In this document: piece by piece, positions 1 through 58,437 of the stretch
Position numbering within the stretch: position 1 is the first letter of the stretch
Layout: each line of letters opens with the position of its first letter
Assembly (NCBI GenBank): GCA_002305475.1
Contig: DBRB01000001.1
Location: 1-58,437 of the forward strand
Direction of reading: 5' to 3'
DNA length: 58,437 bases
Source: a candidate division WWE3 bacterium UBA1379
GTDB lineage: Bacteria > Patescibacteriota > WWE3 > UBA101185 > UBA10185
The notes under the pieces: generated by a model
Seen by the model: only the letters and a program-made list of their open reading frames with translations
What the model was told of the DNA's origin: nothing
Database searches by the model: none
Position numbers and translations under genes: made by a program

Positions 1-39
1 TATGTGAATGTAGCATCAAAAAGTGGTGATTTTTCTATT

Positions 40-113
40 TGGCTGGGGGACAGGGATTCGAACCCCGATAGGCGGGACCAAAACCCGCAGTCCTGCCATT
101 AGACGATCCCCCA
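40..113 (-). tRNA. tRNA-Gln (anticodon UUG), CCA encoded
   Basis: Reverse complement folds as a cloverleaf. Acceptor TGGGGGA/TCCCCCA, anticodon stem GCGGG/CCCGC with loop TTTTGGT, T-arm GGTTCGAATCC, 3' GCCA. Confidence 0.9.
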
Positions 114-156
114 ATGTCATATAGTGCTAGTGAATTTTATTATTTTACCATCAATG

Positions 157-185
157 TTGACAATTATTAAGTATGCATCTATATT
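157..185 (+). promoter_or_regulatory. sigma70-like promoter candidate upstream of apbE
   Basis: TTGACA (157-162), exactly 17 nt spacer, TATATT (180-185). Motif match only. Confidence 0.35.
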
Positions 186-294
186 ATATAGAACAGTATC
201 AATATATAGTATTTAGAATGGTGAGGATAATTTTCGAAAAGACATAATTTATATCTAGTAGGAACTATTCATTTAAAATTAAGGTTATTTATAT

Positions 295-1251
295 ATGGGG
301 GTGAATTCTGTAAAAGTGCGAATAAAAAATGAGATTATGGCTTCCGATTTATATATAAGGATTGATTCTGATGAGTGTGCTAAGCAGGATTTAAGAAAAG
401 ATATTAATAATAGTATATCGAAAATTAGAAAATTTACGGATAAATTCAGCCGATTTCGTACAGACAATGAGTTAGCTAACTTTAATAAGAAATCTGGAAC
501 CATGACTGTAAGTAAGGAACTTTACGAGATGCTCTCTATGGCCAAACAGTACTATATAAAAACGAACTATATATTCAACCCCGCTATATATCAAAATCTA
601 CTTCAGGAAGGTTATGTAAAAAGTAGAACAGAGGGATATATCGATCTTAGCTACTCCCCTTCTCGAAAGAAAAAAGATATTAATCCTAATATATTTGAAG
701 AATTATTGTTGCATTCAGGTAATACAGTATATAAACCTGAAAACCTTACTATTGATCTGGGAGGAATAGGAAAAGGATATATTGTGCAAAAAATTGCTGA
801 AGACATGAGAAAAAAACATTCAAACTTTATTATCAATATCGGTGGAGATATATATGCGTCAGGAAGAGATATGATAAGCGACAAAGATTTCTGGGATATA
901 AGAATTGAAGCTCTAACCCATGAATGTAATAATCTAGATTTAATTAGAGTAAAAGACAGAGGAATTGCAACATCTGATAAAAATACACGAAAATGGGTAT
1001 ATAAAGGAAAAGAAAGGAATCAAATGATAGATCCCAGGACAGGCAGAAGTGTACGGAATGACATTAAATCCGTAACTGTTGTATCAGATACAACTATAAG
1101 TGCCGATATATATGCAAAAGTCATTTTAATATTAGGTTTGGAAGCAGGATGTGACTACGCAGAAGAACGTGGCATTGCAACGTATTTAGTATGTATAGAT
1201 AGTTCCTGCCACATCTCCCCAGAGATGAAAAAATATTTTCCGGTTGATTAA
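295..1251 (+). CDS. apbE: FAD:protein FMN transferase (ApbE family)
   Basis: 318-aa ORF with DLGGIGKGY and GIATSD motifs typical of ApbE flavin transferases. The true start may be an internal Met. Confidence 0.8.
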   Translation: MGVNSVKVRIKNEIMASDLYIRIDSDECAKQDLRKDINNSISKIRKFTDKFSRFRTDNELANFNKKSGTMTVSKELYEMLSMAKQYYIKTNYIFNPAIYQNLLQEGYVKSRTEGYIDLSYSPSRKKKDINPNIFEELLLHSGNTVYKPENLTIDLGGIGKGYIVQKIAEDMRKKHSNFIINIGGDIYASGRDMISDKDFWDIRIEALTHECNNLDLIRVKDRGIATSDKNTRKWVYKGKERNQMIDPRTGRSVRNDIKSVTVVSDTTISADIYAKVILILGLEAGCDYAEERGIATYLVCIDSSCHISPEMKKYFPVD

Positions 1252-1323
1252 AAAATGAATATGTTATTTGTTTGAAGCAGAATATGTATTTAGTTAATGC
1301 TAGTATTAAATAGAGGAATAATA

Positions 1324-2049
1324 ATGAATACATTTCCAAATCCAAAGCAGTATATTGCTAAAGTAATTAATAAAAAATATTTGAACTACAAGACTCTTCA
1401 AGTGGATTTTAAAGTTTTAACGCCAAAAGGTTTTTATTTTGTACCAGGACAATTTATTAATATAAAGGTTACGGACTCTGTATATAGGTCCTATTCAGTA
1501 TGCTCAGATTACAAGAAAAAGGATTTTATCGGGATAATTTTAACTGTTGCTCATAATGGATTAGGTGCAAATTATCTTAAAAACATTTCCGTAGGAAGTG
1601 AAGTAACTATTATTGGTCCGTCCGGTAGATTAGTACTTCCGGATAATCTTGCTAATAATATAAATATTTATGTCACAGGGACTGGGTTAACACCTATGAT
1701 TCCGATACTCATGAGGTTGATAGATATTAAGTGTAAATCAAAAATAAGATTATATTACGGAAACAGGCTATTTGAAGATGCCTTCAAATTGGATTTTCTT
1801 AATGAATGCAAGAAAAAATTATACGATTTTGAATATTATATATATGTATCTCAGCCAACAACGGATTATTCAGGATTACGCGGAAGAATAACTGATAATA
1901 TCGTTTTGGAAGATCCCAAGAATACCCAAGTACTTATCTGTGGTAATCCCATGATGGTGAGCGAAATAATCGAAATATTCAATGAAAGGGGTGTGCCATC
2001 AGAATCAATTATCCATGAGAAATTTGTAACATCGGTAAGAAATGTTTGA
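1324..2049 (+). CDS. FNR-type FAD/NAD(P)-binding oxidoreductase
   Basis: RSYS (RxYS FAD motif), GPSG, VTGTGLTP (NAD-binding) and CGNPMM motifs. Start moved to ATG 1324, which follows AGAGGA. Confidence 0.7.
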   Translation: MNTFPNPKQYIAKVINKKYLNYKTLQVDFKVLTPKGFYFVPGQFINIKVTDSVYRSYSVCSDYKKKDFIGIILTVAHNGLGANYLKNISVGSEVTIIGPSGRLVLPDNLANNINIYVTGTGLTPMIPILMRLIDIKCKSKIRLYYGNRLFEDAFKLDFLNECKKKLYDFEYYIYVSQPTTDYSGLRGRITDNIVLEDPKNTQVLICGNPMMVSEIIEIFNERGVPSESIIHEKFVTSVRNV

Positions 2050-2084
2050 AACGTTAAATTAATAGTTTTTATATTTATAATAAA

Positions 2085-2126
2085 CAAAAAATAAAGGGTC
2101 TTAAATGTGGTATCACAATAAGACCC
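2085..2126 (-). terminator. rho-independent terminator candidate for the 2153-2581 gene
   Basis: Perfect 8-bp stem GGGTCTTA (2096-2103) / TAAGACCC (2119-2126). On the minus strand it is followed by a T-rich run (plus-strand A-run 2085-2095). Confidence 0.5.
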
Positions 2127-2152
2127 ATCTGGAAAGAAATTACCAAAGATAA

Positions 2153-2581
2153 TTAATTATCAACCCACCGGAACCTCTGTAGGTCTTCACCTAAAAGATC
2201 ATAAGGTATTAGGATACCATCTTCGCCTATCGAATATAGTGTACCTTTCTCTGGTGTTGGTTTTTTCGGATCGATGCAAATTGCTTTTCGCGTAATACTA
2301 GGTTCATCTACACTCTCAAATGTTACAATAAGTTCCGAATGTCTTCTCTGCTTTTTTATAACCCGCCAAAGTCCCTGAGTGGAATCAGACAAATCTAACT
2401 CAAAAATCTGATCTACATCAGGTGTCAATAAAAATGTAATATCTGCACTCGGGGATGGAATGAACACCGGTTCATCAGACTCTAGTACCCCGCACATAGA
2501 TGTTGCAATCCCAAGTATGCTTAGGGTTATTACCAAAATAACAGCAGATGTTATTAGTGAGACACGATCAAAACGTTCCAC
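2153..2581 (-). CDS. hypothetical membrane-anchored protein
   Basis: 142-aa ORF with an N-terminal hydrophobic segment. No recognisable motif. Confidence 0.5.
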   Translation of the reverse strand: MERFDRVSLITSAVILVITLSILGIATSMCGVLESDEPVFIPSPSADITFLLTPDVDQIFELDLSDSTQGLWRVIKKQRRHSELIVTFESVDEPSITRKAICIDPKKPTPEKGTLYSIGEDGILIPYDLLGEDLQRFRWVDN

Positions 2582-2674
2582 GGTAATTCTCCTCTCCTTC
2601 TATTCTATAGGCTTAGAAATTATTATATCAGGAATATTTAAAAATATATTAGAAAGAAAACAAGTGTAAATATA

Positions 2675-2750
2675 TGGTGGGGGATATAAGATTCGAACTT
2701 ATGACCCCTCGGATGTAAACCGAGTGCTCTAACCGCTGAGCTAATCCCCC
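2675..2750 (-). tRNA. tRNA-Val (anticodon UAC), CCA encoded
   Basis: Reverse complement is GGGGGATTAGCTCAGCGGTTAGAGCACTCGGTTTACATCCGAG...GTTCGAATCTTATATCCCCCACCA. Anticodon loop TTTACAT. Confidence 0.9.
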
Positions 2751-2788
2751 GCTCTGAATTTGCCCTAACATTATACAATCTGGGATGG

Positions 2789-2825
2789 AAAAAAAGTAGC
2801 CCCTCATAGATAATACTATAAGGGG
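2789..2825 (-). terminator. rho-independent terminator candidate for the 2834-3169 gene
   Basis: On the minus strand, CCCCTTATAG-tattat-CTATGAGGGG forms a 10-bp stem with one U-G wobble that only pairs on this strand. It is followed by CTACTTTTTTT. Confidence 0.6.
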
Positions 2826-2833
2826 TTTTAGCT

Positions 2834-3169
2834 TCATACCTTTTGAGACAAAAATTCAACTATGAACCCGAAAATAGCTATAAGTATAGTTATCATATAA
2901 CGAATTACTATGAAATAGTTAATAAATCCTATTAAAAACCACTGAAAAATCGATTTTTCTGACTGTTTTGAAGTATAAAAGAAACCGACCGTAAATCCAG
3001 CTAATAAATTACATATTACCAATACCGCTGGAATTGTATGCATATATAATAACGGTCTATTTAATATCCATTTATTAACTGCCATGTCTAAAACTATCAC
3101 CAAAACCGTAAAAGCAGACAATCCGTAAATGTATGCATTAATCCTAGTTTGAGAGTACTTAGACTCCAT
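2834..3169 (-). CDS. small multi-pass membrane protein, unknown function
   Basis: Hydrophobic ORF. I prefer the start at ATG 3167-3169 (MESKYS...) because AAGGAGGAG lies just upstream and it avoids overlap with the 3234 gene. The ORF track extends to 3274. Confidence 0.55.
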   Translation of the reverse strand: MESKYSQTRINAYIYGLSAFTVLVIVLDMAVNKWILNRPLLYMHTIPAVLVICNLLAGFTVGFFYTSKQSEKSIFQWFLIGFINYFIVIRYMITILIAIFGFIVEFLSQKV

Positions 3170-3233
3170 TTTCTCCTCCTTTTCATTCATATTCAGTTTT
3201 ACATATCTCTCTGGAGTATTATACCATATAAGC

Positions 3234-4166
3234 ATGAAATTATGGGCTCTTTCTAAAGTATTATATATACTCATAATATTTATCCTGTTAGTAATTGCCT
3301 TAGTATTTTCAAAAGATCTTTTTATATATCATCTAAATAACATTGGTAATAATGGTGATAAATCACAATATTATGAAGAGATTACTCATGAATTGAGTGA
3401 AAACCAAATCAATTATGAAGATATATCGGTTGAACAGCAAACAGATTTTGATGAATTAGTTTCAAATTTACGTAAATATAAGGGACAATACTCACTCTAT
3501 ATTAAAAACCTTGAGGATCATGCTGAGGAGTATAGATATCAGGAAAACAAAAAGTACTATGCAGCCTCTTTATATAAAGTACCGGTAGCGGTATCGATTT
3601 TAAAGGAGATTGACAGGGGAAATATTTCATTGGATACAAAAGTTGAATACAAAAAAGAGGATACAGCTGATGGTACCGGCGTAATTTATCACTCTCCTAC
3701 AGGAACTAAATATTCAGTAGAAAGTATTTTATCTTTTCTATTAAAACAGTCGGATAACACCGGACAAAATATACTAATGCGTTCCTTTTCTAAAACCACT
3801 TCTGAACAGGCATTCTCCTTAGTCAATAGACTGAGTGATTTCCATGCTAAAAATATCACATCGGCAAAGGAATATTCCGATTTTCTTATGACCATTTATG
3901 AGGGTGATTATCTTACGGAAGAATCAAAAGGATATTTGTTTGATTTAATGAGTAATACGTCTTTTGATGATTGGATAGCAGATAAATTTAATAAAGATAT
4001 GATATTTGCTCATAAAATCGGGAGTTGGCCGGGAAGTTTTCATGATTGTGGAATATTATTTTATCCGGATAAAAAATATGTTTTATGCATGATGTCAGAA
4101 AACAGTACACTGGAGGAATTTAAGTTAGTCTCAGAGGACGTAGCAGAATTTATGAATATTTTGTAA
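3234..4166 (+). CDS. class A beta-lactamase-like serine hydrolase, membrane anchored
   Basis: S-x-x-K (SLYK), SDN (KQSDNTG) and a KTG-like HKIGSW motif in the expected order. N-terminal hydrophobic anchor. Confidence 0.65.
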   Translation: MKLWALSKVLYILIIFILLVIALVFSKDLFIYHLNNIGNNGDKSQYYEEITHELSENQINYEDISVEQQTDFDELVSNLRKYKGQYSLYIKNLEDHAEEYRYQENKKYYAASLYKVPVAVSILKEIDRGNISLDTKVEYKKEDTADGTGVIYHSPTGTKYSVESILSFLLKQSDNTGQNILMRSFSKTTSEQAFSLVNRLSDFHAKNITSAKEYSDFLMTIYEGDYLTEESKGYLFDLMSNTSFDDWIADKFNKDMIFAHKIGSWPGSFHDCGILFYPDKKYVLCMMSENSTLEEFKLVSEDVAEFMNIL

Positions 4167-4243
4167 GTTACTCTATAGCTACCGACCCCTCATTAATCAT
4201 TTCATATATCTGACTCTTGACTATTTCTGAATTGGAAACATTT

Positions 4244-4483
4244 CTAATCTCCAATAGCGTTATTTGTTTTTCTAGATGGTGTCCAAAACTTAGTTTTTGG
4301 AGCTAACCTTCTAAGTTCTTCCTCTATCTTTATTAGCTGTCTATTCTCAGCTAACAGCTCTTTATGTATCCTTTCTTTCATCTGTCCAATGTATTTAATC
4401 GGGTCTTCTACATACTCTGATTTTTTAGGTCTTCCGGTACTATTGTTGGCGTAATATTTTGAGTAATCAATTACTATTTTCAC
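4244..4483 (-). CDS. hypothetical protein (coiled-coil-like, basic)
   Basis: 79-aa ORF. Its GTG start overlaps the stop of the upstream ORF (GTGA), which suggests translational coupling. Confidence 0.4.
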   Translation of the reverse strand: MKIVIDYSKYYANNSTGRPKKSEYVEDPIKYIGQMKERIHKELLAENRQLIKIEEELRRLAPKTKFWTPSRKTNNAIGD

Positions 4484-4683
4484 TTCTGATCACTTCCCTT
4501 TATGTATCTTCTTTCAAAAATCTTATGAATCTTAGATATTCGTTGTTTAATTAGTGGTGGATCAAATAAATTACCAACAACATCTAGCTTCATGCCTTTT
4601 TCTACGCACTCACATATCTGCTTGTTTATTTTGTAGTATTCCTTGAATGTAAATCTTGATTTATGAGTTAGAATGTCGGCCAT
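4480..4683 (-). CDS. hypothetical small protein
   Basis: 67-aa ORF coupled to 4244-4483. No motif recognised. Confidence 0.4.
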   Translation of the reverse strand: MADILTHKSRFTFKEYYKINKQICECVEKGMKLDVVGNLFDPPLIKQRISKIHKIFERRYIKGSDQK

Positions 4684-4760
4684 AGAAAAAGCCCCGCTTC
4701 ACACAGAACTTTTATTGACCCTTATTCTACATGGTGGACTATCATGAACGATGTTGTTAA

Positions 4761-5300
4761 CTATTTTACATCGAAGGAAGATACAAGTTGTTTCGCCAAA
4801 TTTGCATAATTAGACCCATGTGTTTCTACGTAAATTACATTACTTTGAGTTAATAATATATATTTTAAATAACCGGATGGAACAACGCCTATATAATCAT
4901 CATCAAAAGTAATTAGACTCCCCCATTGTTTCTTTTCTATAGAATAGTCTATATTTTTTGGGTCTATACATATGTAGTCATTACAAATATTCTTAACGTT
5001 AAAATCAGTATTATTATTTGATATAAATACCAATCCCCATAAAGCGGGTGACTCATCGTCAGAAAATCTTATATTTATAGAATTTGCAGATATGCTTCTT
5101 TTGGAGACTGTATCTGGATAAGAAAAGTTATTAAATAGTTCGGGTTTTTCTTCAGAAATTGTATCTTTGTTCACAGAATGTTTTTCTTTTGTGGATTTAT
5201 CATCTAGAATAGTTTTACCTAAATACAATGGTTTCAGTAGGAAGATATATGCGATTATGAGTAATAAAACAGGAATCGTGAGAAGCAAAAAAGTTTTCAT
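4761..5300 (-). CDS. hypothetical secreted/membrane-anchored protein
   Basis: 179-aa ORF with an N-terminal signal/anchor (MKTFLLLTIPVLLLIIAYIFLL). Confidence 0.55.
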   Translation of the reverse strand: MKTFLLLTIPVLLLIIAYIFLLKPLYLGKTILDDKSTKEKHSVNKDTISEEKPELFNNFSYPDTVSKRSISANSINIRFSDDESPALWGLVFISNNNTDFNVKNICNDYICIDPKNIDYSIEKKQWGSLITFDDDYIGVVPSGYLKYILLTQSNVIYVETHGSNYANLAKQLVSSFDVK

Positions 5301-5342
5301 ATATTAATTATACACACTATCAACAGCGGACAAGAATCTACA

Positions 5343-5393
5343 TTTGGTGGGACATCTGGGAGGAAGTTGTGAACTATTTTATGTCCCTCCAAG
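5343..5393. repeat. 13-nt imperfect inverted repeat in a divergent intergenic region
   Basis: TTTGGTGGGACAT (5343-5355) versus ATGTCCCTCCAAG (5381-5393), 11/13 complementary, core GGGACAT/ATGTCCC perfect. GC-rich relative to its surroundings. Confidence 0.4.
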
Positions 5394-5431
5394 AGGCCTA
5401 CTACATCCCAAGTTTATCATATAATTAACTT

Positions 5432-6046
5432 ATGCTTATAAATTACCCGGTTGAGGATAGAACAATAAGCCAACATTTTGGCGTTGATAACACAAATGAC
5501 CCCGCTAAGGGGGATTTCTATACTGTATTTGGTAATAAACATCCTGGTGTGGACTTTCCCGTTCAGGAAGGCACCGAGGTTTTCGCTTCATTTCCGGGTA
5601 TTGTCGTAAGAAACGAGTACCACAAAGGGATGGGGAATGTCATAGGTATTAGGAATGGGAATATTGTGGCACTATATGCGCACTTGAGCGAAGCAACGAT
5701 TAAGGCTGGCCAAATAGTAAAAGACAGGGAATTGATTGGGCTATCTGGTGCGACAGGAGATGCCTGTTTAAGCCCGCACCTGCATTTTGAACTGAGAGAT
5801 ATTTCTAAACCGTCTCTAAAAGACATGGTATTTGAACCTATTTTTGGCAAAGAAATTCTGCAATACGCGGACACCTTTATTTATTCAGTAAACAACAAAA
5901 ATACCAAGAAAACATTAGTAAACCTTTCTAAACTGTACTATGGAACGGATTCATATTGGCAAAAGATTAACGAATCTAATGGTTTTGCATATGAAAAAGA
6001 TGAAATATTAAGCGATGGTCTTAGCGTTATTATCCCAAATTATTAG
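5432..6046 (+). CDS. M23 family metallopeptidase (LytM-type) with a LysM-like tail
   Basis: HPGVDF (HxxxD) and PHLHFE (HxH) motifs. The C-terminus resembles LysM (YGTDSYWQKINESNG). Confidence 0.7.
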   Translation: MLINYPVEDRTISQHFGVDNTNDPAKGDFYTVFGNKHPGVDFPVQEGTEVFASFPGIVVRNEYHKGMGNVIGIRNGNIVALYAHLSEATIKAGQIVKDRELIGLSGATGDACLSPHLHFELRDISKPSLKDMVFEPIFGKEILQYADTFIYSVNNKNTKKTLVNLSKLYYGTDSYWQKINESNGFAYEKDEILSDGLSVIIPNY

Positions 6047-6665
6047 CACTCAGCAGGTGATTAAAAAACTCGTAAGTAGGTTTGGAGTTATAAGCATATT
6101 CAAACTTTTCAAAAATACCCTCATCTTGATTAATACCCTTTATTGATTTGAGAAATTCGAGAAATTTATTCTTGCCGAAAGTATCCACCAGCAGCTTAAT
6201 AGCAAAGCCTGCCTCATTATAGTTTCTCTCATCTGTAAGGAATTTGGAAAACGCGTCCGGTACCTTGTATTTATCAAGCTGATCGGCAATAAACAAAGAT
6301 GTACCTTCAGTTAGCCAGTTTGGTTTTGTATGGTAGCAGATACTTCTGTAGAAACAATGACAGAGCTCATGCTTAATAAGTTTTTTAATATCATCTTCGT
6401 TATATTTATGCGTGCTCTCTTGTGCGATGTTGTCGGGGTTTAGGATTATTATTGCGTTTTTCGTCCAAGTCCAGCCTACGGACCAAGCAGGAGTTTCCTT
6501 TTCAAGAAATGAGTCGATAGTTTTTCGGTCATCCACAATGAAGATTTTTGGGGTGTCTTTTGCCCACTTAATATCAAAAAATTCGTTAAGATCTTGCATG
6601 GCCGTTTCATATGCCTCGTTTATTAATGTGTTTTCCTTGGAATGTATGCTGAAGGTTGGTATCAC
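6030..6665 (-). CDS. MA-clan (gluzincin-like) metallopeptidase-like protein
   Basis: HELCH (HExxH) followed 18 residues later by NWLTEG, the spacing seen in Peptidase_MA_2-type proteins. Overlaps the M23 gene end by 17 nt. Confidence 0.5.
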   Translation of the reverse strand: MIPTFSIHSKENTLINEAYETAMQDLNEFFDIKWAKDTPKIFIVDDRKTIDSFLEKETPAWSVGWTWTKNAIIILNPDNIAQESTHKYNEDDIKKLIKHELCHCFYRSICYHTKPNWLTEGTSLFIADQLDKYKVPDAFSKFLTDERNYNEAGFAIKLLVDTFGKNKFLEFLKSIKGINQDEGIFEKFEYAYNSKPTYEFFNHLLSANNLG

Positions 6666-6705
6666 GCAGTAATTATAAACTATTATGACTGAAAATGGAG
6701 GTGTG

Positions 6706-6745
6706 TTGATACTGAGCCATATTATAGGTATTTTGGTGATATAAT
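6706..6745 (+). promoter_or_regulatory. promoter candidates upstream of the small peptide gene
   Basis: TTGATA (6706-6711), 17 nt, TATTTT (6729-6734). An extended -10 TGaTATAAT lies at 6737-6745. Motif match only. Confidence 0.35.
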
Positions 6746-6808
6746 GTGTGCAGGATACAGCATGAGGATGATTCTGCTGTTGACAATCTACAGAAAGGAG
6801 AGTGCGTC

Positions 6809-6943
6809 ATGGCCGGTGAAAACATTCTTAAGGCCGAGATGGAAGCCATCCAAACCCAGACAGAAGCCGATGCCGCCTACAACGTCTACATTGACGATTA
6901 CGGCAATTATGGCAACTGGATGGACTGCAACGACTGGCATTAG
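6809..6943 (+). CDS. 44-aa candidate RiPP precursor peptide (MAGENILKAEMEAIQTQTEADAAYNVYIDDYGNYGNWMDCNDWH)
   Basis: ATG 6809 lies 8 nt after AAAGGAGAG. It is 113 nt upstream of, and on the same strand as, a radical SAM/SPASM gene. Helical acidic N-terminal part; aromatic, Asn/Asp-rich C-terminal part. Confidence 0.7.
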   Translation: MAGENILKAEMEAIQTQTEADAAYNVYIDDYGNYGNWMDCNDWH

Positions 6944-6971
6944 CCTGCTTGCCTGGCGACCATCGATAGAT

Positions 6972-7014
6972 AGAGGGAGGTAGGAAACCTTAAACAAGTA
7001 GCTTACCTTCCTCT
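6972..7014 (+). promoter_or_regulatory. intergenic stem-loop between peptide and maturase genes
   Basis: AGAGGGAGGTA (6972-6982) pairs with TACCTTCCTCT (7004-7014): 11 bp with one G-U that only pairs in a plus-strand RNA. 21-nt loop, no T-run after it. Confidence 0.5.
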
Positions 7015-7056
7015 GTCGTTCAACTCAAACGCTCAGAATCGGAAAAGGAGACAGAC

Positions 7057-7440
7057 ATGAAAGGCAAATTGGTCATCATGAAGCCTGTCTCAATCGCTTG
7101 CAACGGCAAGTGTGACTACTGCTACAATCTCTCCGTGAACTTCCGCACTCGTCGTGCAATTCCAAAGATGAGCGTGGAGACGGTAGAACGTGTAGAGCGT
7201 GGATTAATTGAGATAGGAATGGAACGCATACGACTGGTGTGGCACGGAGGTGAACCGCTCCTAAGAGGACTACCTTTCTATAAGGCAGTAATGGAGCAAC
7301 AGGCTCGGATTCGAGCTGAATACCCCGCCCTACGCCTGGAAAACGGTATGCAATCCAATCTAACCCGTCTCACGCCAGAGTGGTGCGAGTTTCTGAAGGC
7401 GAATCACATCATGGTCGGGAGCAGCCTCGATGGGTGGTAA
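7057..7440 (+). CDS. radical SAM enzyme, N-terminal part (AnSME-like core), ends at an in-frame TAA
   Basis: KPVSIACNGKCDYCY (CX3CX2C), GGEPLL, SSLDG motifs. GGAG lies upstream of ATG 7057. Same frame as 7483-8178. Confidence 0.75.
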   Translation: MKGKLVIMKPVSIACNGKCDYCYNLSVNFRTRRAIPKMSVETVERVERGLIEIGMERIRLVWHGGEPLLRGLPFYKAVMEQQARIRAEYPALRLENGMQSNLTRLTPEWCEFLKANHIMVGSSLDGW

Positions 7441-7482
7441 GAAGTACATGATGCCCACCGCAAATATCCCGACGGCACAGGT

Positions 7483-8178
7483 ATGTTCAACGACGCAATT
7501 CGTGGAATGGAACTGGCGAGTAAGTACGGCATCCTCGGCGGAATCATTGCTGTGGTAACCGACGTTACGGTCATGCAAGACCCCGCCAAGTTCTTCGACT
7601 ACCTGGTTAATGTATGTCCGAGAGCAGAAAATACGCCCTGCTGGGATGTGGGAAGCGATGGAGAAAAGCCCGCTTACACAGTAGAGAGCCAGGCGTTTCT
7701 CGACTTTACTACGGCAATGTTCGACCACTACTGGAAACTCGACGACCCGCAACGCAGGATGCGAATGTTTCACGGATTCATTCAGGGACTCCTGGGTGGC
7801 AAGGAACTTACTTGTTCATTCAAGGGAAACTGTGGTGACTTCCTGTCGGTGGAAGCTGACGGTAGCATCTATCCGTGTGGCAAGTTCTCTGGCGTACCTG
7901 AGTTCTATCTCGGCAATATCAATGAGCAGCCGTTGTCCGAGATTCTGGAAAATCCTGTGTACGAGGCATGGCTCAACCAGCGTTCCTGCATACCTCAGAA
8001 GTGTCAGGGTTGTAAGTTCGCCCAAGCCTGTAACAACGGTTGCACTTATGAGCGGTATCAAGGGAACGGTCAGTTCGCAGAGCTTTCTCCCTACTGCGAT
8101 GTGTGGTACGGTCTTTACGAGCATATCGGTGGTCGCATTACCGAACTTCAGACCGCACTCGAAGCACAGAAAGCCTAA
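7483..8178 (+). CDS. radical SAM enzyme, C-terminal part with SPASM domain (continuation of 7057-7440)
   Basis: CGDFLSVEADGSIYPCGKF and CQGCKFAQACNNGC (CX2CX5CX3C) SPASM signatures. In-frame codons 7441-7482 read EVHDAHRKYPDGTG, the expected DG-x4-HD-x2-R continuation. Confidence 0.75.
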   Translation: MFNDAIRGMELASKYGILGGIIAVVTDVTVMQDPAKFFDYLVNVCPRAENTPCWDVGSDGEKPAYTVESQAFLDFTTAMFDHYWKLDDPQRRMRMFHGFIQGLLGGKELTCSFKGNCGDFLSVEADGSIYPCGKFSGVPEFYLGNINEQPLSEILENPVYEAWLNQRSCIPQKCQGCKFAQACNNGCTYERYQGNGQFAELSPYCDVWYGLYEHIGGRITELQTALEAQKA

Positions 8179-8185
8179 GTTTGAA

Positions 8186-8234
8186 AGAGCCAGGTTTCAA
8201 AAACCTTGAGATCTGGCTCTAGTCTTTAATTTTT
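8186..8234 (+). terminator. terminator-like hairpin at the right edge of the GC-rich island
   Basis: AGAGCCAG (8186-8193) / CTGGCTCT (8213-8220) perfect 8 bp, 19-nt loop, followed by AGTCTTTAATTTTT. Confidence 0.45.
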
Positions 8235-8750
8235 ATGAAAAGAACACTTATCGAACCAACTAAATATATAAAAGAACTAATTAAACGTGAGAATGTAGGC
8301 AAAGGTGTAGTTGATATTTTAAAGTTCCAGAACAGTATTAAACTGGTGGATAAACACGAATTAATAAATAAACTTTTTAACCAGAGAACGGCGGAAGAAA
8401 TTTTAAAAGATGGTTTTGTAACCGGATGCACCGATGATGCCATTGTTTTTTTAGCACTCTTAAAGGCTCTAGGGGTAGAAGCTGTTTATGTTGAATCTCT
8501 CGAAAAAAGCTGGCTGGATGCACCTATGAATGAGCAGATGATTAGAGGACATGCATTTGTAAAAGTGGGAGAATTGTTAATCGACCCGCAACGTAAGGTA
8601 ATATACATAGATCCTAACTGGATAAAGAATCGTTACGTTATCTACGCAGAAGGAACCGAACCGTACGAATTTGGTTTAACAGGCTTCCGTGAGATGGTAC
8701 AAAAATTCATGGATTTCAAAGAATCTTACAAACAAAACAATAACAATTAA
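8235..8750 (+). CDS. transglutaminase-like cysteine peptidase superfamily protein
   Basis: Cys-His-Asp arrangement: GCTDDA ... RGHAFVKV ... LIDP, as in transglutaminase-core proteins. 171 aa. Confidence 0.5.
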   Translation: MKRTLIEPTKYIKELIKRENVGKGVVDILKFQNSIKLVDKHELINKLFNQRTAEEILKDGFVTGCTDDAIVFLALLKALGVEAVYVESLEKSWLDAPMNEQMIRGHAFVKVGELLIDPQRKVIYIDPNWIKNRYVIYAEGTEPYEFGLTGFREMVQKFMDFKESYKQNNNN

Positions 8751-8760
8751 TTATTTCCAG

Positions 8761-9051
8761 TTACATCAAGCCTAATTCACGCAGGAAACTTGGCAGAAAC
8801 ATATTTATAGCTGAAAGCGACATACCAATAATCGAAAGGTTTTTTAGTTTTGAAATCTGTTTAGTATCCAATATAAGTCTGTCTGATTTGGATAAAGCCA
8901 GTACGCAACCAGAATTTATCAATCCTAGCAATGGGCTTATCCAACTAACTAGGCATAAAAATGCCAACACGTTAGCAGTCCTAACGCTTTTTATATATTT
9001 TGAAAGAAATCCGCCTACCTTAATCCAGACGAAGAATAAAACCACTCTCAA
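8761..9051 (-). CDS. doubtful ORF (hydrophobic 96 aa, TTG start, no RBS)
   Basis: Only an alternative start codon, no Shine-Dalgarno, and a plus-strand hairpin plus T-run inside it. May be non-coding. Confidence 0.2.
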   Translation of the reverse strand: MRVVLFFVWIKVGGFLSKYIKSVRTANVLAFLCLVSWISPLLGLINSGCVLALSKSDRLILDTKQISKLKNLSIIGMSLSAINMFLPSFLRELGLM

Positions 9052-9129
9052 AGCAAGTTTGAGTGTTAGTAACTCATTTAGACTGATTAAATACTAAATT
9101 CCAAGTCCAACTAATACAGGAACAATTTT

Positions 9130-9282
9130 AAAAACTGTAGACTTTTTGTTTTCTTGCATGAATGCCTTTCCGGGTTGTCGAAATACAACAAGGGGCAACC
9201 CTCGTCTACAGCCGCTAAGCATTCAACCGCAGGGTTGCCCCTTGTTACGGTTGAATGCACCTTTCGGCTTTTAGCGGCTGTT
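9130..9282. other. GC-rich nested inverted-repeat element (candidate structured RNA switch or recombination site)
   Basis: Perfect helices: 9187-9202/9231-9246 (16 bp), 9208-9218/9271-9281 (11 bp), 9219-9229/9248-9258 (11 bp), 9135-9142/9204-9211 (8 bp). The first crosses the next two, so they are mutually exclusive. Confidence 0.55.
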
Positions 9283-9318
9283 AAATTATGAAATTATTAT
9301 ATCACCGGGGAAGGATAT

Positions 9319-9990
9319 TTAGTTAGATTTGGTGTTGTTAAGCAAAATCTTAACTTCCTTAACTTCGTTTACAACTGTTTTGTTTGATAGTTTTGATTTA
9401 ATAAATCTGGTGCTGTTTTGAACATACGTATTTTTATTATCCGGTGTATTGCTTATAGTTTCTTTTAGAAAAACTACTAGATCGTCGTATAACTTTTTCA
9501 AGTCAATGTAAATTATCAATGGATGCGGCAATTTAACACCACTAACAGATTTAACAGGCACGCCGTATTCTTCTATCTTGTGCGTGTTATGACCAAAGGT
9601 TAAATACCACGTGACTATTTGTAACCCAACCTCTATCTGAGCTGGTTCGTCCCCATGTATTAACGAGTGCCTATAGAGATGCATAAAGATGTTTGGAAAT
9701 GTGATGCCAAGTTTTGATAGTAACCAATCCCTTGAATTGATGCCTTTCTTTTTAGGCAATATTTGTGCAATGTGCTCGATTGTGGGAGTTAATAGCCGGA
9801 TCATGGCAAAATATCCGAACTGGTAATTATTAGCAGCAGCTAGTTGTAAATAGCTTCCGGTGTCTTTCTCCAGTCTTTGTAAAATACCATTCAATTCTTG
9901 TTTCAGGGACTTTTTGTACTTGTAATAAATGATGCCCCGATCCTTCGAACGTTGAAGTTTTCGGTTTTTATATTCCGGATGCCTTGCCAT
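9319..9990 (-). CDS. hypothetical protein with an Rx4H (HEPN-like) motif
   Basis: 223-aa ORF. LYRHSLIHG (R107-H112) fits the HEPN ribonuclease signature R-[NHD]-x3-H. Its start lies 2 nt after the stop of the upstream ATPase remnant. Confidence 0.45.
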   Translation of the reverse strand: MARHPEYKNRKLQRSKDRGIIYYKYKKSLKQELNGILQRLEKDTGSYLQLAAANNYQFGYFAMIRLLTPTIEHIAQILPKKKGINSRDWLLSKLGITFPNIFMHLYRHSLIHGDEPAQIEVGLQIVTWYLTFGHNTHKIEEYGVPVKSVSGVKLPHPLIIYIDLKKLYDDLVVFLKETISNTPDNKNTYVQNSTRFIKSKLSNKTVVNEVKEVKILLNNTKSN

Positions 9991-9992
9991 GG

Positions 9993-10470
9993 TTATTTTG
10001 CTTTCAGGCTGTATTTATATACTCTTTTGTTGAAAGCCTCTTCCCCGCCTTCAAGAATCTCACAAGCATGTTCTCTGATACCACATTTTTCTAAAACGCA
10101 ATCTACCTTAACTGTAGGCTTCGTGTTCTCTAATGATCCTGAACAATAGTCGAAAAGTTGTCCGTTTCTATTCTTTCGATCAGAATCGTGTCGGTTTGCC
10201 ACAATCAGTTGTTCTGCATCGGCGCCTACAACTAAATTGGCATTATGGCTAACCATTATTATTTGTCTTTCTTTTTTCTTTTCCTTTAAAAACGCGACAA
10301 TGCTTTCATAAATTGATCGACTATCCAAATCGTCTTCCGGCTGATCTATTAAAAGAGGCCATGTATCTGTCGATTCATCTCAGAAGTATTAAACCTTGAA
10401 ACTGAACGAGTCGGAATGGAAGAATGCTTTGTCTGTGCAGAAAACGGCGTGTTGAAAAATATCGTTCCTA
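9993..10470 (-). pseudogene. 5'-truncated, frameshifted ABC/SMC-type (RecF/OLD-like) ATPase remnant
   Basis: Only the C-terminal part survives: WPLLIDQPEDDLD (Walker B/D-loop), QIIMVSHNANLV (H-loop), ILEGGEEAF tail. A TGA lies just upstream in frame, and a signature-like FSAQTK is in another frame. It runs up to the tRNA-Phe 3' end. Confidence 0.6.
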
Positions 10471-10472
10471 CA

Positions 10473-10548
10473 TGGTGGAGCAGGTGGGAATCGAACCCAC
10501 ATAGCCGGTTTTTCAGACCGGTGCCGTGACCAACTTGGCTACCGCTCC
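10473..10548 (-). tRNA. tRNA-Phe (anticodon GAA), CCA encoded
   Basis: Reverse complement is GGAGCGGTAGCCAAGTTGGTCACGGCACCGGTCTGAAAAACCGG...GGTTCGATTCCCACCTGCTCCACCA. Anticodon loop CTGAAAA. Confidence 0.85.
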
Positions 10549-10639
10549 ATGCAAGCATACTAATAACGTAGCTATTTTATCAGTTCTTTTAACTTTTTTC
10601 TATGGATAGTATGATAATAGAAATAATTGTTTTAATGAT

Positions 10640-10715
10640 TGGAGCGAGAGACGGGGCTCGAACCCGCGACCTTCTCCATGGCAAGGAGATGCTCTACCAA
10701 TTGAGCTACTCTCGC
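10640..10715 (-). tRNA. tRNA-Gly (anticodon GCC), CCA encoded
   Basis: Reverse complement is GCGAGAGTAGCTCAATTGGTAGAGCATCTCCTTGCCATGGAGA...GGTTCGAGCCCCGTCTCTCGCTCCA. Confidence 0.9.
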
Positions 10716-10747
10716 AAATAGCACAAGTATTTTATCACAAGGAAGGC

Positions 10748-12451
10748 TTACCAGCTACCGCCTCCGCCACCCCCACCTCCTCCGCCGGAAAATCCTCCTC
10801 CGGATGACCCACTTCTGGTAGTGGATATGGAGGAACTGGCTGCCTGCGAAAAACTGTGAGATAAGGCACTAAATGATGAAAAGCTAAATGCCTGTCCACT
10901 TGAGCTTTCATACCATTCTGGTTGCTGGATCTTAATATCTGAAAATCTTTTTATCCAGACATCCTCTACACCGAATGCAGTAGCATAAGGTAAAAGCTTT
11001 TCAAAAAACATCTGATTCTGGGCCTGAAAGTCCAGTTTTTCATCCTGAGAAACCAGAAATTTTTTCAGAGATTTTGCTTCGCCATATTTTTCTATACCCA
11101 GCTGAGTTCTTTTTGCGGTTTGAGATGCCAGGTATGCTGCAATAATCATAAAGATATTCAGTGTAGGAAAAGCTAAACCGAACAGTACCATGAATAATGT
11201 ATGTGTTTTTTGAGGATTTTCTTTAAATAATCCCTTCATAATCAATCCTTGGGTAACTTTTTCCTGAAAAGTAAGTAAGGAAGTACCAAACGCCCTATTT
11301 TTTGAGAGTTCGTTGATACTAACTACATTGTTATTGCTTTTACTATGAATATTTATAAAAAGGTACTCCTCAAAGTTAGATAAGCCTTCCGCACTGTCTT
11401 TTAGAAAATGCAGTTCATAGTCATCTTTACCGAATATCCCTGATTTCGGTTTACTAACAATTTTCCAATACCCCTTTTGGGCCATCTGGATAATTGTTGC
11501 TGTAATATCCTTATGATCTACTGTTTTATCAAGTAATACCGATGTTTCAGCCGGAGACAAAAACTTATTATTCTTATCTTTAGGAGGATCAAACCAGGCA
11601 GCTACTACTCTGGCATTCTGGTTCTCTTTCCTATATGAGATATATCTGGCAATAAATATAATAGGAAGAACTAAATACCATGCAATTGCAGCTAAACCTA
11701 GAAAGATCCACAGTAATATTTGTCCGACTCCCGGTTTTTCCTCCTCCGGCATTAATATCGTCACATTTCCTTTTGGAAAACCTGTGGCGACAGTAAACCC
11801 TTCTCCGGGTCCCAATGGTTTAGTTAATGTGTAAGATACGGTTTTTGTTATCTGGTCATATCTGAACGTACAGGCAGTCTCCTGTGACCCGTAGGCACCC
11901 GTATAGCAGCTGTTTTGAATTTCATCTTCTGTAAAATTATTCGGAAGAATAACCTGAACACTCGATCTTTCTATGGGGATTTCCCAGTCAGTTCCAATAG
12001 CATCCCAGTATATTTCATCATATTCAGCGAAATATCCTAAAGCACCTGATACTTTATACTCTACGTGATAAGTAATATTCCCCGTAACGGTTTTGTTCGG
12101 ATCTCCTATTTTTAGGACAATATCACCATTCTCTTTGCTAACCCGATACTTTATGGATCTTCCTTGCGGATCTGTAACCGAATAATTGCTTAACTTCATG
12201 GCCAGGGTTTTACCGGCTTCATCGTTTAATCTATAGGGAATTTTTCTGAATATTCCATGCCTGTCATCCGGAAAGAAATATTCAATATCTTCCGACACAT
12301 TTATTGTTCCGTCGGTGTTAATCCTAATATCTACATTATATGAATTTATTTTTTCTATTGATGTGTCTAAAGCAAAAACACCGGATGTGTAAAAAATAAA
12401 TAATGGAATGGAAAGAATTACAGAATATAAGAATATTTTAAATGTTTTCAT
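10748..12451 (-). CDS. DUF2207-like membrane protein with a poly-Gly C-terminal tail
   Basis: 567 aa. Signal/anchor, large extracytoplasmic N-domain, several TM segments, and a terminal SGGGFSGGGGGGGGGGSW typical of DUF2207 proteins. Confidence 0.65.
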   Translation of the reverse strand: MKTFKIFLYSVILSIPLFIFYTSGVFALDTSIEKINSYNVDIRINTDGTINVSEDIEYFFPDDRHGIFRKIPYRLNDEAGKTLAMKLSNYSVTDPQGRSIKYRVSKENGDIVLKIGDPNKTVTGNITYHVEYKVSGALGYFAEYDEIYWDAIGTDWEIPIERSSVQVILPNNFTEDEIQNSCYTGAYGSQETACTFRYDQITKTVSYTLTKPLGPGEGFTVATGFPKGNVTILMPEEEKPGVGQILLWIFLGLAAIAWYLVLPIIFIARYISYRKENQNARVVAAWFDPPKDKNNKFLSPAETSVLLDKTVDHKDITATIIQMAQKGYWKIVSKPKSGIFGKDDYELHFLKDSAEGLSNFEEYLFINIHSKSNNNVVSINELSKNRAFGTSLLTFQEKVTQGLIMKGLFKENPQKTHTLFMVLFGLAFPTLNIFMIIAAYLASQTAKRTQLGIEKYGEAKSLKKFLVSQDEKLDFQAQNQMFFEKLLPYATAFGVEDVWIKRFSDIKIQQPEWYESSSGQAFSFSSFSALSHSFSQAASSSISTTRSGSSGGGFSGGGGGGGGGGSW

Positions 12452-12458
12452 TTTTGTA

Positions 12459-12545
12459 TGGTGGGCGAGACAGGACTTGAACCTGCACGGGTTTTACCCC
12501 ACAACGACCTCAACGTTGCGCGTATACCAATTCCGCCACTCGCCC
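12459..12545 (-). tRNA. tRNA-Leu (anticodon GAG), long variable arm, CCA encoded
   Basis: Reverse complement is GGGCGAGTGGCGGAATTGGTATACGCGCAACGTTGAGGTCGTTG + variable arm + GGTTCAAGTCCTGTCTCGCCCACCA. Confidence 0.9.
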
Positions 12546-12605
12546 AAAAAGTCTTTGCAGACAGTATTATACAATAAAAACACTCAAAGGTCAGTCACTG
12601 ATATA

Positions 12606-13550
12606 ATGATAGGTATGAGTCTAAAAGAACAGAATATTTCTCTGGATAACTACACATATCAATATTACAGCAGTACATACAGGGAAAACTTCCCAGTATT
12701 AATCATGCTTCATGGAATTGCCGCTAGTAAAGATTTTATGATGGAATTAGCCAACACTCTTAGTGAAACATATAATTGTTTTCTTCTTGATCTTCCAGGT
12801 CACAATGGTTTAGAACTAAACGGTATTGAAAAGTTTGATGATTTTGCCGAGTATTTAAAGAAATTTATCTCATACATCAACCCGAAGGAGTTTTGCATTT
12901 TAGGATATTCACTTGGCGGTATGATAGCCTTAAAGTATGCTGAAAACTATGCTGACATTGATATGCCAAAATTATCTAAGGTTGTAGTCTGGTCCAGTCC
13001 TGTATTGGGTTTTAATAACGGATTAAGTACCCTTGTTAAAGCATCCCTTCCAATAGTGAACAGCATTCCAAATGATTTATTTGATTCAGTGGCAAAAAAT
13101 AAAAAAATCATTGAATATCTTAATCAGGCACTTAAAATTGCAGGGACGTACGGTCCCGTTCCTGTTGAACCGTTATCTAAATTCAGTCTAGAAAATGCTA
13201 AAAGAATCATCAATATATCTACACTGGTAAACTTTGAAATAAACTTACATACCCCGGTTTTATATATCTTTGATAAATATGATCCGATCGTCCATCCAAA
13301 AAATTACCTGTATGTAAATAATAATCATAACCCTACAACCTCTAAAGTAGTACTAGTTAACCGTGGTGGACATTTTAAAAACAGAAATGGTTTTTCAAGG
13401 GTAAAAGAGGAAATTGGAAAGTTTTTAGAAACTAATAATAAGATATCTGGTGCCGAAGGTGGGACTCGAACCCACACTCCCTTACGGGAACTGCCTCCTG
13501 AAGACAGCGAGTCTGCCAATTCCTCCACTTCGGCTTACGCCCAGAAATAA
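12606..13550 (+). CDS. alpha/beta hydrolase fold protein
   Basis: GYSLGG nucleophile elbow; HG oxyanion region (IMLHGIA). Start set to ATG 12606, downstream of tRNA-Leu(GAG). The last ~34 codons run antisense through tRNA-Leu(CAG). Confidence 0.65.
   Translation: MIGMSLKEQNISLDNYTYQYYSSTYRENFPVLIMLHGIAASKDFMMELANTLSETYNCFLLDLPGHNGLELNGIEKFDDFAEYLKKFISYINPKEFCILGYSLGGMIALKYAENYADIDMPKLSKVVVWSSPVLGFNNGLSTLVKASLPIVNSIPNDLFDSVAKNKKIIEYLNQALKIAGTYGPVPVEPLSKFSLENAKRIINISTLVNFEINLHTPVLYIFDKYDPIVHPKNYLYVNNNHNPTTSKVVLVNRGGHFKNRNGFSRVKEEIGKFLETNNKISGAEGGTRTHTPLRELPPEDSESANSSTSAYAQK
13448..13534 (-). tRNA. tRNA-Leu (anticodon CAG), long variable arm, CCA encoded
   Basis: Reverse complement is GCCGAAGTGGAGGAATTGGCAGACTCGCTGTCTTCAGGAGGCAG + variable arm + GGTTCGAGTCCCACCTTCGGCACCA. 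Confidence 0.9.
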
Positions 13551-13601
13551 TAAGGCTATTTTATCTTTATATCAATACTTTGGCAATTTGGGATAAATAT
13601 G

Positions 13602-14309
13602 CTAAAAGTACTCTCTTATGAAAAGATATCCCAGAGTAGATATACCGTTAATAATGACATGTATGACTATTCCGGGAACAATTGATCCTGTTCTTCGGTA
13701 TAAAAATGCTAACATCAAACTTAGAATTAAGATAGGAATAAAAACTGTCGGAATCTGGTGTAATAATGAGAAAAGTATTGAACTTGAGAGAGCAGCTGTA
13801 ATAAATCCGAATCTATTCCAGAAATAATTTAAAAGAAATCCTCTAAACAATAGTTCTTCCGTTAAAGGAGCTAAGAAAACTACAAAGAATATCAGAAAGG
13901 CATTATTATTTAAACTATCAAACAAAGGGAGTAAATAATTTGATTGATGATAGTCAACAAGGCCTAAAATTAATATTATGACATTATAGAAGATATTGAA
14001 TATATAAAACACACCCAGATAACCAAGTCCATGAAGCATGTCAATAATCTTGATTTTTCTCAGGCCAAGATCCGAAAAAGAGTAATTCTTTGTTCCTAAC
14101 ACAGCAAGTACTATATATATTAAAATAAGCAGATCGAATACGGCAGATAAGATAAAAAGCTGTGTTACCGTAAGATCTACAGGCAGACGGTATTTAATGA
14201 CGGTAATCATTACCATAATAGTTAATAGGAATAGACCTATCGAATTGAATCCCTTGCTAAATATTTTTGGTTTATTTAATTCGAATCTATTATTACTCAT
14301 CTTGAGCAT
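13602..14309 (-). CDS. CPBP family intramembrane glutamic endopeptidase (CAAX protease-like)
   Basis: TEELLFRGFLL, FSLLH and HVIINGI motifs in a polytopic membrane protein. Confidence 0.75.
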   Translation of the reverse strand: MLKMSNNRFELNKPKIFSKGFNSIGLFLLTIMVMITVIKYRLPVDLTVTQLFILSAVFDLLILIYIVLAVLGTKNYSFSDLGLRKIKIIDMLHGLGYLGVFYIFNIFYNVIILILGLVDYHQSNYLLPLFDSLNNNAFLIFFVVFLAPLTEELLFRGFLLNYFWNRFGFITAALSSSILFSLLHQIPTVFIPILILSLMLAFLYRRTGSIVPGIVIHVIINGISTLGYLFIREYF

Positions 14310-14362
14310 AATACACGATAATATTAAGAGTAACTAATTATTATGAGAAAATATTGAAAGAT

Positions 14363-14395
14363 TGGTGGGGGAAACTTTATGACCTCGAATTAAAC
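14363..14395 (-). other. possible degenerate tRNA-Val 3'-half relic
   Basis: TGGTGGGGGA is identical to 2675-2684, followed by ACTTTATGACC-TCGAA versus ACTTATGACCCCTCGGA in tRNA-Val, with the T-arm segment deleted. Confidence 0.3.
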
Positions 14396-14472
14396 ACTTT
14401 TGACGAGTTCCAATGGGTTCTGACTTTTAGTAACTTATACGTTTAGTATTTATTATGAACAGGTAAATTAGA

Positions 14473-14503
14473 GGTCACACTAAGAATATTTTCTTGTGTG
14501 ACC
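14473..14503 (-). terminator. hairpin downstream of the 14525-14713 gene
   Basis: GGTCACAC (14473-14480) / GTGTGACC (14496-14503) perfect 8 bp, 15-nt loop. Only a weak T-rich tail on the minus strand. Confidence 0.35.
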
Positions 14504-14524
14504 TTGGGATAGGGTACTTATACG

Positions 14525-14713
14525 TCACTTTACAACTATGGCGAGATCATATCCTCGTGTTTTAAGATATGCTAGTACTTTGTCGGTGCCTTCCGCTGGT
14601 TCTACCTTTATCTTACCTGATCCAATGTCAACCGGAATAATTTTACAGTTTAGTTCCCTACTCGTTTCACTCATGATCGCTTGGTTGTATGTTCCCCACA
14701 AAACTATAATCAT
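14525..14713 (-). CDS. small hypothetical protein (62 aa)
   Basis: AAAGGAG lies 8 nt upstream of the ATG. Composition is globular, not low-complexity. Confidence 0.5.
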   Translation of the reverse strand: MIIVLWGTYNQAIMSETSRELNCKIIPVDIGSGKIKVEPAEGTDKVLAYLKTRGYDLAIVVK

Positions 14714-14830
14714 TCTACTACTCCTTTTCTTGGAATATGAAGGGGGTTGATAATAAATCTATAGGCCTTGTTGTACTGACAAATGTATTATAGAACAAAA
14801 GGAAAATAACACCTATAGGTTTGTTTATTT

Positions 14831-14905
14831 TGGTGAAGGCGGTGAGATTCGAACTCACGACCAAGGGATTAAGAGTCCCCTGCTCTACCACTGAGCTACG
14901 CCTCC
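14831..14905 (-). tRNA. tRNA-Lys (anticodon CUU), CCA encoded
   Basis: Reverse complement is GGAGGCGTAGCTCAGTGGTAGAGCAGGGGACTCTTAATCCCT...GTTCGAATCTCACCGCCTTCACCA. Confidence 0.9.
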
Positions 14906-14973
14906 AGTATTGTGAAAAGAGCCTGATAACTTTGATATTTTACAACAAAACTGAAATTATTTGAATATACCGC

Positions 14974-15393
14974 TTAAATTAGGCTTTCAATATTACCCAG
15001 AAGGTCAATATAATAAAAATTAATAGGTATCTTTATCTCATATTCATTAAATAGGATATATCTGGCTTTCTGAGCACATTCTTTATGCCGGATGAAGTCT
15101 TCTTGTTTAGAAAGACCATTAGGGATTAAATTGTCGGATGCGTAACCTCCACAATCCTGATGATCGAAAACCAGAATTTCATGGGGAGAATGAAGGTCTA
15201 AAGATATTTTTAGTTGTCTAATTAAGTTTTGTAAATATATCTCATTTTCTGGTTTGACTATATCTCTAAGACTACCTGCTATGCTTATATGATCATATTT
15301 ACCAACATAATTACTAGACTCTAGCCACCTCATTAAAGTGCGTTGAATGCGAAAATCAATACAGGATATTATTAAAGCTTTTGCTTTATGCAT
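14974..15393 (-). CDS. beta-carbonic-anhydrase-like small protein
   Basis: SCIDFR (CxDxR) and HQDCGGY (HxxCG), the zinc-ligand pattern of beta-class carbonic anhydrases. At 139 aa it is shorter than canonical enzymes. Confidence 0.4.
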   Translation of the reverse strand: MHKAKALIISCIDFRIQRTLMRWLESSNYVGKYDHISIAGSLRDIVKPENEIYLQNLIRQLKISLDLHSPHEILVFDHQDCGGYASDNLIPNGLSKQEDFIRHKECAQKARYILFNEYEIKIPINFYYIDLLGNIESLI

Positions 15394-15550
15394 AAATTTA
15401 AAGAATCAAAAACCAATAGTTATAATACCATAGAAATAACTTAATCAAATTAATTACTGTTTCCTTATATAATTATTAACCGATACATGTATGCTAATAT
15501 ACTTTACTGAGAGCTCAATGATTTGATCAGATGATATTTAGGAGGGAATA

Positions 15551-15928
15551 ATGATAATCAGGCTTGCAATTGTAGAAGATGATGAAGCCGTAAGAATTAC
15601 GCATGAGGCATTTTTCTTGTCAGCGATACATGACATCATAGTTACAACATATAAAAACGGGCAGGATCTTATAGATGCATTAAAAAAGGGAGAGTGGTTT
15701 CATGGTGTGTTAATGGACGGGAAGCTTCCTGACGGGGTTACAGGACCGGAATATACCCATATGATTAAGGAGATATACCCTGAGACTATTATCATCGGTT
15801 ATTCTTCAGACATATCGCTCAAAGACTCTTTTCTTGATAAAGGAGCCGATGCATTCTTTCTAAAGATAACATCAATAAAGGAACTGTATGATCTCGCAGA
15901 TAAGATTGAGGGAGTACTTAGGAAGTAA
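15551..15928 (+). CDS. single-domain response regulator (CheY-like receiver)
   Basis: VEDD acidic pocket, phospho-acceptor-like D in VLMDGKLPDG, 125 aa, TAGGAGGG RBS. Confidence 0.7.
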   Translation: MIIRLAIVEDDEAVRITHEAFFLSAIHDIIVTTYKNGQDLIDALKKGEWFHGVLMDGKLPDGVTGPEYTHMIKEIYPETIIIGYSSDISLKDSFLDKGADAFFLKITSIKELYDLADKIEGVLRK

Positions 15929-15937
15929 TGATAATTT

Positions 15938-15980
15938 ACGCTATGAATATCCGGTCACCGATTTCATAGCGTATTTTTAT
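15938..15980 (+). terminator. rho-independent terminator of the response regulator gene
   Basis: ACGCTATGAA (15938-15947) / TTCATAGCGT (15963-15972) perfect 10 bp, followed by ATTTTTATTT. Confidence 0.7.
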
Positions 15981-16058
15981 TTATGGTAGTTGATATCGTG
16001 CTATGATAGTATATTTTGAGTTAGTTACCGTTATTCTGACAGTAATAATGGAGGTGAG

Positions 16059-16366
16059 ATGATAAACAAAAAAGATAAGATTAACAATATTCTGTCATTC
16101 TTTGAAAAGGAAGGTAAAGTTTTACGAAAAGGACCATTCAAAAATGAAAGGAGCTTTTCACAAATTTTTACGGGGTTGGATTATATTTTCTTCCTTAATG
16201 CATAAATAGTATTAACGGATTATTTGAGCAAGAAGGAATATCGGGTTTTCTTGATCTTGCTACTGTTAACTCAGATCTTAACGATAATATAGTGTGTTTC
16301 TATGAGTATAGCGGGGGAATTAAATTAGAAGGCGGAGAATACTTTGTCATGCTTAGAAATGTATAG
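16059..16366 (+). pseudogene. frameshifted small gene (SMI1/KNR4-SUKH-like impression)
   Basis: ORF 16059-16205 (GGAGGTGA RBS; ...GLDYIFFLNA*) continues sensibly in the next frame at 16208-16366 (SINGLFEQEG...FYEYSGGIKLEGGEYFVMLRNV*). Confidence 0.35.
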
Positions 16367-16381
16367 CTTATAAAACACTAA

Positions 16382-16428
16382 AAGCTGTCAGCACATTTGT
16401 TAAAACGCTGGCAGCTTCTTTATTATTA
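16382..16428 (+). terminator. rho-independent terminator candidate
   Basis: AAGCTGTCAGC (16382-16392) / GCTGGCAGCTT (16407-16417), 11 bp with one U-G wobble valid on the plus strand, then CTTTATTATT. Confidence 0.5.
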
Positions 16429-16485
16429 AATCACAGAAAAATTACATATTATTAATAGATTATAGGGTTATTAGTTAATTAAAAA

Positions 16486-16560
16486 TGGCGCGCCTGGAGG
16501 GAATCGAACCCCCACACCTTGTTCCGAAGACAAGTGCCCTATCCTTTAGGCCACAGGCGC
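16486..16560 (-). tRNA. tRNA-Arg (anticodon UCG), CCA encoded
   Basis: Reverse complement is GCGCCTGTGGCCTAAAGGATAGGGCACTTGTCTTCGGAACAAG...GGTTCGATTCCCTCCAGGCGCGCCA. Confidence 0.9.
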
Positions 16561-16607
16561 ATATCGTGATTCTGGTCTAAATAACTCCAATATTATACAA
16601 TGATTGC

Positions 16608-17048
16608 ATGAAAATCTCACCACAACTACAAAAGAGGTTAATTGTTTCCTATATTCTCTTACTTCTCCTAGGTTTTTTTTATGTCAGATCGGTTATCAGT
16701 GAAGACGTAGTTGATGTGGATGATAAAAAAGAAAAAGTGGATACAAGAGAAGTTCATCCGGCTAAAGTGTTTATTAGAATTAATGCTGATAAGGTATATA
16801 GCACTCGATTAGAAACCATAGATACTGTTCTTGATGCTCTGGAAGAGTTGCGAAGAAGACAGAATTTTATATATGAGAAAACTGCCTATACTTACGGTAC
16901 AGAATTGAATATTATCGATAATCAGAAAGCTCCGGTGGGATATAGATGGAATGTGTATGATAATGACAAACTTATAACTTTTGATATCCACAATATATAC
17001 TTGGAAGACGAAAAGACTTATGATATTAGACTGGAAAAAGTTGAATAA
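16608..17048 (+). CDS. hypothetical membrane-anchored extracytoplasmic protein
   Basis: 146-aa ORF with an N-terminal TM segment (LIVSYILLLLLGFFYV). Confidence 0.5.
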   Translation: MKISPQLQKRLIVSYILLLLLGFFYVRSVISEDVVDVDDKKEKVDTREVHPAKVFIRINADKVYSTRLETIDTVLDALEELRRRQNFIYEKTAYTYGTELNIIDNQKAPVGYRWNVYDNDKLITFDIHNIYLEDEKTYDIRLEKVE

Positions 17049-17058
17049 CTTTACCTAT

Positions 17059-18240
17059 CTACTCGTATCGTAAAGCTTCTATCGGATCTTTTCTGCTTGC
17101 TTTCAACGCTGGATAAGTACCGAATAATACTCCAACTACCATTGAAAATCCTAAAGCTAGTATGATAGACCAGATTGGTATTTCTGCTCTGATGAAAGAT
17201 CTGGCGACAAATGAAGCCAGATAACCGAATAGTAAACCTATTATTCCCCCTCCGATACTTAGCAAAATCGCTTCAATCATGAACTGGAAAGCAATATTTT
17301 TGGAAGTTGCCCCCAAAGCTTTTCTAAGTCCTATTTCTCGGGTTCTTTCCGTAACAGAAACTAGCATGATATTCATAATTCCGATACCTCCAACCAGTAG
17401 TGATATACCTGCAATTGCACCTAAAAAGGAAGTTAATATTCCTAATATACTGTTTATTGTAGATAATATATCTTTCTGAGACATTACTGAGAAGTCATCC
17501 GGTTTTAAGTCTCTGAGCAGCGCAGATCTGATCTGTTTTGTTGCTGTATCAACATCCTGTGCATTACGAACCTTTATTGAAATAGATCCGTAGTTTTTAA
17601 TATCGAACGTATCGCTTAATGTGGTATAAGGTACAATTACCTGTTCATCGTATGCTCTCCCCTTCTCTTTGAATACCCCAATAACTTTATATGAATCATC
17701 ACCGATTTTTACTGTTTCTCCGATCGGTGATCTGTTTGGGAAAAGCTTTTTTACTACTTCAGGGCCTAATATTACTACCCTGGATTTGGTGGTTTCGTCC
17801 GTTTTTGTAAAGAAACTACCTTCTTTTACATCAAAGTTATACATATCTTTTCCAACATAACTTGACCCAATCACTCCTGCATTGAAAGTTTTTGTTTTGT
17901 ATCTGATTTTTTCTCCTATTTCTATATGCGGGGCTACATTTTCAACATATTCTGATGCGTAAGTATTTATCATATCTACATGTTTTTTCTCCAGCTTGTT
18001 TCTGGCAAAGTTTCTTGCCGGATCAGCAGTCATGTCCATTCTTCCTGGCATCACAAACAATAAGTTGGAACCTAAAGCGTCAAATTGTTCCGAAATATAA
18101 TTCTGCATACCTCTTCCTAAAGCAATTAATGATATGACAGCGAACACACCGATTACCACACCCAACATGGTCAAAAATGACCTTACTTTATTAAGTCCAA
18201 GTGATCTTATTGATGTTCTTAATGTTTCTGATACTCTCAT
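17059..18240 (-). CDS. MacB-type ABC transporter permease (FtsX domain)
   Basis: 393 aa. N-terminal TM, large extracytoplasmic domain, C-terminal FtsX-like TM bundle (RTREIGLRKALGA motif). Confidence 0.8.
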   Translation of the reverse strand: MRVSETLRTSIRSLGLNKVRSFLTMLGVVIGVFAVISLIALGRGMQNYISEQFDALGSNLLFVMPGRMDMTADPARNFARNKLEKKHVDMINTYASEYVENVAPHIEIGEKIRYKTKTFNAGVIGSSYVGKDMYNFDVKEGSFFTKTDETTKSRVVILGPEVVKKLFPNRSPIGETVKIGDDSYKVIGVFKEKGRAYDEQVIVPYTTLSDTFDIKNYGSISIKVRNAQDVDTATKQIRSALLRDLKPDDFSVMSQKDILSTINSILGILTSFLGAIAGISLLVGGIGIMNIMLVSVTERTREIGLRKALGATSKNIAFQFMIEAILLSIGGGIIGLLFGYLASFVARSFIRAEIPIWSIILALGFSMVVGVLFGTYPALKASRKDPIEALRYE

Positions 18241-18941
18241 TGGTTTATAATTTCCCCGTCTCGAAGAACAACCTTTCTCTGGGCAATTTCTGCCAAGTCA
18301 TCATCATGAGTAACTAATACTATAGTTTTTCCCTGGGTATTTAAATGCAGGAATAATTCCATAATTTCGGTTCCTGTCTTTGAATCAAGATTTCCTGTTG
18401 GTTCATCTGCCAGAATGATTGAAGGATTGTTGATTAATGCCCTGGCAATTGCTACTCTTTGTTTCTGACCGCCGGATAGTTCATTTGAACGGTTATATAA
18501 ACGATTACCTAAACCCACCATAGTCAGCATATCGATAGCTTTTTTATTCCAATCTGCTTTAGGAACATTACTGTACGTTAATGGCAGTATCACATTATCA
18601 AGAGCGGTTGTTCGTTGCAGTAAATTAAAAGCCTGAAAAATGAAGCCTATTTCACTGTTTCTGATATTTGCCAGTTGATTTTCTTTAAAATTCTTAGTTA
18701 AATGACCGTTCAATACAATCTCACCTTCACTTGGAGTATCTAAAAGACCGATCATATGCATAAGTGTTGATTTACCAGAACCCGATTTTCCCACAATTGC
18801 TACAAATTCCCCAGGATATACAGATAGAGAAGCATTTTTTACCGCCGTAATACGTGTGTCACCCATATCGTAATACTTGCAGATATTTCTTGCTTCTAGT
18901 ATCGGACTATTTTTTGATGAGGAATTCTTAGAAGTATACAT
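18237..18941 (-). CDS. ABC transporter ATP-binding protein (MacB/LolD type)
   Basis: GKSGSGKST Walker A, LSGGQKQRVAIARAL signature, ILADEPTGNLD Walker B. 4-nt overlap with the permease gene. Confidence 0.9.
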   Translation of the reverse strand: MYTSKNSSSKNSPILEARNICKYYDMGDTRITAVKNASLSVYPGEFVAIVGKSGSGKSTLMHMIGLLDTPSEGEIVLNGHLTKNFKENQLANIRNSEIGFIFQAFNLLQRTTALDNVILPLTYSNVPKADWNKKAIDMLTMVGLGNRLYNRSNELSGGQKQRVAIARALINNPSIILADEPTGNLDSKTGTEIMELFLHLNTQGKTIVLVTHDDDLAEIAQRKVVLRDGEIINQ

Positions 18942-18975
18942 GTGAATTTCTTAAATGTTTTGTATGAATAATTTA

Positions 18976-20037
18976 TTACTCTATTACCTGAACTTTGACA
19001 CCCTCTTCAAGCTCCTGGTTGTCGTTTAGCGGTGCAACTACTCTTTCATTACCGTTTATCTCGGATTTAATCTCTACGTACAGGTCACCTTCCAATCCTT
19101 TTTCAATATTTCTCTTAATAAGCAGTCCGGTTTCATTAACCACCCAAACGTAAGTATTTCCGGAATCATCTGAATAAACCTGATCATAATCCAGAGTCTT
19201 TACAGGAGTGTCGGTTGATTCAACGATAATATTTGCATCACCTTCCATGCCCAGCAACACGGGATGGCCCTCCCCGTTGATCAACTTCATTTCTACAGAG
19301 AAACTGTTTGTAGTATCAGCAAATAAAGGAATATTCTGAATAACGGCGGAAAAAATATTATTTGGATATGCATCCAGTACAACTTCTACATTCTGTCCAT
19401 TTTTAAGAAGACCGATATCTTCCTGATCTACTGTAACTTCGAAAACCAAATTATTAAGGTCAGCAATTTTCATAACAGGTGTGGCGGGGGATACTGTTTC
19501 TCCCGGGTTCATGTTAATATCAATTATTGTTCCGTTAAATGGAGCATTAATAAACAAATTATTAAGACCCGCTAAAGAAGCTTTGTAATTTGCTTCCGCC
19601 TGGCTGATCTGTTCATTAAGTGTTCTCAGTTTGATCTCGTATTCTCTTTCTCCACCTGCCAATGATTTATTATTTTCAAATTGTTCAATAAACAGTTCTT
19701 TATTTCTGATAGCAATATCCCTGGCATCTTTTAATGCTTGAGTAGAGTGAGATATACTAGATGAGTCAAGTCTGGCTAAAGTCTTACCTTTTGGTACTTC
19801 CTCACCTTCTGATACTGAAATGCTTAATATCGTACCGGCAGCAGAAAAAGATAAGCTTGCTTCATTTTTGGATGTTACTCTTCCTGATGCGGATACAGTC
19901 TTTGTGACAACTTCCTGCTTAAAGGGAGCTTCTCTGACTACAACAGTACCCCCACGGTTTTTTACTGCGTTGTAACCGATTATCCCTATGGTAAGAATAA
20001 TAATTATTAAAATAATTATCTTAATATACTTCTTCAT
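18976..20037 (-). CDS. HlyD/MacA-family periplasmic adaptor (membrane fusion) protein
   Basis: TM anchor, coiled-coil region, barrel-sandwich/beta-barrel regions. Start set to ATG 20035-20037 (MKKYIKII...) to avoid overlapping dgkA. Confidence 0.75.
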   Translation of the reverse strand: MKKYIKIIILIIIILTIGIIGYNAVKNRGGTVVVREAPFKQEVVTKTVSASGRVTSKNEASLSFSAAGTILSISVSEGEEVPKGKTLARLDSSSISHSTQALKDARDIAIRNKELFIEQFENNKSLAGGEREYEIKLRTLNEQISQAEANYKASLAGLNNLFINAPFNGTIIDINMNPGETVSPATPVMKIADLNNLVFEVTVDQEDIGLLKNGQNVEVVLDAYPNNIFSAVIQNIPLFADTTNSFSVEMKLINGEGHPVLLGMEGDANIIVESTDTPVKTLDYDQVYSDDSGNTYVWVVNETGLLIKRNIEKGLEGDLYVEIKSEINGNERVVAPLNDNQELEEGVKVQVIE

Positions 20038-20082
20038 ACACCAAATATGGATTCTACACCTATTAAATAGTATTATACAACT

Positions 20083-20457
20083 ATGTTTAAATTGTTTGCT
20101 TCCCATCATCCGTTCAGACAAGCTAAAAGTTTTAAATATGCATTTAAAGGGATATTTCATGCCTTATTAAATGAACCAAACTTTCGTGCACAAATCGTTA
20201 TAGTCTTTTTCTCAATAACAATGGGTATTCATTTTCAGATAACTAATACAGAATGGGGTATGCTAATAATATCCATGGGTATGCTCCTTGGGGCAGAAAT
20301 GACCAATACAGTAGTTGAGGAGCTTATTGATCACTTGATTAAGGAATACCATGAGGGTGCAAAAATAATTAAAGATCTGGCTGCTGGTTTTGTATTAACT
20401 GCAGCATTTACAGCTCTGGCAATACTAGTATTAATCTTTGGGCATAGAGTATTATAG
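20083..20457 (+). CDS. dgkA: diacylglycerol/undecaprenol kinase (DgkA family)
   Basis: 124 aa, three TM segments, FKYAFKGI ... GAEMTNTVVEELID motifs. Confidence 0.8.
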   Translation: MFKLFASHHPFRQAKSFKYAFKGIFHALLNEPNFRAQIVIVFFSITMGIHFQITNTEWGMLIISMGMLLGAEMTNTVVEELIDHLIKEYHEGAKIIKDLAAGFVLTAAFTALAILVLIFGHRVL

Positions 20458-20463
20458 AAAAAA

Positions 20464-21006
20464 TTAGCTTTTTGAAATTAATCTTTCCATCTGAATAAAT
20501 ATTATCAGTACTACAAGACCGATCAGATATCCTCCTATGACATCCCCAAGGTCATGAACCTGAAGTGCAATTCTTGAAACACCGATAAATACAAGTAAGT
20601 ATACGGATATCCACATTAAAAGTCTTCTTAAAAACTTATTTATTCTTTTTAACTTCAGGCTCAAATAGATTAAATACCCGAAAAATACTGTATAAAAAAG
20701 AGTGTGTCCGCTGGGAAATCCGTAAATGTCATTAAGAAAATAGATATTTAAACCATCTGTGGTTGGTCTGGGCTGTTTAAAAACTCCTTTTAAGTACCAG
20801 ACTAAAGGATAACTAATTGTAGTAAATATAACTAAAAGAGACTGTATAACGTATTTTTTTCTATATAAATAGAAAGAGATCAGGATGATAGTAATCAATA
20901 CGGCAACCCTGTTTGTGCCGAAATTGCTGACCAATTCTAGTTGTTTTTGAATAAAACTTTCTGGATTAAACATATCAATCATCCAGATTATCGATAATCT
21001 GTTCAA
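20464..21006 (-). CDS. PAP2 family phosphatase
   Basis: KQPRP, PSGH and SRIALQVHDLGD (KxxxxxxRP / PSGH / SRxxxxxHxxxD). The start may be an internal Met, because 21006 overlaps the upstream gene by 32 nt. Confidence 0.8.
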   Translation of the reverse strand: MNRLSIIWMIDMFNPESFIQKQLELVSNFGTNRVAVLITIILISFYLYRKKYVIQSLLVIFTTISYPLVWYLKGVFKQPRPTTDGLNIYFLNDIYGFPSGHTLFYTVFFGYLIYLSLKLKRINKFLRRLLMWISVYLLVFIGVSRIALQVHDLGDVIGGYLIGLVVLIIFIQMERLISKS

Positions 21007-22462
21007 TTTGTACTTTTTGAGGATTGTCTATGAGCTGATTGGCGGCAAAATCAGTTGGAATGATATAGACCTCGCTAATAACTCTGCCATTTGAATCATA
21101 GTATGTTCTATCGGCATTATATGCTTTGACCCAGTCCTTAATTCTCTCTTCTTCTATTACATCCCTGAAGCTCTGAGGGTTAAGGATATGAATATAAAAA
21201 CCCGCATATTGTGCATTTTTCTGAAGAGGAACTGAATATCTGGAGATGGAAGATCTTTCATTACAGGAATAAAAGCCTATATTTGGCTTGCTTTCCACAA
21301 GATCCCTGATTTCTTCCCAATGTCTATAATATGGGAAACCAAATAAGCTAAGATGGTAAACAGCTGACGGTTTGGCAAAAGTCCAAAAGACAAATTTTTC
21401 ATCTTCCCAAGGATATTCCCTGCTATGATCTACATATATCATATATGATTGGGCAAAAAGGAATACAAATAATACAATAAGTCCTGCATAGACAAGGTAT
21501 TTTCCATGTTTATTCAAAACCTTTTCTGCGATTAATATACATAGTTCAATTCCAAATCCCATGAGGACAGCTAATGGCAGCAAGTATGTGTAGATGTGGG
21601 TTCCGGGAATCTCTACTAACATCTCCAGAAAGGCAAACGGGAATAGAAACCATGCTGCTAAGGCTGCTATTTTCAGATTGACCACTCTTGCTGCTTGGAT
21701 AATACCCAAAAAGGCAAGAGCGGTATAAAAATGGATAGCATATATAGGTTGATAAACCTGAAACAAATAGCGTGAGCTGGAAATTTTACCTCCCGTACCC
21801 TCCAGACGACCCAACCAGTAACTTTTGGTTGCTTCGCTGATGGATAAAACAAAGGGCACATAGAATGAAGCAAGGAAAATCCCCCCTAGTGCAGCACCTA
21901 ACCATAAATGATTGTTTTTCAGGTCCTTATATACCAGGTACAAAACAAAAGGGGCAATAAATATTCCGTCATAATGAGAAAGGATTGATAATGCCCAGAA
22001 TGAAAATGCCAGGTAATATCTTTTATGAGTAAAGGCATATAATGTCAGAACCATAAAAAGTATCACAAATGGCTGATATTGAACAATTCTTGAAAGTGCA
22101 ATGAAAAACCCATTGGTAGCAAAAAACAATGATGAAAAAAATGCGATTCTTTCTCCGAAATGATGTTTAATCAATTTATAAAAAAAGAAAACAGCCAAAG
22201 TACCAGCAAGAGCAAATGGCAGTCTTACTAGAAGTTGATTATCATATGTAGGATCTATATATTTTAATGCGGCAGTAATTATAAACTGCATAGGTCCTTT
22301 TCTCTGATCCATAAGAAATGAAAAAGCACTTTGATCGGAAGATGGCAGAAATAGCGCTTTTATTTCATCACCTTGATAATCGGAGTATCCGATATTAAAT
22401 AATCGTAGTATGCCAGCTGTCAGTGTCACTATTATGACAGGAAGATTCTTCTTTAATTTCAT
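20975..22462 (-). CDS. ArnT/PMT-like (GT39/GT83) membrane glycosyltransferase
   Basis: 495-aa polytopic protein with an N-terminal acidic loop (DYQGDE) after TM1 and a soluble C-terminal domain. Confidence 0.65.
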   Translation of the reverse strand: MKLKKNLPVIIVTLTAGILRLFNIGYSDYQGDEIKALFLPSSDQSAFSFLMDQRKGPMQFIITAALKYIDPTYDNQLLVRLPFALAGTLAVFFFYKLIKHHFGERIAFFSSLFFATNGFFIALSRIVQYQPFVILFMVLTLYAFTHKRYYLAFSFWALSILSHYDGIFIAPFVLYLVYKDLKNNHLWLGAALGGIFLASFYVPFVLSISEATKSYWLGRLEGTGGKISSSRYLFQVYQPIYAIHFYTALAFLGIIQAARVVNLKIAALAAWFLFPFAFLEMLVEIPGTHIYTYLLPLAVLMGFGIELCILIAEKVLNKHGKYLVYAGLIVLFVFLFAQSYMIYVDHSREYPWEDEKFVFWTFAKPSAVYHLSLFGFPYYRHWEEIRDLVESKPNIGFYSCNERSSISRYSVPLQKNAQYAGFYIHILNPQSFRDVIEEERIKDWVKAYNADRTYYDSNGRVISEVYIIPTDFAANQLIDNPQKVQIEQIIDNLDD

Positions 22463-22492
22463 ATAATCATTATATATGAAAACGAGGAATTT

Positions 22493-23358
22493 TTATCCCA
22501 TGATTATAATTCCAAGAAGTGCTAATACACCTGCAATAAACTTTTTTGCAATATGATCCCTTTCTTTTAAGACTAGTATTCCTAAAATCAAGCTAAGAAG
22601 AATTGATGAATTTACTATTGCAATGACTTTTGTAGCTTCTACCAGTACAAATGCTTTTAACATAAACAGATATCCCAATACATTCACTGCCGATAATAAC
22701 GGAATTTTCCAGGATCCTGTTAATATTTCTTTCTTTATATCTGAGATAGGAATATATGGAAGATAAATAAAAATAATTGGAATAATCCATACTAACAAGT
22801 TGTATATATCAGCAGAAAAAAATTCTGAACCTTTTTTATCCAACGAACCAGCGATTCCTAAGAATGTATAGGCTATCAGACCTATTGTCACTCCCAGCTT
22901 ATTTATACCACCTACTATCGTATTTTTGTTAATGGATATAAGTAATATTCCGATGGTAATTAGTAAAAAACCGATCAGTTTATTAATCGTTACAACCTCT
23001 TTATAGATTACTGCTGATATAAAAAAGACAATCGGTACGTATATGAAGGATATTGTTGAATAAATCCCGACATCAAGAAGCTGCGCCACTTTAAATCTTA
23101 ATCTTTCGTACATAGAAAATAGAAGGCACGCAAGCAACAGAAGTACCCATGGTACCCAGCTTCTATGAGGTATTTCTATACTACTTTCAGAGCTGGTTTT
23201 TGTTGTAATGAAGATAATAGTTGCAATAACTCCAGAATAAGCGTTAATACAAGAGATAAGGCACGAACGTTCTTGCTCTCCATAGAAATTATTTTCTGCA
23301 GTAAAGCAAGAAACGCAAAAAAGAAGAGGGATAATAATGAATAATATAGCCAGGACAT
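22493..23358 (-). pseudogene. EamA/DMT-family transporter split over two frames
   Basis: The 60-aa ORF (23176-23358) and the 214-aa ORF (22493-23137, TTG start) are both polytopic. The second frame stays open upstream across the first ORF's stop. Combined length is about 280 aa, as for EamA proteins. Confidence 0.5.
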
Positions 23359-23359
23359 A

Positions 23360-23971
23360 CTATTGTTTACCCAATAGCTTTTCTATATCCTTTGCAGAAT
23401 TATTTTCAATAAATTGAGACCACCACCATTCATGAGGATTACTTTCTTTCATGGAAAAAGCTAGATTCTTAGCTGGTTCCGTACGAAATCTTGGTACTCT
23501 GTCTACAAAATCAGAGTCAAACCATCTTTTAGCCAAATCATTACCCTGCCGTGCTAGTACCCATTCCTGATACATCTGTTCCAATCCATCAGCATCCTTG
23601 GCGCATTTTGACTCCATAGTCTGACGATCCTCATATTCAATGATGAGATTTTTTAGATCATCCGAAAAAGAAAATCCGCTAAACTGATCATTGACCGCCT
23701 TTTCCTCATCGGCAGTACTGTAGTGCTTTGCAACAAAATCCAGATCTCCGGTTCTTGCTTTGACAAGATCATGAAAAGCAGCCATAGCAAGTGCCTTTAA
23801 TCCCTGATCATGACTTAGTCCTTCCATTCGTGCCAGACAATAGGCAATGATAGATACATGATGACTGTGTGAAGCAACAGTATCGAATGTTGTACCAAGT
23901 TGTTTGACATGTGATCTGGGCATGGTCATTAATGTACCTGCCTGTTGAATGAGGAATAGTATTTTATTCAT
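23360..23971 (-). CDS. HD-domain phosphohydrolase (YfbR-like 5'-deoxynucleotidase family)
   Basis: SHSHH ... FHDLVKARTGD (H...HD...D metal ligands). Confidence 0.7.
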   Translation of the reverse strand: MNKILFLIQQAGTLMTMPRSHVKQLGTTFDTVASHSHHVSIIAYCLARMEGLSHDQGLKALAMAAFHDLVKARTGDLDFVAKHYSTADEEKAVNDQFSGFSFSDDLKNLIIEYEDRQTMESKCAKDADGLEQMYQEWVLARQGNDLAKRWFDSDFVDRVPRFRTEPAKNLAFSMKESNPHEWWWSQFIENNSAKDIEKLLGKQ

Positions 23972-24029
23972 ACGTAAATTATAACTTAAGAAACTATATT
24001 AGCTATAGTAGTAGTTAAAACATATATCT

Positions 24030-26078
24030 TTAGCTGATGACAGTCAGCTCATTCATAGCTCTTGTTAAAGCAACAAATGCTTTTTTGGCTTGAGTGAAAT
24101 CCTTAATATTATTTAGATCCAATCCGACCACATATACTTTGGCAAATTCCAATCCCTTACAGTTTTCAAAAGATGTTAGATAAACTCCTTTAGGGATATA
24201 TGTAATACGTTTTTTGCTGTCCAAACGTATTACTTTATCCTCCGGGAGGTTAAGATTTCTAACAGCATCTTCGGCCATCTTCATGCTATTATCATTAAAA
24301 GTTATGATTCCGATGCTTTTGGATATTTCTTGAGTATCATTCTTCAGTTCATCCTGTAATACATCTAAAAGCTGTTGATTATCTTTTGTTTGCAGATATA
24401 AAGGTTCAGAACCTCTTCTGTTTATGGATTTCGGCAGATATTTATCCGTAAAAGGAGACAGAATCTTATTTGCCAAATCAATGATGGGTTTAGTGCTTCT
24501 GTAGTTTGTATCCAGTTCAAACATAGAAGCATTTTTTGCATCGGAAACTACACTTTTTATAGTATCCCATGTCGATAATCCTTCATCTAAATATGACTGA
24601 TTTAGATCTCCCAGAACACAAAATCTTCCCCGCATTACAAGTTTTCCTAAAATAAGATATTCCAAAACACTGAAATCCTGACCTTCATCCAATACGCAGT
24701 ATTCGTACTTAACCGTGTTTCGTAGTCCGATGATTTCCGAATATATAAATATATATATCAGGGTATCAAGATAACCCATCTTATCGTGGATAGGTAGTTT
24801 TAGGCTTTTTGAAAGTTCCGGTAATGTAGTTTCCCGAAGTTGAAGACGGAGTTTCTTTAATCTATTTATGAGTTTTTTAAGAATTTTTATGTTTTCTTTA
24901 TATGTGTATGACCTGATAGAGTCTGGATTTTCTTTTAAATAACCTTTTTGTAGATTTAACTCCTCTTCGGCGTCTCCGATTACTTCACTAAGGTTCTCAT
25001 ATACTGTACTTCCCTGACTATAAATATGGCTAACTATAGATTCATATTCTTCATCACTAAGTATTTCACCCAGCTGGGATTCATAATCTTTATGGACTTC
25101 ATTAATCTTTTCTTTTATTTGTTCTATATCTTTATAGGTAAATTTTGATAGGTCTTCGCTTAAATCAAAATCGATTTTAAAATTCAATTCTTCCCTGAAA
25201 ACCATGTTATATACCAGATCTCTTAGGGTTTTGTAATTTATATTAAATATTCCCAGTTTAGGAAATAATGTTGAAAGATATCCTACCAGTATTTGATTTT
25301 TAGCAATCAGAATAGATCTTTCAGGATGTATCAATTCAGGATAGTTGAAAAATATATGAGACAGTTTGTGGATGGCTACCGTGCTTTTTCCACTTCCCAC
25401 ACTCCCCTGTACAATACATATCTGACGGGGATCTGCTTCAATAATGTCCATCTGGTTTTCCTGAATTGTCTGGACAATATCTTCCAAAACACCACCTGTT
25501 CGTTTTTCAATTTTTTCGGCTATCAGTTCGCTTTCATCAAGTTGTATATCATTGTTGTAGTATTTAATTAATATACCTTCATCAATTTCAAATGTTCTTT
25601 TTAGGATAAGATCACTCGTTTTAATACCTTCCGGTGTATCATAAGTGATATTTTTCTGAGGATAACGATAGCGGTAGTATACGGATGCGATCTTAGCTCT
25701 CCAGTCAATAATTAAAGGGTCTTTTTCCGTATAACCATACTTACCTATATATAACTTCTGGACTTTTTCTCCTTCGGTTGTTTTTTCTTTTAAATCTATC
25801 CTGGAAAAATATGGCTCACATAACAACTGTTCAAATTCTTCAAGTCTTTGATATTTATCATAGAAATTGAAAGCGGCATTTTTTTCATGAAGTTCCTGCA
25901 TGAAAAATAATAAGTCATGTGGTTCGGTCTGTGGATCTTCCCTAAGCTCCTTTAATCTCTCGAGGTTTTCCTCGCCCATTTCATTCATCATTTTTTCCAG
26001 GGTAGTCTTAGCGTTTTTCAGCTTTTTTAAAGTATCGTCTAAATGTTGTTTTTCTTGTTTAAGAACTTGAGGTTCCAT
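24030..26078 (-). CDS. helD: HelD-like superfamily-1 (UvrD/Rep) helicase
   Basis: EPYFSRIDL and IDWRAKIASVYY N-terminal motifs typical of HelD. GSVGSGKST Walker A, LDEGQD, NYRST. Confidence 0.8.
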   Translation of the reverse strand: MEPQVLKQEKQHLDDTLKKLKNAKTTLEKMMNEMGEENLERLKELREDPQTEPHDLLFFMQELHEKNAAFNFYDKYQRLEEFEQLLCEPYFSRIDLKEKTTEGEKVQKLYIGKYGYTEKDPLIIDWRAKIASVYYRYRYPQKNITYDTPEGIKTSDLILKRTFEIDEGILIKYYNNDIQLDESELIAEKIEKRTGGVLEDIVQTIQENQMDIIEADPRQICIVQGSVGSGKSTVAIHKLSHIFFNYPELIHPERSILIAKNQILVGYLSTLFPKLGIFNINYKTLRDLVYNMVFREELNFKIDFDLSEDLSKFTYKDIEQIKEKINEVHKDYESQLGEILSDEEYESIVSHIYSQGSTVYENLSEVIGDAEEELNLQKGYLKENPDSIRSYTYKENIKILKKLINRLKKLRLQLRETTLPELSKSLKLPIHDKMGYLDTLIYIFIYSEIIGLRNTVKYEYCVLDEGQDFSVLEYLILGKLVMRGRFCVLGDLNQSYLDEGLSTWDTIKSVVSDAKNASMFELDTNYRSTKPIIDLANKILSPFTDKYLPKSINRRGSEPLYLQTKDNQQLLDVLQDELKNDTQEISKSIGIITFNDNSMKMAEDAVRNLNLPEDKVIRLDSKKRITYIPKGVYLTSFENCKGLEFAKVYVVGLDLNNIKDFTQAKKAFVALTRAMNELTVIS

Positions 26079-26083
26079 ATTTT

Positions 26084-26800
26084 TTAAATCCCTTCTTTGG
26101 CAACTAAAACAACATATTCTCCCTTTTCTTTGATACTCTGCTCGGAAGCTAAAAGGTCTTTCAATTTAGCAGTTTTTACATCCTCATGCAACTTTGTAAG
26201 GTCTTTGGCTAGGCAGACAGATCTGTTACCTAATGTATCAAATATTTCAGAAAGAAGTTTTTTCACCCGATATGGTGATTCATAGATAACTAATGTTGCT
26301 TCCAACTCTCCGTATTTTTTTATCAGTTCTTTTCTTTGGGATTCTCCCTTTGGTAAAAAACCTAGGAATACAAATTTATCCGTGGGCAGACCGGATACGG
26401 ATAAGGAAGATATTACTGCTGATGGACCGGGTATTGATACCACATTATAACCTTTTGATTTAAGCTCACGGACTAGTTTGAATCCTGGATCGGATATTAG
26501 TGGTGTACCACTGTCAGACATTAAGGCAACGGAATTCCCTTTATCAAGCATCTGAAGAATTCTACCAATCACCATATCATGGTTCTGATCACGGTATGAT
26601 ATCTGCGGTGTTTGGATACTATAGTGTTTAAGAATTTTATCTGTTTCTCGTGTATCTTCGGACAGTATCAGGGCAACATTTTTTAACACTTCAACTGCAC
26701 GAAATGTTATATCACCAAGGTTGCCGATAGGACCGGAAACCACATAAAGTGACACAATATTTGATTGGCTTAAGACGCCCATTCTCGCATTGTGACTCAA
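26084..26800 (-). CDS. rsmI: 16S rRNA (cytidine1402-2'-O)-methyltransferase
   Basis: LYVVSGPIGNLGDITFRAVEVLK ... SEDTRET ... SDSGTPLISDPG, tetrapyrrole-methylase fold of RsmI. Confidence 0.85.
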   Translation of the reverse strand: MSHNARMGVLSQSNIVSLYVVSGPIGNLGDITFRAVEVLKNVALILSEDTRETDKILKHYSIQTPQISYRDQNHDMVIGRILQMLDKGNSVALMSDSGTPLISDPGFKLVRELKSKGYNVVSIPGPSAVISSLSVSGLPTDKFVFLGFLPKGESQRKELIKKYGELEATLVIYESPYRVKKLLSEIFDTLGNRSVCLAKDLTKLHEDVKTAKLKDLLASEQSIKEKGEYVVLVAKEGI

Positions 26801-26824
26801 TTCCTATCGGATTGTCAAGTTCAC

Positions 26825-26854
26825 AAAAAACCGCGGCTTTTTCACCGCGGTTTT
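26825..26854 (-). terminator. rho-independent terminator (bidirectional shape) after the DsbA-like gene
   Basis: AAAACCGCGG / CCGCGGTTTT perfect stem around loop CTTTTTCA. A and T runs lie on both sides. Confidence 0.7.
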
Positions 26855-26879
26855 CTTGATATTAGATATAATGAAGAGC

Positions 26880-27656
26880 TTAGTTCAACATCGCATCAAT
26901 TTCTGCTTTCAGTTGTTCGTATGGAACTGCTCCCCTTAAGGCTACTACTTCACCTGTTTTTATGTTCATTAAAAAGTTTCCTGGTGTACCATCAACTCCT
27001 GAGGAAATTCCACTCTGGTAATCCGCATCAACAATTTTAGTCATTTCTCCCCCATCAAGACAGGTGGAGAATTTGTTTTGATCGACACCGAGATCTTTGG
27101 CCAAATTCTTTAAGCCATCCGCATTTACATCCTCAGTTGCTGCTGCCATCTTATCGGCAAATTCCCAGAATTTATCCTGGTTAGCATATTTTGTTATACA
27201 TTCACTTGCTTCTGCCTGTTTAAATGCGTTTGGATGAAGTGTAGTTAAAGGGAAATGTCTGTAAACCCATTTAACTTTACCCTTGTATTCATTCACTGCC
27301 TGTTGAGCTGTTGTATGGAATCTCTTACAGAATGGACAGGAAAAGTCAGAGTACTCTATTAAAGCGATTTCTGCTTTCATATCCCCTCTTGTGTGATCTT
27401 TATCTGTTGGTTTTGGTACATCACCCGCCGGTTTCTGGCCTGTCGGATCACCAAGTGTTGGGGCATTACCGCCGTCTGCACCCGCTAATACATTATTCTG
27501 CGAACCTCCCGATAAGACACCTTTCTCATAAAAGCTCACCTTGGTTGCTAGCGAACCCATCAAGAAAGAAACGAGCGAAACTAATAAAATAAATAAAATT
27601 GTAAGGAGATTATTTTTAAAGATTGTATTTAGTAATTTATTGTTTGTATCTTGCAT
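26880..27656 (-). CDS. DsbA-family thiol:disulfide oxidoreductase, membrane anchored
   Basis: CPFC active site in a thioredoxin-like domain; N-terminal TM segment. Confidence 0.75.
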   Translation of the reverse strand: MQDTNNKLLNTIFKNNLLTILFILLVSLVSFLMGSLATKVSFYEKGVLSGGSQNNVLAGADGGNAPTLGDPTGQKPAGDVPKPTDKDHTRGDMKAEIALIEYSDFSCPFCKRFHTTAQQAVNEYKGKVKWVYRHFPLTTLHPNAFKQAEASECITKYANQDKFWEFADKMAAATEDVNADGLKNLAKDLGVDQNKFSTCLDGGEMTKIVDADYQSGISSGVDGTPGNFLMNIKTGEVVALRGAVPYEQLKAEIDAMLN

Positions 27657-27760
27657 TACTGTACTCTAACTAAACATTAACTGTAAGTCAATATATCATA
27701 TAAAAATATATAAATATTTATCCTATTTGATAATTAGAATATATAAATCGTAGGGTTGGA

Positions 27761-28489
27761 TTATTGATCAGTAGAATCGTTTATATTACTTGATGTTTCA
27801 TAAATTTTGAAAGCTTTTTCATATTTCGGATCTATTTTAAACAATAAATCATTATCATCCTGGTTGGTTTTATCAATAAAAGGGTTTGATTTATTGTCTG
27901 AAGGAATATTAAGATCTTTTGATTCTTCTATTACCTTCTGCATTCTATCAACAGCTGGTTTTATTTTGTCTGCAGTATTTTTATAAATAGATATTGAACA
28001 TAATACTGTGAAGCTAAATAACAATAGTAATAAGAATAAACCTGGTAATATACTGCCTTTTTTTATAACTTTAGTTCCAAACAATTCATCATGCCAGGCA
28101 AGTTTTTCAGGATTTTTAATTATCCTTAAGAATCCTAAACCAAAAAACTGGGCAGAAAATACATAACCTATCGCCACCCTAATAAAAGAAGTTTTTATTG
28201 AAAGATAATTATTACTTTCATAATCTATAACTCGTAAACTAGTTAAAAGTTTTCCCGGTGTCCCTCCAAATTTTGAAGTGAAAAACGTTACATAAATAAC
28301 GTAAAATACTGCAGATAACATGTAGATAATAATTATGAATATTAATCCGTTGATTAGTAATAACGGATAATCCTGAGAAGAAGTAATGTTTGTGAATATA
28401 TATATCGGTAGTATCAAGAAAATAAAAAACAAAAGAAACAAATCAATTAACAATGCAAGAAATCTATGAAAAAATCCTGCGTTATTCAT
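27761..28489 (-). CDS. RDD family membrane protein
   Basis: N-terminal FHRFLALLIDLFLL RDD-type domain, then TM segments. 242 aa. Confidence 0.6.
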   Translation of the reverse strand: MNNAGFFHRFLALLIDLFLLFFIFLILPIYIFTNITSSQDYPLLLINGLIFIIIIYMLSAVFYVIYVTFFTSKFGGTPGKLLTSLRVIDYESNNYLSIKTSFIRVAIGYVFSAQFFGLGFLRIIKNPEKLAWHDELFGTKVIKKGSILPGLFLLLLLFSFTVLCSISIYKNTADKIKPAVDRMQKVIEESKDLNIPSDNKSNPFIDKTNQDDNDLLFKIDPKYEKAFKIYETSSNINDSTDQ

Positions 28490-29450
28490 TTGAACTTCCT
28501 CTCACATGTCTATATAGGTTTGTCCAGGTGAATGCATCGTATACTCCCATAAAACCCCTCAGTGCACTAAATCCTAATACTGCCGCAACTCCCAATGGTA
28601 TAGCCAGCCCTACTGTTACGATAACGGGTATTGTGGATGTATTCCCACCCACGAAGGAGAAAAAAGCTACTGTACCTAATATTGAAACAACAATCAGAGA
28701 TAAAAAAGCCTGAATGAAGCAGTTTGCTAATGTTAGTTTTATACTATTACCAATATTAGATTTAAACGCTTTAAAACCGATTTTCAAAGCTTCTTTTATT
28801 GTTACATTATCTTCCACGATATACCGTACGGCAAATAATCTCGAATATCCTAAAGCTATTGCAACCAATATAAATAAAATAATAAGAAAGGTAGTTAACG
28901 GTATTAACCAAAATGCGAAATTCTGATCTGATACTGAAATTGTTACCAACAATACAAGAGGAATGACTACGGAAAATATTAATAATCCTAGATAGATAAA
29001 TAATAGGAGCATGTCGAGTTTAATTATCTTTAAAAGGTTCCGTCTGCCTTCATAAGATAGTTCCTTTAGTGTCAGATCCTTCTGTCCGGCATCCAAAGTA
29101 CCTCTGATCACCGAACCTGTTGCCCAGCTACGTAGAATCATCAGCATAAATACGGCAACTGATACAAAGATAAGGAATGAAATAATAAGAATGACAATAT
29201 GGGGGATGAAATAATTTATATCTATATTACTATACTTTGGTCCGAGAAAAGCCTGAAAAAATTCAAGAGGATTCGCATTCCCAAATTTTTCCTGTAAATC
29301 AGGTGTAACGGAAGTGACATTCTTTGAAGAAACATTTGCCTGATATGAAAATGAGGATCCGCCAGCCAGAAGTAAGGCAAACACCCACAGTATTTTATAT
29401 TTCCATGCCTGCTCTAATGATTTCTTGATATTATCAACCGTACTATACAT
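28482..29450 (-). CDS. polytopic membrane protein, unknown function
   Basis: 322-aa ORF with about 6 hydrophobic segments. 8-nt overlap with the RDD gene. Confidence 0.55.
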   Translation of the reverse strand: MYSTVDNIKKSLEQAWKYKILWVFALLLAGGSSFSYQANVSSKNVTSVTPDLQEKFGNANPLEFFQAFLGPKYSNIDINYFIPHIVILIISFLIFVSVAVFMLMILRSWATGSVIRGTLDAGQKDLTLKELSYEGRRNLLKIIKLDMLLLFIYLGLLIFSVVIPLVLLVTISVSDQNFAFWLIPLTTFLIILFILVAIALGYSRLFAVRYIVEDNVTIKEALKIGFKAFKSNIGNSIKLTLANCFIQAFLSLIVVSILGTVAFFSFVGGNTSTIPVIVTVGLAIPLGVAAVLGFSALRGFMGVYDAFTWTNLYRHVRGSSNE

Positions 29451-29482
29451 ATATAAATATTACACAATTGACTTAAAATCAG

Positions 29483-30790
29483 TTAGAGAATTTCAATTTT
29501 TGCTCCTAATTCTTTATACACGGATATGATATCCGGATATCTCCTTTTTAGAATCTCAACACCGTTTATTGTAGTTTCTACAGGATCCGCCAATGCTGCA
29601 AGAAATATCGCTTTGCAAGCCTGAATTATTCCAGGTGCAGTAATCTTTCCCGATTTAAAATTAACAGGTCCATATACAATTACTCTTTGTGGGTCTGCCA
29701 TAAAAATATTTGCTCCCATTGCATTCAACTCTCTTATGAAATCCAGCCCTGTCTCATACATCCAATTCTGAACCATAAGCTTACCTTTGGTTTTACAAGA
29801 AAGAGTTACTATCGACGGAAGTGCATCTACCGGAAATCCCGGCCAGGGTCTGGGAACAAACTTTGCCATATCATCAGAAGCAAGGGGCATACCTGATGTT
29901 TTCGGATCAATATATAAATCTTTTCCCCCGTTAATCACCAAGTCATTTTTATCTCTGATAATTCCGATATTAAATTTCTCAAACCATTCAATCATGCCAT
30001 CAACTACATTAGGAATATTGGAATCTTTAATTCTAATTTCACCTTTAGTAATTGCAGCAGCAACTATGATTCCTGCAATATCAATATGATCCGGATATGG
30101 AGAAAACTTTGCAGAGGATAATTTACCTCCTTTTAGTCCTACTCTGTTTGAACCAATACCTTTTATTTCTGCACCCATATCTGATAGCAATTCCAGAAGT
30201 TGAGTTATATGTGGTTCACAGGCGGCATCGGATACTGTAATACATGAATTAACTCCAGCGGCGTACATAAAAATGTTTTCAGTTGCAGTTACACTGGCTT
30301 CAAACTGCCATATATCATATGAATCTTTTACATTTTTTGGAGCAGTAAATACAACATAGCCGTCTTCGAAATCCACTTTAATATCTGCTTTTGTAAATGC
30401 ATCTATATGAGCAGAGATAGATCTCTTACCAAGTACGCAACCTCCTGGAACAGGAATTTTTGCTTTATTAAATCTAGCCAAAAGAGGACCGGCAAACATT
30501 ACAGAAGATCTTATTAAATTACCCAATTGCTTATCCACCGTATAACTATTCATATTCTTACAGCAGATTTTTAAACTGTTAAAATCTTCGTCAATCACCT
30601 CTGCACCCATCAGTTTTAGCATTTCAAGCATTTTTAACACATCGGTGGAACGCGGTACGTTATGGTATGTAATACATTCATCAGTAAGAATACTTGCAGA
30701 TAAGGCAGGAAGTATAGCGTTTTTATTTGGTACGGGGGTAACACTTCCACGTAACGAAATACCCCCTGTAATTTTTATAGTTTCAGACAT
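29483..30790 (-). CDS. murA: UDP-N-acetylglucosamine 1-carboxyvinyltransferase
   Basis: 435 aa. KNAILP, catalytic-loop PGGCVLGKRSI, EPSP-synthase fold signature. Confidence 0.9.
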   Translation of the reverse strand: MSETIKITGGISLRGSVTPVPNKNAILPALSASILTDECITYHNVPRSTDVLKMLEMLKLMGAEVIDEDFNSLKICCKNMNSYTVDKQLGNLIRSSVMFAGPLLARFNKAKIPVPGGCVLGKRSISAHIDAFTKADIKVDFEDGYVVFTAPKNVKDSYDIWQFEASVTATENIFMYAAGVNSCITVSDAACEPHITQLLELLSDMGAEIKGIGSNRVGLKGGKLSSAKFSPYPDHIDIAGIIVAAAITKGEIRIKDSNIPNVVDGMIEWFEKFNIGIIRDKNDLVINGGKDLYIDPKTSGMPLASDDMAKFVPRPWPGFPVDALPSIVTLSCKTKGKLMVQNWMYETGLDFIRELNAMGANIFMADPQRVIVYGPVNFKSGKITAPGIIQACKAIFLAALADPVETTINGVEILKRRYPDIISVYKELGAKIEIL

Positions 30791-30806
30791 AAAACGACCA
30801 AGACAA

Positions 30807-31892
30807 TTAATATGTTACACCTTTTAGTTCATTCTTATCAAATCCTAAAAAGAATATTTCTGGCTCCAGATCAAGGCCGGCGATTTCATATGCACGTTTT
30901 TTCAGCTCTCTGACAACTTTTAAGAAATCTCTAGCACTGGCTTTTCCATGATTAATAATAAAATTACCGTGAACTTGAGATATTCCGATATCCCCACTTC
31001 TATATCCAAGCATCTTTAATATATGTTCGACGAGGTAACCTATACTGGTTGTAGGATAACCAAGCCTGTTTTTATCTTCCAGAGTAATATTCTTAAATAC
31101 ACATCCCGGAGAATTTCTTGGCTGAATCTTTTTTCTTTTCTTCCATTCATCAGCTGTGAATTTCGCTCTTTTTACATCACCTAGATACAAACGCAGTTTT
31201 ACAGTAAGAATAATCTCACCTGATTGATGAAACCTACTTTTATCATAATCAAGACCTAAATCCTTGTATGACATCTTTAAGATCCTGTTATCCAGAGTCA
31301 TTATTTCCACCTCTTCTATCAATTCACTGAAAAAATGTTCACCACCGTGAATATTATTATGTACGGCTCCACCTATAGTACCGGGTATACCTGCATACCA
31401 TTGCAATCCTGTCAGACCAGACTCTATCATTTTATATATTATTCCTGATAGACTGACCCCGCTATCCATTAATACACGAACTTGAGGTAATTCACTTTCA
31501 TCATAATTTAAATCCCTAAAATCAATCCCTCTGAATGTCCCTTTAGCATTGTCTGAATTCCATCTTGCCTGCTGTTTTTTAATCTTTATTCCGCTTTTAA
31601 CTTTTCCAAGTATTTCAAAATGGGAAGACATATTTCTAATCACTAAACCTCTTATCCCCTTATCAGATATCAAAACATTGGTGCCGCCTCCTAGTATGGT
31701 AACCGGGATATCGTATTGTCTAGCCAATAATATAGATTCTTTTAATGATTCTTTAGATTGTGCAGTGAATAGTAGGTCCGCCGGACCACCGATTTTTATA
31801 CTGGTTAAATATGATAAGGGAAAGTTCCTTTTTAACTGATTTGGATACCTAAAGTTTAGTGATTCCATTAAGGAAGCAATGCGTTTTTTCAT
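30807..31892 (-). CDS. murB: UDP-N-acetylmuramate dehydrogenase
   Basis: FAD-binding GGGTNVL motif, GIPGTIGGAV, C-terminal MurB domain (SPGCVFKN). Confidence 0.85.
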   Translation of the reverse strand: MKKRIASLMESLNFRYPNQLKRNFPLSYLTSIKIGGPADLLFTAQSKESLKESILLARQYDIPVTILGGGTNVLISDKGIRGLVIRNMSSHFEILGKVKSGIKIKKQQARWNSDNAKGTFRGIDFRDLNYDESELPQVRVLMDSGVSLSGIIYKMIESGLTGLQWYAGIPGTIGGAVHNNIHGGEHFFSELIEEVEIMTLDNRILKMSYKDLGLDYDKSRFHQSGEIILTVKLRLYLGDVKRAKFTADEWKKRKKIQPRNSPGCVFKNITLEDKNRLGYPTTSIGYLVEHILKMLGYRSGDIGISQVHGNFIINHGKASARDFLKVVRELKKRAYEIAGLDLEPEIFFLGFDKNELKGVTY

Positions 31893-31943
31893 ATCTGAGG
31901 ATATGAATAGTATAACACATATTATTATAGGTTTTACGTAAGA

Positions 31944-32120
31944 TTACTTTAATCTCTGAACTTCTTTGTGAAGAGTTCTTCTTCGTAATTTCGGATTGAA
32001 TTTCATCAAAGACAGCTTTTCTGCTGAATTGATTCTGTTTTTCTGAGTGATATAGGTTCTTAAACCTGTTTCGGTGCACTCAAGAGCTATTAAAATGCGG
32101 TTTCCTTTTTTCTTTGCCAT
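31944..32120 (-). CDS. rpmG: 50S ribosomal protein L33
   Basis: MAKKKGNRILIALECTETGLRTYITQKNR...KLSLMKFNPKLRRRTLHKE matches L33. Start set at ATG 32118-32120. Confidence 0.85.
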   Translation of the reverse strand: MAKKKGNRILIALECTETGLRTYITQKNRINSAEKLSLMKFNPKLRRRTLHKEVQRLK

Positions 32121-32234
32121 AGCGGATGAAAATATACTACAAAGATAGCATTTTAGCAATATGGTAAACATTATATATGGTTATCCATTCTCCTTGTCGA
32201 ATATGCCATAAAAGCGTAAAATATCAACATTTAT

Positions 32235-34664
32235 ATGACTTTTTATAACTTTGAGGAAATCGAGAATAAGTGGAAAGACAAATGGTTTTCAGACAACCTT
32301 TATGAAGCAGTGGATTTTTCTCCAAAACCCAAAAAATACATTCTGGCTGAATTTCCTTATCCTTCCGGGGCGGCATTACATTCCGGACATATGATGAGAT
32401 ATACGGTACCTGATGTTTATGCCAGATATTTGAGAATGAACGGATATAATGTGCTTTTTCCAATGGGATGGGATGCTTTCGGTCTTCCTGCAGAAAATTA
32501 TGCCGTAAAAACCGGTATTCATCCCGCTGTGACTACAAAAAAAGCAATAGATGCCATGAAACAGTCCCTGATGCGTATGGGATACGGTATAGACTGGGGT
32601 AGAGAGATAGCCACGGCCAATCCGAAATATTATAAATGGACCCAATGGCTGTTTCTTAAGTTCTATGAACATGGTTTGGCAGAGCTTAAAGAAATGCCTG
32701 TATGGTGGTGTGAAGCATTAAAGACAGTACTTGCAGAAGAGGAAGTATTAACCGACAAAGACGGTAATAAAATATCTGAACGAGGAGAACATCCAGTTGA
32801 AAGACGTCTTTTAAAACAATGGGTATTAAAAATCCCAGAATACGCGGAAAAACTAATTGAAGGCTTAAATTATGTAGATTATCCAAATTCAATAAAACAG
32901 GCACAGATCAACTGGATAGGACGCTCGGAAGGTGCTGAAGTAGATTTTCATATTAAGGGTATATCAGAAAAAGTTAGGGTATTCACTACGCGAATAGACA
33001 CAATATTTGGAGCTACTTTTATTGTAATCTCACCCGAACACCAAATAATTGAAAAAATAGTAACTGAAGAACAAATATCTGCAGTACATGAATATATGAG
33101 ATTGGCTTCACAAAAAAGTGATATGGAGCGTACGGAGCTAGCTAAGGATAAAACAGGTGTATTTACAGGTGCTTACGCAATTAACCCATTTAATAATGAA
33201 GAAATTCCTATCTGGACTAGTGACTTTGTAGTAATGTCTTACGGCACAGGAGCAATAATGGGTGTACCGGCTCATGATCAAAGAGATTTTGAATTTGCTC
33301 AAAAATTTAATTTACCAATTATTCCGGTTATACAGCCAAACGATAATAATCAGCCTATGCTTCCTTTCGATGGTGAGGGAATACTTATATCATCCGGTGA
33401 ATTTAATGGATTAAAGAGTCCTGATGCAAGAATATTAATGACGGATAAAGCTCAAAATGAAGGATTTGGGTATAAAAAAATTAACTATAAATTACGCGAT
33501 TGGATATTTTCCAGGCAAAGATACTGGGGCGAACCGATTCCTCTAATGTATGTGGAACCGGACGGACATATCGAAGTAGAAACGAATTTACCTTTAGTTC
33601 TTCCGGATGTTCCTGATTACACTCCGACATCAGATGCATCCGCCCCTCTGGCAAGAAACCAGGAATGGGTAAATACCATATCACCTAGTGGTAAACCGGC
33701 TAAAAGAGAAACCAATACCATGCCTAATTGGGCAGGATCCTGTTGGTATTTCATCAGATATTTGGATCCCAACAATGATAATGAGTTTGCCGATATGGAA
33801 AAAATGAAATATTGGCTTCCGGTAGATCGATACTTCGGAGGAGCTGAACATACAAATATGCATCTTTTGTACTCAAGATTTTGGTATAAGTTCTTTTATG
33901 ATATCGGTCTGGTTCCAACTCCGGAACCGTACCAATGGAGACTAAACGGCGGGTTGCTGCTTGGAGCTGACGGAAGAAAGATGTCAAAGTCACTTGGTAA
34001 TGTAGTTGACCCGATGACGGTAGTGGAAAATTATGGTGCAGATGCACTACGTTTATTTATATGTTTTATCGGTCCCTATGAAGATACATATCCATGGAAT
34101 GAAAACGGTATTAAAGCTACATTTAGATTAATAAACACAATTTACGATATAAGAAATCGAGTATCTGAAAATATAGAAAATAATGAGCTTAAAAAAGCTT
34201 TCCATAAGATGCTAAAAAACATTACAGATATGACTCAAGACCTTAAGATGAATACGGTAGTATCTGAAATCATGATTTTTATTAATGAATCAAAGAAAGT
34301 AGAAAAAATTGATAAAGAGCTATGGATGGAATTTATAAAATCTCTTGCCCCCTTTGCCCCTTATCTGGCAGAAGAATTATGGCAGGAAGTTAATGGATTC
34401 AAAGAATGGAAAAAAGAAAGCAGTGTTCATCTTCAAAAGTGGCCAAAATATGATCCTGAGATCATTAAAATGGATCAAATAACCATACCGGTTCAGATTA
34501 ACGGAAAAGTAAAGGATGAAGTACTTATAAATGCCTTAGACACAGAAGAAACCGTTAAACAAAAAGTAATGGAATCGGAAAAGTTTCAGAATGCAGTTGA
34601 AGGCAAAGAAATTATAAAGATAATCTACATTCCCAACAAAATATTTTCTGCAGTTATTAAATAA
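32235..34664 (+). CDS. leuS: leucine--tRNA ligase
   Basis: 809 aa. HSGH (HIGH-type) motif, CP1 editing domain, KMSKSLGN. Confidence 0.95.
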   Translation: MTFYNFEEIENKWKDKWFSDNLYEAVDFSPKPKKYILAEFPYPSGAALHSGHMMRYTVPDVYARYLRMNGYNVLFPMGWDAFGLPAENYAVKTGIHPAVTTKKAIDAMKQSLMRMGYGIDWGREIATANPKYYKWTQWLFLKFYEHGLAELKEMPVWWCEALKTVLAEEEVLTDKDGNKISERGEHPVERRLLKQWVLKIPEYAEKLIEGLNYVDYPNSIKQAQINWIGRSEGAEVDFHIKGISEKVRVFTTRIDTIFGATFIVISPEHQIIEKIVTEEQISAVHEYMRLASQKSDMERTELAKDKTGVFTGAYAINPFNNEEIPIWTSDFVVMSYGTGAIMGVPAHDQRDFEFAQKFNLPIIPVIQPNDNNQPMLPFDGEGILISSGEFNGLKSPDARILMTDKAQNEGFGYKKINYKLRDWIFSRQRYWGEPIPLMYVEPDGHIEVETNLPLVLPDVPDYTPTSDASAPLARNQEWVNTISPSGKPAKRETNTMPNWAGSCWYFIRYLDPNNDNEFADMEKMKYWLPVDRYFGGAEHTNMHLLYSRFWYKFFYDIGLVPTPEPYQWRLNGGLLLGADGRKMSKSLGNVVDPMTVVENYGADALRLFICFIGPYEDTYPWNENGIKATFRLINTIYDIRNRVSENIENNELKKAFHKMLKNITDMTQDLKMNTVVSEIMIFINESKKVEKIDKELWMEFIKSLAPFAPYLAEELWQEVNGFKEWKKESSVHLQKWPKYDPEIIKMDQITIPVQINGKVKDEVLINALDTEETVKQKVMESEKFQNAVEGKEIIKIIYIPNKIFSAVIK

Positions 34665-36014
34665 TTACTTTAATCCCGGTGCAGGAAATTCGGTACACAT
34701 TATTTTGACTTCATCGGCGATTCTTTTAATATCCTTATTAGTTTTTATCTTTTTCTTAAAATCGGCTCTTGCTTTTCTCGATTTTTCCTTATTATCACTT
34801 TGAATATCATCTGATAGATGATTGATGGCAATATTAATCACTTCATTAATCCACCCTGCAATAGTTTTCATTTCTGACTCACCCATTCCCCTTGAAGTTA
34901 TTGCCGGCGTACCCAATCTGATTCCTGACGGATAAAAGGCACTTCTTTTGTCAAAGGGAACCGTGTTTCGATTAACAACGATGCCCCCATATTCTAAAGC
35001 CCATGCAGCACACCATCCGTCAATATTTTTATTGTTTAGATCTATCAAGAGAAGATGATTATCCGTACCGTTTGAAATAAGTACAAAACCGAATTTCTTT
35101 AATTCTTCTGCAAGCACCACAGCATTTTTTACTACCTGTTTGGAATAATCCTTAAAGTTTTCCGACATTGCTTCTTTAAAACAGATTGCAATTGCTGCGG
35201 TTGTATTATTATGTGGCCCTCCCTGAGTTCCGGGAATAATTGCTTTATCAATTAATACTCCAAGTTCCTGATCTTTTGCTAATCCCTTATCTGTTGCCAG
35301 TATCACTGCACCTCTTGGACCTCTCATAGTTTTGTGAGTGGTTAAAGTAACTATATGAGCATATTCAACAGGCGAAGGATGTACTCCTGCTGCTACAAGA
35401 CCTGCAATATGGGAAATATCTGCCAAATGCCATGCTCCTGCTTTATCGGCAATATTTCCGAACCGTTTAAAATCAAGAATTCTTGGATATGCGGTGGTAC
35501 CGGATACAATTATTTTTGGTTTATGTTCCATCGCAAGTTTTTCGATTTCATCATAATCCAAATATCCGTCTTCTCCTACCTGGTACTGAATACTTTTATA
35601 AAATCTTCCTGATAATGTTACATCGGTGTGTCCATGCGTAAGATGACCGCCAGAAGACAGTTTTAATCCCATCATCAAATCACCAGGTTTAAGGATGGCA
35701 AAATAAACAGCTGAATTTGCAGGAGAACCGGAATGAGGTTGCACGTTGGCATACGGGACATTAAATAACTGCTTTGCCCTATCAACTGACAGTTTTTCTA
35801 TCTTATCTATGTTATCGTTTCCCTGATAATAGCGTTTACCTGCATATCCTTCGGAGTATTTATTTGTCAATACAGTACCTAATGCTTCAAGTACAGCAGA
35901 AGATGCATAATTTTCACTGGGAATCATTTCCAATTGATCCCTTTGACGTTTTTCTTCCTTGCGTATTAATTTATATAGTTCAGGATCAATTGCTTTAATA
36001 TTATTAAGAGGCAC
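34665..36014 (-). CDS. glyA: serine hydroxymethyltransferase
   Basis: 449 aa. SENYAS, GYAGKRYYQG, TTHKTMRGPRG (PLP-lysine motif). Confidence 0.95.
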   Translation of the reverse strand: MPLNNIKAIDPELYKLIRKEEKRQRDQLEMIPSENYASSAVLEALGTVLTNKYSEGYAGKRYYQGNDNIDKIEKLSVDRAKQLFNVPYANVQPHSGSPANSAVYFAILKPGDLMMGLKLSSGGHLTHGHTDVTLSGRFYKSIQYQVGEDGYLDYDEIEKLAMEHKPKIIVSGTTAYPRILDFKRFGNIADKAGAWHLADISHIAGLVAAGVHPSPVEYAHIVTLTTHKTMRGPRGAVILATDKGLAKDQELGVLIDKAIIPGTQGGPHNNTTAAIAICFKEAMSENFKDYSKQVVKNAVVLAEELKKFGFVLISNGTDNHLLLIDLNNKNIDGWCAAWALEYGGIVVNRNTVPFDKRSAFYPSGIRLGTPAITSRGMGESEMKTIAGWINEVINIAINHLSDDIQSDNKEKSRKARADFKKKIKTNKDIKRIADEVKIMCTEFPAPGLK

Positions 36015-36016
36015 AG

Positions 36017-36682
36017 TTACTCTCCTTTGTCTAAATTTACTATCGAATATTTACTCTTTAAATCTTTAATATTCCCATGCAGAATCATTTCTTCCTCTTC
36101 CTTATGAAGTTCATTCAGTCTTCCCACTATAATGTCTTTTTTATACCACCTGGATTTCTTATCTTCGGCTTCAGATGATAATGGATAAAAAACAAGTTGA
36201 CAGAACCTTTCACCAGGATAAACCCTGATAACCTGTGAATTTGTATTGTTTTGTACGGGGATTAATAATCTTCCTTCATATCCTGCATCAACAATTCCGC
36301 TTAAATCTACGGCCAATCCTCTTCTGTTAACTGAAGACCTGGGATATAAAACCGCCATTATATCCCTTGGCAGACATACTTCTTCTAATGAGGATACGAT
36401 TAATGCTTCACGAGGTAGTATGTCAAAAAACTGACCTTTTTCTAATTCAATAACATCAAATCTTTTTCTGTCATCAGTATAGTCAATCAGAAAAGCTTCA
36501 CGTCCTCTTTCTGTCATCTCCCATGATTTTGGAATCATGAAAGAAAAACCAAGTCTCAGATCAACAGAGTGTAGTTGGATCTGTAATGTATCCGGTTCAG
36601 GGGAAAATCGAAGACTGCCATTTTCCATATATTCAATAATTTGCTTTTTTGTTAAAATACCTTGCATAGAGTTAGCTCCCAT
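36017..36682 (-). CDS. dcd: dCTP deaminase family protein
   Basis: 221 aa, dUTPase-like fold features (DLRLG, GYEGRLLIPVQN). 2-nt gap to glyA. Confidence 0.7.
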   Translation of the reverse strand: MGANSMQGILTKKQIIEYMENGSLRFSPEPDTLQIQLHSVDLRLGFSFMIPKSWEMTERGREAFLIDYTDDRKRFDVIELEKGQFFDILPREALIVSSLEEVCLPRDIMAVLYPRSSVNRRGLAVDLSGIVDAGYEGRLLIPVQNNTNSQVIRVYPGERFCQLVFYPLSSEAEDKKSRWYKKDIIVGRLNELHKEEEEMILHGNIKDLKSKYSIVNLDKGE

Positions 36683-36926
36683 AGTTAACTTTATACTTTA
36701 TTTGGGCAGTGTCGGAATTTAAACAGTTTATTTTAAGTAAGTTTAATTTTACACTGTTTATGCTATCAGTAAATTTGTTATTTCCTTTTACGAATATCAC
36801 AGATTCCAGAGGGATCCATAACTTATCAATCAGAAGATTATTATTTTTTATATTCAATTCCTTCGTTTTAGTCATTCTATCTCTGTATAATGTTAAAAGG
36901 AACAAACTGGAATTTTTCTTAAATAT

Positions 36927-36958
36927 ACAAAAAGCGCTTTTTATAAGCGCCTTTTGTT
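36927..36958 (-). terminator. bidirectional-shape terminator after the SIMPL gene
   Basis: GCGCTT (36934-36939) / AAGCGC (36945-36950) with a 5-nt loop, flanked by an A-run and CTTTTGTTTT. Confidence 0.5.
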
Positions 36959-36975
36959 TTGATTTCAATCTTTAT

Positions 36976-37737
36976 TTATCTAAGTAGGAATGTTACTGTT
37001 ACAGTCTTTGATACTTCCGTAGAACCCGGTGCTAACGGTGCACCTCCACCTCCCATACCTTCTCTGAAAAACATAGGTTGGGCTGAAGACGGTACTCCTT
37101 CCACAAAATGTGTTACTTTTCCAAGAGTTCTTCCGCTGGTTTGTGCTGCTACATATGCCTTTGCTTTGGCATCTTCATAAGCCATGGATAATAGTGTTCC
37201 TTCATCTACATCGGCAACGTCAATAGTAAAGTTAGGTCCGAAAACATCGGTTGTTTCCAGTGAAGCTAATAAATCCGACAATTCAGTAGATCTGGATACA
37301 TCTTTCAGTTTGATTTCCAAACTAGTAGTAGCTCTCCAGTCACCGAAAACTGTCTGCTGTGATGCTGCATCCCAGCTTTGCTCCTGAAATACACTGACAT
37401 TTGAAGTTCTCAGATCCTCTTCAGGAATACCAAATTCCTTTATTGCGTTCATAATACCAGCTGCTTTTTCATTCATCATTCTGACAGCTTCCGCCTTATC
37501 AGGATTTAGAACCGTGACGCCAGCATTAAATGTTGCAACCTGATTCGATTGTAGGTTTCTTGATGTACCGGTAACTGTGATGTAATCCGGTTTACCAAAA
37601 GTCACCCATCCGTATACATGAGCCAGATATGCACCGAGGGCAAGAACCATCGAGGTAACGACAAATAATAAAAATTTAATATCTTTGGAGTAATCATTAT
37701 TTGAATTAGATGCAATTGTAGTAGTGGGCATAAACAC
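36976..37737 (-). CDS. SIMPL (DUF541) domain protein, membrane anchored
   Basis: 253 aa with a TM anchor and SIMPL-like repeat organisation. C-terminal GGGGAPLAPG. Confidence 0.55.
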   Translation of the reverse strand: MFMPTTTIASNSNNDYSKDIKFLLFVVTSMVLALGAYLAHVYGWVTFGKPDYITVTGTSRNLQSNQVATFNAGVTVLNPDKAEAVRMMNEKAAGIMNAIKEFGIPEEDLRTSNVSVFQEQSWDAASQQTVFGDWRATTSLEIKLKDVSRSTELSDLLASLETTDVFGPNFTIDVADVDEGTLLSMAYEDAKAKAYVAAQTSGRTLGKVTHFVEGVPSSAQPMFFREGMGGGGAPLAPGSTEVSKTVTVTFLLR

Positions 37738-37766
37738 CTCCTTCCATAATTATCTAAAGTATAGGT

Positions 37767-38756
37767 TTACTTATAGAGTAAATCAAGAAGAATTTTTGTT
37801 AATTTTTCTTCATCATGTACAAGAAGGCTTCGTTTTAGCGCATCTGCTTTGTTCGGCTTAGCTTTGGCAATCTTAACAAATGATCCGCATACTACTTTAT
37901 AATAACTATCGGGTAACAGATCATTAATCACAGGATACCCTTTTTCTTCTTCATAATTTTTCTTTACTGAGCTTGGTATTTTAGAATCATTTATTAAAAC
38001 ATAATCAGGATATCGACCCATATATTTTTTAATCTCTTCCACATGATCTTTTGCCGTATAACCATGAGTCTGTGTATAACGTGTCATTAGATTTACAATA
38101 TAAACGATCTTTGCCTTTGATTTTTTAATGGCCTGTTTGATACCTGATACAGCAAAATTAGGTAGAATACTGGCATACAAATCTCCCGGTCCTACAACAA
38201 TCATATCTGCATCAATAATTTTCTGAGCAGCCTTATCATATATTTCCGCTGCCGGAGAAAGTCTGATTTTTTTGACTTTTTTACCACCTAAGTGTTCCGG
38301 GTTTAAATTATCTTCACCGATAATAAAAGTACCATCCTCATACTCAATTACCAGATCTACATTTTTAGTAGTTATGGGAAGTATGGTTCCATCAAGACGA
38401 AATATCTTACCTGCAATTTCTAATGCCAGAGGGGTAGAAGCCTTGCACATATCCTGCAAGGCGGTAAGAATGAGATTTCCTAAATTATGACCGACTAAAC
38501 CGTCTCCTGTAGCAAATCTGTACAATAAAAGCTCACGTATCCATGATTGATCATTTTCCCTAGCCAAAGCTGCCAGTGACTGTCTTAAATCCCCCACAGG
38601 TAAAAACCCAAACTGATCCCTCAGCCTCCCTGTGGAACCACCCGAATCCGCTACGGTCACTATTGCGGTTAAATTGACATCTGAGCGTTTAAGACCGGAA
38701 AGAACTACAGCAGTTCCTGTCCCACCGCCGATAACAGTAATATTGGGTTTTGACAT
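37767..38756 (-). CDS. YvcK/CofD-family protein (gluconeogenesis factor-like)
   Basis: ITVIGGGTGTAVVLSGLK N-terminus, DSGGSTGRLR, GPGDLYASILPN motifs. Confidence 0.8.
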   Translation of the reverse strand: MSKPNITVIGGGTGTAVVLSGLKRSDVNLTAIVTVADSGGSTGRLRDQFGFLPVGDLRQSLAALARENDQSWIRELLLYRFATGDGLVGHNLGNLILTALQDMCKASTPLALEIAGKIFRLDGTILPITTKNVDLVIEYEDGTFIIGEDNLNPEHLGGKKVKKIRLSPAAEIYDKAAQKIIDADMIVVGPGDLYASILPNFAVSGIKQAIKKSKAKIVYIVNLMTRYTQTHGYTAKDHVEEIKKYMGRYPDYVLINDSKIPSSVKKNYEEEKGYPVINDLLPDSYYKVVCGSFVKIAKAKPNKADALKRSLLVHDEEKLTKILLDLLYK

Positions 38757-38834
38757 AGATTTTTCTATTATACTCGATCTTTATAAACTTATACGTTTTA
38801 TATTACAATTTGTTTTTTGTAATAACTATGTTTC

Positions 38835-40103
38835 TTAATAAAAATCACTATCAAATTTCTGAACAAATTCCTCCAGCTCTTTAATTCCTCCGAATGCTAT
38901 TCTATCAGGCACATAATCTCCTGTTCCCAACATTGCGGCAGGAATAATACTAAAATCACCCCATTTATCACTGATATTATCCAATGCATTTGTGAGTCTT
39001 TCAGGATAGTTACCCTCATCAAATAACACGGTTTGGCTTATATTTGAACTTGTTAATCCGAAACAGGATTCAGCTAGAATAGCCACCGGTTTTTGGTAAG
39101 GAGACCGGCTGAGAATTTTATATGCCTCCTTATAAATCTCTCTTGAATCAAAAAGTGTTTTTCCCGTCAGATGGCCTTCATGCCAGTATGAACCGTCCCA
39201 ATAAGTTACAGCTACATGCACACCCTTTGCCTTATAACCTCCTTTTCTCAGACGCCTTCCTGTTTTCTCCACCAGTTTATATAAAATGGGAGCCAGTTCA
39301 TCCAGTCTGCTAAGAGGTTTTGGAAGAGCATAGGAGTTACCGTAGCTATGCCTCCCAAACACCACATCATCCGGCTCCCATCCATGCAGACGAAGGTACC
39401 AATAATAACCGTTTACAGAAGCAAAAGCTGCCCGAAGAGTTCTGGCTGAAGCATTATAGAAATCCAAAACATTAAAGATTCCGTGAGCAGCCAGACGTGT
39501 GGCATTAGCTCTTTTAATTCCACATAAATCGGTCAGTTCCAGTCGGGTGAAGACATCTATGTAGTTATTTTTATCAATTACGTCCAAACCATCCGGCTTA
39601 TTAAGACCGGCAGCAGTCTTGGCAAGAAATCTGTTAGGTGCAATACCGATAGAAACGGTAATCCACTCCCCGATCTCCTTTTTAATTCTTGATTTAATCT
39701 CCAAAGCAATTTCTACAATACCCCTACGGTAGGCAGGATAACCTTCCAGATTTAAAACAAATTCGTCTATGGACTTGGGATTTAGATTATCTGTATAAGT
39801 ACGCAACAGATTCCTAAGTTTTAGATGAACATCCCGATATTTCCAGGGGTCAGGCTGCAGAATCCTCAGCCCTGGATAAATAGACTTCCCGTCTTTCACC
39901 CGCATCCCAGTTTTTATTCCCAGACGTTTTGCTTCAACAGAAGCGGCCAATATACAACCCCTATCCGTTTCATATGCTGCTATCGCTACCGGTTTACCGC
40001 GCAGTTTAGGGTTAGCCTGCTGCTCAATAGTCGCAAAGCAGGAGTTGATATCTATATGCAGAATTGTCGGATCCTTTGGAGTAAAGCCATTCTTAGGGTT
40101 CAT
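38835..40103 (-). CDS. dinB: Y-family DNA polymerase (DinB/Pol IV-like)
   Basis: ILHIDINSCFATIEQ catalytic motif, palm/fingers/little-finger length (422 aa). Confidence 0.8.
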   Translation of the reverse strand: MNPKNGFTPKDPTILHIDINSCFATIEQQANPKLRGKPVAIAAYETDRGCILAASVEAKRLGIKTGMRVKDGKSIYPGLRILQPDPWKYRDVHLKLRNLLRTYTDNLNPKSIDEFVLNLEGYPAYRRGIVEIALEIKSRIKKEIGEWITVSIGIAPNRFLAKTAAGLNKPDGLDVIDKNNYIDVFTRLELTDLCGIKRANATRLAAHGIFNVLDFYNASARTLRAAFASVNGYYWYLRLHGWEPDDVVFGRHSYGNSYALPKPLSRLDELAPILYKLVEKTGRRLRKGGYKAKGVHVAVTYWDGSYWHEGHLTGKTLFDSREIYKEAYKILSRSPYQKPVAILAESCFGLTSSNISQTVLFDEGNYPERLTNALDNISDKWGDFSIIPAAMLGTGDYVPDRIAFGGIKELEEFVQKFDSDFY

Positions 40104-40120
40104 CCTAGATTATCCTTAAA

Positions 40121-40381
40121 TTAATCGACTTCTCCGTCAGAAATTTCTTCAACAATCCAGGATAAGTTGTGCGTATCGTGGACCAAACGAAAAAAAAGCT
40201 CTTTCGTTTCCACGGAAAACACATGAAAGAGAACTTTGCCTACCTTATAGCTGTGGTGATAACCAACTTTAGTGGTTATATATCGGCGACCCTCCCAAAA
40301 AATGGCATGCGGATAGAATAGTTTCTTCTTATGATTATATAGAGAATATACGGATACCGGGGCTTTTAGCTTTTCAATCAT
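40121..40381 (-). CDS. hypothetical small protein co-transcribed with the Y-family polymerase
   Basis: 86-aa ORF 17 nt upstream of dinB on the same strand. Confidence 0.45.
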   Translation of the reverse strand: MIEKLKAPVSVYSLYNHKKKLFYPHAIFWEGRRYITTKVGYHHSYKVGKVLFHVFSVETKELFFRLVHDTHNLSWIVEEISDGEVD

Positions 40382-40432
40382 GGAATTTTTAATGTAAACC
40401 CACGGGCAAATAAGTACCGAATATTACCCGAA

Positions 40433-40450
40433 TGTTTTATTTATAAAACA
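40433..40450. repeat. AT-rich palindrome TGTTTTAT-TT-ATAAAACA in the polymerase operon promoter region
   Basis: Perfect 8+8 inverted repeat with a 2-nt centre, about 50 nt upstream of the 40381 start. Confidence 0.4.
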
Positions 40451-40463
40451 GAAAAGAGAAGCA

Positions 40464-40490
40464 GTCAATCCCTATAGTATAGGGATTGAC
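40464..40490 (-). terminator. strong hairpin/terminator after the 40607-41662 gene
   Basis: GTCAATCCCTATAGTATAGGGATTGAC is a 27-nt near-perfect palindrome (11-bp stem). On the minus strand it is followed by TGCTTCTCTTTTCTGTTTT. Confidence 0.6.
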
Positions 40491-40606
40491 CCGGGTTTAT
40501 CCCTGGAAACTCTTTCATAACCTAATAAATACGCAAATACAATCGTTTCATGATTACCTAAAATATTTGATTTAACAAATTAATCTAGGATGATCTAGGT
40601 TAAACC

Positions 40607-41662
40607 CTATAAAATGTTGGTGTTATCACAATTGTAGTTTTCAGGTACACAACCGATTTGAATCCATTCATAAAATGCTTCAACACTGCTGTTGATAGCA
40701 AATATGGCTTTATCCGCTAGTTTATTATTTCTTAGGGTTTCATCAACAGCAGTAATGAATTCTTTGCTCCCACAACTTGAGCTTACTTCAGTCATTAAAG
40801 ACCGGATGTCATTCAGATTGATATAGGCAACTCTGTTAACTATTTTGATACTTTTTAAAATATTTGCTGTTTTTTCGGAAAACATTGAACTGTATCCTTT
40901 GGATTTCTCAGAATATGTGGGGCCTGAAAACAAATGTAATAAGACATCTTTAGCCTGATCATCAGATGGTGTTATCGTTCTTTCAATTCCATAAACTAAT
41001 CCACACTCATTTGAATTTCCTGCTACTTTTTTATTATTAAAGTAAATAACTATCTGTTTTTTATTTGCTTGGTTCTGTATATATTGAGACTGCTCACATA
41101 ATATACCGATTATTTTCCATTTACCGTCTAATAATCTCATTTCAATCGGTATGATAAGTTTTCCGTCTTTATACAAATTCTCAACTTTTACGATAGATTT
41201 ATCTTCCTGAATGTTTGATACTCCGGTCTGAAAAGACAAAGGTATTTCGCTTGTACATAAAAAAGTATTATTATCTTTGGTTTCTACTACATTAAATGAT
41301 GTTTCCATTCTGCTGATAAATTCCGGAGATAATTCTGATCTTTCTTTATAGTTTTCTACGGTATCAACACTGCCTTTGCTTATATACCAATCATAAAATT
41401 CAAATACTACTTTATCAGGGTTTTCATTGATTTGAAGATCCTTTGTTACTGCCGGTGAGATTTTTGTATCAGATTGAGATGGACAGGGTGTGTCGGGGGT
41501 ATCTTCCTTTGGATTCCCCTGTTTGACCCAGTCTCCGTTAACACATAACCATGTATTTTTTTTATTATAAAAATTACTAATTACTGAAAAAGATACTATA
41601 AATATAAAGACGATTATTACGGTGAATAAAACAAAGTTTCGAATCATAATTTTCTCCGTCAC
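40607..41662 (-). CDS. membrane-anchored protein with a C-terminal GerMN-like domain
   Basis: The C-terminal part (ECGLVYGIERTITPSDDQAKDVLLHLFSGPT...VAYINLND) resembles GerMN domains. N-terminal TM plus WLCxNxxWVKxGNP motif. Confidence 0.45.
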   Translation of the reverse strand: MTEKIMIRNFVLFTVIIVFIFIVSFSVISNFYNKKNTWLCVNGDWVKQGNPKEDTPDTPCPSQSDTKISPAVTKDLQINENPDKVVFEFYDWYISKGSVDTVENYKERSELSPEFISRMETSFNVVETKDNNTFLCTSEIPLSFQTGVSNIQEDKSIVKVENLYKDGKLIIPIEMRLLDGKWKIIGILCEQSQYIQNQANKKQIVIYFNNKKVAGNSNECGLVYGIERTITPSDDQAKDVLLHLFSGPTYSEKSKGYSSMFSEKTANILKSIKIVNRVAYINLNDIRSLMTEVSSSCGSKEFITAVDETLRNNKLADKAIFAINSSVEAFYEWIQIGCVPENYNCDNTNIL

Positions 41663-41825
41663 AACAAAGGTGCTTGTGTGTAGACTATTTTACACCTTTA
41701 ATAAAGTAACCAATAATATTATCGTTTTAATAATATATTAACACCGGTGATGATTTATATATATCTGACATACGAACCATAACCTTTACAAAACCCCAAC
41801 CACAACATGTTAGGATAACACAAAT

Positions 41826-42959
41826 ATGAAGAAATTATTCGCTTTATTATTTGTCATAATAGTTGCAGTTTTAATATTAGCTGTATATAACTTTGCTTAT
41901 CTTTCTGATATTTCCCGTATGGATTTAACTTCCGAATCAACATCCATAACAGGCATATTTAATAATATAAATAACATTGATCAAAAATTAAATGATTCCG
42001 TCATACCAAAACAGATACCTACCGGAAAAACACTTAAAAATAATTACCACATATATCAAACTTTTAATAACTGCGGTCCTGCTGCCTTATCTATGGCTTT
42101 ATCATATTATAGGATCAAAGAAAGCCAACAGATATTAGGACAGCAGTTGCGACCTTATCAGCATCCTAAAGGAGATAATGATGATAAGTCAGTAACACTT
42201 GATGAATTAGCTGATAAATCAAGGGAGTACGGGTTGATACCATACCATCGCCCAAACGGAAATATAGAAATAATTAAAAAGTTTATTGCAAACGATATCC
42301 CCGTCATAACAAGAACCTGGCTTAAAGAAAATGATGATATCGGACACTACAGAATAGTAAAGGGATATGATGATGAAAAAAAGATTCTCATTCAGGACGA
42401 CTCACTGCAAGGTAAAAATCTCAAATATGGATATGATCAATTTAATACTTTATGGGTAAAATACGGCTATGAATATCTTGTTCTGATACCGCCTGAAAAA
42501 GACTATATCATTATAGATATTTTGGGCGAAGACTTCGATGAAAATAAAGCATGGAATAATGCCGTGAAATACTCCAAAGAAAGACTCAACAAAAACCCGA
42601 ATGATACATATGAGCGATTTAATCTTTCGGTAGCTTTATATCAGATCGGCGATTACAGACAATCTGTTGAACAATTTGAAAAGGTTAAGGGTAATCTGTC
42701 AAAAAGAACATTGTGGTATCAGATTGAACCCATCATGGCTTATTACAAACTTGGTGAATACAATAATGCATTTGATATCATAGATGACATTTTAAACAAT
42801 AATAATCGGGCATTTTCTGAATTGTATCTGATCCGGGGACAAATATATCTGAAACAAGGTGATAAAGAAGCAGCTTTAAGAGAATTTGAGAAAGCAATTC
42901 AATACAATGAAAACCTAAAAGCGGCACAGGAGGCCATGCTACTTGTAAAAAATCATTAG
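41826..42959 (+). CDS. C39-like cysteine peptidase domain protein with C-terminal TPR repeats
   Basis: NCGPAALSMALSYY (catalytic Cys context) ... GHYRIV (His). TPR-like repeats at the C-terminus. Confidence 0.6.
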   Translation: MKKLFALLFVIIVAVLILAVYNFAYLSDISRMDLTSESTSITGIFNNINNIDQKLNDSVIPKQIPTGKTLKNNYHIYQTFNNCGPAALSMALSYYRIKESQQILGQQLRPYQHPKGDNDDKSVTLDELADKSREYGLIPYHRPNGNIEIIKKFIANDIPVITRTWLKENDDIGHYRIVKGYDDEKKILIQDDSLQGKNLKYGYDQFNTLWVKYGYEYLVLIPPEKDYIIIDILGEDFDENKAWNNAVKYSKERLNKNPNDTYERFNLSVALYQIGDYRQSVEQFEKVKGNLSKRTLWYQIEPIMAYYKLGEYNNAFDIIDDILNNNNRAFSELYLIRGQIYLKQGDKEAALREFEKAIQYNENLKAAQEAMLLVKNH

Positions 42960-42966
42960 TAACGAC

Positions 42967-44037
42967 TTATTTCAGGTATTTATCAAAAAAAGCCACGGAT
43001 CTTTGTAAAGCAGTTGATAAGTTTCTGCTTAAGTTATGGTCATCCCCGTTATAAACATTTAGTTCAGTTGTTTTACCTGCCTGTTTTAATGCTTCTTCAA
43101 GCCTCTCACTAAAAAGTAGCGGTACCTCACTGTCATTAGTACCATGATGAATCTGAACTGGACCTGATATATCATCTACATGATATATGGGCGTAATAGA
43201 TTTCCAAAAATCTGGGTTTGTTGAGAAATCTCCGTATGTATCAATGAGTGTCTGACGTGAGGGTCTTCTTATGGACTGTTCCCTTTGAGAAGGTCTCCAC
43301 GGTCTGGATCGATTCCAATTGTTTGCCATATCTTCATACGAAGCAACCACCCCCGCCCAGATTACTCCTACTTTTATGTCATTCGTCACTACCATGGATC
43401 GTAAAGTAATACTACCTCCCATCGAATGGCCCCACATACCAATCCTATTAGGATCAGCATTAGGATATTTCTTGATTGAAGATACGGCGTTTAACACATC
43501 GACTGTATATGATGGCGAATAGTAAGCACCTTCTGGATTGCCTTCCGAACTGCCATGACCTCGGTAATCAGGTTTTATTACAATATATCCATTTCTAGAA
43601 AATGCATCGGTATAAGCAATATACCTTTCCGTAGTCCTATATTCTGCAGGTGGAATATACCCATGATTGAAAACGATTACCGGCCATCCGGTTTCAGGTT
43701 TTTCACCATTCGGTACAGTTAGAAGAGCATAAATCTTAAAACCTTCCGACAGATAGGAAATAATATAACGGTTGTAATTTGAACCGGAAGTCAGAGTCTT
43801 CTCAATAACAATATCACTTCCCGGATACTTATTTTTTTTCATAAATTCAATCTGAAGTGGGTGGGTGATTTCAAATGATCCGGATTTATCTCCTATATCG
43901 ACAAGATTATCAACTTCCACAGCCTGTTTGATTTCCTGAGGTGCAGAAGCGATGTTTTTTAATGAAAAAAAGTAAACTGCCGAAGCTGCAATTCCTAATA
44001 CGACAGTCAGTATCCAAAAATACCTGATATTAAACAT
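42967..44037 (-). CDS. alpha/beta hydrolase (S9 prolyl oligopeptidase/dienelactone hydrolase-like)
   Basis: GHSMGG nucleophile elbow, C-terminal D ... H (GDDHNL). N-terminal anchor. Confidence 0.7.
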   Translation of the reverse strand: MFNIRYFWILTVVLGIAASAVYFFSLKNIASAPQEIKQAVEVDNLVDIGDKSGSFEITHPLQIEFMKKNKYPGSDIVIEKTLTSGSNYNRYIISYLSEGFKIYALLTVPNGEKPETGWPVIVFNHGYIPPAEYRTTERYIAYTDAFSRNGYIVIKPDYRGHGSSEGNPEGAYYSPSYTVDVLNAVSSIKKYPNADPNRIGMWGHSMGGSITLRSMVVTNDIKVGVIWAGVVASYEDMANNWNRSRPWRPSQREQSIRRPSRQTLIDTYGDFSTNPDFWKSITPIYHVDDISGPVQIHHGTNDSEVPLLFSERLEEALKQAGKTTELNVYNGDDHNLSRNLSTALQRSVAFFDKYLK

Positions 44038-44117
44038 AGAAGGTAGTCTATCAAATAATTGTTAAAACTTTCTAAGAAATATCAATTTACCCAGGTAAAC
44101 CATTGATAATTACCATA

Positions 44118-46049
44118 TTATCTTTCTTTGACAAAGATAAAATACATCAGATCTGATGTGTCTCCGTTATTGCCTAAACTTACGGTCTGGCCTTTACTGA
44201 AGTTTTTGGAATATACCCGGAATGTCGTGGGTACATTCGTACCGGGATTAGTCTGGTCTATTACAATATCTTCTTTAGTATCTCTGTAATTTCTTAACCA
44301 TGAAGGTTTAGGATTAATCCTTACATCATGAGCCACATATACAACTGTATCTTTAGTAACCTTAAATGTCACTAAAGGATTTCTCGTGTATTTCTTTGAT
44401 TCCGCAGCAGTTCTTATCCAGGCTACACGGTTTATGAAACCAGGTAGAGATGATATTTTGTAATCTCTATCTCCATAAGCTTGATCTCCTTTTTTAATAC
44501 TCTCCAATAGCTTCCAATTGTCATCATTTTCTCTGTCCCGGATATTCAGATTAGATATCAGTTCTTTAGTTTGAGTGGATGGTATCCCATAAAAAGAATT
44601 AATATATTCTTCAATCCATGTATATCCGGATGGGGAAGTTTCTGATGCATCAGATGCATTACGAGAATTCAATCCGTTTTGGCTTTCCCATTCATCAGGC
44701 ATACCGTCATGATCCCTGTCAATCGGACTGGTCCCATTTCTTAACACTGGCCATCCGCCAACTTCACCTTGGGAATCAATTACGGAACCGGTTTTATTCT
44801 TTAAATCATTGATGATTCTTACATCTACACTATCTCTTTTAGGTAAGTATGCTCCGGCTTTCTCCGTGACTCTTTCTAACGAATCATTCGCATTTAGTAC
44901 TTTAATATTGCTTGCAGATACAGGGTTTTGTGACTTATATACACTTCTTGTATTTTCTTCATAGACAGCATTCCATTCAGCTGAAGAAGTATCTAAACGA
45001 TTCGGACCAATATTTCCTTTAACATATATTCTACTGTTATCGCTTACTGAATCTGTAATTCTTATTCCTCTGTTTTGCGGAGATGCTGTGCGGGTATCTG
45101 CACCAGGTATAAAGTAGTTGCCAATCACATCTACCTTTTGTGTTACACTTCCTGATGTATTCGGCTTTGATACTATTACAGCTTCAGTACCCCAATTGTA
45201 TACGACATTATTTATTATCTCTCCATTTAAAGCAACAAATCTCGGATTCCTACCACGATTATGTGCAAACAGATTATGATGTATGGAAATATTTTTCCCT
45301 AAATTACCTGCCAGTAATCCCATGCTGTGACAGTTAGGTTTATCTGTCCCTTCATCTATGTGAATACTACAGTGTAAACCTTCACTAATAATATTCCATG
45401 ACAGAGTCACATCACTTGATTTATCACCCCATACGGATGTGTTCTCGTCCACACCCCATGAAAAAGATGAGTGGTCAATAATTACGTTGTATATCTCTTC
45501 ATCCATTCCAAAACTTGAAATATTTAATGAGTCGCGTGATGTACTGTCAGGCCCATTAGGATCATCACCAACTCTGAATCTCATACCTCTAACAATGACA
45601 TCATGGGTGGCAATTTTCAGACCTGCACCTCTGATCATAATTCCGTCACCGGGTGCAGTTTGTCCGGCAATTGTGATATAGGGATTTCTAATTACGAAGT
45701 GATTATTGCTTCTAATAGTACCTCCGACCTTGAAAACAACAATCCTAGGTCCCTTTTCTTCTATTGCTGCTTTGAAGCTGCCCGGTCCGGATGCATTCAG
45801 ATTTGTTACTTCAATAACTTTTCCTCCTCTACCACCTATAGTTTGTGATCCAAATCCTTCAGCACCGGGAAAAGACGGAAGTTGATATGCCGAATCTTCT
45901 GCGTCAACTCTTTCGTTACCATCAGATGCCTTTTTTAATATTTTTCCTGATGTACTGATAATGATAATAAAGGCTATAAGAATTAAAATTACAAAAGGAA
46001 CGATACTGAATAAGTAAATAGATGAACGGGCAAGTTTTTTATTATTCAT
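44118..46049 (-). CDS. pectate-lyase-like right-handed beta-helix protein with an extra C-terminal domain
   Basis: FPGAEGFGSQTIGGRGGKVIEVTNL N-terminal motif and repetitive beta-helix-like segments. Start set to ATG 46047-46049 (MNNKKLARSS + TM). Confidence 0.6.
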   Translation of the reverse strand: MNNKKLARSSIYLFSIVPFVILILIAFIIIISTSGKILKKASDGNERVDAEDSAYQLPSFPGAEGFGSQTIGGRGGKVIEVTNLNASGPGSFKAAIEEKGPRIVVFKVGGTIRSNNHFVIRNPYITIAGQTAPGDGIMIRGAGLKIATHDVIVRGMRFRVGDDPNGPDSTSRDSLNISSFGMDEEIYNVIIDHSSFSWGVDENTSVWGDKSSDVTLSWNIISEGLHCSIHIDEGTDKPNCHSMGLLAGNLGKNISIHHNLFAHNRGRNPRFVALNGEIINNVVYNWGTEAVIVSKPNTSGSVTQKVDVIGNYFIPGADTRTASPQNRGIRITDSVSDNSRIYVKGNIGPNRLDTSSAEWNAVYEENTRSVYKSQNPVSASNIKVLNANDSLERVTEKAGAYLPKRDSVDVRIINDLKNKTGSVIDSQGEVGGWPVLRNGTSPIDRDHDGMPDEWESQNGLNSRNASDASETSPSGYTWIEEYINSFYGIPSTQTKELISNLNIRDRENDDNWKLLESIKKGDQAYGDRDYKISSLPGFINRVAWIRTAAESKKYTRNPLVTFKVTKDTVVYVAHDVRINPKPSWLRNYRDTKEDIVIDQTNPGTNVPTTFRVYSKNFSKGQTVSLGNNGDTSDLMYFIFVKER

Positions 46050-46126
46050 ATGTAAAGTTTTCAAATAAATATTTGATGTAAAAATTATAGATATAGATGG
46101 TCGTATATACAAGGTTTTTTTCTATC

Positions 46127-46168
46127 CATAAAAAAAGAGGAAAGATCCATGTGTATTCTTTCCTCTTT
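46127..46168 (-). terminator. rho-independent terminator after the small membrane protein gene
   Basis: AAAGAGGAAAG (46134-46144) / CTTTCCTCTTT (46158-46168) perfect 11 bp, with a T-run following on the minus strand. Confidence 0.7.
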
Positions 46169-46196
46169 TGATTTTTTAGAATTCTTCAAATCGGGT

Positions 46197-46364
46197 TTAT
46201 TTGATTCCGATTAAAAGAAGAACTCCGGCTATCACCAAAACAGTCAAAAATAGAAAAAAGAGTGTATTACTGCCTCCTTTTTTTGCATTATACTCAGCAT
46301 TATTGCTGAGATGCGGCTGATGTTTTATAGCCTTAATGTCATTTGGTGAAGTTTTAATTGGCAT
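46197..46364 (-). CDS. 55-aa single-pass membrane protein (not in ORF track)
   Basis: ATG preceded by GAGGAG. MPIKTSPNDIKAIKHQPHLSNNAEYNAKKGGSNTLFFLFLTVLVIAGVLLLIGIK. Followed by a strong terminator. Confidence 0.45.
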   Translation of the reverse strand: MPIKTSPNDIKAIKHQPHLSNNAEYNAKKGGSNTLFFLFLTVLVIAGVLLLIGIK

Positions 46365-46427
46365 TGTGTCTCCTCGGTGATAGGTATGATGTCAATATTG
46401 ATATTATAGACTATAATACTTTAAAAA

Positions 46428-47102
46428 TCAACTTATAGTATTTGCAGGCTTTACTAGTGTAGGTGTATTATTTGCAGGACTATTAACATCGGAAGACACA
46501 ACAAAAGCTTCTATAGAATTTACAGGATACGGATCTAATAGTTTCAATAGTATATTTTCATTTATATTAGTATCTAACCATGTTTTCTCTTCATTCCTTG
46601 ATAGGATAACCGGCATCCTATCGTGAATATTCTTTACATATTCATTAGCGTTCGTAGTAATAATTGTATAAGTTAATATTTCCTTTCCCTGAGCATCTTT
46701 CCAAATATCATATAAACCTGCAAAAGCGATCAGTTCTTCGTCCTTCGCTTTGAAGTAGTAAGGTGTTTTTTTATTACCGTTTTTTTGCCACTCATAAAAC
46801 CCGGAAGCCGGTACCAGGCATCTACGAGATTTAAATGATGTTTTGAATGATGGTTTTGAAGACACTGAATCTGCTCTGGCATTGATCATTTTATAACCTA
46901 CCTTAGGATCCTTTGCCCAATAAGGAATTAATCCCCATTTCATCATCACTACTCTATTTGGAGAATTAGAGATTATAACCGGCATTATTCGACCGGGTGA
47001 AACATTGTAGTTGGATGTTATATCAATACTACTATCCTCAACTAAAATACTAAACCGCTTATAGAAATTTGTATTTGTAATCAAAGTATATCTCCCACAC
47101 AT
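46428..47102 (-). CDS. SOS response-associated peptidase (SRAP/YedK family)
   Basis: N-terminal MCGRY with the catalytic Cys2. 224 aa, SRAP-typical length. Confidence 0.85.
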   Translation of the reverse strand: MCGRYTLITNTNFYKRFSILVEDSSIDITSNYNVSPGRIMPVIISNSPNRVVMMKWGLIPYWAKDPKVGYKMINARADSVSSKPSFKTSFKSRRCLVPASGFYEWQKNGNKKTPYYFKAKDEELIAFAGLYDIWKDAQGKEILTYTIITTNANEYVKNIHDRMPVILSRNEEKTWLDTNINENILLKLLDPYPVNSIEAFVVSSDVNSPANNTPTLVKPANTIS

Positions 47103-47269
47103 TGCTGGATTATATCAGTCTTAATGTAATAGGGATATTTCAAGGAATTGCTATAAGTATGTTACTGAAGAATTAATTATATTGATTACTTCTCTAAAAT
47201 AATCAATACCGTTATTTATTAACACCAAGATAAATATTTGTATTTTAACCGAATACTTACTAAATTAAA

Positions 47270-47824
47270 CTACCTTTCGATATATTCGTTGTTGTTTTCA
47301 GTGTCTATACAACCGGGAATCATCTCTTTAGGAAAGTTGTATTTAGTAACTACGTCGCAGGTAATGATACCGTTACCGTCATAAGCCAATTCCCACCCTT
47401 TATTTGTTTTAGCTGCAAACCACATACCTCCACCCAGCTCATCAACAAAATCGATACCACCTTCTGCAAAATTACCTAAAACCTTGGTGATACGAATATT
47501 AAACTTATTTTCTGATGTGTTGAATTTTGTTTTAAAAGCATCAATCAGTGCAGCTTTTATTTGTTCCTCTTCTGATTGTTCACTAACTATTGGTATTGTT
47601 TTGCCTGTTTCGTTATTTATTTCGGGCTTAACTTTGAAATTCTCCCCGTTTACATCATTACATCCTGTAGTAGGCGGGTTACCAGCAGGATTGCCGTGTT
47701 TTATCCATTGATTATTCTGACATAACCAGTAATCTTCATCTGAACCAGTAAAAAATCTTACATATGTGATAAAGGTAAAACCAAGTAATAACAATACTAT
47801 TAGGCTAAAGATGAATTTTTTCAT
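47270..47824 (-). CDS. hypothetical secreted/anchored protein with WLCxNxxWIKxGNP motif
   Basis: 184 aa. Signal/anchor, then the same Cys-containing motif as in 40607-41662. Confidence 0.55.
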   Translation of the reverse strand: MKKFIFSLIVLLLLGFTFITYVRFFTGSDEDYWLCQNNQWIKHGNPAGNPPTTGCNDVNGENFKVKPEINNETGKTIPIVSEQSEEEQIKAALIDAFKTKFNTSENKFNIRITKVLGNFAEGGIDFVDELGGGMWFAAKTNKGWELAYDGNGIITCDVVTKYNFPKEMIPGCIDTENNNEYIER

Positions 47825-47974
47825 ATATTAATATATATATCTTGTAATTTGAATTTACCATACTTCTTTGTAGACTTTTATATATAAGAACATTCGATAA
47901 AAAATAAAAATATAATCACTATAGGCCTGTATTTATTGTTACAAATATACATTGATTGATAATATTAGGCTGCT

Positions 47975-48003
47975 TTGACAACGCTTTTATAGTTTGTTAA
48001 TAT
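47975..48003 (+). promoter_or_regulatory. sigma70-like promoter candidate for the GT2/deacetylase operon
   Basis: TTGACA (47975-47980), 17 nt, TAATAT (47998-48003). Confidence 0.4.
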
Positions 48004-48068
48004 CAACACGCCTTATTCTATAGGTATCATTCCTCGTCCCACTACATAATAAGAATAGGAGACAAACC

Positions 48069-49253
48069 GTGAGCACTTTGAAATTGAAATACTACCTTGT
48101 TGGAGTTGTTGACTTTTTCCATTCTGTTATAAGGTTTTTGCTTGGTATCCCTAAAAAATATGATATACCAGATAACTGGAATTCTCTTAAAGTTACCATT
48201 CTGATTCCTGCATACAATGAAGCTGAAAGCATCGAAAATACAATTAGATCTATTTTTAATCAGAGCCTGTATCGTAATCAGTGTGGACCTAAAGTAGAGA
48301 TTTTGGTTGTCGACGATTGTTCTACTGACAATACTGCAGAAATTGCAGAGAGTTTGGGAGTTAAGATGATAAAAACTCCTACAAATACTGGAACAAAAGC
48401 GAAAGCCCAAAACCATGCGATATTTTCTCTAATGGATAAGGATCCGAATCATATTATAGTCACCATCGATGCAGATACAACATTAGGAGAAGGAGCGTTG
48501 GAAAAAATTATTCTGCCTTTGCAGAATCCTAAGGTTGTGTCAGCATGCTGCATGGTAGTTCCACAAAGAAGGAATACCTTCTGGGAACTAGCCCGTTATG
48601 TCTGTTATATATATGAAGTTACGGTAGCCAAACACGGTCAGTGCTTTGTCGGCACACCGCTAGTAAGTTCTGGCTGTTGCTCAGCTTACATGGTCAACAC
48701 TCTTATTGACACGGGTGGTTTCCCCCCCGAAACAATGGTTGAAGATATGGACCATACATGGACCTGTCTATCAAGCATACCACGGTCAAAGGTGGCTCTT
48801 GTAGAAGATGCTGTTTGCTACCCGATTGAACCTCCCACCTTTAAAGTATATAAAGCGCAAATGTTTCGCTGGCTGCGCGGGTTCTTTCAGGTGCTTAGCA
48901 AGCAAAAAACATCAATCTTTAAAAGGCCATCCTTAGCTATTTTCATTCTCTGGAATTTGATAGAGGGTATCCTTGCACCCCTTGCTGGAGTATTTATTTT
49001 TTACCAACTTATACAAGGAGGATTCAATGCAGGATTTGCATATACCGTGTTACTAGTCAGTCTATCTGGATACGCGGTTGTAATCGGATCTGCGTTAATA
49101 TATGGGTTAAGACATGGGGAAATGGGTAAGATCCTTTTGGGTCTGCCATGTTACTTCCTGGTAGGACCTGTGAATATATACATTTTCTGGGTCGCCCTTA
49201 TTAAACAATGGATTCTCAAAGACAACCTTACAGTCTGGGAAAAAGGACATTAG
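48069..49253 (+). CDS. processive family-2 glycosyltransferase (PgaC/IcaA/chitin-synthase-like)
   Basis: ILIPAYNE, DDCSTDNT, DADT, QMFRWLRG (QxxRW) plus C-terminal TM segments. GTG start after GGAG. Confidence 0.8.
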   Translation: MSTLKLKYYLVGVVDFFHSVIRFLLGIPKKYDIPDNWNSLKVTILIPAYNEAESIENTIRSIFNQSLYRNQCGPKVEILVVDDCSTDNTAEIAESLGVKMIKTPTNTGTKAKAQNHAIFSLMDKDPNHIIVTIDADTTLGEGALEKIILPLQNPKVVSACCMVVPQRRNTFWELARYVCYIYEVTVAKHGQCFVGTPLVSSGCCSAYMVNTLIDTGGFPPETMVEDMDHTWTCLSSIPRSKVALVEDAVCYPIEPPTFKVYKAQMFRWLRGFFQVLSKQKTSIFKRPSLAIFILWNLIEGILAPLAGVFIFYQLIQGGFNAGFAYTVLLVSLSGYAVVIGSALIYGLRHGEMGKILLGLPCYFLVGPVNIYIFWVALIKQWILKDNLTVWEKGH

Positions 49254-49307
49254 TCTCGGACATAACCCATGCTTTCAGTTTCATTTAACAATTCAAGGAG
49301 GATCAAA

Positions 49308-50198
49308 ATGTACACACCACAAAATCCAATTAGCGGACTTTTACGTCTTTGCATCGGAAGACCGATTACATTCATCTTCCTGTTTGTACCAGTGATTGTC
49401 GGGCTCCTGTTGTCTAGGAACTTCGATTCTGGGACAGTTGCAACAATCCAACACACAGCCAATGTATACCAGCAGGAGATTTGCGGAGCAATCCCGATCT
49501 CATATGCATTTGATGACGGATATGAGAGCGTATATGACAAGGCGTTCCCGATCCTGCAAAAACTCAACAAAGAGCATGACCTTAATATTACGGCTACTTC
49601 TTATGTAATTACAGGAAAAGTAGGAACCGAAGGCCATATGACTCTTATTCAGCTGATAGAACTATATAATAATGGTTGGGAGATCGGGTCTCACACTGTA
49701 ACGCACCCCGAGTTGGTGGATATTGATGATAAACAATTACAAAAAGAGATTGCCGACTCTAAGAAATGGCTGGAAGTCGAGGGGTTTGAGGTATTTACCA
49801 TTGCTTCTCCTTACGGATTATATGATGAACGTGTAGTGGATGTGATGAAACAACACTATTACGGAAATCGTACAACCGAGCTGGGACTCAATGATATACC
49901 ACTAAAAAACCCCACAGAAGATCTGTACCGTCTGAAAACTGTCTTCTTTGAGGGTGATATGACTCTGGAAGAGATTAAAGCTTGGGTAGATAAAGCCTTT
50001 GCTGAGGGTAAATTCCTTATTATCAGCTTCCATAGGGTCGATGATATACATAAAGTAGAAGGGGAAGCAAAACTCTATACAACAGATATAGAAGAGTTTG
50101 AAGAGTTAACCAGGTATGTATTATCCAAAGCACAAAATTACAATATCGGATGCACGGACAGCATGCCTACCGATCTTCCTCCTCTTCCTCTTAAGTAA
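49308..50198 (+). CDS. polysaccharide deacetylase (NodB homology domain)
   Basis: FDDGYESVY and GSHTVTHPEL NodB motifs. Start set to ATG 49308, preceded by AAGGAGGA. Confidence 0.75.
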   Translation: MYTPQNPISGLLRLCIGRPITFIFLFVPVIVGLLLSRNFDSGTVATIQHTANVYQQEICGAIPISYAFDDGYESVYDKAFPILQKLNKEHDLNITATSYVITGKVGTEGHMTLIQLIELYNNGWEIGSHTVTHPELVDIDDKQLQKEIADSKKWLEVEGFEVFTIASPYGLYDERVVDVMKQHYYGNRTTELGLNDIPLKNPTEDLYRLKTVFFEGDMTLEEIKAWVDKAFAEGKFLIISFHRVDDIHKVEGEAKLYTTDIEEFEELTRYVLSKAQNYNIGCTDSMPTDLPPLPLK

Positions 50199-50229
50199 GA
50201 CCTGCTCAAGGTAGTATTCACATTTCATC

Positions 50230-50266
50230 TAGGCATCGTGGTTATTTATACACGGTGCCTATTTTA
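50230..50266 (+). terminator. rho-independent terminator of the GT2/deacetylase operon
   Basis: TAGGCATCGTG / CACGGTGCCTA (one U-G wobble valid on plus), followed by TTTTATATT. Confidence 0.55.
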
Positions 50267-50387
50267 TATTAATATATATTCAATTCCAATAATTTATAAT
50301 CTGTTCTAATCACATCCATATATCACTATAAGCTTACATATCAATATATTGTTATAATTATCTTAACTGCTAATCTAATGATCATGA

Positions 50388-50849
50388 ATGTTAAAAGAGA
50401 CGAAAATGTGCGAGCTAGGGATAAAAAGTTTTTGCCCAGAACATGGTTGGTTTGAAACACCTTTTGAGAATAGTAGTCTATTTGAATACAATACTCCACT
50501 TAGAAATCTTATTAGGGCAATAGCATACTCAAAAGATAATTTAAATGAAGCAACTGAATACAAGTGGTTACGAGTGACTGGAAGCGATTATGCAGGATTT
50601 TATCAGGAACAAATGCTACATAAACCTGCGTCTTTACTTGGCTATAAAGCAAGTGATTTACCAATAATACTTTATTCACCCTTAATAACAGATTGGTCGG
50701 GTGCAAAACTTTCAAAATCTCTATATGTAAAACAAGAAGCATACAAATATCTCCCTAGCTACATAGTGAATTTTGAACATTTTAAAGATAAATATGGTGA
50801 AGTTGTTTTTGATAAATTGTTTAATGAGGTAAAATTATGGTTAGAATAG
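50388..50849 (+). CDS. orphan class-I aminoacyl-tRNA-synthetase-like fragment (KLSKS motif)
   Basis: 153 aa. ...VTGSDYAGFYQEQ...ILYSPLITDWSGAKLSKSLYV resembles the second half of a class-I (LysRS-I-like) catalytic domain. No HIGH-bearing N-terminal half is present. Confidence 0.35.
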   Translation: MLKETKMCELGIKSFCPEHGWFETPFENSSLFEYNTPLRNLIRAIAYSKDNLNEATEYKWLRVTGSDYAGFYQEQMLHKPASLLGYKASDLPIILYSPLITDWSGAKLSKSLYVKQEAYKYLPSYIVNFEHFKDKYGEVVFDKLFNEVKLWLE

Positions 50850-50901
50850 CCCTATAGACTGTTTCGTAGTTATTCAGTTTACTATTTTATGGATTTATTT
50901 A

Positions 50902-51321
50902 ATGATGGAAAATGAAGTACTGTTTAGTTTAAAACCAAAGTTTGCAGAGCTTATTGAGAAAAAAGAAAAAACCCATGAGTTTAGAAAATATACACCTAAA
51001 AGAATACCAACAAGGCTTTGGCTTTATGTTACTGCACCCGTTTCTACACTCATGTATGTTGCTGATGTAGACCCCGTTGTAAAGTTTCCTCATAAAATTC
51101 CAAATGAGGGGTACGGTAATGAAAACTTCAACAACGGTTTGAAAAAGTCAGAATTTGCTTTCCCTATACGCCACTTATATAAACTTAAAACTCCTCTAAA
51201 TTTGGAACAATTAAGACTTAATTACAGCTTTACAGCCCCACAGGGTTTCGCTTATATGAGCAAATACCCCGATTTATATACAGATGTAATAAATAGCATA
51301 GGATTAGAAAAAGTTTTTTAA
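50902..51321 (+). CDS. ASCH (PUA-like) domain protein
   Basis: LFSLKPKFAELIEKKEKTHEFRK matches the ASCH N-terminal strand-helix pattern. 139 aa. Confidence 0.55.
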   Translation: MMENEVLFSLKPKFAELIEKKEKTHEFRKYTPKRIPTRLWLYVTAPVSTLMYVADVDPVVKFPHKIPNEGYGNENFNNGLKKSEFAFPIRHLYKLKTPLNLEQLRLNYSFTAPQGFAYMSKYPDLYTDVINSIGLEKVF

Positions 51322-51323
51322 TT

Positions 51324-51644
51324 ATGGCATTGCATAAGATTTTACTTAGGAGTCGCCCCTTCAATGCTATAAAGAATGGTACTAAAACTGTAGAGGTTAG
51401 GGCTAATAAAAAAGTTAGACGCCTAGATTACTCAAAGATATTTGTAGGTGACCAGATAGTATTTATTAACCAAGAAACAGGTGAAACGGTTAAATGCCTT
51501 GTAGAAAAAGTCACACTTTACAGTAATGTAAGGGAATTACTTATGGCGGAGGTTGTTGAGAATACGCTATCTAGTGGGGGTGATTTGGAATCGGGTATTA
51601 AATCAATCGAGGTTATTACTGATTATAAGAAAGTTATATCTTAA
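51324..51644 (+). CDS. ASCH (PUA-like) domain protein
   Basis: RSRPFNAIKNGTKTVEVRAN pattern. 106 aa, 2 nt after the previous ASCH gene. Confidence 0.55.
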   Translation: MALHKILLRSRPFNAIKNGTKTVEVRANKKVRRLDYSKIFVGDQIVFINQETGETVKCLVEKVTLYSNVRELLMAEVVENTLSSGGDLESGIKSIEVITDYKKVIS

Positions 51645-51934
51645 AAAGGTGTTTTTGCTTATAAATTAAAGTTAGTTTCATAGCCTTTACTTCGTTATTT
51701 AGTTCAAACCATAAATTGGGATAATGAAAATTATGTTGTTGTAACAACAAGAAATCATAGGGGTCAGGAGCAAGATGATATTATAATGTCACTGTTACAG
51801 AGTGAAGAGGTTGTGGTGATGGAGAAATAACTAGCCTCTATTAGAATGCTTATTTGAAGATACTTGCCAATAGTGGTATACAACATTTACAACAAAAAGG
51901 AGTGGAGACATAATAAACCTATGGAGGTAATGAA

Positions 51935-52669
51935 ATGAAACCTGAAGAATTCGCTCGCAGAGTAGTGGAATTATTCGAAAAACGCCAAAGTGTATTTCAA
52001 AACAAGGTAAATGTTGAGGACTGGGTACCACAGTCATTTAATGCCCTAGGTAAGGCATGTTTCTTGTTTTATGTTACAAAATTGGATTATGCAATTAAGT
52101 CTCAACTTCTTTATGAAGGAGCCTTGAAGTTGATTGCTGTTAATCCAAAGTTCTTCTTACCATCCACAATTCTTGGTTTAACTGAGACTGAGCTAACTGA
52201 GTACCTAGCCACCTATATTAGACCGAGATACATAAACGAAGCAGTATTTCGTTATAAAGCGAACTCTCAAAAGTTAACGGAACAATACGAAGGAGATCCC
52301 CAGAGAATTTTTAATGATTCTGATGCTACAAAGGTGTTAAAAAGAATCTGGGAGTTTAGAGGTTTTGGTCCTAAAACTGGAAACCTTTTCTTCCGAGCTA
52401 TGGTTACAACTTTTGGTATCATGTACTCAAATATCGATAAGGTCCTTCCTCCTGTTGATATGCATGATGTTCGTATTGCCAAGCTTCTAGGTTATGTAAC
52501 AAACGATGATATGAGTGAAAGAAACGTTCAGAGGGTAAAGGAGCTATGGAATAAGGCATGTTTAGATGCTGGAGTTAATTGGTTAACTTTTGATAAAGCT
52601 TTGTGGCTTCTAGGTTCTGTAGGACGTCCTGAGACTAAGGAAGATATTGATAGACTATTATTGTTGTAA
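51935..52669 (+). CDS. HhH-GPD-superfamily (endonuclease III-like) protein without an Fe-S motif
   Basis: FRGFGPKTGNLFFRAM (helix-hairpin-helix GxG) followed by PPVDMHDVRIAKLLG (compare VDTHxxRv in Nth). GGAGG RBS. Confidence 0.5.
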   Translation: MKPEEFARRVVELFEKRQSVFQNKVNVEDWVPQSFNALGKACFLFYVTKLDYAIKSQLLYEGALKLIAVNPKFFLPSTILGLTETELTEYLATYIRPRYINEAVFRYKANSQKLTEQYEGDPQRIFNDSDATKVLKRIWEFRGFGPKTGNLFFRAMVTTFGIMYSNIDKVLPPVDMHDVRIAKLLGYVTNDDMSERNVQRVKELWNKACLDAGVNWLTFDKALWLLGSVGRPETKEDIDRLLLL

Positions 52670-52675
52670 AAAAAA

Positions 52676-52720
52676 TAAGGGATAGTATGTGACCTTCGTT
52701 CACACCTATCCCTTTTACAT
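52676..52720. terminator. bidirectional terminator between convergent genes
   Basis: AAGGGATAG (52676-52684) / CTATCCCTT (52705-52713) perfect 9 bp. An A-run precedes it and TTTACATTT follows. Confidence 0.6.
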
Positions 52721-53215
52721 TTATGTAACCCTTTCAAGTATTGCCTCCACAACCTCCTTTATCGATTTAGCAATAAGGTCTGCAGATTGATCCAGCATAA
52801 GGTTACGAGACATTACATGACCTCCATTTGCACTATAGAGAGTGCTTTTGGAATCGTATAAAATCACGTATTTATCCAGACCTCTTGCATACCCTTGTAA
52901 TGCTGCAGAACCCTGATCCATTTCGGCGCTATCAGCGCAAATTACCACTATACTTGCTTCATGCACATTTTTAAGATCTTGGTATCCTAACTTTAGTAGA
53001 TCCTCCTTCGTCTGCACACTACCTAGTCTTCTAGGATCTAACCGCTGTGAAATGGTCACATTTACTTGATTACCAAGCTGCTCTTTGATCACAGTTGCTA
53101 CTATGCGTGACCATTCAAACTGATTCCCACTGATCTCAAGATGCACGTTAGGCTTATCTACTTCTTGAGTAGTTACTGTCTTTACCTCCATGTTTTCTTT
53201 AAGATACGGCATCAT
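52721..53215 (-). CDS. nucleoside 2-deoxyribosyltransferase-like protein (divergent)
   Basis: VVICADSAEMDQGSAALQGYARGLDKYVILYD parallels the NDT-family D-x-G-T-x-x-E-x-G-y-A block, but with Gln where the catalytic Glu is expected. ATG 53213-53215 preferred over the TTG at 53227. Confidence 0.4.
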   Translation of the reverse strand: MMPYLKENMEVKTVTTQEVDKPNVHLEISGNQFEWSRIVATVIKEQLGNQVNVTISQRLDPRRLGSVQTKEDLLKLGYQDLKNVHEASIVVICADSAEMDQGSAALQGYARGLDKYVILYDSKSTLYSANGGHVMSRNLMLDQSADLIAKSIKEVVEAILERVT

Positions 53216-53498
53216 TTGTGCAACCAACTCTCGGATGCATACGTGGATATGCTGTTAGGCTGTCGCTTCTTTTACCATAGGTTCTAAACAGGTTATTCAC
53301 ATTCTTAAGAATTTCCACTAGTAAATGCCTTTCACTTTCTTGGAGCGAAGTTGAATTAGTAAGTTTTTGCCTTATTGAAACTAATTCCTCTGAATTTTTT
53401 GAGGTAGTTATAAGAATATCTAAATATTCTGCTACTTCTTGGTTTGAAACAGTTTTACTTAGAAATAGTTCAGATATTTGCTCCAGTTGGGTATTCAT
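53199..53498 (-). CDS. hypothetical helical protein
   Basis: 99-aa ORF overlapping the downstream gene start by 17 nt. Confidence 0.4.
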   Translation of the reverse strand: MNTQLEQISELFLSKTVSNQEVAEYLDILITTSKNSEELVSIRQKLTNSTSLQESERHLLVEILKNVNNLFRTYGKRSDSLTAYPRMHPRVGCTNDAVS

Positions 53499-53667
53499 AA
53501 TTCCATATATTATTTCTTAGAATTCCTTCCTTTCTTGTTATCTTCTGTAAGTTCAAAAAACACAATAGGGTGTTTTTCACAGTAACTTCTTAAATCAGGC
53601 ATATAACCCTGAAATCATATTTAAATTGACTTTATTAGAATAAATAAATTTATACATATGAAAATAT

Positions 53668-54855
53668 CTATTTTTTTATGTATTTCTTATATATCTTGTC
53701 AATTTCTTGGACTTTGGTATTCCAACTATAAAACTTATCTATAATTTCCTTAGTACACTCATAATTATTTGATCTTTTGTATACCATCTTGATTTTTTCT
53801 GCTATATATTCAGGTTGTATTTCGTCTAAATATTCCAAGTTGGGTATAGAGTGATCTAAATGAAAGCCACTAGCAATTACTTTATTTCCGCAAGATAAAG
53901 ATTCTAAAACAACTTTTGGTAACCCTTCATGTATGGATGGTAATACAAAAATCTCACAAGCCCGATAATATTTATCAATCTCCCAATAACTAATTGAACC
54001 TAAGAATTTTATCCTGTTTTCTAATTTATTAGTTTTTATTATTTCTTTAACTTTTAACTCCAAACTAGAATCCCATGACCCCCATAACGCTAAAACATAT
54101 TTACTATCTAAGTGTGTTAAACTTTCTACAAGAAGATCTATATTTTTTCTTTTTGATAAACGACCCCCATTACAAATTATTACTGAATCTTTTGAAAAAC
54201 CAAGATCAGCAACTAGACCCTTGTTTGTAAATTTGGCTATGTTAACCCCATTTTCAACTACATATATAGGTACTGAAGTCTTATAATTGCTTTCTAATTC
54301 TTCTTTGACATTAGTACTTACAGCTATAACAGCATCTGAAACATTCATAGACAATTTATCAGATAGTTTATGTAAAGGATATTCAAAATATTTAGCCAAA
54401 AAGCTCTGATGAGTATTTTGTTCTTTGATCTTTCTTTCTCTTATTAGTATGGGACCATGGTTTGTATGTATTAATGGTGTTTTATCAATAAAACCAAAAA
54501 GTTTTTTATAAAGTAACAACCAAATACCCATTTGTTGATGGTTATGAATAATATCAATCCCATAACGAATTTTTATATAGAAGTAAAAAGGTAATACAAA
54601 TAACGAACTTGTTAAAAACGGACCGAATCCCTTTATAGCTCTTGGAAGATTATAGACAACCACATTTCTATTACATAAGGTATACACAAATTTTTTTTGT
54701 TTTAAGTTTTTACCATTTAGATTACCCGTAAGTACAAATATTTTGTTATCTTTATAATTACCTTGTGCAATTGTTAACTCGTACGGTCCAGGGGATAAAC
54801 CATCTGAATTTACAGAAAGATCGGCAAAATCATATATTATTCTTAGAATATTCAT
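53668..54855 (-). CDS. GT4-family (GT-B) glycosyltransferase
   Basis: EGLPKVVLESLSCGNKVIAS (E-x7-E motif). 395 aa. Confidence 0.8.
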   Translation of the reverse strand: MNILRIIYDFADLSVNSDGLSPGPYELTIAQGNYKDNKIFVLTGNLNGKNLKQKKFVYTLCNRNVVVYNLPRAIKGFGPFLTSSLFVLPFYFYIKIRYGIDIIHNHQQMGIWLLLYKKLFGFIDKTPLIHTNHGPILIRERKIKEQNTHQSFLAKYFEYPLHKLSDKLSMNVSDAVIAVSTNVKEELESNYKTSVPIYVVENGVNIAKFTNKGLVADLGFSKDSVIICNGGRLSKRKNIDLLVESLTHLDSKYVLALWGSWDSSLELKVKEIIKTNKLENRIKFLGSISYWEIDKYYRACEIFVLPSIHEGLPKVVLESLSCGNKVIASGFHLDHSIPNLEYLDEIQPEYIAEKIKMVYKRSNNYECTKEIIDKFYSWNTKVQEIDKIYKKYIKK

Positions 54856-55502
54856 AAAATACTTTTCATACGCTCATCAATTAAATTCAATAGATCTTCG
54901 TAAGATCTTTTATAGTCTATAATATTTCTATTTAATGATCTTGCTGATTTAAGAATGTATTCTTGAATTAATCTTCCAGATTCAAACTGTTTTTCTGTTA
55001 AGATTCTATTATGTGTAGGACCTTTCATAAAAGTTTTATGTAGTTCAGAGTCGTCTACTTTAAAATAAACCTCAACCACAAACAATTCTTTAGGATATTC
55101 TATAAATGTAGGAAATATTTGAGGACCTTCTAATACCGTACATTGTCTTTCAGTTTTAGTAAATTTGATATAAGTGTTAATAGCCTCACTACATGGTTTA
55201 CTTTGCATATCCATTGCTTTATAAAGATCTTTTTTTGCTATATCGCTAGTCTTTAGTAACTCCCATAAGTCATAAGTATGTTTATGAAGATAAGGGTTTT
55301 CGTCTTCTCCGATAATGGATCTTAAAACAGATCTTACTAAAGCGGTATTCACATTATGCATAAATGGAATGTCTTTGCATAACTGTATTGCTGCTATAGA
55401 CTTTCCTGTTCCACAGTAACCACCAATAAGCACTGTAAGTGGTGGAAGTTTCTCACCTTTGGACCATAACTCTTTATACTTTTCAATATTTTTATATTTC
55501 AT
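54852..55502 (-). CDS. P-loop kinase resembling 2-phosphoglycerate kinase
   Basis: VLIGGYCGTGKS Walker A followed by NTALVRSVLRSI (compare sTDxiRexmR of 2PGK). 4-nt overlap with the GT4 gene. Confidence 0.45.
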   Translation of the reverse strand: MKYKNIEKYKELWSKGEKLPPLTVLIGGYCGTGKSIAAIQLCKDIPFMHNVNTALVRSVLRSIIGEDENPYLHKHTYDLWELLKTSDIAKKDLYKAMDMQSKPCSEAINTYIKFTKTERQCTVLEGPQIFPTFIEYPKELFVVEVYFKVDDSELHKTFMKGPTHNRILTEKQFESGRLIQEYILKSARSLNRNIIDYKRSYEDLLNLIDERMKSIL

Positions 55503-55504
55503 AC

Positions 55505-56554
55505 TTATACTAAATTATTTTCAGCTTGAAACCATAAACCCTCAGTATACAAACGCGCATTCGTTTCTAGCATTTCGCGTAATATTGTACCTGAGAATAT
55601 CTTAGTCTGAATACCTACTAATGTAACCTTTTTATTATGAGTATTAGCATACTCAATTGCTTCATTTAATGCTTTAATATTAGTATCTGGTCTTAGAGAA
55701 ATGTAGAAATGTATTGAAGGTAGTTTCATCGTATAACTAGTAGTTGGATCTTTATCTCGTAGTAATTCCATTCTTTTTATAAATGAATCACTCCCTATGC
55801 AATATCGAATTTTATTATCAGATAACTGTGCAAGCATTTTATACATAACAGCCTGTCCTTCTCCATCTGTAGAACCTGGATAATTAAAAACAGAAACAGT
55901 ATTAGTATTATGAAAAACTCTGTGAATATCTTGTATTCTTAAACTAAAAGGACGAACTTTATGATCTTTAAATTTATTTTTATCGTATGTCCACAATACT
56001 ACTCTCCCAGCTGCCTGATGCTTTGATATAGCATAATTACAAAAGTGTTTTACCGCTTCAACATGTCCGGAATGGGCAAAAGGTGTAAAACCCCCTGAAT
56101 GTATATATAAAACCGGATTACTTGCAGAAAATATATCTTTATGCGTAATGATTAGTTCAAATAGCTTAGTAAGAAGGTTCTTATTAACAAAAGCCCCAAA
56201 ATATTTTCTACTAAGATTAATATTATTAACTAATTCTTCGACATTTATCGGATTAATATTAAATAAATCAGATAAATTATTTAAAAATATTCTCGAAGTT
56301 TTATCTCTAAGCATGAACAGAGTCGGATTTATTGGATCAGGTGTAGCATCACGTATATCATGAAGTACTTCTAAACCTTTTTCAGCCAATGATACTAAAA
56401 TCTTACCAGGCACATATTCCAAATAATCCAGATTTGTATGACCTAACAATGCATAGCGGATGTCTTCTTCGTATATGCTTAAATCTAATGAATTACTTAA
56501 AATATTATGTATCATTAACTTTTTCGTATCGGTTGCACCATCAAGCATATACAC
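55505..56554 (-). CDS. two-domain protein with a C-terminal HxGH nucleotidyltransferase (NadD/cytidylyltransferase-like) domain
   Basis: GGFTPFAHSGH (GxFxPxHxGH-like) and FSGTILRE (ISSTxxR-like) motifs. The ~150-aa N-terminal part is unassigned. Confidence 0.5.
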   Translation of the reverse strand: MYMLDGATDTKKLMIHNILSNSLDLSIYEEDIRYALLGHTNLDYLEYVPGKILVSLAEKGLEVLHDIRDATPDPINPTLFMLRDKTSRIFLNNLSDLFNINPINVEELVNNINLSRKYFGAFVNKNLLTKLFELIITHKDIFSASNPVLYIHSGGFTPFAHSGHVEAVKHFCNYAISKHQAAGRVVLWTYDKNKFKDHKVRPFSLRIQDIHRVFHNTNTVSVFNYPGSTDGEGQAVMYKMLAQLSDNKIRYCIGSDSFIKRMELLRDKDPTTSYTMKLPSIHFYISLRPDTNIKALNEAIEYANTHNKKVTLVGIQTKIFSGTILREMLETNARLYTEGLWFQAENNLV

Positions 56555-56617
56555 AGTATATTATTATAAATATAAAAGATGTAAAGTTCATTATATAAGG
56601 GAATTCTAGGTTTATAT

Positions 56618-56694
56618 TGGGGTGACCGATGGGACTCGAACCCACGACATCCGGCTCCACAGGCCAGCGTTCTAACCACTGAACTACGGTCACC
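56618..56694 (-). tRNA. tRNA-His (anticodon GUG) with genome-encoded G-1 and CCA
   Basis: Reverse complement is G-GTGACCGTAGTTCAGTGGTTAGAACGCTGGCCTGTGGAGCCGG...GGTTCGAGTCCCATCGGTCACCCCA. The extra 5' G pairs with C73. Confidence 0.9.
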
Positions 56695-56788
56695 ATAATA
56701 AAACAAGGTTAATGACTGCAGTAATAGCATTTCTACTCCGCAATTATATCAAACAATGCTTGATTTGAAGATAGATGAATATGATCTA

Positions 56789-58210
56789 CTAAAAAGTCTG
56801 GATTCTCTTCCAGTTTGAAAAATCGAGGAATCTGTCACTTAAAGTAAATGTATATTTTTCTCCAATTCCTTCAATATATTTTGAAACATAGTAATTTGCA
56901 TATGGATGATATAAAAAGATAACCGGAACCTGTTCCGTAACTACCTTTTGAAACTCATGATAATGCTTTATTCTTGCATCATTGTCATTGGCATTTCTTG
57001 CTTCTTCCAAAGCTCTATCTGAACGCACATGGGTAAACCCGCTAAGATTTAAGCCTGGAGCATCACTCTGTGTTGAATGCCAGTTAACATATCTGTCAGG
57101 ATCTCTACCCACTTCCTGACCGTAGAATAATACTTCAAAATCTCTCTTATCAATTATCTGCTCATTTATTTGCATAGGATCTACTGTGTTTACTTCTACA
57201 TGCAAACCGAGCTCATCTTCCCACATATCTGCAATTTTTCTGGCTAAATCCACATGTTCTTTAATATCTGGCACTGTAATCGTCAAAGATTTATTCAGGA
57301 CTTCTTCCGGAAGTGCTTTATCATACTTATCAAAATCCAACGATGTATCAGTATATATACTTCTGCTGATCGGTCCTTCTACTGATATTCCACTATAGAT
57401 AATAAGATCAGATACAGGGAGGGCTTTTTCCAATTTCTGTCTGAATTCTAAATCTGTAAGTTTCTCGTTTTTAAGATTGAAATAAAGGGCATAATAGACA
57501 CCTTGCAGAGGATATTTATATATCTGGTAATTTTGCATATCTTTAATTTCATTAGCCAGAAATCCGTCAATTTCTCCTAGTTTGGCTGCTGTAAACAATT
57601 CATCTTCTACTGCATAGAAACGATAAGTCAGTTTACGGATATTTTCTTCAGAAGTGGTATTAAGTAAGGTAACCTGTTTAATAATCGGACCGCTTTTTTC
57701 CACTCTTAATACTCTGAATTTTCCACTGGAGATGGGAACTAAAGGATTATTGGTTTCTTCCGCATTGGCAGGCATAACCCCGACAGTCAATAAACTCAAA
57801 AACGGAGAAAACTTATTAGGTAATGTATATCTTACCGTAAAATCATCAACCCTGTCTGTTGCAACACCACTTAAATCTGATATTTTAAAAGCCGTATATA
57901 TTAGATCATCCGAGGTAATAGGTTTTCCGTCAGTCCATTTCTGATTTTCCTTTAATTTTATTGTATATACCAATCCGTCTTCAGATATTTCCCAGGTATC
58001 AGCCAGATCTGGTACCAACGTACCGTAAATATCATATTTGAACAAACCCCTGTATATCAAACTGCTAATAGTTTTATCAGTCTGTGTAACTGTCTGAGAC
58101 GGGAGAAATGACCTGGGTTGTCCCACAGCTCCCTCAATATAATTAGTAGAAGGCGAGATTGTGGCAATCAGAGATGAAATTGTAAATATTATACTTTGGA
58201 GTAAGTTCAT
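56789..58210 (-). CDS. ABC transporter substrate-binding protein, family 5 (peptide/nickel type)
   Basis: 473 aa. LVPDLADTWEISEDGLVYTIKLKENQKWTDGKPITSDD is typical of SBP_bac_5. Confidence 0.75.
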   Translation of the reverse strand: MNLLQSIIFTISSLIATISPSTNYIEGAVGQPRSFLPSQTVTQTDKTISSLIYRGLFKYDIYGTLVPDLADTWEISEDGLVYTIKLKENQKWTDGKPITSDDLIYTAFKISDLSGVATDRVDDFTVRYTLPNKFSPFLSLLTVGVMPANAEETNNPLVPISSGKFRVLRVEKSGPIIKQVTLLNTTSEENIRKLTYRFYAVEDELFTAAKLGEIDGFLANEIKDMQNYQIYKYPLQGVYYALYFNLKNEKLTDLEFRQKLEKALPVSDLIIYSGISVEGPISRSIYTDTSLDFDKYDKALPEEVLNKSLTITVPDIKEHVDLARKIADMWEDELGLHVEVNTVDPMQINEQIIDKRDFEVLFYGQEVGRDPDRYVNWHSTQSDAPGLNLSGFTHVRSDRALEEARNANDNDARIKHYHEFQKVVTEQVPVIFLYHPYANYYVSKYIEGIGEKYTFTLSDRFLDFSNWKRIQTF

Positions 58211-58360
58211 GTTCAGTTGCTATTTTATCAGATTTTACGTCAACTTGATGAAAACAAGCTGATGTAGCAATATATATATTAATATATTTACTCGATTTAT
58301 GCTTGCTAATTAGGCTAAAAGACTGGTAAAATGCTTTTGTTCTTTTTGTTCTAAGGTAAT

Positions 58361-58437
58361 GGCCCCGTCGTCTAGCGGCCTAGGACACTTGGTTTTCATC
58401 CAAGAGATCGCGGGTTCGATTCCCGCCGGGGTCACCA
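58361..58437 (+). tRNA. tRNA-Glu (anticodon UUC), CCA encoded
   Basis: GGCCCCGTCGTCTAGCGGCCTAGGACACTTGGTTTTCATCCAAG...GGTTCGATTCCCGCCGGGGTCACCA. Ends at the window edge. Confidence 0.9.

Follow-up and report, generated by a model that had tools for sequence, protein, structure and literature searches.

A GC-rich precursor and maturase module, probably replaced by recombination, in a three-gene RiPP operon of a candidate division WWE3 bacterium

The 58,437-nucleotide stretch of DNA from a candidate division WWE3 bacterium analyzed here (the window) contains a short GC-rich island with a peptide gene and a radical SAM (rSAM) gene. We consider it fairly probable that this island is the precursor and maturase half of a three-gene RiPP operon, that it was replaced by recombination and that the maturase is probably inactive in this genome. 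Operons of this kind are characteristic of a small CPR family, whose named members belong to candidate division WWE3, and represent a previously uncurated rSAM-RiPP family on a horizontally exchanged module. A sequence-only reading of the window had taken the island for a recent, minimal acquisition from a GC-rich donor, a description that is only partly supported by the data presented below.

Between positions 6700 and 8222, the bounds proposed in that reading, GC content amounts to 0.503, while other segments of 1523 bp average 0.351 (sd 0.026, maximum 0.424; z 5.7). In 50-bp steps, GC climbs at ~ 6750–6800 and drops at 8175–8225. The resulting tract (6750–8180, assigned to neither strand) comprises the precursor gene, a spacer and the rSAM gene, with a GC content of ~ 0.50 compared to 0.35 for the host. 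GC at third codon positions (GC3) is 0.578 for the rSAM gene (z 5.9) and 0.689 for the peptide gene (z 8.2), as opposed to 0.293 ± 0.048 for 52 host ORFs. The spacer between the two genes is likewise GC-rich (0.487), and no part of the window deviates more in its tetranucleotide profile than the island (z 5.9). The GC-rich island is thus confirmed by sliding GC, GC3 and tetranucleotides. The flip of codon choice toward the GCC/GAC/CTC/CGT type that had been described is also real. GCC stands at 0.40 in the island and 0.19 in the host, GAC at 0.68 and 0.21, CTC at 0.35 and 0.04, and CGT plus CGC at 0.62 and 0.17, with AGA moving in the opposite direction (0.10 and 0.54).

The long antisense ORFs listed earlier exist, and their lengths are in line with synonymous-codon shuffles of the gene, with 164 aa versus 128 ± 31 aa in the shuffles (p = 0.13). 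As they are no longer than in the shuffles, we regard these frames as a by-product of composition. Overlapping or antisense genes as the source of the GC-richness are ruled out by the same test together with the saturation of synonymous sites between alleles. As already observed from the letters, the island lacks the marks of an integrative mobile element: no integrase or transposase was found inside it or at its edges, direct repeats flanking it are limited to chance-level matches, and the nearest tRNA, a tRNA-Phe, lies 2.25 kb away. A search against Rfam returned tRNAs only.

The first gene of the operon (6809–6943, + strand) encodes a precursor peptide of 44 aa, MAGENILKAEMEAIQTQTEADAAYNVYIDDYGNYGNWMDCNDWH. 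It carries the leader motif MxGExILxAE(L/M)E and a core ending C-terminally in YG[ND]-W[MYF][DN]-Cx[DS]-[WY]H. In other loci, eight more distinct homologs of the peptide are encoded upstream of the rSAM gene, seven of which share the C-terminal motif, bringing the total to nine distinct precursors, with one in each locus for which that DNA was read. In the alignment, the leader and the C-terminal motif are conserved, with YG[ND] and W[MYF][DN] kept in seven aligned precursors. The peptide has no match in Pfam or NCBIfam. A short precursor with conserved leader and core therefore adjoins the rSAM/SPASM maturase across the relatives, which bears out the earlier designation of the locus as a RiPP-type cassette.

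Several signals surround the precursor gene. A promoter-like extended -10 element, TGATATAAT (6737–6745, + strand), is located 72 nt upstream of the precursor ATG; it is a consensus match only, and TGnTATAAT also occurs upstream of the precursor in L171, L083, L184 and L181. The strong ribosome-binding site, the stem-loop and the closing hairpin noted previously were all found. The Shine-Dalgarno sequence AAAGGAGAG (6794–6802, + strand) lies 6 nt upstream of the 44-aa ORF. Ahead of the precursor ATG, GAAAGGAG(G) is present in the 8 closer loci of ten read, with variants in L181 (GGAAGGGAGG) and L183 (GAGGAGG). The intercistronic stem-loop (6969–7017, + strand) has a 16-bp stem with dG of -36.2 kcal/mol (z -3.2) and precedes the Shine-Dalgarno sequence of the rSAM gene. 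The closing hairpin (8186–8220, + strand, 15 bp) follows the rSAM stop; it is terminator-like with a weak T tail, and marks the right edge of the GC-rich tract. Both structures are conserved in position while their sequences differ, with a strong stem-loop at the same place in L171, L083, L163, L166 and L168 and an equivalent closing hairpin in L171, L163, L166 and L168.

The second gene (7057–8178, + strand) is an interrupted frame of 373 codons for a radical SAM/SPASM peptide maturase. Its rSAM cluster motif CX3CX2C is found at residues 15–22 (C15-x3-C19-x2-C22), and membership in the radical SAM superfamily follows from a match to PF04055 above cut-off (E 1.1e-14). The SPASM domain, whose seven-Cys motif serves two auxiliary [4Fe-4S] clusters, is recognized, also above cut-offs, by PF13186 (41 bits, 2e-10) and TIGR04085 (57.6 bits), and its cysteines C253, C259, C274, C316, C319, C325, C329 and C347 are invariant in 18 sequences. 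The closest PDB entry is the anaerobic sulfatase-maturating enzyme (anSME) 4k36, aligned end to end with an E of 3e-46; the triceptide synthase ChlB (9gm3) matches as well (E 3.5e-19). In NCBIfam the best matches are anSME (231 bits) and DynA (189 bits), both below their own cut-offs.

What the sequence-only reading overlooked is that the gene set runs on into the AT-rich gene at 8235–8750 (+ strand). This host-like gene encodes a transglutaminase-like cysteine protease of 171 aa (C65-H106-D117), a candidate leader peptidase. It follows the rSAM gene in each of the ten distinct related loci for which the downstream sequence was read and compared (two are named candidate division WWE3), so that the cassette is not minimal as had been supposed. 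The order precursor-rSAM-protease is identical in ten distinct loci set in different neighborhoods. Across 50 protease sequences C65 never varies, while H106 and D117 reach at least 90% conservation, in the order of a catalytic triad. PF01841 is matched by 45 of these 50 family members at E ≤ 0.01 (best 1.3e-14), the window protease alone scoring 14 bits with a gathering cut-off of 23. A profile of the 50 sequences matches PDB 3isr (E 7e-5), with the two triads aligned, whereas a shallow profile of 7 sequences gave no match in a PDB sequence search. An AF2 model of the protease (pLDDT 69.7) retrieves 3isr, LapG and vasohibin as best Foldseek hits (E 1.5e-3, TM 0.48). The family comprises ~ 400 cluster representatives, mostly of ~ 180 aa and stand-alone.

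On the other side of the cassette, the divergently transcribed gene at 6030–6665 (- strand) encodes an HExxH protein of 211 aa, which is a frequent but non-universal neighbor. It matches Peptidase_MA_2 (PF13485) weakly, with 28 bits and below cut-off. Homologs occupy the same place in L171 (92% identity) and L163 (44%) and are absent upstream of the cassette in L166, L168 and L181. No transporter or immunity gene adjoins the cassette.

Evidence for replacement comes from the sibling lineage L171. Its flanks are 87–94% identical to those of the window at the DNA level (dS 0.25–0.70), while the segment coinciding with the GC-rich tract is only 65–78% identical, with values of 65–71% for the island. 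The two rSAM proteins share 74% identity with saturated synonymous sites (pS 0.75, dN/dS 0.04), and the L171 enzyme is nearer to P0002 and L083 than to that of the window. The protease, in contrast, is 90% identical, although elsewhere it diverges faster than the rSAM. Thus, in this close relative both the divergence and the phylogeny of the segment are discordant with the flanks, as for a horizontally replaced segment. At the level of sequence, the comparison shows that the GC-rich half, comprising the 3′ part of the precursor gene together with spacer and rSAM gene, does not share the history of its flanks, and from the contrast between close flanks and a saturated rSAM we conclude that the module was replaced by recombination.

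The GC step at the gene boundary recurs outside the window. In ten of ten loci the rSAM gene exceeds the protease gene in GC, by + 0.08 to + 0.20 (mean + 0.133), and rSAM GC correlates with that of the protease gene (r 0.65) rather than with the host flank (r 0.24). Across these loci the rSAMs are only 52–67% identical, and their GC3 is still 0.47–0.67. A one-off recent transfer therefore does not explain the step. Synonymous sites among these alleles are probably saturated, as measured for the window-L171 pair only, and with such saturation the step ought to have disappeared through neutral amelioration in AT-rich hosts, barring a large number of independent recent transfers. A module lying 8–20 GC points above its partner gene, and usually above the host, in a dozen CPR lineages whose proteins are down to ~ 50–65% identity may point to a non-neutral process specific to this segment.

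This pattern brings in the best of the alternatives, namely that the GC-richness is intrinsic and maintained, by selection acting on the transcript or on codon choice or by GC-biased gene conversion, rather than being left over from recent transfer, and that the cassette is mostly inherited or moved as one three-gene unit. We see this as a possible account, though a distinctly less probable one than replacement. Besides the recurrence of the step and the tracking of the protease gene, rSAM and protease rank the loci by identity in broadly the same order, with the window-L171 pair excepted, and that exception itself shows that replacement does occur. The sister alleles L184 and L185 both lie ~ 0.13 above hosts of differing GC. 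In L181, where host GC is ~ 0.48–0.50, the rSAM gene looks native (GC 0.457) and the protease gene is the AT-rich outlier (GC3 0.23), as would be expected from a unit with a built-in step. GC-richness is not obligatory, however, as L181 and also L179 show, the latter having largely lost the excess (rSAM GC 0.383). A dead remnant in Brennerbacteria that still has a GC of 0.49 likewise speaks against maintenance.

As to the process, two candidates may be named for maintained GC. One is GC-biased gene conversion at a hot spot of recombination where alleles are exchanged time after time, though the effect seen here appears far larger than those reported for bacterial GC-biased gene conversion. The other is selection for host-rare codons ending in C or G that gate expression of the peptide pathway, a parallel to the bldA/TTA control of secondary metabolism in Streptomyces. 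The GC-rich non-coding spacer does not fit codon-level translational selection alone, and translational selection is weakly rejected by the ribosomal L10 and L7/L12 genes of L168, which are less GC3-rich (0.33 and 0.45). A general GC-richness of rSAM genes was also rejected, as in most loci the deviation of other anSME-like genes from CPR is only -0.01 to + 0.06; a second rSAM gene in L169 has host-like composition. SNPs are too few to give the direction of substitution (0–6 per cassette in near-identical contig sets).

The favored reading of a replaced module is accompanied by signs of decay, which the sequence-only reading missed. The rSAM frame of the window is broken at codon 128 by an in-frame TAA (7438–7440, + strand). 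L001 and L002, metagenome contigs from two other samples and independent assemblies that are 99.7% identical to the window over 5345–10502 and 5345–9257, read CAA (Gln) at this position, and P0001 represents an intact allele. TAA is the main stop codon of the host, ending 34 of 52 ORFs, which rules out stop-codon reassignment. Two more window-specific changes, S to N at 7610 and I to N at 7631, fall on conserved residues, and all three changes go toward A or T. Judged from the nonsense change and the two non-conservative ones, the maturase is probably inactive in the window genome, and the cassette is therefore being lost here, as in other lineages.

We find it unlikely that the rSAM is functional in the window, with the TAA being a sequencing or assembly (consensus) error, a minority allele or a stop bypassed by readthrough or a split enzyme. 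A single stop without frameshift in an ORF that otherwise remains intact would agree with this, as would the CAA of the two near-identical contigs, but TAA is a normal stop in this host, and the two additional non-conservative changes at conserved positions also speak against it. A two-piece enzyme is conceivable in L171, where an ATG follows two codons past its own TAA. In the window, a restart is possible only 15 codons downstream, with loss of the invariant H131 and R135.

Decay of the cassette is observed repeatedly. An independent second stop, TAA at codon 197, interrupts the rSAM gene of L171, L172 and L173, and in five Brennerbacteria assemblies a 67-codon 3′ remnant of the rSAM gene lies ahead of the protease gene. 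Together with the stop in the window, these represent three independent decay states. The knock-outs would have arisen as CAA to TAA and, judging from the Glu/Asp found there in relatives, as GAA to TAA; a GC-rich gene under AT-biased mutation would also explain such recurrent TAA knock-outs. Mobility is suggested at one locus only, WWE3 RBG_16_37_10 (L184), where a large serine recombinase adjoins the cassette.

It appears improbable that, as initially envisaged, a minimal two-gene cassette entered an empty site in one recent insertion, coming from an unrelated donor of much higher GC. The strong deviation in GC3, codons and tetranucleotides with sharp edges is what such an event would produce, and amino acid usage is also of the GC-rich type, with an R/K of 21/18 versus 7/18 in the protease. 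Nevertheless, a diverged allele occupies this site in the sibling lineage, the conserved partner gene at 8235–8750 is not GC-rich, and neither integrase genes nor flanking repeats are present. An empty site between the orthologs of 6030–6665 and 8235–8750 had been anticipated; sought via homologs of the 171-aa protein, none was found, only the divergent L171-type allele and the Brennerbacteria remnant. The proposed homology search for a donor also came out differently, with no GC-rich close relative in 5.8 billion proteins, 185,579 genomes and 241 million metagenome records. Of the relatives above 43% identity for which context was read, all lie in surroundings of GC 0.31–0.50, two of them named WWE3, and the next relatives are only 30–34% identical. 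What stands of the proposed acquisition is the separate ancestry revealed by L171; a recent origin from a GC-richer donor is left unsupported, as no donor emerges and the step recurs in relatives. Finally, that the island is an assembly chimera or the rSAM a housekeeping anSME rather than a peptide maturase is hardly credible even though mis-joins can give a GC jump and anSME is the best HMM match, since both junctions are reproduced by L001 and L002, the anSME score of 231 falls below the cut-off of 349, a Pfam scan of 32 ORFs of the window (58 kb of the genome covered) yields no sulfatase and the co-located precursor is conserved.

In the most likely reading, the operon would work as follows. 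The promoter-like element and strong ribosome-binding sites are present, and transcription would give a precursor-rSAM message in which the conserved intercistronic stem-loop would favor precursor over enzyme. Where intact, the anSME/DynA-like radical SAM/SPASM enzyme would bind the MxGExILxAE leader and, by radical chemistry, cross-link residues of the C-terminal core YG[N/D]-W-x-[D/N]-C-x-x-[W/Y]-H. The likeliest chemistry would be the formation of aromatic-to-Cβ three-residue cyclophanes, as in triceptides, dynobactin and darobactin, each ring lowering the mass by 2 Da, and the invariant core Cys may join in the cross-linking. The transglutaminase-like Cys-His-Asp protease encoded downstream would then remove the leader. 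The GC-rich half would derive from a diverged relative and would have been exchanged by recombination at a locus that already existed, not inserted into an empty site.

Full-text searches on WWE3, CPR or Patescibacteria brought up no rSAM-modified peptide from WWE3 or other CPR. The family described here appears to be new in CPR; it combines a clear motif in the precursor with a maturase that falls short of every curated cut-off and a protease partner that is new. Its GC step falls exactly at the boundary of two genes and is seen in about ten diverged loci, so that it also offers a natural case of amelioration versus maintained composition, and the same locus presents one demonstrated replacement event along with three independent decay states. 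A GC island alone is no evidence of a recent or foreign insertion.

Among known systems, anSME (TIGR03942, PDB 4k36) is the closest overall sequence relative of the rSAM and has the same two auxiliary clusters. The score of 231.4 bits stays under the equivalog cut-off of 349.45, and unlike for anSME, a dedicated small peptide gene is conserved upstream and the scanned ORFs include no sulfatase. The dynobactin and darobactin maturases DynA, DarE and DarW are, like the window enzyme, anSME-like rSAM/SPASM enzymes with a short precursor encoded just upstream and an aromatic-rich C-terminal core. Among the RiPP maturase models DynA scores best, with 189 bits over the full length, and as in DynA the match runs end to end with CX3CX2C starting at residue 15, leaving no long N-terminal extension such as an RRE domain needs. 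The scores remain under the cut-offs, with 189 vs 450 for DynA (NF041298), 124 vs 650 for DarE (NF038005) and 144 vs 650 for the third score of this comparison. Further differences lie in the core motif YG[ND]W.[DN]C..[WY]H, which is distinct from dynobactin and darobactin cores, and in the hosts, CPR bacteria here and Gram-negative Proteobacteria there. The dar operon is accompanied by ABC transporter genes; these are absent here, where the partner is a transglutaminase-like protease. DarE is anSME-like yet forms cyclophanes (PMC10288494).

For the protease, lasso peptide pathways set a precedent, as their B proteins (C96) are transglutaminase-like leader peptidases, in which a Cys-His-Asp protease of transglutaminase fold cleaves off the leader of a RiPP (PMC10885120). 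The window protease matches PF01841 and DUF553-type models with no lasso B model among its Pfam matches, and unlike in lasso pathways no lasso cyclase is present. Triceptides are defined by the motif aromatic-X-X (PMC11499958). The precursor core of the window contains consecutive triplets of this kind, YGN followed by WMD, and the synthase models FxsB, YhhB and GrrM score 125–131 bits on its rSAM. Taken together, triceptide synthases (XyeB, GrrM/OscB, FxsB, YhhB) reach 79–131 bits, compared to cut-offs of 310–450. The invariant Cys and the C-terminal [WY]H are not known to have a counterpart in triceptides. Based on the core motif, we predict cross-links between aromatic carbons and Cβ, as found in triceptides, for the peptides of this family.

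The GC content of the 6700-8222 tract is, at 0.503, the highest of all 1523-bp windows in the 58 kb, 5.7 sd from the mean of the others (0.351, sd 0.026, maximum 0.424). The edges are sharp, with GC rising between about 6750 and 6800 and falling between 8175 and 8225. The excess resides mainly at synonymous positions: GC3 is 0.578 for the radical SAM (rSAM)/SPASM maturase gene (z 5.9) and 0.689 for the precursor peptide gene (z 8.2), versus 0.293 ± 0.048 for 52 host ORFs, and GC-richness extends to the non-coding spacer separating the two genes (0.487). Codon choice flips toward GAC (0.68 in the island, 0.21 in the host), CTC (0.35, 0.04) and CGT + CGC (0.62, 0.17) and away from AGA (0.10, 0.54), and the tract is the strongest tetranucleotide outlier (z 5.9). 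These data confirm the sharply bounded island and the codon flip described in the sequence-only reading. The long antisense ORFs it listed are present, as are alternate-frame ones, but they are not longer than synonymous-codon shuffles give (p = 0.13).

An extended -10-like TGATATAAT (6737-6745) precedes the 44-aa precursor ORF MAGENILKAEMEAIQTQTEADAAYNVYIDDYGNYGNWMDCNDWH (6809-6943), with AAAAGGAGAG positioned 6 nt upstream of the ATG at 6809. A 16-bp stem-loop (6969-7017, dG -36.2, z -3.2) separates it from the rSAM ORF (7057-8178), which has an AAGGAG Shine-Dalgarno ahead, and a 15-bp hairpin follows at 8186-8220. As reported earlier, no integrase or transposase was found inside the island and direct repeats match at chance level only; the nearest tRNA, tRNA-Phe (10473-10548), lies 2.25 kb to the right. 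It belongs to six scattered minus-strand tRNAs (10473-16560; Phe-GAA, Gly-GCC, Leu-GAG, Leu-CAG, Lys-CTT and Arg-TCG) that read C/G-ending codons favored in the island (TTC, GGC, CTC, CTG, AAG, CGN), a correspondence that is probably coincidental. A 380-aa alpha/beta-hydrolase ORF in this region (12408-13550, plus strand) overlaps antisense tRNA-Leu genes at both ends (12459-12545 and 13448-13534); it probably starts internally, 12408 being a mechanical call.

Protein searches retrieved about 20 rSAM relatives at 43-99% identity, followed by a gap to anSME-like proteins at about 32%. Scanning 241 million metagenome records as well as 185,579 genomes brought up only three further close loci. 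The carriers with a name both belong to candidate division WWE3: RBG_16_37_10 (P0014) and CG23_combo_40_14 (L003). Among the 12 distinct loci whose DNA was read, each one with upstream DNA displays a homologous 43-59-aa peptide before rSAM, with the leader MxGExILxAE(L/M)E and, in all cases but the most divergent member (L183), the C-terminus YG[ND]-W[MYF][DN]-Cx[DS]-[WY]H. An intercistronic stem-loop and a post-rSAM hairpin occur in all loci examined, with differing sequences. A homologue of the gene at 8235-8750 directly follows rSAM in 10 of 10 loci compared, while the neighbors farther out differ at each locus; a divergently transcribed HExxH protein (6030-6665) is common only to the window, the sibling L171 and a related locus, L163. 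The constant order amid varying outer genes defines the conserved unit as precursor, rSAM and third gene. The proposed RiPP-type pairing of peptide and rSAM is thus conserved among the relatives, and the cassette is larger than the "minimal" one envisaged. L163 also harbors another radical SAM gene 6 kb from its cassette (17068-18423, 451 aa), which is unrelated to the first and likewise GC-rich (0.50, GC3 0.53, versus about 0.41 for the host).

The history of the tract becomes clearer upon alignment of window positions 5344-10380 to the sibling lineage, represented by three independent assemblies (L171, L172 and L173). Flanking genes and outer spacers share 87-94% DNA identity with L171, versus 78% for the peptide gene, 66% for the peptide-rSAM spacer and 71% for rSAM; the divergent segment coincides with the GC-rich tract. 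Values of dS are 0.25-0.70 in the flanks, whereas pS of rSAM reaches 0.75 (saturated), with dN/dS 0.04. Between these two lineages the third gene (the protease) is 90% identical and rSAM only 74%, whereas in all other pairs the protease is the more diverged. Moreover, the L171 rSAM is closer to P0002 (78%) and L083 (76%), two relatives, than to the window. This discordance, together with the nearer alleles, indicates that the maturase segment was replaced in one of the two lineages or in both, presumably swapped for a diverged allele by recombination at the existing locus. As judged from the alignments, the GC-rich half of the cassette is of separate, recombinational history. The foreign ancestry suggested earlier is thereby supported, with allelic replacement rather than empty-site insertion as the route; the acquisition had been proposed to be recent, which is not demonstrable, and no GC-rich donor was identified.

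The GC step recurs throughout the family. GC of rSAM is +0.08 to +0.20 above that of the protease gene in all 10 loci (mean 0.133), and in eight it exceeds the host flanks by +0.09 to +0.16. The excess is only +0.04 in L179 (rSAM 0.383, flank 0.34), and in L181 rSAM lies 0.03 below its flank (host about 0.48-0.50), the protease gene being an AT-rich outlier (GC3 0.23). This transglutaminase-like gene (L181 4646-5173, GC 0.32) has RuvABC, DnaA and DnaN nearby, and its precursor and rSAM partners match the host in composition. Across the 10 loci, GC of rSAM correlates with that of the protease gene (r 0.65) but not with that of the flank (r 0.24); other CPR anSME-like genes mostly lack such an excess. 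At 52-67% protein identity between alleles, synonymous sites of rSAM are probably saturated across the family, as in the measured window-L171 pair (74%, pS 0.75). A single old acquisition should therefore have ameliorated, and persistence of the step requires one of two explanations. A process may keep GC high in this segment; that the step is universal (10/10) and co-varies with the partner gene leans this way. Alternatively, rSAM alone may have been replaced many times in the recent past from a GC-richer source that has not been sampled. The values in L179 and L181 lean toward such a history, as does the placement of alleles from GC-richer contexts nearer the base (L181, L183). SNPs in the near-identical contig sets are too few to polarize substitution direction.

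In the window, the rSAM frame is interrupted by TAA at 7438-7440 (codon 128), the ordinary stop of this genome, which ends 34 of 52 ORFs. Two contigs from other JGI metagenomes, L001 (matching 5345-10502) and L002 (5345-9257), both at 99.7% identity, carry CAA (Gln) at this codon. Six differences from them fall in the island. In three of these the window has the derived state and the protein is affected: the nonsense change and two replacements by N inside the conserved LVSVCPRAEITPCW stretch, of S at 7610 and of I at 7631. All three go toward A or T. We take them to mean that rSAM was recently inactivated and is under relaxed constraint, the TAA representing a putative lineage-specific lesion and the cassette being probably inactivated here, while the TAA may also be a consensus error. 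The alternative of an assembly chimera, raised earlier, is ruled out, as both contigs cross both island junctions at that identity.

L171 has its own in-frame rSAM TAA (7223-7225, codon 197; PCW*TG, with Glu or Asp in relatives), found in all three assemblies. With an ATG two codons downstream, the enzyme of this lineage could conceivably be split or restarted. In five Candidatus Brennerbacteria assemblies (L174-L178) the protease gene persists, but just the final 67 codons of rSAM remain ahead of it, 67% identical to the intact allele P0001 and with GC of 0.49 (host 0.39); this remnant (about 7735-7955) and its hairpin lie directly upstream of the transglutaminase-like gene. In WWE3 RBG_16_37_10 (L184), a 554-aa large serine recombinase with Resolvase, Recombinase and Zn_ribbon_recom domains (1-1664) adjoins the cassette directly upstream.

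The whole interval from tRNA-Val to tRNA-Phe (2.7-10.5 kb) varies between strains. The match of L001 to the window breaks off within the 3'-terminal part of tRNA-Phe (window 10479-10490 versus L001 5588-5694), where the contig runs on into another tRNA-like sequence, of which it has the 3' half. L001 also differs from the window to the left of 5345, so that a 99.7%-identical strain has the shared 5.1-kb block in other surroundings. L002 diverges at 9257, within a very stable nested hairpin (9160-9290, minus-strand fold, dG -59.5, z -6.9; alternative pairings possible, ACAAGGGGCAACCC / GGGTTGCCCCTTGT) that lies between minus-strand ORFs 8761-9051 and 9319-9990 and has no Rfam gathering match. 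Between tRNA-Val and the block that relatives share lies a 2.6-kb stretch (2750-5344) with a class A beta-lactamase-like ORF (3234-4166, plus strand; PF13354, E 6e-46). Since about 165 bp separate the tRNA-Val homologue of L171 from that block, this stretch looks like a strain-specific insertion.

In the third gene product, C65 is invariant in both alignments (7 close and 50 distant homologues), and H106 and D117 are invariant in the close set and at least 90% conserved in the distant one. The window protein alone falls below the Pfam threshold; Transglut_core is matched by 45 of 50 family members (best E 1.3e-14), and the family profile matches 3isr, a putative cysteine protease (E 7e-5), in an alignment that includes the triad. 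An AF2 model (pLDDT 69.7) gives 3isr, LapG and vasohibins as top, marginal folds (E 1.5e-3, TM 0.48). The family is broader than that of rSAM: at E <= 1e-3 it comprises 409 cluster representatives, and most of the 150 representatives listed are about 180 aa long. As transglutaminase-like leader peptidases occur in lasso peptides (PMC10885120), we infer a leader-peptidase role.

The rSAM protein carries CX3CX2C at residues 15-22 and an invariant full SPASM cysteine set. All its best NCBIfam scores remain below curated cut-offs: anSME 231 bits (cut-off 349), DynA 189 (450), DarW 144 (650), FxsB 131 (370), YhhB 128 (445), GrrM/OscB 125 (310) and DarE 124 (650). The closest structural entries are 4k36 (anSME, E 3e-46) and 9gm3 (ChlB, a triceptide synthase, E 3.5e-19). 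The precursor core contains consecutive aromatic-X-[N/D] triplets, in which the enzyme would form one or more three-residue cyclophanes; our best guess for the product is the aromatic-to-C-beta type, possibly also involving the invariant Cys and terminal [WY]H. Like this rSAM, DarE is most similar to anSME, yet it makes cyclophanes (PMC10288494), and the aromatic-X-X motifs on which the aromatic-to-C-beta link defines triceptides (PMC11499958) are also present in the core. The cassette would belong to a known kind, that of rSAM/SPASM-modified aromatic-rich peptides, distinguished by an uncurated precursor and maturase family and by an unusual protease partner.

Follow-up and report, generated by a model that had tools for sequence, protein, structure and literature searches.

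YxD and WxN/D are characterized triceptide motifs. YxdB, which stands for the first of them, links Tyr-C3 to the β-carbon of Asp; OscB and XncB, which stand for the second, form Trp-C7 to Asn/Asp-Cβ and Trp-C6 to Arg/Asn-Cβ links, respectively (PMC11002830). Another triceptide synthase, ChlB (PDB 9gm3), acts on YDR/Tyr-x-x motifs (PMC11499958).

The 58,437-nucleotide stretch of DNA analyzed here (the window) contains a cassette that consists of a small precursor gene, a gene for a radical SAM/SPASM maturase, and a gene for a protein of approximately 170 residues with conserved Cys, His, and Asp. With moderate confidence, we read the ORF at positions 6809–6943 as a RiPP precursor on which the adjacent maturase makes triceptide-type cyclophanes. 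The precursor belongs to a small, previously undescribed family from low-GC bacteria of the candidate-phyla type. All features discussed below lie on the forward strand.

The precursor gene and its family

Direct translation of positions 6809–6943 gives a peptide of 44 residues, MAGENILKAEMEAIQTQTEADAAYNVYIDDYGNYGNWMDCNDWH*, exactly as the initial annotation had read it. The Shine-Dalgarno sequence AAGGAG (6795–6800) lies 8 nt 5′ of the ATG, and all related loci carry an equivalent GAAAGGAG(G) 5′ of the precursor. Other frames also carry ORFs that overlap this one. From the family alignment, residues 1–23 form the putative leader (MAGENILKAEMEAIQTQTEADAA, 6809–6877) and residues 24–44, which are also marked by purifying selection, the core (YNVYIDDYGNYGNWMDCNDWH, 6878–6943 including the TAG stop). 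We infer a leader/core boundary near residue 23/24 because a linker of variable length separates the conserved N-terminal motif from the first core Tyr. An AlphaFold model of the precursor alone shows one long helix at low confidence (pLDDT 57) and is uninformative; it does not establish the helical leader that the initial annotation had read.

Tyr, Trp, and Cys occupy residues 24, 27, 31, 34, 37, 40, and 43, as had been stated from the sequence. The three-residue period that was read into this spacing holds for most of the core, but it is not strict, since the step from residue 27 to 31 (YIDD) spans four residues. The candidate ring motifs in the window are YID (27–29), YGN (31–33), YGN (34–36), and WMD (37–39), and the first triplet of the core, Y-x-V, has no Asp or Asn at its third place.

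Is this ORF a gene at all? It is short, it has no match in Pfam or NCBIfam, and it is overlapped by ORFs in other frames, as might be expected of a chance frame within the maturase gene's 5′ UTR. The comparative data refute this explanation. In each of the 11 clade lineages with upstream DNA to examine, a homologous ORF of 42–59 codons, conserved in frame, lies 77–126 nt upstream of the maturase gene. Over 25 alignable codons, synonymous sites are saturated (pS 0.55–1.0) and nonsynonymous divergence is low (pN 0.06–0.39). A strong Shine-Dalgarno sequence precedes the ORF at every locus, and a HMMER search, run exhaustively over 1.84 billion representative proteins, returned only eight precursor clusters, independent of each other and of one shared design. 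The initial annotation had asked whether homologous maturases neighbor similar small ORFs and whether the encoded protein sequence is conserved; adjacency in 11 of 11 lineages and purifying selection answer both in the affirmative. We are therefore highly confident that the ORF at 6809–6943 is the genuine precursor of the adjacent maturase. The earlier remark that the peptide belongs to no nameable precursor family also stands: in addition to the absence of Pfam and NCBIfam matches, a literature search on the precursor motif strings found no paper containing them.

Members of the family share a recognition-like leader with the consensus M-x-G-x-x-I-L-x-A-E-[LM]-E and a core with the consensus Y-x-V-Y-x-[DN]-[DE]-(Y-x-N)-[YH]-G-[DN]-[WF]-x-[DN]-C-x-x-[WY]-H. 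At the three conserved triplet sites of the 13 close precursors, the aromatic residue is exchanged only from Tyr to His or from Trp to Phe, and the third position varies only between Asp and Asn. Including four distant precursors, each peptide carries three to six aromatic-x-[DN] triplets. The tandem YGN-YGN pointed out from the window sequence is present there, but the family can do without its first YGN, for which L166, L168, and P0114 have E-L or E-V-L instead. Cys40 is invariant and flanked by Asp or Asn in the 13 close precursors, and the peptides always finish at [WY]-[HS], which is W-H in the window, with no follower sequence. More distant maturases (31–46% identity) are accompanied by YGD-repeat precursors with a related G-x-K-I-L leader; these peptides also contain exactly one Cys, but at the opposite end of the core.

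These substitution patterns, together with the match to the YxD and WxN/D motifs, strengthen the aromatic-X-[Asn/Asp] reading proposed in the initial annotation. Judged from the sequences, cyclophane-type chemistry on the precursor has an even to slightly better than even chance of being correct. In such a mechanism, the maturase would bind the conserved leader motif and, by 5′-deoxyadenosyl radical chemistry, take a β-hydrogen from the third-position Asp or Asn of each aromatic-X-[D/N] triplet. The β-carbon would then bond to the aromatic ring that lies two residues upstream. The predicted product contains three or four contiguous three-residue cyclophanes, Y27–D29, (Y31–N33), Y34–N36, and W37–D39. 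This model leaves the invariant Cys and the C-terminal [WY]-H unexplained, and the D/N-less Y-x-V also speaks against it. Cys40 and the C-terminal W-H would probably be involved in an additional step, perhaps thioether formation, and the third protein would probably remove the leader.

The maturase and its relatives

The maturase gene (7057–8178), a pseudogene in the window, codes for a radical SAM/SPASM protein with the CX3CX2C motif at residues 15–22 and a full seven-Cys SPASM domain at residues 253–347. The Pfam families Radical_SAM and SPASM both score above threshold. The enzyme belongs to a discrete clade (P0004–P0023) with 43–99% identity, beyond which identity drops to 32%. Six SPASM/auxiliary-cluster cysteines are invariant in this clade, and the cysteines of CX3CX2C are present in every member whose sequence covers the N-terminus. 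The protein carries no N-terminal recognition-domain extension: its alignments begin at profile positions 2–13 (residues 7–13 of the protein), as is the case for anSME, DynA, FxsB, YhhB, GrrM, and XyeB. When genomes and metagenomes were scanned with the profile of the clade, most of the relatives returned had approximately 30% identity, and clade members were found only at L003, L083, and L084. In the search that had delimited the clade, several of the more distant matches are already named "anaerobic sulfatase-maturation protein". Carriage of the cassette by phages was considered and rejected: IMG/VR contigs contained no member of the clade, the best match being 26–29% identical over most of the protein length.

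Compared with the NCBIfam models, the maturase stays below every curated family cutoff. The best match is the anaerobic sulfatase maturase model TIGR03942, with 231 bits over the full length against a cutoff of 349; the other sulfatase maturase models follow at 174 of 484 (NF010308) and 173 of 441 bits (NF010321). The second-best match is DynA (189 bits, cutoff 450). The daropeptide models DarW and DarE score 144 and 124 bits (cutoff 650 for both), and the cyclophane models score 131 (FxsB, cutoff 370), 128 (YhhB, 445), 125 (GrrM/OscB, 310), 105 (AmcB, 425), and 80 bits (XyeB, 450). The thioether models reach 108 (PapB, cutoff 340), 81 (QhpD, 453), and 71 bits (SCIFF (ScfB), 425), and all three are outscored by DynA, DarW, FxsB, YhhB, and GrrM. 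In a search of PDB sequences with the clade profile, the sulfatase maturase 4k36 was best (251 bits), followed by ChlB (123 bits); CteB was found at 87 bits.

The leading position of sulfatase maturases in both searches raises the possibility that Cys40 is oxidized to formylglycine, an aldehyde able to react further. Cys is, like Ser, a substrate residue of these enzymes. We nevertheless regard this reaction as highly improbable. The score of 231 bits falls short of the curated cutoff. Asp277 of the Clostridium perfringens enzyme, which follows an auxiliary-cluster Cys and has reportedly been proposed as the catalytic base (Goldman et al., 2013), aligns to a Gly that is invariant in the clade (C-G-K-F versus C-D-F). 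The precursor is devoid of the sulfatase motif C-x-[PA]-x-R, and no Sulfatase domain was detected among the 35 ORFs of the 58 kb window that were scanned against Pfam. Formylglycine formation would also leave the conserved aromatic-x-[DN] triplets unexplained. The score, the exchange of Asp277, and the missing sulfatase likewise lead us to reject the assignment of the protein as a true sulfatase maturase.

SPASM enzymes with two auxiliary clusters, such as QhpD, PapB, and CteB, form thioethers. The main modification could thus be a QhpD- or ranthipeptide-like thioether from Cys40 to a carbon of a neighboring Asp or Asn, with Tyr and Trp serving structure or recognition; such a link could also be added to cyclophanes. 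This precedent was already named in the initial annotation. In its favor, the single Cys is invariant and D/N-flanked in the close precursors, the distant YGD-repeat precursors also contain exactly one, and CteB is detectable among the PDB relatives. Enzyme similarity lends the proposal no support, given the low scores of PapB, QhpD, and SCIFF and the absence from the maturase of the N-terminal extension of approximately 90–100 residues that is typical of QhpD/ScfB-type enzymes. Furthermore, one Cys cannot explain why three or four aromatic-x-[DN] triplets are strictly conserved, or why substitutions are confined to aromatic residues at one position and to Asp/Asn at another, and the distant relatives carry this Cys at the opposite end. 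We consider a thioether unlikely as the main change and continue to favor cyclophanes.

The cassette, its third gene, and its decay

The same order of elements is found at all loci: Shine-Dalgarno sequence, precursor, hairpin, second Shine-Dalgarno sequence, maturase. In the window, a possible extended −10 element, TGaTATAAT (6737–6745), lies approximately 64 nt upstream of the precursor start; it was read by eye, in bacteria whose promoters are uncharacterized. A promoter consensus scan found only the weaker TTGATA-17-TATTTT (6706–6734). The spacer between precursor and maturase gene contains a 16-bp stem-loop (6969–7017, −36.4 kcal/mol, z = −2.7), followed by the Shine-Dalgarno sequence AAGGAG of the maturase gene (7045–7050). 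Hairpins of 11–16 bp occur at the equivalent place in nine of nine loci. Their sequences are unrelated, and some are followed by T-runs. The hairpin is likely an attenuator or a transcript stabilizer that would set the ratio of precursor to enzyme. Past the maturase stop and before the third gene, a 15-bp stem-loop that resembles a terminator (8186–8220) coincides with a drop in GC content.

The third gene (8235–8750) encodes a putative transglutaminase-fold cysteine peptidase of 171 residues with an invariant G-C-x-D ... G-H ... D-P pattern. The order Cys-His-Asp is invariant across its homologues, and the gene adjoins the maturase gene in seven of seven different genomic contexts. Three of seven homologues match Transglut_core (best E = 7.8e-6); the protein from the window scores 14.2 bits against a cutoff of 23, with DUF553 as another weak match. 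A low-confidence AlphaFold model (pLDDT 58.6) places Cys65 at the N-terminus of a helix that starts at residue 64 and His106 and Asp117 on strands. A Foldseek search with this model found nothing at E ≤ 0.001; the weak top matches were LapG, the cysteine protease 3isr, arylamine N-acetyltransferases, and vasohibin. A profile search against PDB sequences returned only matches with E > 1, and a weak match to pseudomurein endoisopeptidase was seen around CTD...GH. The protein is the candidate leader peptidase, an assignment built on these subthreshold matches and the low-confidence model. The gene may also have an independent role, because in a Brennerbacteria genome it survives alone beside a maturase relic.

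The cassette occurs in seven distinct genomic contexts, and those examined contain no transporter gene in the cassette. This absence, the constant presence of a peptidase-like partner, and precursors that always stop at [WY]-[HS] would fit a sacrificial scaffold from which the third protein excises a small cofactor or quinone, of the kind of PQQ, mycofactocin, or cysteine tryptophylquinone, made from the C-terminal D-C-x-x-[WY]-H. PqqE and MftC, both radical SAM/SPASM enzymes that act on Tyr near a peptide C-terminus, provide a precedent. We give this idea little credence. The cassette is rare (eight representative clusters), patchy, and repeatedly lost, a pattern not expected of a pathway to an essential cofactor; models for PqqE and MftC are absent among the best 25 of 65 matching families; and the most conserved part of the precursor reaches well upstream of the C-terminus.

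The initial annotation spoke of a repaired maturase and so implied a broken one. The lesion is a single in-frame TAA at 7438–7440, at codon 128, which is CAA (Gln) in intact alleles. This stop inactivates the maturase. Between the two ORF pieces, 15 residues (128–142) are lost, among them the invariant H131, R135, G140, and G142. Two metagenome loci whose allele is 99.7% identical to that of the window (L001 and L002) keep CAA at this codon, and their precursor ORF shows no difference in 135 nt. An intact allele of 373 residues (P0004) is found in two JGI metagenomes, where its gene neighbors are the same. The pathway in the window is dead. The nonsense mutation is recent, and the precursor gene is still intact.

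We rejected an alternative code or read-through of TAA as the default explanation, since TAA normally ends the maturase and third genes; the CAA in the near-identical allele and the four invariant positions among the lost residues also oppose read-through. The window allele additionally carries S185N and I192N; position 192 is Ile, Val, or Leu in 17 of 19 clade members and Tyr or Phe in the other two. A sequencing error in the window itself may still account for the stop, but it is made less likely by the accompanying I192N and by a different TAA, at codon 197, that a sister lineage carries in three independent samples. Together with the Brennerbacteria genome, in which only a 3′ relic of the maturase gene is left beside the retained third gene, the maturase has been lost by three independent inactivations.

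The base composition of the third gene differs from that of the precursor-maturase pair. A more speculative and rather doubtful proposal combines this boundary with the residues left unexplained above. One sulfatase-maturase-like enzyme would make three to four back-to-back cyclophanes and also tie Cys either to Asp or to Trp/Tyr-His at the C-terminus, which would give a densely polycyclic class of product found only in ultrasmall bacteria of the candidate phyla. The GC-rich pair of precursor and maturase genes would have been swapped horizontally into a fixed slot before a resident peptidase-like gene and repeatedly inactivated. If this were true, the peptide would be a dispensable weapon or signal in an episymbiotic lifestyle.

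Significance and comparison with known systems

Our literature search found no paper on radical-SAM peptides in candidate phyla, and our survey found no report of a characterized peptide natural product from bacteria of the Patescibacteria type. A conserved, minimal radical-SAM peptide cassette of two or three genes offers a tractable entry point to these under-explored hosts with small genomes. The family supplies a new leader-enzyme pair and a core of contiguous Tyr/His/Trp/Phe-x-Asp/Asn triplets, and because approximately 12 natural precursor variants and the intact allele P0004 are available, the chemistry is directly testable in E. coli. The maturase clade falls between sulfatase maturases and cyclophane/daropeptide synthases, a range that automatic annotation can mislabel. 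Three inactivations and a sharp base-composition boundary within a conserved arrangement also make these loci a small natural experiment on how reduced genomes acquire and lose secondary metabolism.

Several known systems share features with this cassette. The maturase has length, architecture, and the Cys ligands of two auxiliary clusters in common with the sulfatase maturases (TIGR03942; PDB 4k36–4k39); in its clade, a small precursor of its own takes the place of a sulfatase. DynA, DarE, and DarW are likewise SPASM enzymes that cross-link aromatic residues, their targets lying in the short C-terminal core of a small precursor. In contrast to daropeptides and dynobactin, the core in the window contains no aromatic-X-aromatic motif, and the maturase scores far below the respective cutoffs. 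The QhpD and ranthipeptide (PapB, SCIFF) systems resemble the cassette in having a SPASM enzyme and a core Cys beside Asp or Asn. They differ from it in that the present core has one Cys only and is not Cys-rich, and in that an N-terminal extension is missing from the maturase. Nor was a quinohemoprotein amine dehydrogenase context, as for QhpD, seen.

The triceptide systems share the most relevant features. Contiguous, repeated aromatic-X-X triplets with Asp or Asn at the third place are common to the precursors described here and to the YxD (YxdB) and WxN/WxD (OscB, XncB) triceptides, the comparison with YxdB being one of published motifs. The maturase combines a radical SAM core and a full SPASM domain without an N-terminal recognition domain, as the "3-CyFE" triceptide enzymes do, and the cassette shares with those of triceptides a compact layout in which the precursor gene immediately precedes the maturase gene. 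ChlB aligns with the clade profile over its whole length, but the sequence relation is distant, and the third residue of its motif is Arg instead of Asp/Asn. Unlike the named 3-CyFE families, the maturase reaches none of the curated cutoffs for XyeB, GrrM/OscB, FxsB, YhhB, or AmcB. The precursor departs from known triceptides by its new leader motif, its invariant single Cys, and its fixed [WY]-H C-terminus, and the cassette by its Cys-His-Asp partner protein and its hosts of the candidate-phyla type.

A conserved small ORF upstream of the maturase

The ORF at 6809-6943(+) translates as MAGENILKAEMEAIQTQTEADAAYNVYIDDYGNYGNWMDCNDWH, followed by TAG, and a ribosome-binding site (AAGGAG) lies 8 nt 5' of its ATG. 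Retranslation agreed exactly with the initial annotation. The three-residue periodicity described there held only in part: Tyr, Trp and Cys do occupy residues 24, 27, 31, 34, 37, 40 and 43, but one step is of four, so the spacing is 3-4-3-3-3-3 and not strictly 3. No Pfam or NCBIfam model matched the peptide and we found no trace of it in the literature, which bears out the earlier remark that it belongs to no nameable precursor family.

The initial annotation had staked its reading on similar small ORFs recurring beside homologous maturases and on conservation of the ORF at the protein level. Clade DNA was retrieved for 11 lineages, and all 11 encode a homologous ORF of 42-59 aa on the same strand, 77-126 nt 5' of the maturase gene. 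Over 25 gap-free aligned codons, pS is 0.55-1.0 (saturated) as against non-synonymous differences of 0.06-0.39, so the peptide itself is conserved. An exhaustive HMMER search of 1.84 billion representative proteins, with a profile built from the three closest peptides, matched eight clusters and no others, adding four full-length variants. Each locus runs from a strong Shine-Dalgarno sequence through precursor, hairpin and a second Shine-Dalgarno sequence to the maturase. The hairpin (11-16 bp) is unrelated in sequence between loci and is followed by a T-run in some; the window copy lies at 6969-7017 (-36 kcal/mol, z = -2.7). The small ORF is a genuine coding gene under selection and functionally tied to the maturase, and we have little doubt that the two form a genuine precursor-maturase pair.

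An alignment of 13 close precursors defines the leader as M-x-G-x-x-[IL]-L-x-[AS]-E-[LMI]-E-x-[IV], separated by a variable linker of 9-15 residues from the core Y-x-V-Y-[VIA]-[DN]-[DE]-(Y-x-N or E-L)-[YH]-G-[DN]-[WF]-x-[DN]-C-x-x-[WY]-[HS], after which a stop codon follows. The triplets Y-x-[DN], [YH]-G-[DN] and [WF]-x-[DN] are present in every one of them, and the first YGN of the window peptide is an optional fourth. Within the triplets the first position is exchanged only among aromatic residues (His in variant P0112, Phe in P0109) and the third only between Asp and Asn. The core Cys is invariant; the second Cys of variant P0114 is in the leader. Related precursors also accompany more distant maturases, at 43-46% (L175, L176), 31-34% (L085-L088, L004) and 28% identity (L125), none of which reaches a curated family cut-off. 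The leader motif of these peptides is a related G-x-K-I-L, and the core consists of repeated YGD, YSD or YND units plus a single Cys at a different location.

Small ORFs with a G-x-K-I-L-type leader likewise lie 5' of unclassified radical SAM genes of the sulfatase-maturase/DynA-like type, at 28-34% identity to the clade (L085-L088, L125, L004; L098, L099, L106). Example cores are ...AGYSCHTESPYSDGYGDAGYGDYSDA, with YGD/YSD repeats and one Cys, and ...YERYGRGYERYERGYVRYEKSW, with Y-x-R repeats. The pattern suggests a broader range of precursor families still to be described.

The third gene and the genomic setting

In each of the seven different genomic contexts, the gene directly 3' of the maturase encodes a protein of 156-187 aa (window copy, 8235-8750), with G-C-x-D, G-H and D-P invariant in the alignment. 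Three of the seven members weakly match Pfam Transglut_core (best E = 7.8e-6), the window protein weakly matches DUF553 and Transglut_core (E ~0.04-0.06), and the profile of the family gives a weak alignment to pseudomurein endoisopeptidase in the region of CTD...GH. The AlphaFold model (pLDDT 58.6, pTM 0.60) places Cys65 at a helix start and His106 and Asp117 on strands. Foldseek returned no significant match to it; the weak top matches (LapG, a Cytophaga cysteine protease, arylamine N-acetyltransferases and vasohibin) are all of the Cys-His-Asp transglutaminase/papain-like fold. The third protein is probably a cysteine peptidase and a candidate leader peptidase, which is the weakest part of our model.

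Precursor and maturase stand out in base composition. They form a GC island from ~6700 to 8200 (50-53% GC versus 30-39% in the surrounding genome), and in six of seven loci their GC3 is 0.47-0.79 versus 0.23-0.40 for the third gene and flanks (window, 6809-8178 versus 8235-8750; L163, L166, L168, L171, L172), only L173 having evened out. The conserved three-gene arrangement is thus divided by an abrupt change in composition; in the window this change coincides with a terminator-like hairpin at 8186-8220. Between the window and sister-lineage contig L183, the maturase has diverged much further (pS 0.75, 74% amino-acid identity) than the adjacent genes (pS 0.2-0.5, 87-92%), which suggests horizontal exchange or allelic replacement of the maturase alone within a conserved slot. 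No clade members were found on viral contigs.

A motif of ~13-15 nt, TCTACAT(T)GGTGG(G)A, occurs at 4727-4740, 5337-5352 and 10467-10548, and its last copy forms the 3' terminus of tRNA-Phe(gaa). The window has the block 5345-10502 (or -10380) in common with the JGI metagenome contigs L001 and L002 and with L183; in these three contigs it starts exactly at the middle motif copy, with three different left flanks. At tRNA-Phe, the match of L001 to the window covers just the 3'-terminal ~30 nt of the tRNA before L001 diverges. The arrangement resembles a stack of small att-bounded islands at tRNA-Phe, of which the one of 5.1 kb carries the peptide cassette and lacks an integrase. On a contig of WWE3 bacterium RBG_16_37_10 (L172:1-1664), the cassette has a gene for a large serine recombinase immediately on its 5' side; the precursor ORF of this copy was not called and has an assembly gap (Ns) within it.

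Immediately 5' of the window cassette lie two genes that overlap by 17 nt (5432-6046 and 6030-6665), one for an M23 peptidoglycan peptidase and the other, convergent with it, for an HExxH (Peptidase_MA-like) protein; they accompany the cassette in L001, L002 and L183, not in other lineages. Downstream of the minus-strand ORF 9319-9990 lies a GC-rich, strongly structured intergenic element (9155-9285) whose inverted repeats are nested and alternative, one 16-nt pair being perfect (9187-9202/9231-9246); the folding energy of the minus strand is -61 kcal/mol (z = -6.6), and no Rfam family reached the gathering threshold. Export and processing functions possibly come from a MacB/FtsX permease with an HlyD-type adaptor (17059-20160), ~10 kb distant, and from a fusion of a C39-like peptidase with TPR repeats (41826-42959), ~35 kb distant; they are unlinked to the cassette in other genomes. 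The mechanical 380-aa ORF 12408-13550 overlies two minus-strand tRNA-Leu genes at its ends (12459-12545 and 13448-13534), and only its middle part (~12600-13440) is a real alpha/beta-hydrolase gene. A DUF2207 membrane protein (10748-12451) has a C-terminal run of ten glycines (GGGFSGGGGGGGGGGSW).

Repeated decay of the maturase gene

ORFs 7057-7440 and 7483-8178 share one frame, split by a single TAA at 7438-7440; joined, they encode a 373-aa radical SAM/SPASM protein with CX3CX2C at residues 15-22 and complete auxiliary-cluster cysteines. In L001 and L002, which are 99.7% identical to window 5345-10502 and encode the identical precursor, the maturase is intact and codon 128 is CAA (Gln). The window gene differs by five changes: two synonymous, Q128*, S185N and I192N, the last at a site that is I, V or L in 17 of 19 clade members. 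Judged from sequence alone, the TAA at codon 128 is possibly an assembly error. Since TAA is an ordinary stop elsewhere in the cassette, we read the window maturase as a recent pseudogene.

Two further decays are independent of this one. The sister lineage (L183-L185; three separate samples, 84% DNA identity to the window, same synteny) has its own in-frame TAA at maturase codon 197 (PCW*TG; L183:5811-6941, also L184 and L185), a position that is Glu in 16 of 19 clade members and Asp or Gly in the others. As only three residues are lost between the pieces, a two-piece enzyme is conceivable. A Candidatus Brennerbacteria genome (L177; also L178-L182) keeps the third gene, and the 350-nt gap 5' of it (L177:3649-4000) retains the last ~75 maturase codons (...CNNGCTYERYLGNGTF...LQAALAQQ*), the relic of a deletion that removed the precursor and most of the enzyme.

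Relatives of the maturase and the proposed chemistry

Searched against 5.8 billion proteins, the repaired maturase falls into a discrete clade of ~20 clusters (43-99% identity; next 32%). Of the NCBIfam models, 65 match it at E <= 0.01, and it reaches a single curated cut-off, that of the generic SPASM domain, and none of a named enzyme family. The scores, each against its cut-off in bits, are 231/349 for anaerobic sulfatase maturase, 189/450 for DynA, 157/300 for TIGR04083, 144/650 for DarW, 131/370 for FxsB, 128/445 for YhhB, 125/310 for GrrM/OscB, 108/340 for PapB and 81/453 for QhpD. Alignments to RRE-less enzyme models begin at maturase residues 7-13, and those to extension-bearing models (QhpD, HxsB, CefB, ScfB-related, CcpM) near profile position 90-100; an N-terminal recognition domain is therefore absent from the maturase.

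Among solved structures, the clade profile scores 251 bits with the Clostridium sulfatase maturase, 123 with the triceptide synthase ChlB and 87 with CteB. We rejected a sulfatase maturase: the score is under the family cut-off, the precursor lacks a C-x-P-x-R motif, and the clade has an invariant Gly (C-G-K-F) at the position of Clostridium Asp277 (C-D-F), reportedly proposed as the catalytic base by Goldman et al. in 2013. A Pfam scan of 35 window ORFs found no sulfatase domain.

Triceptides are defined by aromatic-X-X motifs, on which a radical SAM/SPASM enzyme bonds a carbon of the aromatic ring to C-beta of the third residue (PMC11499958): Tyr-C3 to Asp-C-beta by YxdB, Trp-C7 to Asn/Asp-C-beta by OscB and Trp-C6 to Arg/Asn-C-beta by XncB (PMC11002830). 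The substitution pattern of the precursors is what such chemistry would select for. We propose that the enzyme may form three or four contiguous three-residue cyclophanes (Y27-D29, Y31-N33, Y34-N36 and W37-D39), because the motif is conserved and the RRE-less radical SAM plus SPASM architecture is that of triceptide and daropeptide synthases; we rate this chemistry at slightly better than even. The invariant Cys40 and the fixed C-terminal [WY]-H fall outside what cyclophanes explain, and a thioether or other Cys-based link, as the initial annotation proposed, is possible; by NCBIfam model scores, the maturase is closer to triceptide and daropeptide synthases than to thioether-forming enzymes.

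Rings of the cyclophane kind would no longer be surprising. The cassette is a worthwhile and easily testable target on account of its hosts, its Cys and W-H features, its partner protein and its repeated decay. Compared with triceptide systems, it appears to work alike, whereas its maturase, by curated tests, lies outside every named maturase family.

Follow-up and report, generated by a model that had tools for sequence, protein, structure and literature searches.

The stretch of DNA considered here (the window, 58,437 nucleotides of a contig from a candidate division WWE3 bacterium) contains a gene that translates as a radical SAM (rSAM) enzyme with a SPASM domain and is interrupted by a stop codon, which raises the question of what such an enzyme would act on and of whether this copy can act at all. 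The answer favoured here, with moderate confidence, is that the window carries an inactivated allele (Gln128 to TAA) from a family that, when intact, combines a precursor peptide, a maturase lacking a RiPP recognition element (RRE) and a transglutaminase-like enzyme, and that is likely to form cyclophanes. The motifs quoted in the initial annotation are real, all of them being readable in the plus-strand frame 7057-8178: KPVSIACNGKCDYCY corresponds to C15-x3-C19-x2-C22 (nt 7099-7122), GGEPLL occupies codons 64-69 (nt 7246-7263), SSLDGW*EVHDAHR is in frame with the stop codon inside it, and CGDFLSVEADGSIYPCGKF and CQGCKFAQACNNGC are likewise present, the SPASM cysteines spanning about nt 7813-8097. 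Pfam recognizes both domains (Radical_SAM, 1e-14; SPASM, 2e-10), and as a sequence-based assignment the rSAM/SPASM match is far beyond chance.

Comparison with known enzymes placed the protein closest to the anaerobic sulfatase maturase anSMEcpe (PDB 4K36-4K39; TIGR03942), which was the best match in sequence and structure (251 bits; TM 0.86-0.90). The NCBIfam sulfatase_rSAM model matched with E = 1.7e-68, and the family profile matched anSMEcpe with 1e-73. The two proteins are equal in length, lack an RRE and share a CX3CX2C motif starting at residue 15 as well as eight SPASM cysteines. These eight are invariant across the family, with C253, C259, C274 and C329 aligning with anSMEcpe Cys255/261/276/330 of auxiliary cluster I, and C316, C319, C325 and C347 with Cys317/320/326/348 of auxiliary cluster II; the cysteine ligands of both anSMEcpe clusters have been listed (PMC5491770). 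The proposal of an anSME-like enzyme with enough cysteines for two auxiliary clusters is thus borne out, and so is the absence of an N-terminal RRE, since CteB could be aligned only from its residue 102. The layout is that of a single domain, with full-length alignment to anSME and ChlB. An AF2 model of the enzyme (pLDDT 92; AF2 predictions were made with database homologues) superposed on anSMEcpe with the TM values given above, on ChlB with 0.84-0.86 and on CteB with 0.64-0.76. The family is small (about 20 clusters) and unannotated, occurs in WWE3 as well as in other CPR lineages, and represents a rare, undescribed, CPR-specific type of anSME-like rSAM/SPASM peptide maturase. A literature search returned nothing relevant on WWE3 combined with radical SAM or on the core motif strings.

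The clue to the substrate lies upstream, where a small peptide gene precedes the enzyme gene (Table 1). Its product has a leader of roughly residues 1-22 and a core containing Y27-I-D, Y31-G-N, Y34-G-N and W37-M-D, followed by the C-terminal C40-N-D-W-H. The peptide gave no Pfam or NCBIfam match. It is identical in the two closest contigs, L001 and L002, and belongs to 19 homologous precursor clusters of 43-59 aa with a common leader (M-x-G-E/Q-x-I-L-x-A-E-L/M-E) and a common core pattern of repeated Tyr/Trp-x-Asp/Asn, the main-clade consensus ending in ...YGNWxDCxxWH. The precursor lies upstream of the enzyme gene in the window, L001-L007, L087-L091 and L008, that is, in every relative for which upstream sequence is available. 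In 17 main-clade precursors the single core cysteine, with Asp/Asn beside it, is invariant, as is the C-terminal [WY]-H. The His is lost in divergent members, and the three most divergent precursors (L089, L090 and L008) have no Cys; their enzymes keep all the family active-site residues, and of the core features these three peptides retain just the aromatic-x-Asp/Asn repeats. Other anSME-like loci of CPR bacteria are paired with peptides carrying W-D-K, W-x-D/N or H-x-D/N repeats; no peptide was found near the wider “YPCG[KR]” relatives L009, L027 and L074. The spacer between peptide and enzyme genes folds into a stem-loop, and five further loci have a 12-16 bp stem of different sequence at the equivalent position, with z between -2.4 and -4.2 in four of them and only -0.76 in L091. 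The element is therefore found in 6/6 loci folded and clearly exceeds shuffled sequences in 5/6; it is likely an attenuator or an mRNA-stabilizing hairpin.

Table 1. Coordinates of the features discussed, given as positions in the window.
Feature	Position	Strand	Remarks
HExxH (HELCH) MA-clan-like metallopeptidase gene	6030..6665	-	Peptidase_MA_2 2e-6, below cut-off
Precursor peptide gene, 44 aa, MAGENILKAEMEAIQTQTEADAAYNVYIDDYGNYGNWMDCNDWH	6809..6943	+	AAGGAG ribosome-binding site 8 nt upstream
16-bp stem-loop in the precursor-enzyme spacer	6969..7017	+	RNA fold -36.4 kcal/mol, z = -3.1
Radical SAM/SPASM peptide maturase gene	7057..8178	+	373 codons, nonsense codon inside
In-frame TAA at codon 128, nonsense mutation of CAA (Gln)	7438..7440	+	CAA/Gln in L001, L002 and P0001
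Terminator-like hairpin with a 15-bp stem, past the enzyme gene and ahead of the transglutaminase-like gene	8186..8220	+	Inverted repeat
Transglutaminase-like Cys-His-Asp enzyme gene, 171 aa, C65/H106/D117	8235..8750	+	Conserved partner
Small membrane-protein gene, 132 aa in L001	8761..9159	-	Nonsense SNP Y22*, TAC to TAG, 9094-9096

The enzyme had been described initially as the only tailoring protein of the cassette, with no leader peptidase encoded alongside, a view made doubtful by the transglutaminase-like Cys-His-Asp gene lying directly downstream. It had probably been overlooked because it falls outside the GC-rich stretch that contains the other two genes. This gene accompanies the peptide-rSAM pair in every locus, also where the order is rearranged: it is directly downstream in 7/7 main-clade loci, divergently upstream in L008, and still associated in Saccharibacteria in another orientation. 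Among 24 homologues, C65 and H106 never vary, and conservation of D117 reaches at least 90%. The homologue in L005 scores above the Pfam cut-off for Transglut_core (PF01841), the window protein below it. The AF2 model (pLDDT 95) found its best PDB match in 3ISR, a putative Cys protease, followed by PeiP/PeiW, with modest TM values of about 0.5. These features make the protein a candidate for leader removal or for a second tailoring step. It may also have an independent role, because the gene remains intact where the enzyme gene is deleted and a terminator-like hairpin separates the two. Comparable inverted repeats were seen by eye, without folding, past the rSAM stop in the remnant loci L093 and L096.

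Regarding the state of the gene itself, under translation table 11 it reads as two ORFs, one of 127 aa and one of 231 aa. The initial annotation had suggested reading the TAA as X; near-identical relatives indicate instead a nonsense mutation of CAA, as the L001 and L002 contigs, 99.7% identical to the window, have CAA at codon 128, a position taken elsewhere in the family by Q, E, A, R, K or P. In addition, TAA is the commonest stop codon of the window, ending 30/47 long ORFs, and recoding is therefore excluded: this is a nonsense allele and not a recoded gene. A working split enzyme was rejected as well, given that the 14 intervening codons hold the invariant H131, R135, G140 and G142, and that M143, from which the 231-aa half would start, has no ribosome-binding site. 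Truncation after 127 residues removes half of the barrel and the entire SPASM domain, and so the peptide most likely stays unmodified in this genome. The window copy is probably dead, the gene being a recent pseudogene.

An intact gene in the organism, with the TAA arising from sequencing, assembly or a minor variant, or being read through, is unlikely. The codon does differ by one base from the CAA of the 99.7%-identical contigs, and minority alleles can enter metagenome consensus sequences. However, S185N and I192N are additional non-synonymous changes in the same copy, both at conserved positions, 5 of the 13 SNPs of the 5.2-kb shared block sit in the rSAM gene, and the neighbouring small membrane-protein gene, seen only in the closest relatives, holds a second nonsense SNP; recoding, as said, is excluded by the usual stop function of TAA here. 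Moreover, decay is recurrent, the rSAM gene having been clearly lost in other lineages, where independent 3' remnants persist (L093-L095 and L096). With a nonsense codon in this copy and remnants left by deletion in others, the module would seem to be dispensable and subject to rapid turnover.

The reaction catalysed by intact members was approached through the ranking of NCBIfam scores, used as a proxy for placement among characterized enzymes. At E <= 0.01 the rSAM protein matched 65 families without reaching the cut-off of any. Among peptide-modifying models, the highest scores came from DynA (189 bits, curated cut-off 450), DarW (144, cut-off 650), FxsB (131, cut-off 370), YhhB (128, cut-off 445), GrrM (125, cut-off 310) and DarE (124), whereas lower scores were obtained with PapB (108, cut-off 340), QhpD (81, cut-off 453), XyeB (80, cut-off 450) and SCIFF (71, cut-off 425). 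Because the nearest peptide-modifying models are DynA, DarW, FxsB and YhhB, and not QhpD or the thioether enzymes, cyclophane crosslinking appears by analogy the likeliest chemistry.

The mechanism envisaged is modelled on the triceptide and daropeptide/dynobactin enzymes; the crosslinks, the action of the partner as a peptidase and any bioactivity of the product are all inferred. The cluster held by C15, C19 and C22 would cleave SAM, and in each aromatic-x-Asp/Asn motif the 5'-deoxyadenosyl radical would take a hydrogen from C-beta of the Asp/Asn. The resulting carbon radical would attack the Tyr/Trp ring two residues upstream, with the two fully Cys-ligated auxiliary clusters carrying the electron away. 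The product would have up to four three-residue cyclophane rings and possibly an extra link through Cys40 or His44, probably followed by leader trimming by the transglutaminase-like enzyme. Two observations run counter to cyclophane formation: anSME itself is the top HMM and the best structural match, and the invariant Cys beside Asp/Asn in main-clade precursors would fit a thioether too.

The proposed models resemble the family to different extents. DynA (NF041298), DarW (NF041300) and DarE (NF038005) are anSME-like and RRE-less, and their precursors have a C-terminal core rich in aromatic residues; dynobactin itself has a three-residue C-C ring at Trp-x-Asn, besides a His link. They differ from the family in that its scores with these three models fall well below cut-offs of 450-650, in their proteobacterial rather than CPR hosts, and in the Tyr-rich, acidic core of the family, encoded without a transporter gene. 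DarE is the closest to anSME by sequence, yet forms cyclophanes (PMC10288494). The triceptide synthases (ChlB, PDB 9GM3; YhhB; XyeB; GrrM/OscB; FxsB) also lack an RRE and act on precursors with aromatic-x-x motifs; ChlB shares the fold and has a native motif, YDR, that is Tyr-based (PMC11499958). Nevertheless, the family is not a typical triceptide synthase because it retains the full eight-Cys SPASM set, largely lost in ChlB; it is also below all the corresponding cut-offs, has Asp/Asn at the third motif position and is accompanied by a transglutaminase-like partner.

Another rSAM chemistry on the same precursor, such as C-O or C-N crosslinks, epimerization, or oxidative C-terminal processing to a cofactor-like product, is an improbable alternative to cyclophane formation, about as unlikely as an artefactual stop codon. 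DynA and DarE/DarW, whose models rank among the closest, form ether and N-C links in addition to C-C links, and the C-terminal [WY]-H kept in the main clade could supply the invariant His for a link of the dynobactin type (His-N to C-beta), the DarE ether being the C-O candidate. Nothing specific speaks for any of these reactions, however, and the His is gone in divergent members.

Slightly less probable still is a thioether-forming maturase of the ranthipeptide or sactipeptide type, which would bond C40 to a carbon atom of an Asp/Asn or aromatic residue close by. The constancy of the Cys and its Asp/Asn flanks in the 17 main-clade precursors would suit such an enzyme, as would a SPASM domain binding two auxiliary clusters, which thioether enzymes have too, and the PapB, CteB and QhpD models are all significant matches. 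QhpD, CteB, PapB and the SCIFF maturase are, like the family, SPASM rSAM enzymes with peptide substrates, and one Cys does occur in main-clade cores. Yet this residue is not family-wide, being absent from three precursors whose enzymes are fully equipped, and one Cys does not explain four conserved aromatic-x-Asp/Asn motifs. Furthermore, the thioether families (71-108 bits) score below the cyclophane families, the RRE is missing, unlike in CteB, and eight SPASM cysteines are found where those enzymes have seven. The designation “QhpD-like”, and with it the assignment to a thioether clade, is thus not sustained: QhpD, SCIFF and PapB lie far below DynA, DarW, FxsB and YhhB, and the eighth Cys, equivalent to anSME Cys261 and absent from QhpD and AlbA (PMC5491770), is kept.

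Cyclophane formation, like its two chemical alternatives, presupposes a peptide substrate. The NCBIfam search proposed in the initial annotation placed the sulfatase maturase model TIGR03942 first, with a score of 231.4 bits where the cut-off is 349.45; the model was matched by 20/20 family members (best E-value 1.2e-84), and all 20 resemble the window protein with respect to the family cut-offs. According to the initial annotation, a bona fide sulfatase maturase as top family, without peptide association in relatives, would have spoken against a peptide maturase; with the top score under its cut-off and a conserved precursor in each relative whose upstream sequence is available, the reading as a peptide maturase stands. 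The family also departs from anSME at two active-site positions, Tyr24 and Asp277 (numbers taken from the family-anSMEcpe alignment), where all members covering them have N24 and G275-K276. In anSME the Asp, which follows auxiliary-I Cys276, and the Tyr contact the substrate Cys/Ser (PMC13638132). Both residues are kept in the aligned anSME-like outgroups, including three annotated anSME, with P0026 and P0036 as exceptions. The family therefore combines the complete anSME cluster set with a swap of the anSME catalytic Asp/Tyr for Gly-Lys/Asn. That the protein is a bona fide anaerobic sulfatase maturase, generating formylglycine on a sulfatase encoded elsewhere, is very improbable even though anSME tops the NCBIfam and PDB matches and all eight SPASM cysteines are there, considering the sub-cut-off score, the two exchanged residues, the absence from the 58-kb window of any ORF with a sulfatase C/S-x-P/A-x-R motif, and the conserved precursor upstream in all relatives.

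A more far-reaching proposal, put forward only tentatively, is that the family makes an undescribed polycyclic peptide with contiguous cyclophanes between Tyr/Trp and the C-beta of Asp/Asn, a C-terminal Cys/His link and transglutaminase-like finishing, confined to CPR bacteria and repeatedly gained, kept at foreign codon composition and lost. If true, the product could be a CPR-specific factor directed toward hosts or competitors. CPR bacteria (Patescibacteria) have tiny genomes with few recognized natural-product genes, which would make the set of peptide, rSAM and transglutaminase-like genes, conserved in several of their lineages, a compact expression target; an intact allele exists (P0001, with precursor P0097).

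The GC-rich island noted initially is real, the peptide and enzyme genes having a GC content of about 0.51 against about 0.35 in the flanks. No target-site duplications or inverted repeats flanking the pair were found. The rSAM and transglutaminase-like proteins diverge in step with each other (r = 0.82); as a cause of the GC anomaly, a recent independent horizontal transfer of the pair agrees poorly with this and was rejected. The upstream metallopeptidase gene was kept only as a weak candidate member of the cassette, its position being conserved only in L003 and the gene being absent from the matching place in L005, L087 and L088.

Automated annotation mixes up peptide maturases and sulfatase maturases; a sequence rule for telling them apart is offered by the family, in which an upstream peptide is combined with residues other than Tyr and Asp at the positions of anSME Tyr24 and Asp277. 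The Asp serves as a one-way marker only, because some CPR rSAM enzymes clearly paired with peptides still carry it after the auxiliary-I Cys.

The radical SAM/SPASM gene of the window reads as a nonsense-inactivated member of a family of peptide maturases, most likely cyclophane-forming, with a transglutaminase-like partner. Its translated frame contains all the motifs quoted in the initial annotation: the cluster motif KPVSIACNGKCDYCY (C15-x3-C19-x2-C22), GGEPLL, SSLDGW*EVHDAHR (the asterisk marking the in-frame TAA), CGDFLSVEADGSIYPCGKF and CQGCKFAQACNNGC. Radical_SAM and SPASM domains were found by Pfam search. The NCBIfam search, a step the same annotation had proposed, reported 65 radical SAM families, with matches far above chance level; the top model, sulfatase_rSAM (1.7e-68), scored 231 bits, short of its cut-off of 349.

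Features of the cassette, its surroundings and the remnant loci
Feature	Contig	Position	Strand	Remarks
HExxH metallopeptidase-like gene	window	6030-6665	-	conserved only in locus L003
Precursor gene	window	6809-6943	+	
Radical SAM/SPASM gene	window	7057-8178	+	373-codon frame, interrupted by one in-frame TAA
In-frame TAA, codon 128	window	7438-7440	+	CAA (Gln) in L001/L002
Transglutaminase-like gene	window	8235-8750	+	171 aa; C65 and H106 invariant, D117 near-invariant
Small membrane-protein gene	window	8761-9159	-	adjoins cassette; second nonsense SNP
223-aa ORF	window	9319-9990	-	adjoins 111-aa ORF; no family match
111-aa ORF	window	9993-10328	-	weak SMC_N match; looks like an SMC/ABC-type ATPase reduced to its C-terminal end
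Enzyme gene 3' remnant	L093	3751-3951		GC-rich; directly upstream of intact transglutaminase-like gene
Enzyme gene 3' remnant	L096	3670-3941		GC-rich; directly upstream of intact transglutaminase-like gene

Under table 11 the TAA divides the gene into ORFs of 127 and 231 aa. A search of 5.8 billion proteins recovered an uninterrupted relative of 373 aa (P0001), 99% identical and carried by two JGI contigs. These contigs, L001 and L002, align gap-free with the window at 99.7% identity (over 5345-10502 and 5345-9257, respectively), and the enzyme gene of the window differs from theirs in five places: the nonsense codon, S185N and I192N, both of which fall on family-conserved positions, and two synonymous changes. 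By this comparison, the TAA is a mutation. An assembly artefact is an unlikely source of the codon, a functional split enzyme is unlikely because the stretch of 14 codons separating the ORFs carries four invariant residues, and recoding is excluded, since TAA terminates 30 of the 47 long ORFs in the window. The gene is thus probably dead, which makes the window copy itself ordinary; the family is a genome-mining lead of moderate interest.

The enzyme is an anaerobic sulfatase maturase (anSME) in fold and clusters, and almost certainly not one in function. The family profile matches the structural reference anSMEcpe at 1e-73, superposition of the AF2 model (pLDDT 92) on the same protein gives TM values of 0.86-0.90, and the eight SPASM cysteines match all of Cys255/261/276/330 and Cys317/320/326/348 of anSME, which together with the Pfam domains bears out the predicted anSME-like enzyme with cysteines for two auxiliary clusters. 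The family keeps the equivalent of Cys261, whereas QhpD, AlbA, MftC and KW cyclase lack it (PMC5491770). In anSME a Tyr and an Asp touch the substrate thiol (PMC13638132); in place of these residues, numbered Tyr24 and Asp277 from the family-anSME alignment, every family member covering the sites has Asn24 and Gly275-Lys276. The Tyr and the Asp are retained in the aligned anSME-like outgroups, three annotated anSMEs included, with P0026 and P0036 as exceptions. The Asp is kept in some Patescibacteria (CPR) enzymes clearly paired with peptides, and therefore its absence is informative and its presence is not. No sulfatase-motif ORF was found in the 58-kb window. In a wider anSME-like set (P0142-P0147, P0154; L008, L009, L027, L074), from CPR bacteria, Anaerolineales, Nanoarchaeia and Aenigmatarchaeota, 'YPCG[KR]' replaces the anSME 'YPCD'; the surroundings of L009, L027 and L074 yielded no peptide.

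In every relative with upstream sequence, a short same-strand ORF lies 80-215 nt upstream of the enzyme gene, and the precursor profile search returned 19 clusters. The leader is conserved (M-x-G-E/Q-x-I-L-x-A-E-L/M-E-x-I/V), and the main-clade core consensus, Y-x-V-Y-V/I-D/N-D/E-Y-G/P/A-N-Y-G-N/D-W/F-x-D/N-C-x-x-W/Y-H, is followed by the stop codon. The window core has four aromatic-x-Asp/Asn motifs (Y27-I-D, Y31-G-N, Y34-G-N, W37-M-D) followed by C40-N-D-W-H. Folding of six loci predicted in each a stem-loop of 12-16 bp between the precursor and enzyme genes, unrelated in sequence from locus to locus and clearly better than shuffles in five (z = -0.76 for L091); such a layout would be expected if the precursor transcript were held in excess over that of the enzyme. 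Short repeat peptides also lie beside CPR anSME-like genes of 27-31% identity (L011, L013, L017, L022, L026, L029, L035, L040, L048), with W-D-K (...PWDKAWDKGPWDKGHWANRK), W-x-D/N, H-x-D/N or Cys-rich CDCDDCDPC repeats; these look like further unannotated RiPP families.

Aromatic side-chain crosslinkers head the peptide-modifying NCBIfam models, whose scores run from DynA (189 bits), DarW (144), FxsB (131), YhhB (128), GrrM/OscB (125), DarE (124) and PapB (108) down to QhpD (81) and the SCIFF maturase (71). In the structural comparison ChlB ranks second; this triceptide synthase, which has no RiPP recognition element, has been solved together with its leader peptide. By its cysteines the family is not a typical triceptide synthase, because it keeps the full eight-Cys SPASM that ChlB has largely lost. 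DarE is closest to anSME by sequence, yet makes cyclophanes (PMC10288494); the defining feature of triceptides is the aromatic-to-C-beta link formed on aromatic-x-x motifs, which include Tyr-based ones such as the YDR of ChlB (PMC11499958). On the strength of the model scores, the ChlB match, these two precedents and the CPR repeat peptides, three-residue cyclophanes on Tyr/Trp-x-Asp/Asn motifs are favoured, at roughly even odds by analogy. Other links (ether, His-N) are unlikely, and a Cys thioether somewhat more so; the precursors that diverge most (L089, L090 and the Saccharibacteria locus L008, whose enzyme is 34% identical) lack the Cys and the terminal His and retain Tyr-x-Asp/Asn repeats.

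The claim that the enzyme gene is the only tailoring gene, with no peptidase, holds up poorly, given that the transglutaminase-like gene lies directly 3' of it in 7/7 main-clade loci and that in L008 it lies upstream of the same peptide-enzyme pair in divergent orientation; the absence of a transporter near the cassette was confirmed. In the L005 homologue, Transglut_core scored above its Pfam cut-off, and the AF2 model (pLDDT 95) best matched 3ISR (a putative cysteine protease) and pseudomurein endoisopeptidases, with TM ~0.5, a modest value. Divergence of the protein follows that of the enzyme (r = 0.82). Between the two genes lies a terminator-like hairpin, and the partner remains intact where the enzyme gene is lost, both of which speak against strict dependence. 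The transglutaminase-like protein may act as a leader peptidase or as a second tailoring enzyme, at slightly under even odds.

The family comprises ~20 clusters (P0001-P0020; 43-99% identity), the next matches being anSME-like at <=33%. Among 1.84 billion representatives (50% identity clustering), the core family formed two clusters at ~675 bits, followed by a gap down to ~385 bits and a continuum of anSME-like proteins. Members with a named source come from candidate division WWE3 (P0014, L007), and related loci from Saccharibacteria and 'Patescibacteria group' genomes. No source gives any member a functional name and the full-text literature search returned nothing on the family, which is an undescribed, CPR-restricted group of anSME-like peptide maturases. 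The precursor-enzyme block has a GC of ~0.51 against a background of ~0.35, and GC3 is 0.5-0.8 in these two genes against 0.25-0.45 in all neighbours, in 5/7 main-clade loci measured. The anomaly, noted in the window (6809-8178), L003, L005, L087 and L092, persists to ~46% protein identity between family members, and its occurrence beside an apparently co-inherited low-GC3 transglutaminase-like gene is unexplained.

Decay is recurrent. In L093-L095, where one protein carries a Brennerbacteria label, and in L096, from a Patescibacteria genome in which the remnant adjoins an IS element, the enzyme gene is reduced to its last 67-88 codons upstream of transglutaminase-like homologues, and the precursor gene is absent. 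With the window nonsense allele, the independent inactivations number three. The IS630/rve transposase genes of L096 lie just upstream of the remnant.

On its right side the block shared with L001 terminates within tRNA-Phe (10473-10548, minus strand), past which L001 carries different, partly tRNA-like sequence; beyond its left end, at 5345, L001 is unrelated to the window. These ends may be recombination or island boundaries; no integrase was seen at the block (5345-10502). Nonsense mutations account for 2 of the 13 SNPs in these 5.2 kb, the one in the small membrane-protein gene being Y22* (TAC to TAG, position 9094) relative to L001/L002. The 111-aa ORF may be a truncated gene. In L005 the cassette is preceded, 4 kb upstream, by a radical SAM, Memo and AMMECR1 trio (1873-4257), the AmmeMemoRadiSam arrangement, which appears unrelated to it. 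Six minus-strand tRNA genes (Phe, Gly, Leu-GAG, Leu-CAG, Lys, Arg) occur within 6 kb (window 10473-16560), and part of the long ORF at 12408-13550 is probably spurious, since the two tRNA-Leu genes overlap it from the other strand.

Follow-up and report, generated by a model that had tools for sequence, protein, structure and literature searches.

The question raised by this locus is whether a dense nest of complementary segments, at positions 9130-9282 of a 58,437-nucleotide stretch from a candidate division WWE3 bacterium (the whole of that stretch is called the window here), acts as RNA or as DNA, and to what end. An earlier note, drawn up from the sequence alone, had described three perfect helices in the order A-B-C-A′-C′-B′ and had proposed a switch or attenuator, a guide- or retron-like RNA, or a DNA recombination substrate. 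To answer the question, we examined the helices themselves, their genomic setting, their homologues, and the folds that these homologues have in common.

Interleaved helices of the window and their minus-strand layout

Every pairing that had been described was present in the window sequence without a mismatch. A (9187-9202) pairs with A′ (9231-9246) over 16 bp, B (9208-9218) with B′ (9271-9281) over 11 bp, and C (9219-9229) with C′ (9248-9258) over 11 bp, and positions 9135-9142 pair with 9204-9211 over 8 bp, all four being 100% complementary. Direct reading also confirmed a pair formed by GGGTTG and CAACCC (9172-9177 with 9196-9201) and an imperfect direct repeat (9159-9173 and 9252-9267). 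Stacked on each other, B and C make up a 22-bp helix interrupted by a 12-nt bulge. On the minus strand, this bulge folds into a CC-GAAA-GG mini-hairpin, which was read directly and is also present in the minus-strand fold. A′ occupies the loop closed by the B/C helix, to which it is joined by a 1-nt linker on each side, and A lies outside the helix, 5 nt away. Because A′ fills the B/C loop with such short linkers and A is outside, the A′/A fold and the B/C fold cannot fully coexist; the interleaved topology with mutually exclusive folds, as first described, was thus borne out, with linkers of 1 and 5 nt.

Both strands, when folded, were more stable than their shuffles, the plus strand at −56.7 kcal/mol (z = −4.3) and the minus strand at −61.3 kcal/mol (z = −5.5, with none of 200 shuffles as stable). 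The window copy folds well on both strands because all of its pairs are Watson-Crick, and in this respect only it is unusual in the family described below. No further occurrence of arms A, B, or C was found in the 58-kb window, and a covariance model built for the family detected no second copy there.

Read on the minus strand, the segments take up the order of an mRNA leader. An extended −10 promoter, GTGATATAAT (9296-9305, with TATAAT at 9301-9296), is followed after a 14-nt spacer from the −10 box by the foot of the first helix, P1, at 9281, and the predicted transcription start would be at ∼9289, ∼8 nt before 9281. The P1 5′ strand, ACAGCCGCUAA (B′, 9271-9281), pairs with 9208-9218. The J12 junction (9259-9270), which is the 12-nt bulge with its side hairpin closed by a GNRA tetraloop, separates it from the P2 5′ strand, GCAUUCAACCG (C′, 9248-9258), which pairs with 9219-9229. 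The apical loop (9230-9247) contains element 3, with its core AAGGGGCAACCCU at 9243-9231 and A′ at 9246-9231, and in the minus-strand fold and by RNAalifold this loop alone can form a hairpin, AGGG-GCAA-CCCU. The stalk is completed by the P2 3′ strand, CGGUUGAAUGC (C, 9219-9229), and the P1 3′ strand, UUAGCGGCUGU (B, 9208-9218), and a linker, AGACG (9207-9203), leads to element 3′, AGGGUUGCCCCUUGUU (A, 9187-9202), the perfect 16-bp complement of the apical loop at 9231-9246. Directly 3′ of the helix formed by elements 3 and 3′ (the 3:3′ helix) is a U-rich tail, GUUGUAUUUCG (9179-9189), which may be a terminator U-tract. It is followed by ACAACCC (9178-9172), which repeats part of element 3 and is able to pair with GGGUUG at 9201-9196, by a Shine-Dalgarno (SD) sequence, GGAAAGG (9171-9165), and by CAUUC and an AUG start codon (9159-9157). 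By our own reading of the window sequence, the sole ORF within the leader starts with GUG and has no usable SD spacing, and a leader peptide was therefore not found.

The gene that follows the leader encodes a 132-aa predicted membrane protein (8761-9159, minus strand) that matches no Pfam family. In the window it is truncated by a TAG at codon 22 (9096-9094), which results from a single substitution at 9094; the ORF is intact in L003 and L004, two contigs from other samples that are 99.7% and 98.3% identical to the window and carry an identical element. The window and L003 differ at 14 positions, two of which create stops. One is that at 9094 in the post-leader gene, and the other is a CAA-to-TAA change at 7438, which splits a radical-SAM/SPASM gene (7057-8178, plus strand) that is intact, with 373 aa, in L003. 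This gene lies in a GC-rich island (6700-8200, 50-54% in a genome of ∼35% GC), directly downstream of a 44-aa ORF (6809-6943, plus strand) ending in ...YIDDYGNYGNWMDCNDWH. The pair looks like a RiPP precursor with its maturase and is flanked by a metallopeptidase-like gene (6030-6665) and a weakly transglutaminase-like gene (8235-8750).

Directly upstream of the element is a gene for a 223-aa protein without a family (9319-9990, minus strand). We rejected a link between the element and this gene, given that a 74%-identical homologue in L007 lacks the element. Homologues with 90% identity are found on two independent contigs, L005 (2270-2279) and L006 (1049-1062), both of which end 10-13 nt past the stop codon; as these ends coincide with the would-be start of the leader, they may reflect an assembly break caused by the palindromes. 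Farther upstream are a 111-aa C-terminal fragment of a Ppl-like defence ATPase (9993-10328, minus strand; PADLOC E = 7e-9), which matches only positions 813-889 of the 894 in the Ppl profile, and the genes for tRNA-Phe (10473-10548) and tRNA-Gly (10640-10715), both on the minus strand. The Ppl remnant beside the two tRNA genes suggests a decayed defence or integrative island; direct repeats of the tRNA ends that would mark att sites were not found in the window.

These surroundings bear on two of the identities that had been proposed. A retron or guide RNA was not supported, as the eight ORFs scanned at 6030-10328 include no reverse transcriptase or nuclease gene and the repeats are interleaved, not nested; specifically, a retron msr-msd was rejected after Pfam and PADLOC analysis of these ORFs returned no reverse transcriptase and a1/a2-type nesting was found to be absent. 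An invertible DNA switch was also discarded, since no recombinase is encoded by the scanned ORFs and the A arms enclose only 28 bp. Nor was a DNA recombination substrate supported: the element is configured identically in six assemblies (the window, L003, L004, L008, L009, and L010) without inversion variants, and the ORFs scanned near it in the window include no recombinase gene.

We compared the locus with a syntenic relative. The 132-aa protein has one other cluster, 87% identical, which is encoded on contigs L008, L009, and L010. These contigs keep the gene order of the window, with an overall nucleotide identity of 83.9%. From 9305 to 9130, identity to this relative was 93-98% in 60-nt windows, compared to 57-72% just upstream and 75% just downstream. 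The block conserved with L008 starts exactly at the −10 box, and sequences farther upstream diverge; the ACAACCC segment, the SD sequence, the CAUUC spacer, and the start codon are identical in L008. One substitution of the L008 type converts a G-C pair in the middle of the A:A′ helix to G·U, which pairs on the minus-strand RNA only.

A family of leaders with a common architecture

Comparison of sequences from other sources identified the element as one of a previously uncatalogued family of structured 5′ leader RNAs, encoded in the window on the minus strand. The family occurs in mobile-element regions of bacteria of the candidate phyla radiation type, where each leader separates a promoter from the gene for a small membrane protein. 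The earlier note had called for a search for copies in relatives and had held that an element without homologues or covariation would speak against its reading; we found 10 distinct members, with a single copy in the 58-kb window, and P1 and P2 covary among them. These comprise the window, one syntenic relative, four members from a DNA pattern scan, and four obtained via protein homology, and they represent only about five or six lineages. The pattern scan of metagenomes, in which the A-arm cores were allowed a gap of variable length between them, yielded a total of seven stretches. Five (L011, L012, L013, L015, and L017) have the same architecture with different stalks, and L013 is identical to L011, which leaves four distinct members; L014 and L016 were rejected as chance palindromes. 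A scan of genome contigs yielded one further L011-type copy, L042, from a Ca. Paceibacterota MAG, and the L011 lineage (Ca. Paceibacterota/Pacebacteria) is the sole named lineage in the family.

The remaining four members came from a search that avoids the bias of the search pattern, in which homologues of the 153-aa protein encoded downstream of the L011 copy were collected and their contigs were fetched. The leader was present in four of the seven contigs, namely, L138 (protein 64% identical), L139 (58%), L143 (57%), and L147 (53%), and was absent from L144, L146, and L148. An exact 21-mer scan of genome contigs gave no match, nor did scans of viral contigs or BLASTN searches of plasmids with the element and a copy of the REPIN-like repeat described below as queries. 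The earlier note had matched the element to no RNA family, and no Rfam family matched it here. The whole window had no gathering-score match to Rfam except for tRNAs, a search of 8700-9700 against Rfam 15 at E up to 10 gave chance-level hits only (mir-90 at 15 bits and rli22 at 20 bits), and other family leaders had no match even at a permissive E of 5-10 (window plus 20 other loci).

All 10 members have exactly one TGnTAnAAT/TATACT box on the sense strand, 17-25 nt before P1. P1 and the start codon lie 122-157 nt apart, and 5-11 nt separate the end of the stalk from element 3′. The U positions of the tail are kept in each member (consensus CCCUUKUURUWU), and a co-oriented ORF starts 19-36 nt past the tail in 10/10, with a recognisable SD sequence in nine. 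Element 3′, with the consensus AGGGUUGYCCCUU, complements the apical loop in all 10, and the core of that loop is nearly invariant in the whole set, including the four members found without it as a pattern. J12 is a 9- to 26-nt bulge in the other members; it is not conserved in sequence and in some of them forms GNRA-capped hairpins such as AGC-GAAA-GCU in L012 and CCUC-GUAA-GAGG in L015. Most of the sequence conservation falls in element 3, element 3′, and the tail. The loop and its complement vary less than pairing alone would require, which suggests that a protein or an RNA recognises them by sequence or that they have a tertiary role.

The same features could be read as an independent minus-strand small RNA gene of ∼105-125 nt, with its own promoter, an end at the U-rich tract, the apical loop as a seed or protein site, and the ORF as a mere neighbour. 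The promoter directly ahead of P1, the conserved U-rich tract past the last helix, and the conservation of the primary sequence of the loop and complement beyond the needs of pairing would all agree with this reading, as would the lack of homology between the downstream proteins of different subfamilies. However, we consider it unlikely, because the co-oriented ORF follows the tail so closely in every member with no second extended −10 box between them, because the leader stays with the gene for the 153-aa protein even in homologues of only 53-64% identity, and because no canonical terminator was called in the window, L015, or L139.

At 63-153 aa, the proteins encoded downstream of the leaders are small; they carry a transmembrane segment at the N terminus and show no homology between subfamilies. 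None belongs to a significant Pfam family, and an AlphaFold model of the 153-aa family (pLDDT 75) had no significant match in the PDB. In L011, L138, L139, L143, and L017, the leader is divergent from a serine-recombinase operon. In L139 (1007-1243), L138 (1099-1286), and L011 (6901-7060), three to five direct repeats of iteron type, ∼45-54 nt apart and with the core GCGACTnnAAAAACTnn, sit between this operon and the leader promoter; they may be operators or a mobile-element origin. From the operon and the repeats, we conclude that the setting of these copies is a mobile element. The window copy lies in the decayed island adjoining the tRNA genes.

Covariation was assessed in a structure-guided alignment of the 10 members that was fitted by hand. 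P1 (14 pairs) was 100% paired, with two-sided changes at 7/14 pairs, and P2 (11 pairs) was 100% paired, with two-sided changes at 10/11, so that compensatory changes were found at 17 of the 25 stalk pairs. The loop:3′ (3:3′) helix, with 16 pairs, was 95% paired. The ten pairs at its centre hardly vary, and this holds also for the four members found independently of the pattern; changes include a G·U for G-C in nine of the ten (column 62/124), a U-A to C-G change in L139, and a C-G to U·G change in L147, and the pair just outside the search pattern occurs as four types (AU, CG, GU, and UG). None of 500 column shuffles matched the observed pairing values, and sliding the partners by 1-3 columns lowered pairing to 33-54%. 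Because the structural alignment was fitted by hand, RNAalifold was run on unguided MAFFT alignments, which partly offsets this. For the full leader, it returned P1, P2, the apical GGG-GCAA-CCC hairpin, and a small local 3′ hairpin, with compensatory changes in 14 of 28 pairs; when the 5′ half of the stalk was removed, the consensus was a 14-bp loop:3′ helix.

Several lines of evidence indicate the strand. With the covariance model, the members scored 67-91 bits on the sense strand versus 21-34 bits on the antisense strand, and the window scored 80 bits on the minus strand versus 32 bits on the plus strand. Both tetraloops, GAAA and GCAA, are of the GNRA type on the minus strand only, and the G·U pairs would read A·C on the opposite strand. 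Together with the promoter upstream and the ribosome-binding site (RBS) and ORF downstream, these data place the RNA on the minus strand. Among the readings first offered for the locus, the one that comparative evidence supports is that of two mutually exclusive folds serving as a switch or attenuator, by virtue of the homologues, the conservation of both helices, and the covariation of P1 and P2; the others were not supported.

Two competing folds and a model for gene control

Taken together, these data make it probable that the element is the 5′ leader of a minus-strand mRNA and acts in cis as a two-state riboregulator, either an attenuator or a switch, of an uncatalogued family. The comparison shows the helices with their conservation and covariation, the strand, and the arrangement of promoter and ORF. 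The promoter itself, the 5′ end, and termination are predictions from the sequence, and we infer transcription, the terminator function, the direction of the switch, and its trigger in the form of the following model. The mRNA would start at the extended −10 promoter ∼8 nt before 9281 and run into the membrane-protein gene (AUG at 9159). In the first state, fold H, P1 and P2 would form a 22-bp stalk with the bulge and side hairpin as a hinge-like element between them and AAGGGGCAACCCU in the apical loop, and the gene would be expressed. In the second, fold T, the apical loop would pair over 13-16 bp with the downstream AGGGUUGYCCCUU, with the U-rich tract directly after it. The loop:3′ helix would form once a factor had made the 5′ half of the stalk unavailable for pairing or had bound the apical loop, and it would end transcription at the U-tract or rearrange the ribosome-binding region and so turn the gene off.

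In every member, the stability of fold H exceeds that of fold T by 6.8-18.9 kcal/mol. Since it is more stable and would also be formed first during transcription, fold H is the presumed default, and since the difference is so large, fold T would need a helper factor to form. The strong preference for fold H in every member is also what would be expected of a constitutive structural 5′ UTR that does not switch, be it an mRNA-protecting 5′ stalk or a compact pseudoknotted fold. P1 begins a few nucleotides from the predicted 5′ end, and P1 and P2 are alike in length, such that the hinge could fold the loop toward the 3′ element. We nevertheless regard such a UTR as very improbable: it leaves unexplained why a 13-nt loop and its exact complement are invariant while the stalk sequence drifts, and in the window, with a linker of 1 nt at either end of the loop, steric constraints keep all 16 bp of the loop pairing from forming while P2 is intact.

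In the two-state model, the loop:3′ helix could act as a terminator because it ends right at the U-rich tract. The putative terminator would consist of the 13- to 16-bp helix followed by the conserved CCCUUKUURUWU tract. It is atypical in having a 28- to 40-nt loop, and a simple terminator scan of the window, L015, and L139 called no canonical terminator.

Alternative pairings were also considered as a route to control of translation. In the window, the P2 3′ strand could pair with GGCAUUCA at the RBS and start codon (9167-9160), without statistical support; UGAAUGCUU can pair with AAGGCAUUCA, and GGGUUG can pair with CAACCC. In L012, the 3′ strand of P1 can pair with the SD sequence. Statistics over the whole family lent these pairings no support. 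The 8-bp pairing of the window joins GUCUACAG, in codons 6-8 of the ORF (9135-9142), to its complement CUGUAGAC at the end of P1 and in the linker (9211-9204); it is perfect and is kept in L008, and no equivalent was supported in other family members. We rejected sequestration of the SD sequence or RBS by element 3′ or by the 3′ half of the stalk, as the pairings occur in several members with z scores that are mostly weak (−0.03 to −3.3).

With regard to the trigger, J12 and the loop flanks vary in both sequence and length among the members, and no conserved unpaired junction nucleotides of the kind that would form a ligand pocket were found; a metabolite-sensing riboswitch is therefore not indicated. 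A countertranscript-controlled attenuator was rejected on the grounds that none of the 10 members has an extended −10 box on the antisense strand, in a search limited to promoters of the extended −10 type.

A core shared with REPIN-like repeats and comparison with known systems

The scan of genome contigs also returned at least 120 loci (L018-L137) that carry a GTAG-tagged palindromic repeat, GTAGGGGCAACCCTTGTGGTTGCCC...GGGCAACCACAAGGGTTGCCCCTAC, for example, at L018 1826-1881, L054 1525-1576, and L065 5852-5914. The repeat takes the form GTAGGGGCAACCCT-TGTGGTTGCCC-loop-GGGCAACCACA-AGGGTTGCCCCTAC and is found in Chloroflexia, Bacteroidota, Thiotrichaceae, Chlorobiales, Nitrospira, Saccharibacteria, and others, with ∼20 copies in one Chloroflexia MAG and often with genome-specific outer inverted repeats. 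Among the matches listed, 115 of 120 loci have the GTAG tag (GTAGGGG) and 109 of 120 are simple hairpins, and no recurrent neighbouring protein was seen at the 120 matches listed. The repeat has no Rfam family. These loci fit the descriptions of GTAG-tagged REP doublets or REPINs (PMC3733652, PMC3116915), repeats that are mobilised by RAYT transposases (PMC3733652, PMC3116915, PMC3337134).

The leader family resembles these repeats in having their exact core, AGGGGCAACCCT, and its complement, and it is unlikely that this shared 12-nt core and complement are a coincidence; they may reflect a common origin or a common partner. In contrast to the repeats, the window element, which reads ACAAGGGG...CCCCUUGU, has no GTAG (or CGTC) tag at the foot of the palindrome, is single copy in the 58-kb window, has interleaved arms and a strand-specific promoter and RBS layout, and scores far higher with the family model than any of the REPIN-like copies. 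Because the REPIN-like copies reach only 20-30 bits with the leader model, we treat them as distinct from the leader family.

The shared core raises the alternative that the element functions as DNA, either as a decayed or rearranged REP/REPIN palindrome or as a strand-specific structure that a mobile element forms in single-stranded DNA (a single-strand origin, an oriT, or a recombinase site, for example). The abundance of the tagged repeat in many phyla, the Watson-Crick pairing throughout the window copy by which both strands can fold, the serine-recombinase genes adjoining at least five members (L011, L138, L139, L143, and L017) with iteron-like repeats near three (L011, L138, and L139), and the location of the window copy in a tRNA-adjacent island would be compatible with such a function. 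We judge it to be highly unlikely, however. The tag is missing from the one copy in 58 kb, the topology is interleaved as opposed to the simple hairpin of 109 of the 120 REPIN-like copies listed, the 20-30 bits of these copies compare with 67-91 for the members, and the position of the element is fixed relative to the promoter and start codon. Moreover, the six assemblies share one configuration without inversions, and no recombinase gene is near the window copy.

A more specific form of the two-state riboregulator can be put forward tentatively, and it is rather doubtful as a whole. The element might be an undescribed riboregulator of integrative elements in candidate phyla radiation (CPR) bacteria, whose invariant 13-nt loop and 3′ complement derive from a GTAG-tagged REP repeat. 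On sensing a trans-acting factor (a protein, an RNA, or an ion), it would choose between a 22- to 25-bp hinged stalk and a loop-to-tail terminator or pseudoknot, and would thereby control the small envelope proteins of the integrative element. The exact occurrence of the 12-nt core in a REPIN-like repeat of multiple phyla is a hint that mobile palindromes may come to serve as regulatory RNA modules. The strong covariation, the clear promoter-leader-gene layout, and the unusual, exact complementarity of the apical loop to a downstream segment make the family a ready candidate for experiments.

The literature that we searched by sequence and by topic contained nothing relevant to the motif and no description of RNA-based regulation in bacteria of the candidate phyla radiation or in their mobile elements. 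Established systems of other origin offer comparisons. In the guanidine-IV riboswitch, contact between two hairpin loops controls a terminator. The HMP-PP (thiS) riboswitch is described as having an aptamer embedded in the terminator (PMC6478431). The leader is like attenuators and riboswitch expression platforms in that it lies in 5′ position between promoter and gene, has two conserved incompatible folds, and has one helix that ends at a U-rich tract just ahead of the RBS. The 5′ UTR position, with the promoter predicted from sequence only, was seen in 10/10 members, and the two conserved, mutually exclusive helices are P1/P2 and 3:3′, each of which RNAalifold recovered in the matching context. 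The leader differs from these systems in having no Rfam match and no conserved junction nucleotides for a ligand pocket, in pairing its apical loop with a 3′ segment over 13-16 bp to give a putative terminator with a 28- to 40-nt loop, and in preceding genes for uncharacterised small membrane proteins.

Hairpins bound by antitermination proteins offer a second comparison, as exemplified by the boxB hairpin of λ nut with N protein and the RAT hairpin with BglG or SacY. The likeness is in the small, invariant, GNRA-capped leader hairpin (AGGG-GCAA-CCCU) that overlaps a strand of the putative terminator. The leader is unlike boxB and RAT in that it has no candidate binding protein and no boxA-like element and carries its hairpin at the tip of a long covarying stalk.

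Finally, attenuation driven by countertranscripts controls plasmid replication in pT181, pIP501, and pAMβ1. Our leader family differs from these in that its 10 members have no antisense promoter of the extended −10 type and in that the controlled gene is not rep. It resembles them in that the leader is on a mobile element and a default fold would prevent terminator formation, and in that capture of the 5′ part of the leader would give rise to a terminator just upstream of the RBS.
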